From assembly GCA_963847705.1 (NCBI GenBank), contig CAWKBC010000009.1:1-41781 (forward strand): a stretch of DNA of 41,781 bases. The letters are read 5' to 3'. Shown here in pieces: positions 1 to 41,781 of this stretch. Position 1 is the first letter of the stretch. Each line of letters opens with the position of its first letter. The notes under the pieces are model-generated. The model had not been told where the DNA came from. It was given only the letters and a program-made list of their open reading frames with translations, and ran no database searches. Both the position numbers and the translations under genes were made by a program. The DNA is from an uncultured Pseudomonadota bacterium. Its GTDB lineage: Bacteria > Myxococcota_A > Polyangia > Fen-1088.

Positions 1-257
1 ACGAGCTGCAGCGCAAGGGCAAGGTGAGCCCGCTGTCGTTCTATGAGGTCGAGCTCTTGCGTCTGCTCTGGGAGCGGTCGGGTCAACCGGTCACGCGCGA
101 GGAGATCCTGGAGAAGATCTGGGGCGTCTCCGGCCACGCCACCACCCGCAGCGTCGACAACTTCGTGGTCAAGCTGCGCAAGAAGATCGAAGAGAACGCC
201 GCCAAGCCGCGCCACATCGTCACCATCTACGGCACCGGCTACAAGCTGGTCCCCTGA
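1..257 (+). CDS. OmpR/PhoB-family response regulator, C-terminal winged-helix domain (5'-truncated by the window edge)
   Basis: Open frame from base 3 to TGA at 255-257. Motifs [28 protein letters not shown] and [10 protein letters not shown] are typical of Trans_reg_C. Confidence 0.9.
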
Positions 258-261
258 GACG

Positions 262-1959
262 ATGGCCTCCGATGACCTCCCCGACGACCCGATGACGCGA
301 CGGCCGAGGACGCCTCGCCGGCGCCTCCCGGGGCGTCGCCATCTGCTGCCGCGCCGCGATTTCTTGCTCGCCGGCGCGGGTGCCCTCGGGCTCGCGGCGC
401 TGGGCGGCAGGGCCAGGGCCGCAGCGCCGTTGCTGGCCTCGCCCGCGCCGCCGCCGCCCGTGCCCCCGGCGCTGCCGACGTTGCCGCCGGTGGCGGTCGA
501 CGTCCACTGCCACACGTTCTGCTCGGCCGATCTGCCGATCGTGGGGTTCGTCGCGCACTTCATCCCCGGGCTGACCGAGCTGTCGCGCTTCGTGAGCCAC
601 TGGCCCGAGATGGTGGTGCGCGCCTTGGTGGGCGCGGTGGCGACCCTGCCGAACGCCGTCGCACCGACCGGCGAGGCCGAGCTGGCCAGGCTGCGGGCGG
701 CCCTGGCGAATCCTGCGGCCGGAGCGCTCGCCGCGGTCCCCACGCTCCCCCCCGAGCTGCTGGAGTCCTTGCTCGCCGAGCTGACCGCGCACCTCCCTTT
801 TTCGGTGGGCGCCGACAAGCGGCGCATCATCGTCCGCTACCTGGAGACGCTCTACCTGGTGGCGCACCCGCGCGCCGCGATCGCCGCCTCCATCGCCCAG
901 CTCTTTCCCACGATCGCCCTGTTCACGCCGGCGCTGGTCGACTACGACGCCTGGTCGGAGGACCGCGCGCCAACGCCGCTCTGGCAGCAGGTGCTGCTGC
1001 AGGAGTCGATCTCGCGGCTCTCGGTGGCGGGGCGAATCGGGCGATCCGACGCGCGTTTTCACCCCTTCGTGGCGTTCGATCCGCGCCGCCAGATCGAAGG
1101 TCCGCAGGCCGCCCTGCCCAAGCCAGCCGCGCCGGTGGCCGGCGTCGCACCGGTGACGGCGCCGGCGCTGTCGGTGGCGCTCCCTTCGGCGGCCAGCTCG
1201 GCGCTCGAGCTGGTGCGCTACGCCATCGAGGCCGGCGGCTTCCTGGGGGTCAAGCTCTACCCGCCGGTGGGCTTCGCGCCCTGGGACAACGTCCATCTCC
1301 GCAGCGATCTCTCCTTCGCCGCCGGGCTCGACGGTGCGCTCGATGCCCTTTACGGCTACTGCGCCGTCGCCGAGGCGCCCATCCTCACGCACACCAGCGC
1401 CGCCAACGAATATGGTCTTGGCCTCCATCGGCTGGTCTCGCCCGAGCTCTGGCGCCCGGCGCTGGAGCGACACCCGACGCTTCGCCTCAACTTCGGCCAT
1501 TTCGGCCACGACTACGGCGTCCCTCAGACCGACGGGCCGGTCAGGATCGCCGACGCCTGGATCTACCAGGCCGCCGCGCTGATCGACCGCTTCCCCAACG
1601 TCTACGCGGATCTCTCCAACTCGCCGCTGGTCTACGACCCGGCCTATGGCAGGCGGCTCGCCGCGCTGCTCGCCGACGTGATGGCCCGCTATCCGAAGGT
1701 CAAACGGCGCCTGATGTACGGCAGCGACTGGTGGCTCTCCGGCCTCGACCCCGACGCGGGCGCGGCGGTCGCTCAGTTCCGGGCCACGCTCGGCGGCCTC
1801 CTCGGCCCCGACGGCCTGGCCGACCTGATGGGGCGCAACGCGCTCCGTTTCCTCGGATTCCTCGACGACGACGGCCGTCCGCGCGCCGGTGCCTCGGCGG
1901 CACGCCTCCGTCGGTTCTACGCCGGCGCGCCCGCGCCAGCCTGGTTGCCACCTGCTTAG
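262..1959 (+). CDS. Tat-exported amidohydrolase-family (TIM-barrel metallohydrolase) protein
   Basis: Twin-arginine signal PRRDFLLAGAGALGLAALGGRARA. Metal/fold motifs DVHCH, GFLGVKLYPP, NFGHFG, VYADLS and MYGSDW. Start is ATG 262 or 292; the ORF-track start at 43 overlaps the regulator. Confidence 0.8.
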   Translation: MASDDLPDDPMTRRPRTPRRRLPGRRHLLPRRDFLLAGAGALGLAALGGRARAAAPLLASPAPPPPVPPALPTLPPVAVDVHCHTFCSADLPIVGFVAHFIPGLTELSRFVSHWPEMVVRALVGAVATLPNAVAPTGEAELARLRAALANPAAGALAAVPTLPPELLESLLAELTAHLPFSVGADKRRIIVRYLETLYLVAHPRAAIAASIAQLFPTIALFTPALVDYDAWSEDRAPTPLWQQVLLQESISRLSVAGRIGRSDARFHPFVAFDPRRQIEGPQAALPKPAAPVAGVAPVTAPALSVALPSAASSALELVRYAIEAGGFLGVKLYPPVGFAPWDNVHLRSDLSFAAGLDGALDALYGYCAVAEAPILTHTSAANEYGLGLHRLVSPELWRPALERHPTLRLNFGHFGHDYGVPQTDGPVRIADAWIYQAAALIDRFPNVYADLSNSPLVYDPAYGRRLAALLADVMARYPKVKRRLMYGSDWWLSGLDPDAGAAVAQFRATLGGLLGPDGLADLMGRNALRFLGFLDDDGRPRAGASAARLRRFYAGAPAPAWLPPA

Positions 1960-2055
1960 CCGCCTTGATTCCATCGCCCCGGAGGCCTCCGGCCCGCCGC
2001 CCAGGGGGGTGGGCTCTGGCTCAAGCAGCGGGCTGAATGTGCCGAATGGGCCTCC

Positions 2056-3360
2056 ATGGCGATCGCCTGGGGAAGCGACCGTCGTGTCTTCAACCCGGGA
2101 GGCGCGGCGCCACAGCGCGCGCTCGGCTCGAGCCGGCGCGTCGCCCGCAGACCTTCCCCGGCCGAGGCGCGCGCTCAGGCTTCCCTGCTGCCGCCATCCC
2201 GGAGCCGCGAGCGCTGCGTCTCGATGACCACCGAGCGGGCGTTCTATCGGTTGGAGGCGGCCTGGCGGGAGCTCTACGCCCGGGCGTCGGACGCATCGCC
2301 GTTCCGAAGCTGGGACTTCACCGTCGAGTGGTACCGGCAATTCGTCCTCGGACGGGTGGGCGGCGCCACCGGGCGCTTCGAGATCGTGATCGCCAAGGAT
2401 CAACATGGCAGGCTGATCGGCGCGGTTCCCATGTTCGAGGAGCGCGCTCTCGGCGCAGCGGCCTTCGGGTCGATCCTGCAGCCGTTCGGGCGCGGCCAAT
2501 CCTTCGAGACCATGACGGATGAGCCCATCTGCCTGCTCCGGCGAGGATGCGAGGAGGAGGGCGCCCGGGCGCTCACGGACCATGTGGCCCGCCGCCTGAG
2601 GTCGGGCGGATGGGATCTCGCCGTCGTCTCGGGTCTCCCGCACAGAGGTTTGAAAGGGCGCCGTTCGCTGGTCTGGTCGCGTCCGTTCGAGAGCGTGGAG
2701 CTGACCCGGCCGACCAGCGGAGCGATCTTGCTGCCGCTGCCTCGGTCCTGGGAGGCGTTCACCTCCGGTCTCTCGAAGTCGATGCGAGACAACATCGCCT
2801 ACTACCCGCGGCGGCTCAGTCGGGAGATCGGGGACTGGACGATCAAGACGGCGCGCACGCCCGAGGCGATCGCCGTGGCCTCCGAACAGCTCATCGACCT
2901 GCACCGACGTCGCAGTCGATCGGGCACCGGAATCAGTCACCGAAACCACATTCCCGGCCCGACGGAGGAGGGGTTTCTTCGCGGATGGTTCGGGCGCGCC
3001 GCGGCCCGAGACGAGATCTCCATCGTCAGCATCGAGATCGCCGGCGAGGTGATCGCCGCTCAGGCCTTCGTGGAAATGCCCGGCTGCGTCTCGGTCTACT
3101 ACTCCGGTTACGACGACCGGTACTACCGTTACAGCCCGCTCACGATCATCACCGCGCACCGGATTCGTTCCGCCATCGAGCAGGGCGTGCAGCGGTTCGA
3201 TTTCCCGCCGGGGCCGACCGCCTGGAAGTCCCGCTGGGGTGCCGAAGGTGGCACTCTGCATGACGAGGCTTCGATCTACGCCACCCGCCTTCCCGCCCTG
3301 CTGCGCGGGCTCTCCCGCCGCCTGCACCTGCGATTCGGCGGCGGTCGGTCGAGCATCTAG
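2056..3360 (+). CDS. GNAT-family N-acetyltransferase (CelD/BcsL-like, Acetyltransf_6)
   Basis: AAWRELY..SPFRSWDFTVEW, LPRSWEAFTSGLSKSMRDNI, YYSGYDDRYYRYSP and FDFPPGPTAWKSRW match this family. Start is uncertain (2056 or 2224). Confidence 0.75.
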   Translation: MAIAWGSDRRVFNPGGAAPQRALGSSRRVARRPSPAEARAQASLLPPSRSRERCVSMTTERAFYRLEAAWRELYARASDASPFRSWDFTVEWYRQFVLGRVGGATGRFEIVIAKDQHGRLIGAVPMFEERALGAAAFGSILQPFGRGQSFETMTDEPICLLRRGCEEEGARALTDHVARRLRSGGWDLAVVSGLPHRGLKGRRSLVWSRPFESVELTRPTSGAILLPLPRSWEAFTSGLSKSMRDNIAYYPRRLSREIGDWTIKTARTPEAIAVASEQLIDLHRRRSRSGTGISHRNHIPGPTEEGFLRGWFGRAAARDEISIVSIEIAGEVIAAQAFVEMPGCVSVYYSGYDDRYYRYSPLTIITAHRIRSAIEQGVQRFDFPPGPTAWKSRWGAEGGTLHDEASIYATRLPALLRGLSRRLHLRFGGGRSSI

Positions 3361-3365
3361 TAGTT

Positions 3366-3436
3366 CGGGACCCTCGAAGGGTCCCGCGCCCCCCCGCGAC
3401 GAGGTCGGCCGAGCCAAGCTCGTCCGCCCTCACGCG
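3366..3436 (+). repeat. REP-like two-hairpin intergenic element, copy 1
   Basis: CGGGACCCT-CGA-AGGGTCCCG hairpin, a C-run, then a CGAGC-CAA-GCTCG hairpin. Homologous to 33765-33834 and 41576-41647. Confidence 0.8.
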
Positions 3437-3484
3437 GAACTGGGCTTGGCCGCGTCCGCCTGGTCCATGTTATGAACCCGGCGC

Positions 3485-4942
3485 ATGTCGCCCCCCGTCC
3501 GAGTCCGCATCGCGCCGTCGCCCACCGGCGATCCGCACGTCGGAACTGCCTACATCGCGCTTTTCAATTACGCCTTCGCCAAGAAGCACGGCGGGACGTT
3601 CGTGCTCCGGATCGAGGACACCGACCGCGCGCGCTCGACGGCGGCCTCGGAGGCGGCCATCTTGCGCGCGCTCGGCTGGGTGGGGCTGGCCTGGGACGAG
3701 GGGCCCGACATCGGCGGTCCGTTCGGCCCCTACCGGCAGTCGGAGCGGGCCGAGATCTACGCCGCGCACGCGGCCCAGCTGATCGCCAGCGGCGGCGCCT
3801 ACCGCTGCTTCTGCACGGCGGAGCGGCTGGAGGCCGTGCGCCACGAGCAGCGGCGGCAGGGGCTCTTCGTCGGCTACGACGGCCTGTGCCGAGGGCGCCC
3901 GCGCGAAGAGGGCGAGCGGCGGGCGGCGGCCGGCGAGCCGTTCGTGGTGCGGATGGCGATGCCCCGCACGGGCGAGACGGTGTTCGTCGACAAGCTGCGC
4001 GGCGAGGTGAAGTTCGACAACGCGCAGATCGACGACCAGATCCTGCTCAAGACCGACGGCTTTCCGACCTACCACCTGGCCAACGTGGTCGACGATCACC
4101 TGATGCAGATCACCCACGTGATCCGCGCGGAGGAGTGGCTCTCCTCGACGCCCAAGCACGTGGTCCTCTACCAATCGTTCGGCTGGGAGGCACCCGAGTG
4201 GGTGCACATGCCGCTCCTGCGCAACGCCGACAAGTCGAAGATCTCCAAGCGCAAGAACCCGGTCTCCCTCGACTACTACCAGGACGCCGGGTTCCTGCCC
4301 GAGGCGCTGCTCAACTACCTCGGCACGATGGGCTGGTCGATCTCGGGCGATCGCGAGAAGTTCACGCTCGACGAGATGGTGGAGGCGTTCGACTTCGGCC
4401 GCGTCAGCCTGGGCGGGCCGGTGTTCGATCTGGTGAAGCTGTCGGCGATGAACGCCGACTATCTGCGCGCGCTGCCCGACGCCGAGATCGTGCGCCGGCT
4501 GCGGGCCTGGCGCCTCTCGGACGAGAAGCTGGTCTCGCTGGTGCCTCTCGTCCGTGAGCGGATTCAGCGCCTCGACGAGTTCGTCCCGCTCACCGACTTC
4601 TTCTTCTCGGGCGACGTCGACTACGCCCCGGTGCAGAAGGAGCTGGCGCTCAAGAACCGGACACCCAAGGACGTGATGGACGCGCTCACCGCCTTCGGCG
4701 AGGAGCTGGACGCCGCGCGCGACTTCTCGGTCGCCGGCCTCGACGCGCTGGCGCGCGCCTTCGCCGAGAAGTCGGGGTGGTCGAGCAAGGAGCTCTTCAT
4801 GCTCTTGCGGCTGGCCGCCACCGGCAAGAAGGCGACCCCGCCGCTGTTCGAGACGCTGGCCGGCCTCGGCCGGGAGCTGGTCCGGCGCCGCATCCGCCAA
4901 TGCATCGAGTACATCAAAAAGATGCCGGCCCCCAAGGCCTGA
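3485..4942 (+). CDS. gltX: glutamate--tRNA ligase
   Basis: [15 protein letters not shown] (HIGH motif), [30 protein letters not shown] (KMSKS motif) and a C-terminal anticodon-binding domain. Confidence 0.97.
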
Positions 4943-6165
4943 GCCGCCCTGGCGCCCAGGTCGACGTCTCGTCGGGGGCGCTGCGGGCCGGCGATCCGCT
5001 GGGCGTCTACGTTCATTTTCCGTTCTGCTCGGTCCGTTGCCCGTACTGCGACTTCGCGGTCGACACGCGCGCGGAGATCCCGCACGACGCTTACGCCGAC
5101 GCGGTGATCGCCGAGCTCGTGGCGCGGGCGCGCTGGTTCGAAGGCGCCGGTCCCCTGGTGTCGATCTACTTCGGCGGGGGCACGCCGGGCCTCTGGCGTT
5201 CCGAGGCACTGGGGCGGGTGATCGCGGCCGCCCGCGGCGCGTTCGGGGCGCCTCCGGCCGCCGACCTCGAGATCACCGTCGAGGTGAACCCGGGGGAGAC
5301 CGACGCCGCACAGCTGCGGGCGCTGCGCGGGGAGGGCGTCAACCGGCTCTCGATCGGAGTCCAGGCGCTCGAAGACCGGCTGCTGGTGGCGCTCGGGCGC
5401 AATCACGACGCGGCCGCCGGTCCGGCCGCCGTCGCCGCGGCGCGCGCGGCCGGCTTCGAGGACGTCTCGATCGATCTCATCTTCGGCGTCCCGGGCCAGT
5501 CGCTCGACGACTGGCGCCGCGCCGTCGACGCCGCCCTCGCGCTCGCCCCCACCCACCTCTCGGCCTATGCGCTCACCATCGAGCGGGGGACCGTGTTCGG
5601 CGCCCGCGAGCGGGCCGGTGAGCTGCCGCGCCCCGACGACGAAGCGGTGGCGGCGATGTTCGAGCATGCGCGCGCGGCGTTCGCTGCCGCGGGTCTCGAG
5701 CCGTACGAGGTGTCGAGCTACGCGCGGCCCGGCCGCCGCGCCCGCCACAACCAGCTCTACTGGTCGCTGGCGCCGTACCTCGGCGTGGGGGCGTCGGCCG
5801 CTTCGTTCCGGCCGCTGGCCGACGGCGGGGGCTGGCGCTTCTCGAACCCGCGCGCCACCGACGTCTACCTGACCGCGGCCCGGGCGGGGGCCGGCAGCCC
5901 GGCCGCCCGGCACGTCGAGCGGCGGACCGCCGCCGAGCTCGAGAACGAGGCGGTCTGGCTGGGCCTGCGCACCAGCGATGGGATCGACCGCGCCGCGCAC
6001 CAGGCGCGCCATGGGCGCGATCCGCTGGCCGGGCGCGAGACGGCCGTCGCCTGGGCGATCGCCGCTGGCTGGCTGCTGATCGACCAGGCCCGCGTTCGAT
6101 TGACGCCTGCCGGCGTGCTGTTTGCCGACGAGATCGCCGGCCGATTTTGGCGCGAGGAGCGCTGA
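4900..6165 (+). CDS. hemW: radical SAM heme chaperone HemW (HemN-like)
   Basis: [18 protein letters not shown] (CxxxCxxC), [25 protein letters not shown] and HNQLYW. Start is uncertain: ATG 4900 inside gltX, or CTG 4939 overlapping the gltX stop. Confidence 0.9.
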
Positions 6166-6187
6166 TGTTGGTGCATAGTCCGAAAAA

Positions 6188-6763
6188 ATGAAATTCGCCG
6201 TTCGAGGGATGGGGGGCCTGGGGGGGGTGGCGCTGTTGCTGGCCGGTCTCTCCGCCTGCGGAAGCAGCTCGACGAAGTGCACGTCGCATTGCAACGGTGA
6301 CGCGTCGGTCGATGCCTTCACGCCGGGCGACCACCCTGTCGATACCGACGGTGCGGGATCGCGGGACGCCCTGGGCGACGCCAAAGATCCGAAGGGTCCC
6401 ATCGACGGAGCTGTCGCCTGCGATCAGTCGATCACCACGGCCTGTGCGTCGACGGCCGACGCGGGCGCCTTCGCGTTCCACTGCGCGGCGACCTGGGCCG
6501 CCACCACCAGCAACGCTTACCTCTGCGGCCGCCCGGAGGTGCTGAGCTACACCTGCGGGGCCGAGCACGAGCTCATCGACACGAGCAACGACGGGACGGC
6601 GGAATACATTTACGTCTTCGACAGCGCCGGGAAGCTCTACGCGATCAGCTACAGCACCGGTGCGACCAGCCACTGCATCGCCGGCCCGGAGGCGTTCGTC
6701 GCGCCGATCTGCAGCTCGCCAGCGGAGCTTTTCACCTGTCACCCAGACGGCAGCGCGCGCTGA
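6188..6763 (+). CDS. hypothetical Cys-rich lipoprotein
   Basis: Hydrophobic signal with lipobox LSAC, 10 further Cys, and coding-like codon pattern. Confidence 0.7.
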   Translation: MKFAVRGMGGLGGVALLLAGLSACGSSSTKCTSHCNGDASVDAFTPGDHPVDTDGAGSRDALGDAKDPKGPIDGAVACDQSITTACASTADAGAFAFHCAATWAATTSNAYLCGRPEVLSYTCGAEHELIDTSNDGTAEYIYVFDSAGKLYAISYSTGATSHCIAGPEAFVAPICSSPAELFTCHPDGSAR

Positions 6764-6778
6764 CGGCGGCCCGATCGT

Positions 6779-7621
6779 CTACGGCGCCGGGGCGTCGATC
6801 TCCGCGACGGCGGCCACCGCGCGCGTCTTCTCCGACTGAACGAACGCGACCAGCGCCGTGTTTCGCCAGGCGAGGTCGGCCGGCTTTCGCAGGGTGAGGA
6901 CCACCTCCGCGCCGCCGTTCGGCGGCAGCGGGAGGCGCGGCGACAGCGTCCGCACGATCGACGCCTCCTGCAGTGTCTCGCCGCTGTTCTCGCCCCGGTG
7001 CACCTGCGTCTGGGCGGTTTTCTGGACCAGCGCTCCGGTGAGGCGCCAATCCTCGGTGCGATCGAGCGCGTCGGCGCCGGCCACCCGCACCCGGACGGTG
7101 GCCACCTGTTGATCGCGGTCTGCGCCGGTTGCACCCGTTGCGACGGTCGCGTCGAGCGACAGCGTCGCGGTGGCGGCGTGGGGGCGGGCGGCGGCCGCGG
7201 CGATCTGGCGGAGCGCCACCTCGCTCTGCCCGCCCGGAAAGTGGACCTGACCGGCGACGATCATCTGCGGCGTGTAGACGCCCGAGATCGCCCGGTCACC
7301 GTCGGGCGCACGCAGACGGCCTGAATCGGCGTACCAACCTTGCCGGGCGGTGAAGCTCGGCGTCGCGAAGGGATCGGCCCACCCGAGGTGATCCCAGTAG
7401 TCGACGTGAAAGGTGAGGGCCACGACCTTGTCCCGTCCGAGCCCGCGCGCGGGAAGGTCGTGCACGAACCGATCGGCGGGCGGGCACGAGCTACAGCCCT
7501 GCGACGTGTAGAGCTCGACCAGCACGGGCCGCTCTGCCGCCGGAGGGGCGCCGCGCGCCGCCTGGGCACCGCCCAGCAGCGACAAGACGGCGATCCGCAT
7601 CACCTGCTTGACGTCGATCAT
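6779..7621 (-). CDS. DUF1223 thioredoxin-like secreted protein
   Basis: VLVELYTSQGCSSCPPAD, FHVDYWDHLGWADPF, VYTPQMIV and RGENSGETL. A signal peptide follows the ATG at 7621. Confidence 0.9.
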   Translation of the reverse strand: MIDVKQVMRIAVLSLLGGAQAARGAPPAAERPVLVELYTSQGCSSCPPADRFVHDLPARGLGRDKVVALTFHVDYWDHLGWADPFATPSFTARQGWYADSGRLRAPDGDRAISGVYTPQMIVAGQVHFPGGQSEVALRQIAAAAARPHAATATLSLDATVATGATGADRDQQVATVRVRVAGADALDRTEDWRLTGALVQKTAQTQVHRGENSGETLQEASIVRTLSPRLPLPPNGGAEVVLTLRKPADLAWRNTALVAFVQSEKTRAVAAVAEIDAPAP

Positions 7622-7706
7622 GGCTTCACCGGATTCACTACGCGCGCGCCGGCGTCCGGTTACGCCCGCCACTGGTGGTTCGCGCTATCATCCGGCCCCA
7701 AGGGCG

Positions 7707-9515
7707 ATGCCGGGAGGTTCCCAGGGACTCTGGTCGTTTCGGCGACGCCGGCCGTGGTGGACCATCGCGTGCTGCGTGGTCGCCTGCGCCCTGGGCGCCT
7801 CGGCCTGCGGCGGCGGTCAGCCGGCGGCGCGCGGCTTCGGATCGACCGAGCTCGAGCCGATCCGGGATTCCACCCTCTACCTCGAGGGTGAAAATGGTCC
7901 GGGCATCCTCGTCTACGGGACTGGCGGTCCCGGGGGCGTCCCTCAAAGCGGGACCTACTGGACGCTCGACCTGTCGACCGGCGCGGTCCAGAGCTACGGG
8001 TCCCAGGCGCCGCCGCCCCCGGCATCCTCCTCTTCGCCGCCGCCCCCGCCGTCGCCTTACTCCTGCGGCGTGGCCGTCGACGGAACCGGGACCATGTTGA
8101 CACTCCAGATCGTGGACAACGACACGGGCACGGAGACCGACATCGCCAACTTCGTCTCCTCTGCCCAGTGTCCCGGCGCGGATGGCATCCTGATCGCGTT
8201 CACCATCGACGCGAGCGGCAACACGGTGCTGTCGACCGGCCCGTTCACCGCGCTCGCACCGGTGCCTCTCGCCCTGCAGGTGAACGGCGTCGACTGGTGG
8301 AGCTACGATCCCGTCACCGGCCTCCCCACGGCGGTGACGGTGCAAGGTGCGTTGCCGTCGGCGCCGGACGAGCTCGGCGTTTACACCATCGATCTCTCCT
8401 CGTACGCGATCGCCCCTGACGTCCCGGCCATCCCGGCCAGCGTCGCCTGGGCCACCGGCGCGATGCCGGCCGGCTCGTTGCAATCGACCTCGGTGGAGGG
8501 CCCGGCGCTCTCGTTCGGCGACCACTACCTCTATCCGCGGAAGATGAGCGACGCCGGGACGACGATGTTCGCCGGGCCGTTCTCGTCAGGACCGGCGAGC
8601 GAGCTGGCGTTGTTTCAGGTTCCCCCGGGGACGCCGCTTCCGGGGGCCCAGGGGATCGGCTCCAGCGACTCCTCCGCAGGCTACTCTGTGACGTCGTCGC
8701 AGCTGATCGGCTGGCAGCTGAACGGCGTGGCGGGGGCCTCCAGCGATCTCATCGTCTGGGACGACGTCAACCAGCAGGTGACCGCCTGTCCGTCGTCGCC
8801 GCAGGCCCATCTGGCCGGGGTCCGCTCGTCCGACGGCAGCAAGGTCCTGTTCGTGACGCCGCAGTCGTGCTGCCAGTACCTGGGGTCGGGGCCGCTCAGC
8901 TTGCTGACGCTCGGGAACGGTCAGGGGAACACCGGCAGTTGCACGCAGCTCGCCGCCTCCGACGTGGTGACCGCCGCCTTTTCGCCGGACGGGAGCGCCA
9001 TGTTCTGGATGATCCAGCCGACCACCGGTGACACGCAACTGTGGGTCGCCGCAGGTGACGGCAGCGGCGCGCACATGATCGGGGCGGGCGTGTTGCAGAA
9101 CGTTCACTTCGTCGTTCCTGGAGAGGCCCAGCTGGAGCTGATCCTGAACGGCGATCTCGTCTGGCTCGACCTGCACGACAGCACCGTCCAGCTGCACTAC
9201 GTCGCCGAACAAGTCTTCGAGGAGATCTACGACATCGGGGTGGGCGGCTGGCTGATCACGGGCTACGACTACAGCACCCAGGCGGCCACGGCCACGGTGG
9301 GGCTCGTCAACCGCAACACGGGCGAGAAACGTCCGATCTCCCCTGACGTCTCGCAGTTCATCGTCCTCCTCGAGACGGCCGGCGCGGATGGGGGACTCTT
9401 CGCGGGCTCCTCCGGCGAGAGCGTGCTCGACGTGATCTACGTGGTGCGCGGTCGTAACCCCTCGCCGCAGGACGGGATCTGGTCGGCGACGATCACGACG
9501 GCCGACCTTCAGTGA
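7707..9515 (+). CDS. hypothetical lipoprotein, beta-rich (possible beta-propeller)
   Basis: RRRR plus hydrophobic stretch plus ASAC lipobox. SSDGSKVLF and FSPDGSAMFW are TolB/WD40-like blade motifs. The stop overlaps the next start (GTGA). Confidence 0.65.
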   Translation: MPGGSQGLWSFRRRRPWWTIACCVVACALGASACGGGQPAARGFGSTELEPIRDSTLYLEGENGPGILVYGTGGPGGVPQSGTYWTLDLSTGAVQSYGSQAPPPPASSSSPPPPPSPYSCGVAVDGTGTMLTLQIVDNDTGTETDIANFVSSAQCPGADGILIAFTIDASGNTVLSTGPFTALAPVPLALQVNGVDWWSYDPVTGLPTAVTVQGALPSAPDELGVYTIDLSSYAIAPDVPAIPASVAWATGAMPAGSLQSTSVEGPALSFGDHYLYPRKMSDAGTTMFAGPFSSGPASELALFQVPPGTPLPGAQGIGSSDSSAGYSVTSSQLIGWQLNGVAGASSDLIVWDDVNQQVTACPSSPQAHLAGVRSSDGSKVLFVTPQSCCQYLGSGPLSLLTLGNGQGNTGSCTQLAASDVVTAAFSPDGSAMFWMIQPTTGDTQLWVAAGDGSGAHMIGAGVLQNVHFVVPGEAQLELILNGDLVWLDLHDSTVQLHYVAEQVFEEIYDIGVGGWLITGYDYSTQAATATVGLVNRNTGEKRPISPDVSQFIVLLETAGADGGLFAGSSGESVLDVIYVVRGRNPSPQDGIWSATITTADLQ

Positions 9516-11811
9516 GCCCGCGGCCCGTCGCCGCGTTGGTGCTGGGCCTGGGGCTCGTCACGCGGGCGGCGTTGGCGCTCGAGCCCGCCCGCGACGGGGG
9601 TGTCGACGGGACGATCGCAGACGCCGAGGCGCAGCGCGACGGGGCGGCGAACCCGCCGGAGGCCGGGGCGGACGCCGCGCCGCCCGACGGGGGGATGATG
9701 GGTCGCGCGCCGCCCGACGCCGTCGGTCCGTCGATGGTCGTGCCGGTGGCGGGGCGCGTGCTGGAGAAGGGGACGCGCAATCCGATCGCGGGCGCGGCGA
9801 TCGCCGTCGACGAGGCCGTCCTGGGCGAGACCGACGCCGATGGACACTTCCAGCTGACGCTCCCCGCGGGCTCGCACGAGCTGGCGGTCGTGATCGGCGG
9901 TCAGGAGGTCGTGCGCCGGCAGATCGAGCTCACGGCGGGGGTCCCGGCCGAGGAGCAGATCTTCCGCGTGCTCACCGGCGCCAGCGGCACGCGCTACGCC
10001 ACCAAGGTTCGCGCCAGTCGCCCCGAGATCCCGAAGGTCGAGGTCTCCGGCGAGGAGGCGCGCCAGCTGCCCGGCTCGTCGGGCGATCCGCTGCGCGTGC
10101 TCGGCTCGCTGCCCGGCGTCGTGCAGATCGCCTGGCCGGCAGCGCTCTACGTGGTGCGGGGCGCCAATCCGGGCAACACCGGCTTCTTTCTGGACGGCAT
10201 TCGCGTGCCCGAGCTGTTTCACCTGGGGCTCGAGCTGTCGGTCATCCATCCCTATTTGATCGACGGCGTCGATTTTTACCCGGGCGGAGCGCCGGCCAAC
10301 TACGGCCCTTACGTCTCGGGGATCATGGCCGCCCGCACCGTCGCGCCGCCCGCCGATCGCGTCCATGCCGCCGCCGACGTGACCGGCTTCGACGCCGGCG
10401 GGATCATGACGGCGCCCTGGGACGGTGGGCGCGGCACCGTGCTCGTCGCCGCGCGCTACTCGTACACCGGCGCGCTGTTCTCCGCCCTGCAGAACGATAC
10501 GATCCTGCGCTACGGCGACTATCAGCTGCGCGTCGACCATTCGTTCGCCGGCGGGCAGGCGACGTTGTTCGCCTTCGGCGCGCTCGACGACGTCGGCTGG
10601 ACCAACCTCGCCAGCACCGAGGAGTACGGGGCGCTGCAGTTCCATCGCCTCGATCTGCGCTGGCGGCGCGCGCTCGGCGGCGGCCGGCTGCTCCTCGCCT
10701 GACCGGCGGCGCTGACTGGGCCACCTCGACGCTGTTCAGCAGCGCCATCAAGGTCCGGGCCCTCTCGGCCATGCCGCGCGCGATCTACACGCGCCCGCTC
10801 AGCGCCTGGCTCGACCTGGAGGTCGGCGTCGACGCCAACGCCCAGACCTTCGCCACCGATGTCCCCGCCTTTCAAGGCAAGCAGAGCGATCTCGGGCGGC
10901 CGCGCCAGGCGCTGTCGCAGGCGACGTACGCGACCGTGATGATCCACGCCGGCGACCGGCTGGTGATCTCGCCCGGGCTGCGCGCCGATCTGTTCGCCGA
11001 GGAGGGGACGCAAGCGTTCTTCCTCGCGCCGCGCCTGGATCTGCTGTTCAAGATCAGCGAGACCCTCTCCCTCCGGGGCGACGGCGGGCGATACGCGCAG
11101 ATGCCCAGCCTCCCGGTGAGCGTGCCGGGGTTCGAGGCGTTCGGCCTCGCCGATCTCGGGGCCCAGACCTCGCTGGGCGGTTCGCTGGGTGTCGAGGCGC
11201 GCCTGCCGGGACGCCTCACCCTCGCGGTCACCGGCTACTACCAGAAGCTGCGCGTCAGCGATGTGCGCAACATCGACATCGAGCAGAACGATCCCACCGC
11301 CCCCGACTTCCTGGTGGCGCGCGACGGCCGGGCCTACGGCGCCGAGTTGCTGTTGCGGCTCGCCGACACCGGACGCGGCAACGGGCGATTGTTCGGCTGG
11401 CTGGCCTACACGCTCTCCTGGAGTCTGCGCTATGACGACGACGGCGTGCTCGGCCGTTCCGATTGGGACGAGCGACAGATCCTGAACCTCGTCGCCGGCA
11501 GCCGGCTGGGGCGCAACTACACCGTGGGCGCGCGCTTTCACCTCAACACCGGCCGCTGGGCGCCGGTGGTCGGCGGCGCGGGCGACTACCAGCAGCTCCC
11601 CACCTACTACCAGCTCGACCTGCGCGCCGAGCGCCGCTTCGTCTTCGATCGCTTCGTGATGGACGTCTACGCCGACTTCGCCAACGTCACGCACGACACC
11701 GAGGTCCTGCAGCTCGACTCCGTCTACGATCCGAAAACGGGCGGAATGACGATCGCGCAGGACCGGATCAACCTGACCCTCCCCACCGTCGGGCTGCACG
11801 CGCAGTTCTGA
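9512..11811 (+). CDS. TonB-dependent receptor with N-terminal carboxypeptidase-regulatory-like domain; frameshift at ~10699
   Basis: GRVLEKGTRNPIAGA extension, plug motifs GDPLRVLGSLPGV, YVVRG and FYPGG, and barrel ending LPTVGLHAQF (terminal Phe). Adding one C at CTCGCC(C)TGACC joins ORF 9512-10702 to the frame of ORF 10771-11811. Confidence 0.8.
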
Positions 11812-11947
11812 ACGCGATCTGCAATGGGGATGGTGAGCCTGGCACCCACCTGTCTGGATGGCGCGGCGTTCCAGCTGTCCTGACGCGCCGGCGCGCTGAC
11901 GCGGCGACGGTTCAGATCGAAATGGCCGGTCGTGCGTCTGGACCGGT

Positions 11948-14900
11948 ATGACCACCAAACTCGGTTCCTCTCCACGCGGCTTCTCTGTCCTTGGCCCAGT
12001 CCGATTCCTGGGCCGACTCCTGGGCCGTCTCCTGATTTGGGGCCTCGTCTCCCTCGTCGCCGGCGACCAGGCCCGCGCCGGGGGCGTCGTCGTCGCGGCA
12101 CCGCCGCCCATCAGCCTGACCGCCTCGGACGGGGCTGGGCTGGAGCTGGTGTCGCTGTCGGCCGACGCGGCGATCGACGATCCGCTCGCCTTCACCGAGC
12201 TGCACCTGACCTTTCGCAACCCGGAAAACAGGGTGCGTGAGGGGCGCTTCCGGATCACGCTGCCGTCGGGTGCCACGATCAGCCGGTTCGCGATGCGGAT
12301 CGGCGATCGCTGGCAGGAGGGGGAGGTCGTCGAGCAACAGGCGGCCCGCGTCGCCTACGAGGACTTCCTGCACCACAAGCAAGACCCCGCGCTGCTGGAG
12401 GCCGAGGCGGGCAACGAGTTCTCGGCGCGCGTGTTTCCGATCCCGGCCGCGGCGACCAAGGAGATCGTCATCTCCTATGCGCAGGAGCTGACGCGCGCGG
12501 GTGAGCCCTACCGGCTGCCGCTGCGGGGACTGCCCCGTCTCGGGACGCTGGCGATCCGCGCGGTCACCGATGTCGGAAAGACCGAGACGCGGCTCGAGCG
12601 GCGCGACTTCAGGCCCGACGCCGACTTCGAGCTGCCGCACCAGGTCCCGGGCGGCCGCCTCGGCCTCCGCGACGACAACCTCGTCGTCGCGCGCGTCGTC
12701 CCGCTCGCCCAGACGACAGCGAACGAGGAGATCGGCGACCTCCAGGTCCTGATCGACACCAGCGCGTCGCGCGCGCTCGGCCTGCGAGACGAGGCCGCCG
12801 CGGTCGAGCGGCTGCTGACGGAGCTGCGCAAGAGCGGCGATCCGGCGATCACCGTCGCCGCCTTCGACCAGGACGTGGTCCCGCTGTTCGCCGGCAAGGC
12901 CAGCGCGGGGCTCGGGGTCGTGGAGAAGCGGATCGTGGCCCGCGGTGCGCTCGGCGCCTCCAATCTCGAGCGCGCGCTCGGCTCGCTGGAGGTGCCCGGC
13001 AGGTCGCGCCGCTCGCGCCTGTTGCTGGTGACCGACGGCGTGGCCACCGCGGGCGAGATCACCGCCGACAAGCTTGGCGCGCGCGTGGCGGCGCTGGGGC
13101 GCTTCGGAGTTCAGCGGCTCGACGTCATGGCGGTGGGCGGGATCCGCGACGACGTGATGCTTTCGCGCCTGGTGACGGCCGGGCTGGCGCACGATGGCGT
13201 GGTCCTCCGCGCCGACGAGGCAGCCCCGGAGCTCGTTCGCCGCCTCACCCACGCCACCCGGTCGGGGATCACCATCGCGGTCGACGGCGCCGGGTGGGTC
13301 TGGCCGAGCGTGGTCAACGGCGTCCAGCCGGGTGACGAGATCCTCGTCTACGCCGACCTGCCGCCCGCCGTTCCGTTCCGCCTGAAGGTCGCGGGCGCGC
13401 CGGTGGCGCTCGCCGGCGTGCTGACGCCGACGCCCCGCCCGCTGCTCGAGCGCGCCTGGGTGCGGGCCCGCATCGCGCGCATCATCGAGCAGCGCGACAC
13501 GATCGCCGCGAAGGATCGCGATCTGGCGGCGGCGCTGAAGAAGCAGGCGATCGACCTGTCGATCCAGAACCGCGTGCTCTGCCCGTTCACCTCGCTCCTG
13601 GTGCTGGAGACGGAGCAGGACTACGCGCGCTTCGGCATCGAGCGGCGCGCGCTGGCCGACATCCTCACCGTGGGCCCGAGCGGCGTCACGCTGCTTCACC
13701 GGGTCGAGGTCGCGGCGCCGGCCGCAGAGCCGCGCTGGTCGACCGCGGCCGAGGACCAGGCGCTCCCGGCCGACGCGCGTGCGTTGGCCAAGGGCGAGGC
13801 GGCGAGCTTCGGCGAGGAAAAGGCCAAGCAGGTTGACGCGCGCTCGCGGCCCGACGGGCTCGAGATGGAAGAGTCATTCGACCGCGGCCCGGCCGGCGCG
13901 CCGGTGGCGGCCCAGGCCGCGGCACCCCCGCCACCGGCGACCGTCAGGCCCGAGCCCTCCGCGACGGCGCTCGAAGATCTCGACGGCGCTCGAGGCGCCA
14001 GCGCCAACGCCGTGGGCGGCCAGGCCCATGCGGCGCCCCTGCCGATGCGCGCCGCCCGTCCGCGGGGCGCAATCGCAGTTCCCGACGAGGCGGCTGTCTC
14101 GGAAGGGGCGTCGGAAGGGGCTTCGCGCGGAGCGGCGCCTGTCGTCGGTCCGTTCCAGGAGATCCTCGGCCTCATCCACGCCGGCCGGGCGCGCGAGGGT
14201 CTGGCGCGCGCCTTCGCCTGGCGCGACCGCGATGCGGGCGACGTGCTCGCGCTGGTCGCGCTCGGCGAGTGCTTCGAGGCGCTGCGTGACGCCCCGGACG
14301 CGGCGCGGGCCTACGGATCGATCATCGATCTCTTCCCCGGGCGCGCCGACATGCGCCGGTTCGCCGGCGAGCGCCTGGAGCGCGTGGCGGGCGGGCGTCC
14401 GCTGGCGCTGGCCATCGACAGCTACCGCAAGGCCGTCGAAGAGCGTCCCGATCACCCGGCCGGCCACCACCTGCTCGGCTTCGCCTTGCTGAAGGCCGGG
14501 CATCCGCGCGAGGCGTTCGAGGCCCTCGTCATCGGAGCCGCGCAGAAGTATCCGGCGGGCAGGTTTCTGGGCGTCGATCGGATCCTGCGCGAGGACCTCG
14601 GCCTCCTCGCCGCCGCCTGGACCCACGCCGAGCCTGCGCGCGCCGGCGAGATCCGCGAGCGCCTGCTGCGCGCGGGCGGCACGCCGGAGAGCGGCCCGTC
14701 GATGCGCTTCATCCTCAACTGGGAGACCGACGCCAACGACGTCGACTTCCACATCCACGACGCGCGCGGCGGCCACGCGTTCTACAGCGCGCCGCACCTG
14801 CCCTCGGGCGGAGATCTCTACGCCGACGTCACGACCGGCTACGGTCCGGAGTGTTTCACCATCCGCGGGCCTGCCGGCGGCCGCGCCGCCCCATATCAGC

Positions 14901-15172
14901 TGCAGGCGCACTACTACAGCCGCGGGCCGATGGGCTACGGGATGGGGAAGCTGCAGGTCATCGACCACGACGGCCACGGCAACCTGCGCTTCGATGAGCG
15001 CCCCTTCGTCATCATGCAGGACGGCGCGTTCGTCGACCTCGGCCAGGTGGGGGCCCCCGGGGTGGTGGGGACCGCCGCGGTGGGCCCGCGACCCGTCGCG
15101 GTCGCCCGCAAGCCGGTCACGCGCTCCCGCGTCTGGGCCACCGCCCCGGTTGCGGCCGCGCCGGCCCGCTGA
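11948..15172 (+). CDS. secreted VIT + vWA + TPR + DUF2135(YfaP-like) multidomain protein
   Basis: VIT: LAFTELHLTFRNP..EGRFRITLP..ARVAYE..DPALLE. vWA: LIDTSAS and LLVTDG. FTSLLVLETEQDY motif, TPR-like helices, and C-terminal WETDANDVDFH..DVTTGYGPECF. Confidence 0.8.
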   Translation: MTTKLGSSPRGFSVLGPVRFLGRLLGRLLIWGLVSLVAGDQARAGGVVVAAPPPISLTASDGAGLELVSLSADAAIDDPLAFTELHLTFRNPENRVREGRFRITLPSGATISRFAMRIGDRWQEGEVVEQQAARVAYEDFLHHKQDPALLEAEAGNEFSARVFPIPAAATKEIVISYAQELTRAGEPYRLPLRGLPRLGTLAIRAVTDVGKTETRLERRDFRPDADFELPHQVPGGRLGLRDDNLVVARVVPLAQTTANEEIGDLQVLIDTSASRALGLRDEAAAVERLLTELRKSGDPAITVAAFDQDVVPLFAGKASAGLGVVEKRIVARGALGASNLERALGSLEVPGRSRRSRLLLVTDGVATAGEITADKLGARVAALGRFGVQRLDVMAVGGIRDDVMLSRLVTAGLAHDGVVLRADEAAPELVRRLTHATRSGITIAVDGAGWVWPSVVNGVQPGDEILVYADLPPAVPFRLKVAGAPVALAGVLTPTPRPLLERAWVRARIARIIEQRDTIAAKDRDLAAALKKQAIDLSIQNRVLCPFTSLLVLETEQDYARFGIERRALADILTVGPSGVTLLHRVEVAAPAAEPRWSTAAEDQALPADARALAKGEAASFGEEKAKQVDARSRPDGLEMEESFDRGPAGAPVAAQAAAPPPPATVRPEPSATALEDLDGARGASANAVGGQAHAAPLPMRAARPRGAIAVPDEAAVSEGASEGASRGAAPVVGPFQEILGLIHAGRAREGLARAFAWRDRDAGDVLALVALGECFEALRDAPDAARAYGSIIDLFPGRADMRRFAGERLERVAGGRPLALAIDSYRKAVEERPDHPAGHHLLGFALLKAGHPREAFEALVIGAAQKYPAGRFLGVDRILREDLGLLAAAWTHAEPARAGEIRERLLRAGGTPESGPSMRFILNWETDANDVDFHIHDARGGHAFYSAPHLPSGGDLYADVTTGYGPECFTIRGPAGGRAAPYQLQAHYYSRGPMGYGMGKLQVIDHDGHGNLRFDERPFVIMQDGAFVDLGQVGAPGVVGTAAVGPRPVAVARKPVTRSRVWATAPVAAAPAR

Positions 15173-15228
15173 TCCCCGCGCGCCGCGGCCACCCTGGGTG
15201 GCCGGCGGCGCTCCGGGCCAGCCCCTCC

Positions 15229-15903
15229 TCAGGCGGACGCCGCTTGCAGGAGGGGCGACTGCTTGTCCGACGTAGCGCGCGCCCCGAGGTGCGCCAGGTC
15301 GGCGAAGCGCCGCAGCGTGGGTCCCTCCGCGCCGAGATCGATCTGGGTCACCGCCCCGGCCGGCCAGCTCGGACCGCAGCGGTAGTGTCGAATCTCGGTG
15401 TCGAACAGGGCGCAAATGAGGATCCGGAGCAGCGCCTTGTGCGACACGACGAGCACGTTTCCCTCGGCGTGGCGATCGCGGAGCTGCTCGACCGCAGCCG
15501 CCGCCCGGGCGGCGACCTGCCGCGGCGACTCGCCCAGGGGCGGTCCGATGCTGGGATCTCGCTGCCAGCGCGCGAAGTACTCCCGATCTCGCGCGGCCGC
15601 CTCCGCCTTCGACAGCCCCTGCCAGGCCCCGTAGTGCATCTCATCCAGCCGCTCGTCCCTGCAGGCATCGATCCCCACCAGGGCCGCCAGCGGGGCCGCC
15701 GAATCGATGGCGCGGGCCCGGGTGCTGGTGGTGATGGCCCGCCAGCTGAGGTTGCCGTAGGCCGAGGCGAACAGCGTCGCCATCTCGTGCCCGTCGGGGG
15801 TCAACGGCGCGTCGATCCGACCGCAGAACCGATCGTGTTGGCTGAACTCCGTTTCCCCATGCCGCAACAGATAGAGGCTGAGCACACCCGTCCCCCTTCG
15901 CAT
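15229..15903 (-). CDS. histidine phosphatase (phosphoglycerate mutase family)
   Basis: LYLLRHGET, RLDEMHYGAWQG, GES and VLVVSH motifs. Confidence 0.9.
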   Translation of the reverse strand: MRRGTGVLSLYLLRHGETEFSQHDRFCGRIDAPLTPDGHEMATLFASAYGNLSWRAITTSTRARAIDSAAPLAALVGIDACRDERLDEMHYGAWQGLSKAEAAARDREYFARWQRDPSIGPPLGESPRQVAARAAAAVEQLRDRHAEGNVLVVSHKALLRILICALFDTEIRHYRCGPSWPAGAVTQIDLGAEGPTLRRFADLAHLGARATSDKQSPLLQAASA

Positions 15904-15926
15904 CGTGGATCTTCCAGGGGGCGAAT

Positions 15927-15944
15927 ATCCAAGGGGCGTGCCAG
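15927..15944 (-). promoter_or_regulatory. sigma54-like promoter upstream of the histidine phosphatase
   Basis: The minus strand reads TGGCACG-CCCC-TTGGAT against the consensus TGGCACG-N4-TTGCW (one mismatch at -12), about 25 nt before ATG 15903. Confidence 0.45.
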
Positions 15945-16056
15945 CCCGAAGGGCACGCCAGTCGTGAGGCAATGGCTGGGATCTGTTACGTCCCCGTGAC
16001 TGAGCCGTGGTCGGCCGTCCGGGGGAATGCTCGCCTGGTCGTCGAGAGCCTGGCGT

Positions 16057-17160
16057 TCAGAACTTGGCGTTGCGGGCCAGCTCGAGCGCGCGGTCCTGCC
16101 AGAACACGCCGGCCTTCGGACCGCCGTTGCACTGCCCGTCGGACTCGCCCGGCTTCTTCAGCCAGAGGTAGGCGTCGATGAGCGGATCGGCCGTGCTGGC
16201 CGTGGGCGGCGATCCGAGCCCGCGGCCGGGCGGGTTGCACCAGCACTTCTCGTCGTCGGCGCTCTCGTCACACTTGGGCGGACCGTTGCCGTTGCGGCTG
16301 GTGTCGATCACGAAGTGCTTGCCGCCGAGCAGCCTGGAGATCTCCTTGCCGTAGGTGATCTCGGTGCTGGTCGACTTGTAGTTGGAGGTGTTGAGCGCGA
16401 AGCCGTCGGCCTCGTCGATGCCGGCCTCCTTGAGCCGCTTGGCGTCCTCGGCCGGCTTGAGCCAGCCCGAGTGTCCGGCGTCGATGTAGACGGCGGTGTT
16501 GCCCAGCGCGACGAAGGTGTGAACCGCGAAGCGCAGCAGCTCGAGCCGCTCCTTCTGGTCCTCCTCGCTGAGACACTTCTTGAGGAGACCCAGCGAGTCG
16601 GGCTCGAGGATGATGGCCGCGCGGCGGTTGCCCAGGCTGGTCGCGAACTCGGTGATCCAGGCCTTGTACTTGTCGCCCGCCGCCGCGCCACCCGCCGAGT
16701 ACTGTCCGCAGTCGCGCTTGGGGATGTTGTAGACGACGAAGTAGGGGAGCACGCCACTCTTGAGGATCATGTCGGCGCGCTTGCCGATGTAGCGTCCGAC
16801 GTTGGCCGTCCAGTCGCCAATCCACTCGGCGCCGCCGTTGTCGGCGATCTTGGCATAAAGCGCCGCCAGCTCGGGGTCCTTGGCCTTGTTGATCGCGAGC
16901 ATCGACTTGAGGTGCGCCGGTCCGTACGGATCGACCCAGCCGAGCTTGGGGCCGGCGAAGATGTTCTCGCCGTGCTTCCAGGGCGGCATCGCCGGCATGG
17001 GCGCCTCGCCCGGCTTGCCCGAGCGCGTGGCAGGTGAGGCCTCGGCGGCGGGAGCCTCGGCGGTCGTTCCGGCGGTCTGCGCCGGAGGGGCCTCCGACTT
17101 GACGCAGCTGGCGGCGAGAAAAAGCGCGGGGACAAGCAAGGACAGGGGCTTCGTCGACAT
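16057..17160 (-). CDS. glycoside hydrolase family 6 (cellulase), lipoprotein
   Basis: VVYNIPKRDCG, IILEPDSL, VYIDAGH, FVIDTSRNG, WCNPPGRGLG and DAYLWLKKPGESDG. Lipobox LAASC and a GGAGG RBS upstream. Confidence 0.93.
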   Translation of the reverse strand: MSTKPLSLLVPALFLAASCVKSEAPPAQTAGTTAEAPAAEASPATRSGKPGEAPMPAMPPWKHGENIFAGPKLGWVDPYGPAHLKSMLAINKAKDPELAALYAKIADNGGAEWIGDWTANVGRYIGKRADMILKSGVLPYFVVYNIPKRDCGQYSAGGAAAGDKYKAWITEFATSLGNRRAAIILEPDSLGLLKKCLSEEDQKERLELLRFAVHTFVALGNTAVYIDAGHSGWLKPAEDAKRLKEAGIDEADGFALNTSNYKSTSTEITYGKEISRLLGGKHFVIDTSRNGNGPPKCDESADDEKCWCNPPGRGLGSPPTASTADPLIDAYLWLKKPGESDGQCNGGPKAGVFWQDRALELARNAKF

Positions 17161-17241
17161 TTCAATCCTCCGGAAACGGATCGCCTAACACAGAAAAGAG
17201 ATCGGCGACAAGGTCAACCGTGGCGCGCGCCCGCCGGCCAC

Positions 17242-17980
17242 TCAATCCGCGAACGGACGCAGGATCTCGCCCTTGTTGGGGGTGCCCCCGCCGGCCTGCC
17301 AGGTGCCGTCGGGGTTCATCACCTCGTAGCCCGCCAGCCTCATCGGACGGGTGGTGATCGGATCGATCGACGACAGAAACCCCATGTGGAGGTGCGGGGT
17401 GGTCGCGTTGCCCGAGTTTCCACAGCGGCCGAGCAGGTCACCGCGGTGCAGGTGGTCGCCGACGTGGACGGCGACCGAGTGGGCCGCCAGGTGGCGAAAC
17501 TCGGTGTACTCGCCGGCGGCATGCTCGAGGATGACGTAGTTCCCCTCGTCGTGTCCCTTCACGTAGGCCGGCCAGTCGCGCGCGCCACCGTGCGCGACCA
17601 CCACTGTTCCATCGGCGGGCGCCAGCACCGGCCGGCCGTAGCAGACGAAGCGCGCCAGCGGCGCTCCGTGTCGTGGGGCCCGGGTGCCGATCGGCTGCGC
17701 CGGGACGAAGTCAATCGCGTAGGCGGCGTAACCGATGTGCGTGTCGCCGCTCTCGAACCCCTGAATGACACCCCAGGTGCCTGAAAACGGAAGCGACAGC
17801 CGCGTCAGCTGGGGGGGCGGCGGAATCGGACGAGGTGCCAGCGAGCGTGGGTGCGTTGTCGGCGGGTGCGTCGTGCGGGGGCGCTTCACGCGTCGTTCCC
17901 GAGACGACCGGGAGGGGAAGCAGCAGGTTGACGGCCAGGCCGGCGAGCGCGGCCAGGCTCCGGGTCGACGGTCGAGTCAT
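17242..17980 (-). CDS. M23-family metallopeptidase; probable +1 frameshift separates the signal peptide from the catalytic domain
   Basis: Catalytic frame 17242-17889 has THIGYAAYAIDF, PVLAPADGTVV, GNYVILEH and GNSGNATTPHLH. ATG 17980 overlaps the lanB stop (ATGA) and encodes a signal peptide in another frame. Removing one base from the G7 run at 17811-17817 (or the G4 run at 17914-17917) fuses the two frames. Confidence 0.75.
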
Positions 17981-20880
17981 CTCGATTTGCGCAGCCCTTC
18001 GAGCGTTCGCTCCCAGAAGGTGTAGCCCAGTCGTTCGGCGTCCGGGTCGGAACCAATCAGGCGCACGGCAGAGAGGTGCAGCAACGTTGGTAAGAGCCGC
18101 GCGCGGTCGGCCTCCATCAAATCGCTCGCTGCCGCGGCGACCCGCGCCTGGTGGCCGGCCAGGAGCGGGTCGGCGGCCGGCGCAGCGCCGAGCGCGGCCC
18201 GCAGGCTGCGCGCCTGGAGCCGAAAGACCGCGTCCGATTCCTTGCGCGCCTCGGCGTCGAGCCCGGTCCAGCTTTCCGCCGCCCGCCGGCGCTCACGACC
18301 GACCGCGTGGCGCGCCGCCAGATCGAGCCCCAGCCCGCGCGCCAGCGCGTCGAACAGCAGCGGCAGGGTCGCGATACGGTCGAGCTCCGGATCGGAGAGC
18401 AGCGCGGACACGGCCTCACTGTCCGACTCGAAGATGGCGTGAATCGCTGCCAGGTCGCCGGCGAAAAATCGACCGCGCTCCGGAAAGTAGTCGCCGGTCT
18501 CGAGCGAGGCGAGCGTGCCGTCGGCGCGCGCCGATTCGAGCGCGCGCCGCAGCCGCCGCTCGAAGGCCACCGGGTCACCGTCCGGGGCGTGGGCGCGGAG
18601 GCGGAGGTGCGGCCGCGCGCCGGGGCCGTCGAGATAGCGGAGGAAGAACCAGGCGTCGACCTCGGCGGCGGCGCGCGCCTCGGTCACCGCCGGCAGGACG
18701 GTCCGGGTGAGGAGGCGGTCCTGCCGGGCGGACGAGCCGAAAAGCTTGAAGGTGCGCCAGCCGGCCAGTGGCGGCTCCTGGCGTGGCGGCGGGACGCGCC
18801 CGGCGCGGGCTGTGCGCGGGGCAGGGGGCGTCTCGCCATCGCCGTCCTCGTCGACGACGGCGACGATGGCCTCCACGCGGCGTCCGTCCCGATCGACGAC
18901 CGACGCCAGCGGCGGCCAGATCTCGAACACCCGCTCGTGGGCGGCCAGATCGGCGGCCACGCCGGGCGCCAGCAGATCGAGGGGGTAGAGCTCGTCGCCT
19001 TCACCGACCTGGACCATCCGTGGCACGCCGGCCGCGCGCCGCCAGCGCCCCAGGGCTCGCCCGGCGCCCGCGGGCTTCAGCCCCTGGCGCAGCTCCGGCG
19101 GCAGGCGCCAGCTGGCGGGGGCGATCACGAACCCATCGACGACGATGCGGGGAAGGAACGCCAGCTCGGCGAGCGGGCCCGGCGTGAAGGCCCAGGGGGC
19201 GTGCTGGCGCTGCAGGCTCCACCCGACGAGCAGCTGGGCGGCGCCGGGCGCCGCGGTCGCCGACCGGGCGCGCAGGAGAGGCGAGGGGACGATCGTCATT
19301 GCACCCGGAGCCCTCAGCGTCAGCGCCTGCGCATCCGACGGATCGGCCTCGAGCTCCAGATCGCCGGCGGCCAGGTCACCACCGGCCGCGCTCCAGCGGG
19401 ACAGCGCCAGCGCGCGCGGGCGGATGGGCGGGTGGGTGCCAAGGTCGGCCAGGGCGGCGCTGGGCGCGAACGCCACGTCGACCCGCTCTTCATCGGGGCG
19501 CAGGCGGCGCTCGGCGGCGGCGATCTCCGCGCAGGCGTCGGCGAGCGGGGCGCCGAGGGCGTGGATGAAGCGCCCCAGGGACGCGCCGGCCGGGGCGTGC
19601 AGGCCCAGCAACCAGCCGGTGCCGGCAGGCGCTCCCGGCGGCCGCGGCGCCGGGACCAGGAAGAGCTCGGCCGTGGGCGGCAGCGGCGTCCCCGCCAGAT
19701 CGCCGAGCGCGGCCTCGAGCGCGGTGAGGTCCAGCGTGACCTCGCGCCGTTTGGTGCGTGCCGCCGCGACGATCGCGTCGCAGAGGAGGACCAGCAGCGC
19801 CGGCGGCGCGGCGGCCACCGAAGCCTCGGCAACGGTCCCCGCATCCTCGACGTCCACCCCGTAGTCGCCGGCGGCGAGCGCCCCCAGAGCGAACGCGCCG
19901 GCACCGAAGATCTCCGTCGAGGCATCGAACGCGTCGTTCCAGGCCCGCGCGCTGAAGCGCTCCGAGAGGGGCGGGGCCAGCGCCTCCTGCAGGCGGCAGA
20001 GCAGCGGGACCAGCCGCGCCGCGCGCGCAACGGCCGTCCGTTCGAGGCGCGGCGGCTTTCGCGCCTGCAGGGTCAGCACCGCCGTGACGTCGGGGGCCGC
20101 CCGACCGGGAAGCGCCGCCCACAGGGCGCGGCCGCGCGCCAGCTCGCCGGCCGCGAAGGCGGCCTGGGCCTGGTCGAGCGCGCGCGCTTCGGCCTGCCGG
20201 CCGAGCGCCACCAGCCGGTCGCGCAGGTAGCTGGCGGGCGGCGGCCCGATCAGCGGCGGGGAGAGATCGGTCTGCAGGAGCCCGTCGTGGACCAGGGTGC
20301 GCAAGAGCTCGTCGAGATCGCCGGCCTCCGGCTGGGCGGCCTGGGCACGCGCCCGGACTGCCGGCCAGGGCGCCCAGTCGGTCGTGGCCGCCAGCACCGC
20401 GGTCAGCGCCCGCGCCCCGTCGAGGTCTGCGGTGCACGGCCCGTCGAGCTCTTGGCCGGGGCCGACCCAGCCCACCTCGACACCGTCCGTCCAGACCGAG
20501 GGGGCGGCCCGCAGCCGGACCTGGTCGCGGATCTCCGGCTCGTCGAGCAGCGCCAGGGCCAGGGCGTCGACCCGGGCCCAGCTGGGGGCGAGGTGCGGCG
20601 CCGGGGTGCCAGTCGCGATCTCGGTCTTCGGTCCGAGCTCCCCCACGCAGACGCCGGCCAGAAGGCCGCTCGGCGTGGCGCGAAAGGCCGCCCGTCGCGC
20701 ATAACGCGTGAGCGATCGCTCCCGCGCCGGTCCCGCCGCGGCGGCCGCCAGCGTCGGGCTGGCGACCGCGATCGCCGCCGCGCCCAGCGGATGCGCGGTC
20801 AGCGCCCGCGCGGCGCGCGCGAGCGACGCCGTGGGAAGCAGCGGTGCCCGGAGCAGGAACCGCGACAGCGGTACGTACAC
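17977..20880 (-). CDS. lanB: class I lanthipeptide dehydratase LanB-like (glutamylation + elimination domains)
   Basis: N-terminal FLLRAP, YARRAAFRATPSGLLAGV, GASLGRF, FLPRIVVDGFVIAPASWRL. C-terminal WFFLRY..PHLRLR, YFPERGRF, IFESDS, LLHLSAVRLIG. 967 aa. Confidence 0.85.
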   Translation of the reverse strand: MYVPLSRFLLRAPLLPTASLARAARALTAHPLGAAAIAVASPTLAAAAAGPARERSLTRYARRAAFRATPSGLLAGVCVGELGPKTEIATGTPAPHLAPSWARVDALALALLDEPEIRDQVRLRAAPSVWTDGVEVGWVGPGQELDGPCTADLDGARALTAVLAATTDWAPWPAVRARAQAAQPEAGDLDELLRTLVHDGLLQTDLSPPLIGPPPASYLRDRLVALGRQAEARALDQAQAAFAAGELARGRALWAALPGRAAPDVTAVLTLQARKPPRLERTAVARAARLVPLLCRLQEALAPPLSERFSARAWNDAFDASTEIFGAGAFALGALAAGDYGVDVEDAGTVAEASVAAAPPALLVLLCDAIVAAARTKRREVTLDLTALEAALGDLAGTPLPPTAELFLVPAPRPPGAPAGTGWLLGLHAPAGASLGRFIHALGAPLADACAEIAAAERRLRPDEERVDVAFAPSAALADLGTHPPIRPRALALSRWSAAGGDLAAGDLELEADPSDAQALTLRAPGAMTIVPSPLLRARSATAAPGAAQLLVGWSLQRQHAPWAFTPGPLAELAFLPRIVVDGFVIAPASWRLPPELRQGLKPAGAGRALGRWRRAAGVPRMVQVGEGDELYPLDLLAPGVAADLAAHERVFEIWPPLASVVDRDGRRVEAIVAVVDEDGDGETPPAPRTARAGRVPPPRQEPPLAGWRTFKLFGSSARQDRLLTRTVLPAVTEARAAAEVDAWFFLRYLDGPGARPHLRLRAHAPDGDPVAFERRLRRALESARADGTLASLETGDYFPERGRFFAGDLAAIHAIFESDSEAVSALLSDPELDRIATLPLLFDALARGLGLDLAARHAVGRERRRAAESWTGLDAEARKESDAVFRLQARSLRAALGAAPAADPLLAGHQARVAAAASDLMEADRARLLPTLLHLSAVRLIGSDPDAERLGYTFWERTLEGLRKSR

Positions 20881-20887
20881 GGCGGGG

Positions 20888-20893
20888 AGATTA
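20888..20893 (-). promoter_or_regulatory. putative -10 box (TAATCT) 7 nt before the lanB GTG; leaderless
   Basis: An AT-rich hexamer in a GC-rich spacer, with no Shine-Dalgarno sequence. Confidence 0.5.
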
Positions 20894-20908
20894 ACCCGCC
20901 CGGCCCTC

Positions 20909-21532
20909 TCAGTTGTAAGGGCTCGCCTCGGGGGGGCGGTCGATGGCCTGAATCGGCATGGGCGGACGGGTCGGATCGTTGATGTCGGTGGTGGGCTGGT
21001 TCTCTTCCTGGATCCGCCCGGCCGAAACGGCGTCGAGGTTGTCGCCCATGCAGCTGTCCACCTCGAGGCCGAGCGCGCTCACCCGATCGTGCACCTGACT
21101 GATGACGTCGAACTCGGTCCGCATCACGATCGGCTCGGCCTTGAAGGTGCGCAGCATCAGCATGCGCGGAGAGGCCAGGTTCGAGAGCGTCTTCATCTGG
21201 GCGATCTTGTCGTCGATGCAGGTCATGCGGATGATGTCGTGCGAGCGGTAGGCGACGATGCGCACGTCCTGGGCGTGCTCGATCGCGGTCTCCATCTCGG
21301 CCGCGTATTTGGGCGCCAGGATCATCATCTGCTCGGAGGTGTACTTGCTGTCGGCCGGCGCGTTGGGCAGCGCGTTGGCGAGCTGCCCTTCGTTCACCAT
21401 CTGGGTGGCGATCGTGCGGTTGAGATCTGGCTTGGGCGGAGCGGTCACCTGATCCGCCGCGTAGACAGCCCCCCCGAGCGCGCAGAGCGTGACGGCGACT
21501 TTGACGAACCTTCCCCGCATGGAGAGGTCCAT
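20909..21532 (-). CDS. hypothetical secreted helical protein
   Basis: Signal peptide ending AVYA, two mature-region Cys (MTCIDDK, DSCMG), a Pro-rich tail RPPEASP, and strong GC3 bias. Confidence 0.75.
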   Translation of the reverse strand: MDLSMRGRFVKVAVTLCALGGAVYAADQVTAPPKPDLNRTIATQMVNEGQLANALPNAPADSKYTSEQMMILAPKYAAEMETAIEHAQDVRIVAYRSHDIIRMTCIDDKIAQMKTLSNLASPRMLMLRTFKAEPIVMRTEFDVISQVHDRVSALGLEVDSCMGDNLDAVSAGRIQEENQPTTDINDPTRPPMPIQAIDRPPEASPYN

Positions 21533-21653
21533 CGGCGGAGGCGCGTCACAAATTGAGCATCGCGGCGCGAAAGCGCCGCCCCGTCAAGGGTCTGACGGAG
21601 ACGAAACCTCCAGCAGGCCGCTGAAAGGCGAGCCGAAGCCCCGCGGGAGATCT

Positions 21654-21689
21654 CCCTCTCCCGCTTGCGGGAGAGGGCCGGGGAGAGGG
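21654..21689. repeat. CCCTCTCCC...GGGAGAGGG palindromic element (BoxC-like) downstream of glgP
   Basis: Perfect inverted repeat CCCTCTCCCGC-TT-GCGGGAGAGGG, plus a second GGGAGAGGG arm. GCAA tetraloop on the minus strand. Confidence 0.7.
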
Positions 21690-21709
21690 CAAGCCTTCGA
21701 GACGACAGC

Positions 21710-23848
21710 CTACGGCATGCGGCAATTCTCGGCGCCGGCGGCGGGGAGGTAGCAGTTGTTGGTGTAGTCGATGACCATCCGGTCGGTGTTGAAGCGCCAG
21801 CCGAGCGTGCGCATGGTCCGCTTCATCCGTTCGACCCAGCCGTGCGGGACATTCTGGTCGTTGCGCTCGTAGTAGGTCGGGATGATCACGTTCTCCAGTG
21901 TCTCGTACAGCGAGGCGGCGTCGCGCCGATCCTGCTCCTCGACGGAGACGTGCGTGATGCCGTCGCCGATGGCGAAGCCGTTGAGGCCGTCGTACGCCTC
22001 CGCCCACCAGCCGTCGAGCACCGAGAAGTTGAGCCCGCCGTTGAGCAGCGCCTTCTGTCCGCTGGTGCCGCTCGCCTCCTGCGGGCGGCGCGGGTTGTTC
22101 ATCCAGACATCGACCCCCTGGACCAGGTGGCGGCCGACGTTGATGTCGTAGTCCTCGATGAAGATGACGTGGTTCTTGAGGTCGCCGGCGATGGCGGCGT
22201 CGTGCACCTGGCGCAGCACCTCTTGTCCGGGGCGATCGGCCGGGTGCGCCTTGCCCGAGAAGACCAGCTGCACGGGGCGCTTCGGATCGGTGAGGAGGCG
22301 CTTGAGGCGGGGCAGATCGCTGAAGATCAGGCTGGCCCGCTTGTAGGTCGCGAAGCGGCGCGCGAAGCCGATGGTCAGCGCCTCCGGATCGAGCGCGGTC
22401 TGGGCGGCGGCGATCGAGTCGTCGGGGTACTCGCTGCGCCGGCGCTGCTCCGAGACGCGGCGGCGCACGAACTGGACCAGCGCCGCCTTCAACACCCGGT
22501 GCGTCTCCCAGAGCTCGGCGTCCGGGATGCTGTCGATGCGTGACCACATCTGCGGGTCGGCCAGGTGCTCGCGCCAGTCGGTGCCGGCGTACTTCGAATA
22601 GAGGTCCTGCATCGCGGGGGCGAGCCAGGTCGGGACGTGCACGCCGTTGGTGATGTGACCCACCGGGACCTCGTCCTCGCGGTGGTGGGGCCAGAGCACC
22701 TGCCAGGACTTGCGCGTGATCCGGCCGTGCAGCGCCGAGACGCCGTTGGCGTAGCGGGACATCTTGAACGCCAGCACCGTCATGCAGAGCGCCTCGCGGT
22801 GATCGTCCGGGCGGATGCGGCCGAGGCCGAGAAAGTCGGGTTGCGACAGCCCGAGCGAGCGGCGCAGCGGCTCCAGGTGATCGTCGACCAGCTCGGGCGG
22901 GAAGCGGTCATGCCCGGCGTCGACCGGCGTGTGGGTGGTGAAGACGGTGTTCTGCGCGACCTCCTGCGCGCAGGTGCGGAAGTCGGCCCCCGTCTGCTCC
23001 ATCAAGAAGCGGGCGTATTCCAGGGTGGCGAAGGCGCTGTGCCCTTCGTTCAGGTGCAGGCCCCCCCAGTGGATGCCGGCGGCCCGCAGCGCCCGGATTC
23101 CGCCCACGCCGAGCAGCAGCTCCTGCCGGATGCGGATCCGCTGATCGCCGAAGTAGAGGCGGGCGGCCAGCTGCCGGTTTTCTTCGGAGTTGCCGTCGAC
23201 GTCGGTGTCGAGCAGCAGGAGCTTGTTGCGCCCGACCGCGATCTCCCACACCTGGGCCAGCAGCGTCTCGCGCGAGAGCGGAACTTCGATAATGATCGGC
23301 TTGCCGGTCGGGGTCCTGGCCGGCTGCGCGGGGAGCAGCTCCGCCGGCGAGCGGACGTACTCGGCGTGCTGCCAGCCGTCGCGGCTGATGTGTTGCCGGA
23401 AGTACGACTCCCGGTAGAAGAGGCCGACCGCCACCAGCGGCAGCCCGAGGTCGGAGGCGCTCTTGAGGTGGTCGCCGGCCAGGACGCCGAGGCCCCCCGA
23501 ATAGATGGGCAGCGACTCGTGGATCCCGAACTCCGCCGAAAAGTAGGCGACCGGCCGCACCCGGAGCGGCCCTGCGTTGACCGAGGCCCAGGTGCGGGTG
23601 GCGCCCAGGTACTCGCGCAGCTCGCGGTGGGCGCTGTCGACCCGGGCCCGCAGGACGGCGTCGCGCGCCTGGTCTTCCAGGCGATCCAGCGAAAATCCGG
23701 CCAGCACGGAGACGGGATTGTGGTTCGCGGCGCGGAAACCATCGGGATCGAGGTCCCGGAACAGCTTGATGATGTGGGGGTTCCAGGCCCACCACAGATT
23801 GACGGAGAGATCTTTGAGCTGACTGAGTAGCTTTTCGCCGGGGGTCAT
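21710..23848 (-). CDS. glgP: alpha-glucan (glycogen) phosphorylase
   Basis: AYFSAEFG, YSGGLGVLAGDHLKSASD, HLNEGH, FARRFATYKRA and EASGTSGQK (PLP lysine). Confidence 0.96.
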   Translation of the reverse strand: MTPGEKLLSQLKDLSVNLWWAWNPHIIKLFRDLDPDGFRAANHNPVSVLAGFSLDRLEDQARDAVLRARVDSAHRELREYLGATRTWASVNAGPLRVRPVAYFSAEFGIHESLPIYSGGLGVLAGDHLKSASDLGLPLVAVGLFYRESYFRQHISRDGWQHAEYVRSPAELLPAQPARTPTGKPIIIEVPLSRETLLAQVWEIAVGRNKLLLLDTDVDGNSEENRQLAARLYFGDQRIRIRQELLLGVGGIRALRAAGIHWGGLHLNEGHSAFATLEYARFLMEQTGADFRTCAQEVAQNTVFTTHTPVDAGHDRFPPELVDDHLEPLRRSLGLSQPDFLGLGRIRPDDHREALCMTVLAFKMSRYANGVSALHGRITRKSWQVLWPHHREDEVPVGHITNGVHVPTWLAPAMQDLYSKYAGTDWREHLADPQMWSRIDSIPDAELWETHRVLKAALVQFVRRRVSEQRRRSEYPDDSIAAAQTALDPEALTIGFARRFATYKRASLIFSDLPRLKRLLTDPKRPVQLVFSGKAHPADRPGQEVLRQVHDAAIAGDLKNHVIFIEDYDINVGRHLVQGVDVWMNNPRRPQEASGTSGQKALLNGGLNFSVLDGWWAEAYDGLNGFAIGDGITHVSVEEQDRRDAASLYETLENVIIPTYYERNDQNVPHGWVERMKRTMRTLGWRFNTDRMVIDYTNNCYLPAAGAENCRMP

Positions 23849-23858
23849 GGGCCGGGGG

Positions 23859-23908
23859 AATATAAACCAGTTTTTCGTCGGCGCTCACCGGCGGGAAATG
23901 GTTATAGT
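23859..23908. promoter_or_regulatory. closely spaced divergent -10 boxes for glgP and glgC
   Basis: Minus-strand TATATT at 23864-23859 and plus-strand TATAGT at 23903-23908, within an 87-bp AT-enriched spacer. Confidence 0.55.
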
Positions 23909-23935
23909 TGGCCGGCCAGATCGCGCACCCAAACA

Positions 23936-25192
23936 ATGGACGGACAGCAAAGGTTCATCGCGCTGGTCATGGCCGGCGGCAAAGGCTCTCGGCTCTTCCC
24001 GCTGACGCTCGACCGCGCCAAGCCGGCGGTGCCCTTCGGGGGGCGTTACCGGATCATCGATTTCGTCCTCTCCAACCTGGCGAACTCCGGCGTGCGCTCG
24101 GTCTACGTGCTGACGCAGTACAAGTCGCAGTCGCTGGCCGAGCACGTCCAGCGGACCTGGGGGGCGCGCAGCTCCTACGACGCCTTCGTCACCGTGGTGC
24201 CCGCGCAGATGCGGATGGGAGAATCCTGGTACCGCGGCACGGCGGACTCGGTCTTCCAGAACCTCCATCTGATCGAGGAGTATCGCGGGGACGCGGTGCT
24301 CGTCTTCGGGGCGGACCACATCTACAAGATGAACATCCGCCAGATGACCGACTTCCACTTCCAGAAGGGGGCCATGGCGACGATCGCCTGCCTGCCGATC
24401 AAGAAGTCGGAGGCCAACCAGTTCGGCATCGTCCAGGTCGACGAGCAGTGGCGGGTGGTCGGCTTCCAGGAGAAGCCGGAGAACGACCCGGTCACCATCC
24501 CCGGCGATCCCGAGCACTGCCTGGGCTCGATGGGGAACTACGTCTTCGCCCCGGGCCCGCTCATCGAGGAGCTGCGGGCCGACGCGGAGCGCGAGTCGCA
24601 CCACGACTTCGGCCGCAACATCCTGCCGGCGATGGTCAAGTCGGGCAAGGTGTTCGCCTACAACTTCGGCCTCAATCGCATCCGCGGGGTCTCCGACGAG
24701 GTGGAGAACGCCTACTGGCGCGACGTGGGGACCATCGACGCCTACTACGAGGCCAACATGGACCTCAAGAACGTGGTCCCCAGCCTGAACCTGTACAACT
24801 GGGACTGGCCCATCGTCACCGCCAACTACCCCGACCCCCCCGCCAAGCTGGTGTTCGACGAGGATGTCCGGCGCGGCATCGCTCTCCAGTCGATCCTCTC
24901 GGGTGGCTGCATCGTGGCCGGCGGGTTCGTCAAGGACTCGGTGCTGGGGCGGAACGTCTTCATCGACGCCGGTGCCCGGGTCGAGGCTTCGATCCTGTTC
25001 GACAACGTCTACGTCGGCCGCAGCGCGCACGTCAGCCGCGCCATCGTCGACAAGAACGTGCGCGTCCCCGAAGGGGATCACATCGGGCACGACCTGGCGC
25101 GCGACGCCCTCCGCTACACGGTGAGCGAAGGGGGGATCACCGTCGTCCAGAAGGCGCGGGACACGCTGCTCACGAGATCGCGAAACTTCTGA
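23936..25192 (+). CDS. glgC: glucose-1-phosphate adenylyltransferase (paralog 1)
   Basis: AGGKGSRLFPLT.DRAKPAVPFGGRYRIIDF, WYRGTADS, ADHIY, FQEKP, SMGNYVF, YWRDVGT and a C-terminal beta-helix. Confidence 0.96.
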   Translation: MDGQQRFIALVMAGGKGSRLFPLTLDRAKPAVPFGGRYRIIDFVLSNLANSGVRSVYVLTQYKSQSLAEHVQRTWGARSSYDAFVTVVPAQMRMGESWYRGTADSVFQNLHLIEEYRGDAVLVFGADHIYKMNIRQMTDFHFQKGAMATIACLPIKKSEANQFGIVQVDEQWRVVGFQEKPENDPVTIPGDPEHCLGSMGNYVFAPGPLIEELRADAERESHHDFGRNILPAMVKSGKVFAYNFGLNRIRGVSDEVENAYWRDVGTIDAYYEANMDLKNVVPSLNLYNWDWPIVTANYPDPPAKLVFDEDVRRGIALQSILSGGCIVAGGFVKDSVLGRNVFIDAGARVEASILFDNVYVGRSAHVSRAIVDKNVRVPEGDHIGHDLARDALRYTVSEGGITVVQKARDTLLTRSRNF

Positions 25193-25193
25193 C

Positions 25194-27410
25194 GTGGCGC
25201 AGTCGTCGTCATCCCCGCCGTCTCATCTGCCCATCGCGCTCGTGGTCCACGGGCACTTCTACCAGCCGCCGCGCGAGAACCCCTGGACCGACCAGATCCC
25301 GCGGGAGCCCTCGGCGGCGCCGTTCCACGACTGGAACGAGCGCATCCACGCCGAGAGCTACCGGGCCAACGCCTTCGCGCGCATCCACGCCGCCGACGGA
25401 CGGATCGAGTCGATCGTCAACAACTACGAACGGCTGTCGTTCAACGTCGGCCCCACCCTGGCGCGCTGGATCGCGCGGCAGGATCCCGCGGTGGCGGCCC
25501 GGCTGCGCGCCGCCGACGAGGAGCAGCGGCAACGGCTGGGGGCGGGCGGTGCCATCGCCCAGGCCTATGCGCATCCGATCATTCCGCTCTGCGATCCGGC
25601 CGACCGTCGGACGCAGCTCCTCTGGGGGCTGCAAGACTTCGAGCGAAGGTTTGGCCGCCCGGCCGACGGACTCTGGCTCCCCGAGACGGGCGTCTCCCCG
25701 GCCACGCTGACCGCGCTCATCGACCTCGGGGTCTCGTACACGATCCTGGCGCCCGAGCAGATCGACGGCGTGCGGGCCGGAGCCGGCGACGAATGGGTGG
25801 ACGTCGATCGCGACAGCCTCGACACCGGGCGCGTCTACAACTGGCGCCACCCCGACGGCTCGGGGCGGACCATCGCGCTCGCCGTGTTCGACGGCCAGAT
25901 GTCGCGCGCGGTCGCCTTCAGCGACGCCGCCAGCCGCGCCGAGAGCCTGCTCGACGCCGCCCGCGCCTCGGCCGACCGCTCGAAGGCGGGCGGACAGCGG
26001 CTGGTCCTCTGTGCCTCGGACGGCGAGCTCTGGGGGCATCACAAGAAGTTCTCCAATCTGACGCTGGCCTTCGCGACGCGCGTCGAGGCGGCCCGGCGCG
26101 GGGTCGAGGTGACGAACCTCGGCGCCTACCTGGCGACCCACCCTCCGGTCTGGGAGGCGCGGCTCGCCCCCGGGCCCGACGGCGAAGGAACCGCCTGGAG
26201 CTGCGGGCACGGCGTGGGACGCTGGCGGCGCGATTGCGGCTGCAACATGGGGAGCGGTCCCGGCTGGAATCAGGCCTGGCGCGGACCCCTGCGCCGCGGG
26301 CTCGATCTGATCCGCGACGCCGCCGCGCGCTTCTATGAGGACGCGGCCGGGGAGCTCCTGGTCGACCCCTGGGGGGCGCGCGACGCCTATGGCGCGGTGG
26401 TCGACGATCCGATCCCGGTGCGCGATCGGGCGATGGAGTCGTTCGGCCGGCCGGCGCTGGCGGCCGGCGGCGAGGCGGCGCGCGAGCGGGTGCGGCACCT
26501 CCTGGAGCTGCAACGGGCGACGCTGCTCATGTACGCGAGCTGCGCCTGGTTCTTCGACGACATCGCCGGCCTGGAGGCCTCGCTGGTGATCCGGATCGGC
26601 GCGCACGCGATGGATCTGATGCGCCAGGCGGGGGGAACGCCGCCCGTGCGTCAGGTGCTGGAGGCGCTGGCCGAAGGGAAGAGCAACCTTCCCGAGGCTG
26701 GCAACGGCGCCGACGTTTTCCGCAAGGTGGCCGAGCACCAGGTGACCGCCAGCCAGGCGGTCGCGGGCGCCGCCCTGGAGGCGCTCGTCTCACCCCAGGC
26801 GTTCGACACCCAGGCGGTGCCCGGTTTCGACGTGACGCTTTCGGGGCATCTGGAAGAAGCGGCGCCCGGGCTGCGGCGCCTGGAGGGGACGGCGCGAGCC
26901 CGCCAGAGACGGCTGGGGGTGGAGGAGGAGCTCACCTTCACGGCGATCACCCGGCCCGACGGGCAGTTCGAGGCGCGGGTGGGCGGACGGCGGCTGTCGC
27001 TCGATGATCTGGGCGACGAGGCGCGGGGGACGCTGGTGATGGGAGCGTTGCCGATGCTGCTGCCGGAGATCCGCTCGCCGAAGGTGGCGCGGCTGGTGGC
27101 GGCGGCGGCGCGTGAGGTCCCGCCCGACGGTGACACGCCCGCGGGCGTCGCCCGCCGGACGCTGCTCGCGCGTGTCGTCTCGATTCTGCTCGGGGAGGGT
27201 GAGGAGACGCCGGGCGCCGAGACGCTGCAGATCTGCGGTGCGCTGTTCGACCTGCTGGCGCTCCCGGCCGGCTCGCCTGAACGGCGCGCCATCGAAGAGC
27301 GGGTCTGGGCGTTGATCGCGCGGGGCCGCCCCAACCCGGCGCTGCGCGCGTTTTCCGAAAAAGTCGGCTTCGCCCGGGGCGACACCGAGAGCGAGACCGC
27401 CACTTCCTGA
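25194..27410 (+). CDS. GH57-family glycoside hydrolase with DUF3536
   Basis: HGHFYQPPRENPW, HDWNERI, SFNVGPTL, WLPET, DGELWGHH, WSCGHGVGRW and MYASCAWFFDD. Confidence 0.88.
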   Translation: MAQSSSSPPSHLPIALVVHGHFYQPPRENPWTDQIPREPSAAPFHDWNERIHAESYRANAFARIHAADGRIESIVNNYERLSFNVGPTLARWIARQDPAVAARLRAADEEQRQRLGAGGAIAQAYAHPIIPLCDPADRRTQLLWGLQDFERRFGRPADGLWLPETGVSPATLTALIDLGVSYTILAPEQIDGVRAGAGDEWVDVDRDSLDTGRVYNWRHPDGSGRTIALAVFDGQMSRAVAFSDAASRAESLLDAARASADRSKAGGQRLVLCASDGELWGHHKKFSNLTLAFATRVEAARRGVEVTNLGAYLATHPPVWEARLAPGPDGEGTAWSCGHGVGRWRRDCGCNMGSGPGWNQAWRGPLRRGLDLIRDAAARFYEDAAGELLVDPWGARDAYGAVVDDPIPVRDRAMESFGRPALAAGGEAARERVRHLLELQRATLLMYASCAWFFDDIAGLEASLVIRIGAHAMDLMRQAGGTPPVRQVLEALAEGKSNLPEAGNGADVFRKVAEHQVTASQAVAGAALEALVSPQAFDTQAVPGFDVTLSGHLEEAAPGLRRLEGTARARQRRLGVEEELTFTAITRPDGQFEARVGGRRLSLDDLGDEARGTLVMGALPMLLPEIRSPKVARLVAAAAREVPPDGDTPAGVARRTLLARVVSILLGEGEETPGAETLQICGALFDLLALPAGSPERRAIEERVWALIARGRPNPALRAFSEKVGFARGDTESETATS

Positions 27411-27439
27411 TCTTGCGGGTCGAGAGTATTCTCCGGCCC

Positions 27440-28531
27440 GTGTCGGCCCGGAACGCGCGCCCCCGCGCGCTGGTGGTGGTTGTCCTGACGAGCGCGCTCG
27501 TGCTGCCCGCGGCCGCGGGCGGCTGCGGCGGAACGCTGCAGGTCACCAAGCTGGGCGCCTCGGCGCAGCGGCCGGCCAATGTGGCCCTCTTCCTGAGCGT
27601 CATGGACAAGGCGGGGCAGCCGGTGGGCGGATTGGCGCTGGCGAACTTCCGCGTCTACGAAGACAAGAAGCTGATCTCCGAAACCAAGGGGAAGCGGGCG
27701 CTGCTCGACACGGGGATCGCCAGCTCGCGCTCTTCGCTGCTGCTGATCGACCTGAGTGGCCCGATGGTCGACTCGGAGGATCTCCCCGAGCTGGCCAAGG
27801 CGGTGGGGCAGTTCGTCGACAAGGTCGGCGCCAGCCAGAGCGTCGCCGTCAGCGTGTTCGACGGCGGCGACGAGGTGGCGCCGCTGTTCGGCTTTGGCGC
27901 CAACATGGAGACGGCGAAAGTGATCGAGGCGGTGCGGAAGTTCCGGCCGCGCAACCGCAACACCAACCTGAACGGCGCGGTCTTTCAGGGGCTCGCCGCG
28001 CTCAAGGAGCAGCTGGCGCAGGCGACCACGCCTGAAAAGGGGGCCTCGCTGGTGGTGTTCACCGACCGTGGCGATCTGGCCCACAGCGTGAATCCGTCGG
28101 TGCTCGAGCAGGCGCTCAAGGACGCGCCGGTCGACGTCTACGTGATCGCCACCGGCGAGAAGGTCAGCCGCCCGGAGATTGCGGCCATCGGCCACAGCGG
28201 GATCTTCATCTCCAACGACCCCAAGGCCTTCAAGAAGGGGTTCGACCAGGTGACCACCAAGCTGGCCACCACCAGCGACGGCCGCTACATCTTCTCCTAC
28301 TGCACGCCCAAGCGAAGAGGGGACCACAAGCTGCGGCTGGAGATCGCGGTCCCGGGCGACACCGGCGATCTCACCTACGAATTCAGCGCCGAAAGCTTCA
28401 AGGCCGGTTGCTCCCCCCAAAAGCGCCCCAGCTTCAGCGCGCTGACCGCGGCCCAGAGATCGAAGCCCGCGGCGCCAGGTGCCGAAGCGGCGGCCGACGA
28501 CGGGGACGATCAGGGCTCAGGAGGCCACTAG
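27440..28531 (+). CDS. vWA-domain lipoprotein
   Basis: Lipobox AGGC. NFRVYED, LLIDLSG, TNLNGAV and VVFTD (degenerate MIDAS). A TATTCT box 7 nt before GTG 27440 supports this start. Confidence 0.75.
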   Translation: MSARNARPRALVVVVLTSALVLPAAAGGCGGTLQVTKLGASAQRPANVALFLSVMDKAGQPVGGLALANFRVYEDKKLISETKGKRALLDTGIASSRSSLLLIDLSGPMVDSEDLPELAKAVGQFVDKVGASQSVAVSVFDGGDEVAPLFGFGANMETAKVIEAVRKFRPRNRNTNLNGAVFQGLAALKEQLAQATTPEKGASLVVFTDRGDLAHSVNPSVLEQALKDAPVDVYVIATGEKVSRPEIAAIGHSGIFISNDPKAFKKGFDQVTTKLATTSDGRYIFSYCTPKRRGDHKLRLEIAVPGDTGDLTYEFSAESFKAGCSPQKRPSFSALTAAQRSKPAAPGAEAAADDGDDQGSGGH

Positions 28532-29458
28532 AAAGCTGGCCAGATCGGCCTCGCTGACGGTGGGCTCGCCCATCGCCACGTCGTCGAGCTTGCCCGCGAG
28601 CATCCAGCTCTCGAGCTCGCTGACCAGCGCGAACAGGTGGTCGAAGGAATCGACGACGTAGAGGCGGGGCTGGTAGTGATCGATCTCGAACGGCTGGTTG
28701 ACCACCTCGCCGATCTCGAACGGCCGCCGTTCGACCTCGGGCGCGTCGATGGCGTTGGCGATCTCGCCGAACGAGGAGAGGAGCCCGCTGCCGTAAACCT
28801 TGAGCGCGCCGGCGCTGTCGCCGGGCGCGTGCCGCATCAGCCCGAACTCCACGCTGAACCAGAAGAAGCGCGACATCGCCCGGATGTTGCTGGTGAGGCG
28901 ATGCAACCGCTCGCGCTGATCGCGGACGGCGGTCGCCCGCTGGGCGGCGGCCGCGGCGCAGGTCCCGAAGCGGACCAGCGCGGCGGCGAAGGCCTGGTCG
29001 GTGTGCATGGGGACGTGACCGGCCACGTCGTGGAAGATGTCCGGCTCGGGGAGGTACTCCAGCCGTTCTCCGTCGCGGATGGTGACGGTGGTGGGAAACT
29101 CGCGCCGGCGCAGGCAGTCGAAGAAGACGTACGACGGCACGTAGCCGCTGACGGCCCGGGCGCGGAACCCGGTGAGCGGCTGCATGAACCGGTTGATGTC
29201 GTCGAGGTGCGGGATGCGCGCCGCCGAGAGCTGCAGCTTGTCCATCCCTTCGAGAAAACGTCGGTTGGCGTAGCGCGCCCACGGATCGTGCATCCGCTCG
29301 AGCAGCCGTCCCCAGGTGGCCTGGTTCTCCTCCGAGTAGAGCTCGTACGGCTGATCGATGATGTAGATCTCGCCGTGGGCGCGGGCCTCCTCGATGAAGG
29401 GCGCCCTGGTGGTGGTCAGGTCCGGCGGACGTGCCGCCGGTTTGGGGGCGAGAGCCAC
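28517..29458 (-). CDS. phhA: phenylalanine 4-monooxygenase (biopterin-dependent aromatic amino acid hydroxylase)
   Basis: YLPEPDIFHDVAGHVPM (iron His ligands), FWFSVEFGL (Glu ligand) and YGSGLLSSFGE. Confidence 0.92.
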   Translation of the reverse strand: MALAPKPAARPPDLTTTRAPFIEEARAHGEIYIIDQPYELYSEENQATWGRLLERMHDPWARYANRRFLEGMDKLQLSAARIPHLDDINRFMQPLTGFRARAVSGYVPSYVFFDCLRRREFPTTVTIRDGERLEYLPEPDIFHDVAGHVPMHTDQAFAAALVRFGTCAAAAAQRATAVRDQRERLHRLTSNIRAMSRFFWFSVEFGLMRHAPGDSAGALKVYGSGLLSSFGEIANAIDAPEVERRPFEIGEVVNQPFEIDHYQPRLYVVDSFDHLFALVSELESWMLAGKLDDVAMGEPTVSEADLASFLVAS

Positions 29459-29702
29459 GTCTCCCAGATCATAACGGCAAAAAATGGCCTTGGCTGGAGG
29501 CTGGGCCGGCTTCGTGACCTCAGCCGGCTGAAAACTTCCGCCCGGCGGGGGCTTTTCGTCCCTCGGATGACCCGGAGCGGCACGACCCGCCCGGCGAGAG
29601 CCGCTGGCCCGTCGTGGTATTGTGGGACCTCACCGTCGGGAGCTCGACGGTCTGGCCTATGCAGTGGCAGCGGGAAGCCTGCCAAAGAAGGAAGCCTCGC
29701 TT

Positions 29703-31000
29703 ATGAAGACGAACCTCCTGGTACGGGGCGCGCGATTCCGTTCCGCCGCCTGTGCGTCGTTGCTCGCGCTCGCCGCCTGCAGCTCATCGTCGTTGGGTTC
29801 CCCGTCGGGCGCCGGCGGCACCGGCCCAGGACGTGACGGCTCCGCCTCGGGGGGGGCCGGTCCGGGCGGCGGCGGCGCCACCGGCAGCGGCGGCGCCAGC
29901 GGCGGTCACGGTGGCGCCACCGGCAGCGGCGGCGCCAGCGGCGGTCACGGCGGCGCCACGGTCATCGACGCCGCGGCCGACGGGCCGGTGACGGCGCTCA
30001 ATCCGGTGGCCACCCACGGCCAGCTGAAGGTGGTCGGCACGCAGCTTCAGGATCAATCGGGCCAGCCGGTGCAGCTGAAGGGCGTCAGCAGCCAGTGGCT
30101 GAACCTCGAGAGCAAGACCTTCCCCGAGAGCAAGGCGGCCATTCAATACGCGCGCGACCACTGGAAGCTGTCGGTCATCCGCGCCGCGATGGGCGTCGAT
30201 ACCTCGGGCGGCTACCTGGGGACCGGCACCGGGGCCAACGCCAACCAGGCGGGGATGCTGTCCAAGGTGAACACCATCGTCCAGAACGCGATCGACCTCG
30301 GCATCTACGTGATCGTCGACTGGCACACCAGCGACGCCGTCACCTCCAAGGGGACGACCACCCAGGCGACGCAAGCCTCGGCCTTCTTCACCCAGATCGC
30401 CACGCAGTACGGGACATCTCCCAACGTGATCTACGAGCCGATTACAACGAGCCGACCGCAAGGCGTGACCTGGGCGCAGATCAAGCCGTACCACGAGGCG
30501 GTGATGGCCGCGATCCGCGCCGTCGACAGCGACAACCTGATCGTGCTCGGCACGCCGACCTGGTCGCAGGACGTCGACCTGGCGGCGGCCGATCCGCTGA
30601 CCGGGACCAACCTGCTCTACACGCTGCACTTCTACGCCTGCACGCACGGTCAGGCGCTGATCGACAAGGCCAACACGGCGCTCTCCTGGGGCTGCCGCTG
30701 TTCGTGACCGAGTTCGGCGCCACCCCCGCCGACGGCGGCGTGACGAAGAGCGGCGACAACGACGTCTGCGAGCCGGAGACCAACGTCTGGTTCGCCTGGA
30801 TGGCCCAGAACAACATCAGCGGCGCGTCGTGGAAGCTCGATCAGTGCACCGACTCGAGCTGCATCCTCACCGCCGACGCACCGGTCGACGGCCCCTGGAC
30901 CGACAACTACCTCACCCAGGACACCGGCGGCACGCCCATCGACGGCGGCGAGAAGGGCGGCGGCCACGGCCAGTTCGTCGTCAACTGGATGCGCGAGTAG
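29703..31000 (+). CDS. glycoside hydrolase family 5 endoglucanase, lipoprotein; frameshifted
   Basis: Lipobox LAAC, Gly linker, VQLKGVSSQW, IRAAMGV, YVIVDWH, GTPTWSQDVD and YTLHFYA. The catalytic YNEP (~30443) and FVTEFG (~30701) motifs lie in a different frame. Confidence 0.82.
29871..29959 (+). repeat. 39-bp tandem repeat (2.3 copies) encoding the GGATGSGGASGGH linker
   Basis: GGYGGCGCCACCGGCAGCGGCGGCGCCAGCGGCGGTCAC at 29871 and 29910. Confidence 0.85.
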
Positions 31001-31041
31001 TCCGGACTGGGCGATTCTCGCCGTCGTCGACCACCGCTCTG

Positions 31042-32763
31042 TCAGCGGCAGCGCACCGGGCGTGGACCCGGGTAGGCGATGCGGGGGTGTACCGGATCGA
31101 AGAGCGTGGCATCGTCGGGAGCCAGGGGCGTCTTGCGGGCGCGCAGCAAGTCGGCCATCGCGTCGCGGATGGGCGGACCGTCGTCCAGCTTGGCGCGCTC
31201 CTTGGTCTCCGCCGAGAAGAGACCGTCGCCGCCGGTGGCCAGGAAGTCGCTGGTGACCAGCGTCAGGCGGGCCTTGGGGGCGATCGGTCGGCCGCCGGAG
31301 CGGAAGAGGGTGACCGCCAAGGTGCCGTCCTTGCAGCGCGCCTCGGCGCGAACGCCGGAGAGCGAGATGATTCCATTGTCGCGTTCGAGGTTGCGTGCGA
31401 CGGCGTCGCTCAGCTCGGCGCCGGTGACCGGAATCGTCGCGAAGCGGTTGTCGAACGGGGCGGCCTCGAACAGCTGGCCGTAGGTGAGAGGCCCGGCCGG
31501 CAGATCGGCGCGCAGGCCACCGCCGTTGGTGAGGGCGACGTCGGCGCCGGGGCGCGCGGCCCGCATCAGATCGGCGAACAGGTTGCCGAGCGGCGACTCG
31601 ACCTTCTGCGCGCGCTTGATCGGCGCCGCCACCGCCAGGCCCAGCTTCTGCTCCCGTTGCGCGCGGGCCGCCTCGAGCGCGGGGGCGATGGCCGCCGCGA
31701 CGGCGGCGTCGGGCACCACGGGCGCCCCTTCGTACGATTCACCCCCGCAGCGCTCGGGCGCGCAGATCCGCTGCGGCGGGAAGATCCGCGCGTCGATCGC
31801 CCGGCCGCTCGCGCGATCGACCGTCAGGTCGATCCGGCTGAAGTCGTGTCCGTTGGCGAAAGCCTCGACGATGGGGATGCCGGAGACGCGGTGGGCGACC
31901 CCCTCGTGGGTATGCCCGGCCACGATGGCGTCGACCACACCGCCGCTGGCGGTCAGGTCGCGCGCCACCTGAAAGATCTCGCCATCGGCCTCGCAGGAGT
32001 CGAAGTGCTCGGGCTCGTCGAAGCGCTTGCAGACACCGCCCGCGTGGGCGACGGCGACCACCACGGTCGCGCCTCTGCGGTGAAGGTCTGCCGCGGCCGC
32101 CGCGATCGCCGGCGCCAGCGGCTTCATCGCCAGGCCGGCGAAGTTGGCGGCCAGGGTGGTGCGCGGCGTGCTGGTGGTGGCCACGCCGACGACGCCAACC
32201 TTGATCCCGGCCACGTCGAGCAAGACGTCGGGGACGATGTTCTTCCAGGCAGGCGGGGCGCCGGTCGCCACGTCGACCAGATTGGCGTCGAGGAAGGGGA
32301 AGGAGGCCTCCGCGGCCCGGGCGCGCAGGGCTCCGCGCGGATCGTCGCCCGGCGTCGTGCCCGGGTGCTTGGCGATCACCTCCGGACCGACGGGACCGAA
32401 GTCGAACTCGTGGTTGCCGAGCGCGGCGGCGGCGTAGCCGAGGGCGTTGTAGGCACGGACGACCGCGGCCCCCTCCGTGAGGTTGGAGGGGAGCGTCCCC
32501 TGGAACATGTCGCCGGCGTCGACGAGCAGGACGGCGCCACCGTCGCGGGCGCGCGCGCGGCGCAGGTTGGCGAGATAGCCGCCGAAGGGGGGGAGCGTCT
32601 CGATCCGTCCGTGCAGATCGTTGGTGCCGACCAGCGAGATCGTCACGCGCGCGGGCGGCGCGGGCACCGCGGCGGGCGAGGGAGACCCGTCACGGCGGCA
32701 GCCAGGGGCGGCTGTGGCGGCCAGCGCCAGCAGCGCGCCGACTAGGTTTCGGGGGTTTCCCAA
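31042..32763 (-). CDS. bifunctional metallophosphatase / 5'-nucleotidase, lipoprotein
   Basis: TNDLHG, DAGDMFQG, GNHEFDFG, AGHTH, NGGGLRA, PFDN and FLATGGDG. Confidence 0.92.
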   Translation of the reverse strand: MGNPRNLVGALLALAATAAPGCRRDGSPSPAAVPAPPARVTISLVGTNDLHGRIETLPPFGGYLANLRRARARDGGAVLLVDAGDMFQGTLPSNLTEGAAVVRAYNALGYAAAALGNHEFDFGPVGPEVIAKHPGTTPGDDPRGALRARAAEASFPFLDANLVDVATGAPPAWKNIVPDVLLDVAGIKVGVVGVATTSTPRTTLAANFAGLAMKPLAPAIAAAAADLHRRGATVVVAVAHAGGVCKRFDEPEHFDSCEADGEIFQVARDLTASGGVVDAIVAGHTHEGVAHRVSGIPIVEAFANGHDFSRIDLTVDRASGRAIDARIFPPQRICAPERCGGESYEGAPVVPDAAVAAAIAPALEAARAQREQKLGLAVAAPIKRAQKVESPLGNLFADLMRAARPGADVALTNGGGLRADLPAGPLTYGQLFEAAPFDNRFATIPVTGAELSDAVARNLERDNGIISLSGVRAEARCKDGTLAVTLFRSGGRPIAPKARLTLVTSDFLATGGDGLFSAETKERAKLDDGPPIRDAMADLLRARKTPLAPDDATLFDPVHPRIAYPGPRPVRCR

Positions 32764-33752
32764 CGGCCGCTCATGGTCGATCGGTAGAGCGCCTCGAGGA
32801 CCGCGGTGTTCTTCACCGAATCCTCGAGCGGGACAGGCGCCGGGCCGGCGCCGGCGGCGGCGCGCGCGAACGAGGCGACCAGGACCGCGTACTGATCGAC
32901 GGCGTCGAACGACCGGCGCTCCGCGCTGGGTTTCTCCAGCACTGGGCTCGTCTCCAGCGTGAGCTCCGACGGGCGATCGCTCGGCGGCGTCCAGGCGATC
33001 GGGAGGTCCAGGTTCCCCTTGGTCCCGAGCAGCAGCGCGCGCTGCGTCGGTCCCAGCTCCATCCCACAGGTCAGCGTGGCCTGCCCGCTCGGGAACTCCA
33101 GCAGCGCGCTCGACAGCACGTCGACCCCATCGTGGTCGGAGAGCACCGCGCGCGCCAGGACGGCGACGGGCTCAGCTTCGAAGCAGAAGCGACTCATGGT
33201 CACCGGGTAGAACCCGGTGTCGTAGAGAACGCCGCCCCCCATCGCCGGTTCATAGCGGATGTCGTTCGGGTCCGACAGGGTGTAGCCGAACGTGCCGATG
33301 AAGGCGCGCAGGTCGCCGATCTGCCCCGCGCGCAGGAGCTCGCGGGCGGCGTGCCAGCGGGGCTGCACGCGCACCATGGCCGCCTCACAGATCACCACGC
33401 CGGTCCGATCGCGCGCGGCGATCAGGCGGCGCGCCTCGGCCGCGCTGGTGGCGATCGGCTTTTCGCACAAGACATGCTTGCCGGCGTCGGCGGCGCGCTC
33501 GGACCAGGGGACGTGGAGATGGTTCGGCAGCGGGATGTAGACGGCGTCGATGTCGGGGTCGGCCAGCAGCGCCTCGTAGGAGGCGTGCGATTTGGCGATG
33601 CCCTGCGCGCGCGCCAGCTCCGCAGCCCGGGCACCGTCGCGCGAGGCGATCGCCGCCACCTCGACGTCCGGCACCATCCGCATCGCGGGGAGCATCCGCC
33701 GGAGCGCAAACCGCGACCCGCCCAGGATCCCAAAGCGCAACATGCGGCCCAT
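32742..33752 (-). CDS. Gfo/Idh/MocA-family oxidoreductase
   Basis: LRFGILG, DAVYIPLPNHLH, GKHVLCEKP and GGGVLYDTGFY. Confidence 0.92.
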   Translation of the reverse strand: MGRMLRFGILGGSRFALRRMLPAMRMVPDVEVAAIASRDGARAAELARAQGIAKSHASYEALLADPDIDAVYIPLPNHLHVPWSERAADAGKHVLCEKPIATSAAEARRLIAARDRTGVVICEAAMVRVQPRWHAARELLRAGQIGDLRAFIGTFGYTLSDPNDIRYEPAMGGGVLYDTGFYPVTMSRFCFEAEPVAVLARAVLSDHDGVDVLSSALLEFPSGQATLTCGMELGPTQRALLLGTKGNLDLPIAWTPPSDRPSELTLETSPVLEKPSAERRSFDAVDQYAVLVASFARAAAGAGPAPVPLEDSVKNTAVLEALYRSTMSGRWETPET

Positions 33753-33764
33753 AGATTAGTAGAT

Positions 33765-33834
33765 CGCGTGAGGGAGGGCGAGCTTTGCTCGACCGAGCTC
33801 ATGGCGGGGGGCGCGGGACCCTCTGAGGGTCCCG
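33765..33834 (-). repeat. REP-like two-hairpin intergenic element, copy 2 (inverted)
   Basis: The reverse complement aligns to copy 1 with about 10 differences in 71 positions. It begins right after the glgC2 stop. Confidence 0.8.
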
Positions 33835-33835
33835 C

Positions 33836-35089
33836 CTAGATCGTCACGTTGTCGAGGATGATGCCGTTCTTGGGGACGATGACGATCCCCTCACGGATGA
33901 AGTAGCCGTCGCCGTCCTTCTCCTTGATCCCGGCCTCGTTGACGATCCGGACGTTGCTGCCGATGCGCGCGTTCTTGTCGATGATGGCGTTCTCGATCAC
34001 CGTCTTCGATCCGATCCCCACCGCCGGGATGCCGCGGGCGATGGTCGCCTCCATGTCGGCCAGCGTCTCGTAGAAGTCGGCGCCGATGAGCAGGCTGTTG
34101 CGAATGCGGCACTGGGCGCCGATGCGGCTGCGGATGCCGACGATGGCGCGATCGATCTCGGCCCCGTGCATGATGCACCCCTCGGAGATGAGCGCGTTGT
34201 GGATGTTGCAGCGCTCGAGCTTGGAGGCGGGCAAGAATCGCGGGTGCGTGTAGACGGGGTGATCCTCGTCGTAGAAATCAAACGGCGGGATCGCCTCGCA
34301 CAGCGCCAGGTTGGCCTGGAAGTACGACTGGATCGTCCCCACGTCCTCCCAGTAGCCGCGGTAGACGTGCGCCTGCACCCGCTGGCGGGGAACCGCGTCG
34401 GGGATGACGTGCCGGCCGAAGTCGACCAGCCGCGGGCTGGCCAGCGACTGCTCCAGCACCTCGCGCTTGAACAGGTAGATGCCCATCGAGGCCAGGTGTC
34501 CCTGCGCGCCGCCGGGGAGATCGGAGAGCAGCGCCGGCAGACGATCGGCGGGCGGCTTCTCGTCGAAGTGGACGATCCGTCCGGTGGCGTCCATCTTGAG
34601 GATGCCGAACGCCCCGGCCTGTTCGGGGGAGACCGGGATGACCGCCACGGTGGCGTCGGCGCCGCTCTCGCGGTGGGTCTTGATCATCTCCCGGTAGTCC
34701 ATGTTGTAGAGCTGATCGCCGGAGAGAATCAGCAGGTCGCGGCCGGTCGTGCGCCGCATGTGGCGCAGGCTCTGGCGGACGGCGTCGGCGGTCCCCTGGA
34801 ACCAGTTGCCCCCTTCTTCGGTCTGCTCGGCGGCCAGCACGCTGACGAAGCCCGACGAGAAGACGTCGAACTTGTAGGTGAACGCGACGTGCTTGTTGAG
34901 GCTCTCCGAGTTGAACTGCGTGAGCACGAAGATCTTGCGCACGTTGGCGTTCAGGCAGTTGCTGATCGGAATGTCGATGAGGCGATACTTGCCGCCGATC
35001 GGAACCGCCGGTTTCGATCGTTTGAACGTGAGCGGAAAGAGGCGCGTGCCGCGTCCGCCACCGAGGATGATCGCCAACACGTCGTCCAT
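33836..35089 (-). CDS. glgC: glucose-1-phosphate adenylyltransferase (paralog 2, cyanobacteria/plant-like motifs)
   Basis: ILGGGRGTRLFPLT.KRSKPAVPIGGKYRLIDIPISNCLN, LTQFNS.SLNKH, WFQGTADAVRQ, SGDQLY, FDEKP and IIDKNARIG. Confidence 0.95.
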   Translation of the reverse strand: MDDVLAIILGGGRGTRLFPLTFKRSKPAVPIGGKYRLIDIPISNCLNANVRKIFVLTQFNSESLNKHVAFTYKFDVFSSGFVSVLAAEQTEEGGNWFQGTADAVRQSLRHMRRTTGRDLLILSGDQLYNMDYREMIKTHRESGADATVAVIPVSPEQAGAFGILKMDATGRIVHFDEKPPADRLPALLSDLPGGAQGHLASMGIYLFKREVLEQSLASPRLVDFGRHVIPDAVPRQRVQAHVYRGYWEDVGTIQSYFQANLALCEAIPPFDFYDEDHPVYTHPRFLPASKLERCNIHNALISEGCIMHGAEIDRAIVGIRSRIGAQCRIRNSLLIGADFYETLADMEATIARGIPAVGIGSKTVIENAIIDKNARIGSNVRIVNEAGIKEKDGDGYFIREGIVIVPKNGIILDNVTI

Positions 35090-35122
35090 CCGCGGGAGTG
35101 TATATCCACCGGCCGCGGCCCG

Positions 35123-36208
35123 CTATTTTGCGGCGGCCGTTTGGGGCCTCCTCTTACGCTGGACCATCACCGTCACCTCGTTTTTGTTGTGGGCCAGCTG
35201 CTTGACGCGCGCGAAGCTCGGCCTTAGGCGCGCGAAGAGCCCCTCCAGCTCGGCGAGGATGCCATAGCCGGCGCGCCCCTTGAATTTCACCGTCACCACC
35301 AGGTTCTGACAGAGCCCGCCGGAGAGCCAGGTGTCGCACAGCGCCAGGCTGCGCGGCGGCTCGCAAACGACGTCGCAGACCAGCCAGTCGACCGGCGCCG
35401 CGGGGACGTAGGTGAAGGCGTTTCCGATCACCGTCGTGACCAGCGGGTGGCGTGCCAGGGGCGGCGCCAGCGGGGCGCGATCGACCGCCACCACGCGCGC
35501 GCCATGTTTGATCACCGTGGCGGTCCAGCCGCCGGGGGCGGCGCCCAGATCGACGCAGGTCTCTCCGGCCCGCGGCGCGGTGTCCATCCAGGCAAAGGCC
35601 TCCTCCAGTTTCTGGTAAGCCCGCGACGGTGGCGCGCGGTCGATGGTCACCGGCGCATCGCCGGCCGGCCAGCGCGCGAGGTCGAAGCCGCCTGCGGCGA
35701 GGGGGTGGGGAGCCGCCGCGGAGACGAGGAAGCGATCGCGCCCGAGCGCGACGAGCTGGACCAACAGCCAGCTTTCGTTGAACGGCTCGAAGGGCTCGAA
35801 CGGCTCGAACGCGCCGACCGTGCCGGCCGCGCTGTCGAGCGGGCGATGCCGGCGGAAGGCGCGGCGCCTGCGCGCGGCCAGCAGCGCCAGCAGCTCGCGG
35901 CCGACCAGCGCCGCGCGGCTGGCCAGCCCGGGCGGCGGCCCGGCGTGCGCCAGCGCGTGCAAGACGAAGGGTCCCGTCGAGCGATCGATCGTCGCTTCGA
36001 CGGCGGCGAAGATCGCTTCGGCCAGCGCGCGCACCGATGCCCCCTCGACGAGACGCGCGTCCGGCAGCGCCTGCCGGGCGAAGATCGGATCGATGTCACG
36101 GTCGGACCCCACGACGCCGGGCCCGAGCTCCGTCGCCCTTGCGCCGCCGCGCGCGAGCTCCTCGGCCAGCGCCGGCTCCGATCCAGCCGAGCAGAGAAAC
36201 GCGCGCAC
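35123..36208 (-). CDS. rlmM: RlmM-like 23S rRNA 2'-O-methyltransferase (FtsJ domain)
   Basis: PPSRAYQKLEEA, VDLGAAPGGWT, VAVDRA, DWLVCD and QLAHNKNEVTV. GTG start at 36208. Confidence 0.75.
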   Translation of the reverse strand: MRAFLCSAGSEPALAEELARGGARATELGPGVVGSDRDIDPIFARQALPDARLVEGASVRALAEAIFAAVEATIDRSTGPFVLHALAHAGPPPGLASRAALVGRELLALLAARRRRAFRRHRPLDSAAGTVGAFEPFEPFEPFNESWLLVQLVALGRDRFLVSAAAPHPLAAGGFDLARWPAGDAPVTIDRAPPSRAYQKLEEAFAWMDTAPRAGETCVDLGAAPGGWTATVIKHGARVVAVDRAPLAPPLARHPLVTTVIGNAFTYVPAAPVDWLVCDVVCEPPRSLALCDTWLSGGLCQNLVVTVKFKGRAGYGILAELEGLFARLRPSFARVKQLAHNKNEVTVMVQRKRRPQTAAAK

Positions 36209-36227
36209 CGAGTTCGCTCTGGCGGCC

Positions 36228-39200
36228 CTAGGGGGTGGCGGACGCGGTCTCGTAGGCGGGCGAGAACATGAAGGTGACGAGCTCGTGCGCCGACTCGCCC
36301 CGCAGAAACTCCGCGCGAATCGCCGCGGTCGGCGGTTCGTCGTCGTCACCGAACAGCTCTCCCTCGGAGACGACCAGCAGCGCGTCGACCGGGCTGCCGC
36401 AGACGAGCAGGCCGATCCGGTTGCAGGTGTGGCGGGTGCCGCGACGGAACGTCTGCCAGTCGGGCAGCGCGGTGAGCGCCGCCTCGACCTCGGCCAGCAG
36501 CTCGGCGCGCGCCTCGGGCGAGCCGAGCGCCACGGTCGCCTCGGGGCGGCTCAGCCAGTCGGCCACGGCGCGGGCGCGGGGATCATCGGATGTGGCGCCG
36601 CCGAGCGCCGCGCGCGCCCCCTCGAGCAGGCGCGCCAAACCGTCGCCGCCGGTCAACCCCGCCGTCACCAGACCGCTGCGGAGCGCTTCGATGGCGCGCC
36701 CGGCGACGAACGACCAGGCCCGCGGTCCGAGCAGGACCGCCCCCGGGCTGATGAGGAGCCCCGCGGGCTGCGAGGGGATGAGGCGCAGCCGCCGCCGTTC
36801 GCCCTGCGGCGAGGGCGTTCGCCGCAGCCCTTCAGCGTCGGGCGCCACCACGAAGGCGGGCGCGCCGAGCAGATCGGCGATCCGCCGCAGCTCGATCGCC
36901 CGCGCCGGCGGCAGGCCGCTCCCCTCGAGGGGCTTGGGCGCCGGCTCATCGTAGTCGAGCCCGAGCAACGCGGGCGCCAGCCGCGACAGCGCGCGACGCA
37001 CCGGCCCGGCGACGTCCGGGTGATCGACCGGGGTGCCGGCGCGGACCGCCTCCGGGTTGACCGATTCCGCCGCGGGGAGCAGGTCGAGCAGCCTGGCGCC
37101 GAGGCCGTCGGGCTGGACGAAGGCGGGGAGCGAGTAGGCGGCGCGGGCCAGCGCGAGCCGGCGCGTGCGCGCCGCCAGTCCGCCGAGGACCAGGGCCGGC
37201 CCCGGGCGCCCCGGATCGGCGAGCACCAGCTCGATGAGCGCAGCGACCAGCGCCCGCTCCCCCTCGGCGCCGGCCCAGAACCTCGCGCGCGTGAGAAAAG
37301 GATCGATCGTGTCGATCCCCCGCGCGGCCGCCCGATCGCCTGCCTGCGCCAGCACCCGCACCCCGGCGTCGATCAGAGAAGGATGCGCGGTCAGCGAAAA
37401 CCGGGCCGGGGTCGTGCTGCGCGGCCCCGCCACCGCGATGGCCAGGCGGGCCATCAGCTCGGCCTCGGTGTCGACCGAGAGCTCCACCTCGGCCAGGTCC
37501 CCCGCCAGATCAGCGACGACGTCGATGTCCCCCTCGGCCCAGAAGTGATCGATGAGCCGGAGGCGCGACGGAACGAAGCGCGGGTCGGCGTCCGAGGAGC
37601 GGAGGTAAGCGTCGAGCGCGCCGGGCTCGTCGTGGAGCTCGTTGCGCCGGAGCTCCGCCTGGCGGTAGAGGACGGCGGCGCGGTGGGCGCGATCGGGGTA
37701 GAGGCGCGCCAGCCGCCCACAGGCCTCGGCCGCCTCGTGGTAGAGACCCAGCTTCTGGTAGGTCTGCAGCAGCAGCTCCAGGGCTGCCAGACGGCCGGGA
37801 TCTTGATCGACCACCAGCTCCAGGTAGTAGCGGGCGCCGTTCCACTCGCCGGTCTCGGCGTAGATCGCGCCCAGCCTGTGGCGCAGATCGCCGAGATCGG
37901 CGGAGGAGCCGGCCGGCAAGAGACGCAGCAGCTCCTCCAGCCTGAGCGCCGCGGTGGTGGTGTCGCCGCGCGCCAGCGCCAGCTCGGCGAGCACCCGGCG
38001 CGCCTCGACGTGGCGCGGGTTCAGGATCGCCAGCTCCCGGTAGAGCGCTTCCGCCTCGGCGGTGTCGCCCAGGCGCTGCGCCAGCGCCGCGCGCCGCTGG
38101 ACGATCTGCTCGCGGGGGACCACCTCGGCGACGTTCGGGGAGAGCTCCAGCGCGACGTAGAGCTCGCGCGCGCGGTGCCAGTCCTGCTTGCGATAGGCGA
38201 TCTCCGCCAGAAGCACCAGCGCCCCGGGGTGTTGTGGGGCGGCGGCCAGCGCCTGCTCGAGATCGTCGGTGGCGGCGGTGATCTCGGCCCGCGAAAGCGA
38301 CACGCGCGCCTTGGCCACCAACGAGTTGGCGCGCAGCACGGGCTCCGACTCCACGCCGGCCGCCCGCCAGTATTGCTGCTGGGCGGGGTCGTCGCGGGTG
38401 GCGGCGGTGGGAACGGTCGTTTCGACGTGCGGCGTCGTGTCCGAGGGCGGCGTCGCGGCCAGCACGGGGCGCGGAAGCGTCCCGGTTCGTCGGGGCGCTG
38501 CGGTCACCTCGGGCTCGTCCGGTCGCAGGGGAGCTGCCGGTTGCGTCAGGTAGGCGAGGGCCTCCGCGTTGTCGGGATCGATCTTCAGCAGTCGTTCGTA
38601 GGTCTGGCGGGCAAGGGGAGGGCGCGCCAGCTCCTGGGCGTAGAGCCCGCCGAGCCGCGCCAGGATCGTCTTCTGCTCGCGCGGGCCCCGCGCCACCACC
38701 TCGATCTTGCGCTCCAGCACCTCGGCCAGCCGGTCGAAGTTTCCCGCATCGACGCTGAGCACCTCCAGCGCCTCCAGCGCCTCGGCCGAGGTCGGATCGA
38801 GGGTCACCGCGCGCTCGAGCAGCATTCCCGCGTCGGCCGGCAGCCCCAGCCGCTTGCGCAGGATCTCGGCGGCGGCCACCAAGGTCCCGGCGCGTTCCAC
38901 CTCGCTGGCACCGACCCGCGGATCGTCGGCCGAGGCGATCAACGCCCGGGCCGCCGCGTGCGGATCGCCGCGGCGGGCGAACAGCTCGACCAGCCGGCGC
39001 CAGGCGGTGCCGACCAGCGGCCCGGCCTCCGCGTTGTCGATGCAGATCCGCAACGCCGCCATGGCCCCTTCCTGTTCGCCGATCTTCTCGTAGGCGGCGG
39101 CGAGCAGATGCGCCACCTCGGCGCGGACCGGACCGGGGGAGGCGGCGTCGAGCGCGCACCGGAGCGCCGTCACCTCGTCGGTGTCGTCGGTCGGCAGCTC

Positions 39201-39827
39201 GCCCGCCGCGGGCTCGGCGGCGGAGCTCCAGCGCATGGCGATGCGGCCGGCGGAGATGCGAACCACGCCGAGGCGGAGGTCACCGCTGTCGGGGAGGCGG
39301 AATCCGTCGGCGACCAGAATCTCGTCGAGCGCCGCGGCCAGCGGATCGAGCTCGAACGTCGCGTCACCGGAGGCCGGCGCGCCGAACACCGCCGCCAGCA
39401 TCGAGCGGACGTCGGCGGGGCGCGCCTCGCCGCTGTCGACGGAGACACGCAGCTTGCGCCCATCGCCGGCGCCCAGGCTGAGGCGGGCGGAGAACGCCGG
39501 CGCGCCATTGCTGCGACCGGAGAGCACCAGCCGTCCGGGCTCGAGCGCGACGCCAAGATGCTCGGAGAGACGGCCCGGAACCTGACCGGACGACAGCTTG
39601 GCGCCCGCGACCTGGCTCTCCAGCCGCGCGCGATCGACGACCAGCGTGGCCGCGCGCAGGAGGCCCCGGCGGTTGCGCAGCTCGGCGACCGCCAGCGCCC
39701 GGCGGGTCCCCGGCCACTCGACCTCCAGGCGCTCGACCAAGACCGGCCCGAGATCGCGGGCGGCGACCGTCAGGACCGCCCGGCCATCCACCAGGGCGAG
39801 GGCCATCGCCGCCGTGGTGTCGGCCAT
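36228..39827 (-). CDS. large tetratricopeptide-repeat protein
   Basis: Repeated TPR-like units (LERAVTLDPT, YERLLKIDPDNAEAL, LEQALAAAPQHPGAL, LELVVDQDPGRLAAL). 1199 aa; fits between flanking same-strand genes. Confidence 0.8.
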   Translation of the reverse strand: MADTTAAMALALVDGRAVLTVAARDLGPVLVERLEVEWPGTRRALAVAELRNRRGLLRAATLVVDRARLESQVAGAKLSSGQVPGRLSEHLGVALEPGRLVLSGRSNGAPAFSARLSLGAGDGRKLRVSVDSGEARPADVRSMLAAVFGAPASGDATFELDPLAAALDEILVADGFRLPDSGDLRLGVVRISAGRIAMRWSSAAEPAAGELPTDDTDEVTALRCALDAASPGPVRAEVAHLLAAAYEKIGEQEGAMAALRICIDNAEAGPLVGTAWRRLVELFARRGDPHAAARALIASADDPRVGASEVERAGTLVAAAEILRKRLGLPADAGMLLERAVTLDPTSAEALEALEVLSVDAGNFDRLAEVLERKIEVVARGPREQKTILARLGGLYAQELARPPLARQTYERLLKIDPDNAEALAYLTQPAAPLRPDEPEVTAAPRRTGTLPRPVLAATPPSDTTPHVETTVPTAATRDDPAQQQYWRAAGVESEPVLRANSLVAKARVSLSRAEITAATDDLEQALAAAPQHPGALVLLAEIAYRKQDWHRARELYVALELSPNVAEVVPREQIVQRRAALAQRLGDTAEAEALYRELAILNPRHVEARRVLAELALARGDTTTAALRLEELLRLLPAGSSADLGDLRHRLGAIYAETGEWNGARYYLELVVDQDPGRLAALELLLQTYQKLGLYHEAAEACGRLARLYPDRAHRAAVLYRQAELRRNELHDEPGALDAYLRSSDADPRFVPSRLRLIDHFWAEGDIDVVADLAGDLAEVELSVDTEAELMARLAIAVAGPRSTTPARFSLTAHPSLIDAGVRVLAQAGDRAAARGIDTIDPFLTRARFWAGAEGERALVAALIELVLADPGRPGPALVLGGLAARTRRLALARAAYSLPAFVQPDGLGARLLDLLPAAESVNPEAVRAGTPVDHPDVAGPVRRALSRLAPALLGLDYDEPAPKPLEGSGLPPARAIELRRIADLLGAPAFVVAPDAEGLRRTPSPQGERRRLRLIPSQPAGLLISPGAVLLGPRAWSFVAGRAIEALRSGLVTAGLTGGDGLARLLEGARAALGGATSDDPRARAVADWLSRPEATVALGSPEARAELLAEVEAALTALPDWQTFRRGTRHTCNRIGLLVCGSPVDALLVVSEGELFGDDDEPPTAAIRAEFLRGESAHELVTFMFSPAYETASATP

Positions 39828-39837
39828 TGTCGCCTCC

Positions 39838-41538
39838 TCAGCCTCCGAACGGTCGGTGAGGGGCGCAGGGCTCGTACGCCGGTGGCTCGCCGCCGTCGTC
39901 GTACTTGAGGACGTCGGCGTTCACGCTGATCCGCTTGGCCTGCTTCACCTCCTGGCAACGCGCGGTCGTCCAGTCGGAGAGGACCCGGTCCCACTTGGTG
40001 AGCTCGGCTTCTCGTGCCAGCTCAATCCTGTGCTTCTCGAAATCGGCCAGATCGGGATCCTTGCGCTCCTTGAGCCGCACGACGACGAAGGTGCCGCCCA
40101 CCTCGAACGGCCCGGCCGCGGGCGCGGCGGGGGTGAGCGCGAAGGCGGCCTTGGCGAGCGGATTGGAGACGCCGATCCCCTCCACGATCGCCCCCTCGCG
40201 CGAGGCGCGCAGGGCGAACAGCCCCGTCTCCTCGACGCGTGGTCCGGCGGCCGGATCGGGCGTGGTGTTCGCTTCGTCCTTGTCGTTGGCGGCGGTCGGG
40301 AAGAGGTCCTTCATCGACTGGCCGGGGGCCGCTTGCAGCTTGGCGACGGCGTCACCCGCGGCGGCCTTGGCCTTGGCGTCGGAGCGCTCCTCGCGCAGCT
40401 TCTGCTCCGCCAGCTCCAGCTTGGCCTGCTCGAACGACACGCTGCCGTCGCGTTGCCCCTCGACCTTGGTGATGACGTAGCCGTCGGTGCCGCGCAGCGG
40501 ACCGACGATGGCGTCGCTCTGCGCCTTCCAGACCTTCTCCTCGACGACCGCCGGCAGATTGGCGGCGCCGTGCGCCCGCCAGCCGAGCTCGCCCCCCTGC
40601 GCCTTGCTGGCCACGTCGTCGGAGGAGTTGCGGGCCAGCTCGGCGAAGGTGACCCCGTCCTTGCCGGAGACCTTGGCCCCCTTCTTGAGCTTGTCCGCCA
40701 GAGCGTTGGCCTTGTCGCGCGCCGCCTTGTCCTGGGCGTCGGTGGCGTCGTGCGGGACCTTGACCAGGATCTGGCGCAGCTTCCGCTCGTCGGCGACCTT
40801 CTCGTAGACGAAGCGCTTCTGCTCGTAGAGCTCCTTCAGCTTGGCCTCGTTCTTCGCGGCGTAGTCGGCGATCTCGGCGTCGGTCAGGACCACGTCGTTC
40901 TTGTAGCGGGTGCCGGCGAAGCGCAGATACTCGAGGTTCACCTGGCGACCGCGGCGGACGAACTCGGCCTTCACCTCGTCGTTCGAGACGGAGACGCCGG
41001 CGCGCATGAGGTCACGCAGGCGCAAGGCGAGGAGCTCCTTCTTCTGCTCGGCGACGAAGCTCTTGGGCGTCTGGCCGAGGTCGTACTGCAGGAACGTCTT
41101 GAACGAGTCGTAGTTGAACTTGCCGTCCTTCTGCAGCCGGGGAACCGTATGCATCGACCCGAGCCCGATGATCTTGGAATCAGCGATCTGATCCTCGACC
41201 TCTTCGTCCGTCACGACGTAGCCCAGCCGGTCGGCCTCCGCCGCCAGGAGCTCGCGCTCGATGAGCTTGTCCATGACGATCTCTTTGAGCCGGTCCCGCT
41301 TGGCCATCGGCGCCGGGATCTGCCCGCCCCCCGCCAGCATGAAGCCGTAGCGGAAGCTGTTCTGGGTGATGGTCCCGCCCGCCACCTGCGCCGCGTAGTG
41401 ATCGTCCCCGTTCATGACCTGGTCGCAGGAGGTGCCTCGCGACTGAGGTCCGAAGCTGATGACGAAGATCGCGATCAGAAACAGAAACAGCGCGTAGATG
41501 AGCACCGACTGCGAAGATTTCCGCATTTGCTCGAGCAT
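39838..41538 (-). CDS. ppiD: PpiD-like periplasmic chaperone (SurA_N + parvulin)
   Basis: MLEQMRK plus a TM helix, LIERELLAAEADRLG.VVTDEEV, FAELARNSSDD.ASKAQGGELGW. Confidence 0.85.
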   Translation of the reverse strand: MLEQMRKSSQSVLIYALFLFLIAIFVISFGPQSRGTSCDQVMNGDDHYAAQVAGGTITQNSFRYGFMLAGGGQIPAPMAKRDRLKEIVMDKLIERELLAAEADRLGYVVTDEEVEDQIADSKIIGLGSMHTVPRLQKDGKFNYDSFKTFLQYDLGQTPKSFVAEQKKELLALRLRDLMRAGVSVSNDEVKAEFVRRGRQVNLEYLRFAGTRYKNDVVLTDAEIADYAAKNEAKLKELYEQKRFVYEKVADERKLRQILVKVPHDATDAQDKAARDKANALADKLKKGAKVSGKDGVTFAELARNSSDDVASKAQGGELGWRAHGAANLPAVVEEKVWKAQSDAIVGPLRGTDGYVITKVEGQRDGSVSFEQAKLELAEQKLREERSDAKAKAAAGDAVAKLQAAPGQSMKDLFPTAANDKDEANTTPDPAAGPRVEETGLFALRASREGAIVEGIGVSNPLAKAAFALTPAAPAAGPFEVGGTFVVVRLKERKDPDLADFEKHRIELAREAELTKWDRVLSDWTTARCQEVKQAKRISVNADVLKYDDGGEPPAYEPCAPHRPFGG

Positions 41539-41575
41539 GGCGGGGCGGAATCTACCACAAACCTTTGGTTGTAAA

Positions 41576-41647
41576 CGGGACCCTGAGAGGGTCCCCGTGG
41601 CCCCCCGCGAGGGACTGCGCCGAGCGGAGCTCGGCTCCGTCCGCGCG
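41576..41647 (+). repeat. REP-like two-hairpin intergenic element, copy 3 (more diverged)
   Basis: GGGACCCT-GAG-AGGGTCCC, CCCCCCGCGA, CCGAGC-GGA-GCTCGG. Confidence 0.72.
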
Positions 41648-41781
41648 TCCAATAGGGGAACGACTGGGAGGGTTTCCGCGGCTCGGGAGCCCCGCGATGG
41701 AGGGCGAGAGCGCCGCCAGATCGATATCAGGAAGGTTGCTGAAACGGGGGCCCGCACCGCGCGATCGACGCGGGAACGCTG

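Follow-up and report, generated by a model that had tools for sequence, protein, structure and literature searches.

A single-copy, LanC-free subfamily of full-length LanB proteins in an order of Polyangia, with a possible role in dehydrating a cellular protein

To our knowledge, all characterised LanBs act on leader-bearing precursor peptides, and a LanB gene is taken to mark a lanthipeptide or thiopeptide cluster. In NisB (4WD9, 6M7Y), MibB (5EHK) and MadB (9G04), the glutamylation and elimination domains lie on one chain. The split dehydratases of thiopeptides, pyritides and goadsporin (TbtB 6EC7, GodF 9JHQ; TbtD/PbtD/TsrE) carry out Glu-tRNA dehydration without LanC, as two proteins encoded in clusters with YcaO and a precursor. 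The PEARLs (LanB-C; TglB, BhaB) are LanB-related, tRNA-dependent and also LanC-independent, and they are described in PMC11962472 as lacking the elimination domain. Lone lanB genes, including Haliangium ochraceum Hoch_0066, appear in Table 1 of Marsh et al. 2010 (PMC3091789); going by the description there, these “LanB only” genes are isolated occurrences for which no function is put forward. Large lanthipeptide surveys begin from LanC, according to PMC7268733, and a LanC-free subfamily of full-length LanBs would thus be invisible to them.

We have analysed a stretch of 41,781 nucleotides (the window) from a bacterium of an order of Polyangia whose genomes are known here from metagenome assemblies. 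It encodes a full-length LanB that stands alone, with the following features.

17977..20880, minus strand: full-length LanB of the LanB-A type, a lone gene for 967 aa that starts with GTG, defined by the ORF, domain matches and model
18970..20793, minus strand: glutamylation domain (PF04738), with R11, Y60, R63, R67, T69, R437, R578, E653 and E670 kept
18004..18759, minus strand: glutamate-elimination domain (PF14028/TIGR03891), with R760, R762, E801, R804, H935 and R940
20236..20580, minus strand: three strands and three helices at residues about 101-215, from the secondary structure of the predicted model
20888..20893, minus strand: -10-like hexamer TAATCT, 7 nt ahead of the GTG start
17242..17980, minus strand: M23 peptidase gene, with a signal-peptide frame from 17980, the M23 frame at 17889-17242 and an extra base at about 17824
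20909..21532, minus strand: upstream gene for a 207-aa predicted secreted Myxococcota hypothetical protein, with two paralogs elsewhere in the genome

The original prediction of a 967-aa LanB with both domains was borne out. Profile searches matched PF04738 to residues 30-637 (189 bits, cut-off 28) and PF14028 to residues 708-959 (121 bits, cut-off 24.4) of the same polypeptide, with TIGR03891 also matched, and these were the sole PF04738 and PF14028 matches in the host genome. The PF04738 score is low compared with the 425-567 bits of canonical LanBs. Based on its AlphaFold model (pLDDT 87.4), the protein has the complete predicted LanB fold, the full-length Foldseek TM scores being 0.78 with MadB, 0.71 with MibB and 0.72-0.74 with NisB (overall 0.71-0.79). 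Its sequence identity to these three enzymes is 14-23%. Residues about 101-215 occupy what we take to be the position of the NisB leader-binding (RRE) element; conservation in this region was 0.56 in the clade vs. 0.48 in the canonical set.

NisB counterparts were mapped by profile alignment to PDB 4WD9. The residues that the prediction had listed by eye were in their expected places for R14 (R11), Y80 (Y60), R83 (R63), R87 (R67), T89 (T69), R464 (R437), R826 (R804) and H961 (H935), and two further counterparts were E823 (E801) and R966 (R940). The exception was R786, which had been assigned to the FLRY motif and aligned instead with R762 in PHLRLR; the arginine of FLRY is R748, corresponding to NisB R775, and 7 of the 39 clade proteins carry Pro in its place. 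The glutamylation residues R11, Y60, R63, R67, T69 and R437 were invariant in 26/26 clade proteins. In a larger set, R63, R67, T69 and R437 were found in 39/39 proteins, R11 in 37/39 (the other two being gaps) and Y60 in 36/39, with W or F in the remaining three. On the elimination side, R762, R804 and H935, together with R760, E801 and R940, were retained in 39/39. Both active sites are kept despite a mean column identity of 38-47% across the clade.

The alignment also covered two aspartates that the prediction had omitted, and both are replaced: NisB D121 corresponds to S100 and D299 to L269. The clade has S/A/T at position 100 and L at 269, whereas canonical LanBs (n = 37) have D in 92% and 81% of cases, respectively. 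In vivo, NisB with D121A/D299A behaved almost like the wild type (PMC4341554); that paper also quotes an E. coli study by Garg et al. in which either substitution, D121A or D299A, abolished dehydration. TbtB, which is an active glutamylase independent of LanC, likewise lacks both aspartates, the profile alignment placing Ser and Thr at these positions. Sixty-six positions were conserved in the clade and not in canonical LanBs, clustering near residues 286-345, 400-500 and 530-680, and 35 positions conserved in canonical LanBs were altered. All eight regions measured were better conserved among clade members than among canonical LanBs, which may come partly from the shorter divergence of the former. 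Such stronger conservation, combined with the 66 clade-fixed positions, is what would be expected for a fixed substrate.

Orthologs were present in 68 of the 89 genomes of the family and in 15 of its 19 genera, always at one locus per genome; a profile search returned 67/89 genomes plus one canonical LanB. They also occurred in 8/10 genomes of a second family of the order and in 1/3 of a third. No ortholog was detected in 250 other genomes of the phylum, no relative was seen among the viral contigs searched, and the ESM Atlas yielded generic LanB clusters only. In a search of 1.84 billion representatives, full-length members scored at least 676 bits and the next full-length LanB 289 bits. Among the sequencing-run matches listed there was no RNA run, and all shares were small. 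We found no paper on this subfamily in the literature searched, most subscription papers and the antiSMASH supplement of bioRxiv 10.64898/2026.07.10.737566 being outside its scope.

In the LanB tree, a long branch (SH-aLRT 100) separated 43 members from 11 canonical Polyangia LanBs. The latter, from the lanB-lanC loci L098-L108, are the nearest LanBs in the class (about 28-33% identity), and have LanC adjacent or fused in 8/11 loci and a Cys/Ser/Thr precursor visible in most. All seven multi-member genera formed single clades, and the 17 label changes were the minimum; vertical descent was thus observed, with SH-aLRT support in this one tree, to genus level only. The dN/dS ratio was 0.19-0.26 in 9/9 ortholog pairs, and the gene is under purifying selection. 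Two genera showed a clean loss of LanB from a gene order otherwise kept. In several assemblies LanB was split over two or more frames, which we read as assembly indels. In contrast to the patchy clusters of class I LanBs, and to lone genes reported as scattered cases, this is an order-wide subfamily, single-copy and genus-concordant in a shifting gene context. The orphan state is the rule in this lineage and no accident, and in its behaviour the gene resembles the near-core genes of the order, with one copy, a likely promoter of its own, no partners and both active sites fixed.

We have looked for the usual partners. As predicted, the window held no LanC, YcaO or ABC exporter: none of the 41 window ORFs scanned matched PF05147, YcaO or an ABC family. 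LanC, YcaO and a second elimination domain were all absent by profile search from the host genome as assembled, which is 84.7% complete. The LanM-type profile PF13575 had no match there, and the control was likewise without any match. Across the family, LanC occurred in 2/89 genomes and in 1/68 carriers, so no cognate LanC lies elsewhere, and it was absent from all 25 genomes with a completeness of 90% or more and a contamination of 5% or less, a set that includes 17 carriers of the ortholog. The six frames of 140 ortholog loci (1.8 Mb) gave no LanC match, while the same profile matched 6/9 control loci; orthologs of this LanB do not sit in ordinary lanA-lanB-lanC clusters, and the gene is no relic of one. 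In the two other families, LanC was found elsewhere in 6/10 genomes tested; in the second family, it occurred in 4/4 genomes of one genus (g67) and in one further genome (G233), at least one copy being inside a separate canonical cluster. YcaO does not track LanB: it was found in 7/68 carriers vs. 7/21 non-carriers (the control matched in 5/14 genomes), and 61/68 carriers had neither LanC nor YcaO. A LanT exporter was found neither among the scanned window ORFs nor in the top 40 and top 32 neighbour families by frequency. Three C39 matches lay elsewhere in the host genome, none of them a clearly intact and linked peptidase-ABC exporter.

The protein thus differs from NisB, MibB and MadB, whose glutamylation and elimination residues it shares, in having no adjoining LanC, LanA or LanT, no LanC in its genome and neither D121 nor D299. 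It differs from the split dehydratases, whose LanC-independent chemistry is the one proposed here, in being one chain, in the scarcity of YcaO among carriers and in having no second PF14028 gene in the host genome. Unlike the PEARLs, it has an intact PF14028 elimination domain.

The search for a precursor in the host genome returned nothing convincing by leader pattern or homology. No ORF showed the leader pattern of Polyangia class I precursors, tblastn of seven such precursors gave no match, and no Nif11 leader was found. Among 2865 short ORFs (the gene caller having a floor of 25-30 aa, below which ORFs escape), the 45 largest of 97 clusters viewed contained no paralogous precursor-like family. 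Across 139 loci, no conserved short ORF was found within 700 nt of LanB. Profiling covered two of the three radical-SAM peptide systems of the host genome, the third being the one on C32. The radical-SAM/PqqD system at C17:230338-233406 (genome G000) occurred in 42/89 genomes, with 0/11 in genus g12 and 0/5 in g6; the radical SAM at C8:77495-78748 was patchy (40/89), with no close ortholog in the 11 genomes of g12. All 11 carry LanB, and hence neither system tracks it.

We propose that these proteins form a distinct, single-copy, stand-alone LanB subfamily that would perform Glu-tRNA-dependent Ser/Thr dehydration on one fixed protein of the cell, whose gene lies elsewhere in the genome, with no lanthionine ring; we put the probability of this reading at roughly 45%. 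By analogy with NisB, MibB and TbtB chemistry, the N-terminal site (Y60, R63, R67, T69, R11, R437) would glutamylate the hydroxyl of a Ser/Thr at the expense of Glu-tRNA(Glu), and the C-terminal site (R762, R804, H935) would eliminate the glutamate to leave dehydroalanine or dehydrobutyrine. The genomic pattern suggests a conserved substrate encoded in trans and a housekeeping-type modification, albeit a dispensable one, four genera being without the gene. The dehydro residue might be left as is or be attacked by a thiol or an amine. The absence of both aspartates from TbtB and the near-normal activity of the NisB variants in vivo speak for this reading; against it weigh the dehydration lost by D121A and D299A in the E. 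coli study, the 35 altered canonical positions and the low PF04738 score, the W or F at Y60 in three clade proteins, the LanC genes of the second family and the assemblies in which LanB is split over frames. There is somewhat less than an even chance that this constitutes an order-wide tRNA-dependent system writing dehydroalanine/dehydrobutyrine into a conserved cellular protein, without leader-peptide cluster, cyclase or exporter. YcaO-TfuA thioamidates methyl-coenzyme M reductase, and a lineage-wide, stand-alone RiPP enzyme acting in trans on a cellular protein is the pattern proposed here, although that enzyme differs in family and chemistry and the protein substrate of our LanB is a proposal from genomics. 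Protein dehydration of this kind would give proteins a new way of acquiring dehydroamino acids, and the enzyme could serve as a tool.

The competing possibility is an active dehydratase with a distant, short, leader-bearing precursor, giving a linear dehydro-peptide (a signal or morphogen) matured by general proteases and transporters. The retained and conserved leader-binding region favours it and speaks against a protein substrate, the known LanBs work in this way, and so small a precursor might escape notice below the floor of the gene caller or in a genome of this completeness. Against it stand the empty leader-pattern, tblastn and Nif11 searches, the lack of a precursor-like family among the clusters viewed and of a clearly intact linked peptidase-ABC exporter, and the two radical-SAM systems that do not follow LanB. 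We regard it as unlikely, although it would define a new RiPP class if true. A change of chemistry or acceptor seems quite improbable: Glu, or some other amino acid delivered by tRNA, would be kept as an ester on a non-peptide or protein, or the C-terminal domain would catalyse an elimination or addition of another kind. The PEARLs and pyridine synthases are precedents for repurposed LanB relatives (PMC11962472, PMC7268733), and the long branch, the 66 clade-specific positions and the loss of both aspartates and of 35 canonical positions would fit; the joint retention of elimination (39/39) and glutamylation residues is, however, what coupled dehydration predicts.

The gene could also be a class I cluster relic, have its LanC elsewhere or in unassembled DNA, or encode a catalytically idle binding protein, and the incomplete genome, the two lost aspartates and the LanC genes of the other two families point that way. 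With LanC in 0/25 high-quality genomes, a dN/dS of about 0.2 and catalytic residues invariant at 38-47% identity, we hold this to be very unlikely. With no relic, no LanC elsewhere and the catalytic residues kept, the original idea of a non-canonical, LanC-free dehydroamino-acid system on a distant substrate stands as the best reading, and the likely role of LanB is to modify a protein whose gene lies elsewhere, not to produce a lantibiotic. The second half of that idea, which ties LanB to the M23 peptidase in a joint unit serving cell-wall lysis or predation, is hardly credible. The peptidase gene adjoined LanB in 18/18 loci of the host genus, with a stop/start overlap, and in 0/36 loci of 17 other genera; in the host genus the phosphorylase, GlgC, GH57, GH6 and phosphatase flanks were as syntenic. 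The distributions were independent: M23 orthologs occurred in 9/13 genomes of a genus without LanB, and in 0/5 and 2/11 genomes of two genera in which every genome has LanB.

Within the genus, the gene for a secreted M23 peptidase does overlap LanB by ATGA; in this assembly that gene is broken by a frameshift. The ATG at 17980 opens an 89-aa signal-peptide frame, which is not that of the M23 domain; one extra base at about 17824 is missing from three contigs of close relatives. An intact 207-243-aa gene from the overlap could be read in 13/26 genus-level loci, most others having failed the filter or been cut.

The predicted -10 box was found as TAATCT at 20893-20888 and is conserved in the clade: of 94 distinct sequences upstream of orthologs, 73 had TAnnnT at 4-10 nt from the start codon, compared with 462 of 4157 host-genome genes and 0.5% of random positions. 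The box was retained across different gene contexts, and LanB likely has its own leaderless promoter. A sigma-70 scan requiring both -35 and -10 gave no site.

These proteins are labelled in databases as “thiopeptide-type bacteriocin biosynthesis protein” or “class I lanthipeptide synthase,” and whether the substrate is a protein or a peptide, such labels credit the genomes with more than they can make. Sister genera fall into carriers and non-carriers, a split through which profiling can lead to the substrate.

No neighbour family was common to more than 6 of the 19 genera. The upstream 207-aa protein was a neighbour in 5/19 genera and was rejected as a partner, belonging to a generic Myxococcota family with paralogs. 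A GT-C (PMT_2) gene upstream in genera g3 and g14-g17 was present in 86/89 family genomes, non-carriers included; it is family-core and hence no specific LanB partner. The host genome has a single GluRS plus GluQ and two tRNA-Glu genes, neither of the latter in the window. The GluRS gene lies 13 kb from LanB, and 4-8 kb from it in loci of three genera, a proximity that we read as shared synteny.

The window is an entire contig of 41.8 kb from a genome of 6.1 Mb, 84.7% complete and ~69% GC. The original prediction of a LanB carrying both domains held, with PF04738 and PF14028 matching on a single ORF. This ORF and the other features of the window considered here are:

20880-17977, minus strand: LanB, 967 aa, GTG start, PF04738 and PF14028 on the same ORF
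7 nt upstream of the LanB GTG: TAATCT, -10-like
20909-21532, minus strand: 207-aa predicted secreted protein of a Myxococcota-wide family without Pfam match
21713-27410 and 33836-35089: glycogen cluster with phosphorylase, two GlgC copies and GH57

The predicted LanB model, built on a 26-row alignment, had a pLDDT of 87, and MadB, MibB and NisB aligned with it across the whole length (TM 0.71-0.79). The protein belongs to the LanB-A family, in the LanB-A/B/C division of PMC11962472. Four orthologs of 853-871 aa (L062, L091, L092 and L094) were missing ~60 residues of helical hairpin (query residues ~220-278), with every catalytic motif present.

We have mapped the NisB residues by profile alignments to PDB 4WD9. 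The glutamylation residues R14, Y80, R83, R87, T89 and R464 corresponded to R11, Y60, R63, R67, T69 and R437 of the window LanB, and the elimination-domain residues R786, E823, R826, H961 and R966 to R762, E801, R804, H935 and R940. This bore out the original prediction for the six glutamylation residues, R826 and H961; the FLRY arginine it had equated with R786 is the counterpart of NisB R775. All 11 counterparts were invariant in 26/26 orthologs. In a wider set of 39 proteins, Y60 was W or F in three and R11 fell in a gap in two, the other mapped residues being kept in 39/39. NisB D121 and D299 are replaced in the clade (S/A/T at 100 and L269), whereas 92% and 81% of 37 canonical LanBs have Asp there. 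D121A and D299A were near wild type in L. lactis (PMC4341554) and inactive in an E. coli study quoted there; in TbtB the two profile positions are occupied by Ser and Thr so that it has, like the window LanB, no Asp. Since the catalytic residues are kept, the Ala variants were near wild type in one study and TbtB shares the lack of these Asp, the LanB is likely to be catalytically active.

The -10 box anticipated upstream of LanB was found as TAATCT. Of 94 distinct upstream sequences, which are kin and not independent (drawn from 140 loci, the remainder being cut, duplicate or without anchor), 73 had TAnnnT 4-10 nt ahead of the start codon, against 462 of 4157 genes of the window's own genome (~11%) and 0.5% of random positions; the rule failed in rows of g3, g4, g6, g14-g17 and g19. 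The frequency of 73/94 suggests that LanB may be leaderless and independently transcribed. Gene starts of the genome had TAnnnT at 20 times the random rate, so leaderless transcripts seem to be common in the lineage.

The order contains a single family, of 89 genomes; when these were searched at the protein level, 70 returned some match. Leaving out a canonical LanB (G001) and a 19-bit match (G040), orthologs were present in 68/89, 67 at E <1e-40 plus one contig-edge fragment. They occurred in 15 of 19 genera, in all their genomes but one (window's genus, 25/26), and were not found in g2 (0/2), g11 (0/13), g13 (0/3) and g18 (0/2); a profile search agreed with this distribution. A control core gene was detected in 86/89 genomes, including 18/20 of the four non-carrier genera, so their lack of LanB is not a detection failure. 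Outside the family, a class sample of 301 genomes gave strong matches in at least 8/10 and at least 1/3 genomes of two other families (f27 and f19), lower bounds because the first look used a stricter setting. No ortholog was found in 250 other genomes of the phylum (E 1e-100), and no relative in the viral contigs searched. Among 1.84 billion representatives, full-length members scored at least 676 bits and the next full-length LanB 289.

A tree was computed from 54 proteins, comprising 43 orthologs and 11 canonical LanBs (quick method, SH-aLRT support only). A long branch with SH-aLRT 100 parted the orthologs from the canonical LanBs, and 7/7 multi-member genera each formed a single clade. 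Loci with a cut or multi-frame gene and one with a long insertion were left out, and one 685-aa partial was included. The gene order in g14 and g16 was GT-C, LanB and alpha/beta hydrolase, followed in g14 by pxp-like genes (named by eye). In g2 the hydrolase directly follows the GT-C gene; g13 likewise has these downstream genes after GT-C, and LanB is absent from between them in both genera. A LanB remnant was absent from 15 of 16 g2/g13 stretches, the other giving one marginal match (E 0.001). With the flanking order thus kept, the pattern reads as a probable clean loss of LanB alone, with no substrate gene lost alongside.

PF05147 (LanC) gave no match in the window's own genome, in a search whose control also gave none, and was found in 2/89 family genomes: a non-carrier that has canonical clusters, and a genome whose match was partial (120 positions). 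A second profile, built from five Polyangia LanCs, detected LanC in 6/9 control loci outside its building set and matched neither the own genome nor six frames of 140 ortholog loci, which substantiated the proposed lack of LanC nearby and extended it to the assembled part of the genome. LanC adjoined or was fused to 8/11 canonical LanBs, and lay elsewhere in the genome in 6/10 tested from f27/f19. YcaO was present in 7/68 carriers vs 7/21 non-carriers. Across 60 genome loci, no neighbour family was common to more than 6/19 genera, a picture unchanged by 80 metagenome loci, and neither set had a common short ORF beside LanB. Two radical-SAM peptide systems were rejected as partners, showing no co-occurrence with LanB. 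Two canonical-branch full-length LanBs, L106 (G322, 8454-11600) and L108 (G298), are separate orphan cases, the 20-kb stretch around each having yielded no LanC. L107 (G290, 8345-14244) has the order lanA-lanC-zinc dehydrogenase-lanB; its precursor is rich in Ser/Thr and devoid of Cys, its LanC match is weak (31 bits), and it is possibly a D-amino-acid (LanJ-type) dehydro-peptide cluster.

By its features, the orphan LanB does not qualify as a class I lanthipeptide, thiopeptide/pyritide or PEARL system. The survey in PMC7268733 started from LanC, so LanC-less LanB genes fall outside it; scattered "LanB only" genes appear in a list in PMC3091789. The subfamily is not described in the accessible text of PMC10352776 or bioRxiv 10.64898/2026.07.10.737566 (main text), nor was a description found in the open-access full-text literature.

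The anatomy, residues, distribution and partner absence of LanB are established by the analysis; its activity, tRNA use and substrate type we infer. The most likely reading, at a probability of roughly 45%, is that LanB would modify a fixed cellular protein, encoded in trans, by Glu-tRNA-dependent glutamylation and then elimination. Ranked next, and somewhat unlikely, is the same Glu-tRNA chemistry on a distant short precursor, against which several genome-wide precursor searches of the window's genome found none. A changed chemistry is improbable; 66 positions are conserved and clade-specific, 35 canonical positions are altered in the clade, and the mapped residues are kept. It is still harder to credit that LanB is a relic or idle, and dN/dS was 0.19-0.26 in 9/9 pairs.

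Coupling of LanB to the M23 peptidase is the least credible reading, very improbable given the neighbourhoods of its homologs. The M23 gene adjoins LanB in 18/18 loci of the window's genus and in 0/36 loci of 17 other genera, so that the proposed conserved link gives way to a genus-level neighbour; M23 orthologs also occur in 9/13 LanB-free g11 genomes and in 0/5 g9 carriers. The predicted ATGA overlap with a secreted M23 peptidase survived in part: a signal-peptide frame starts at the ATG that overlaps the stop codon of LanB, and the M23 domain lies here in another frame, parted from it by one extra base at ~17824. Three close-relative contigs (two studies) are missing this base, which makes an assembly error or a recent origin the probable explanation of the break. 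Elsewhere in the window, the 207-aa protein has two conserved Cys and a C-terminal tail DPT...RP..ASxY, with paralogs on contigs C23 and C8 of the window's genome, and in 6 genera LanB has the phosphorylase-GlgC-GH57 block beside it.

The window's genome also holds other candidate loci. At C17:230338-233406 (L219), a candidate RiPP locus combines a 52-aa Cys-containing peptide, a kinase-like gene (by eye), PqqD/RRE and a radical SAM/SPASM, the radical SAM having an ortholog in 42/89 family genomes. At a second candidate RiPP locus, C32:268631-274552 (L220), PqqD and a radical SAM lie upstream of a short peptide with two Cys, and the locus adjoins a peptidase-like gene (by eye) and one for a large secreted protein. 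At C8:77495-79245 (L221), a radical SAM/SPASM precedes a Cys-rich protein that carries a YGxP motif. L103 (G252) has a radical SAM 49% identical to this one, placed between a LanC-LanB fusion and a 56-aa peptide bearing YGxP, and may be a hybrid cluster. Four paralogous proteins of 57-73 aa share the conserved motif TQSSD.xFHCL; no search gave them a name, and they are encoded at C21:327879, C27:353980, C34:64296 and C40:155602.
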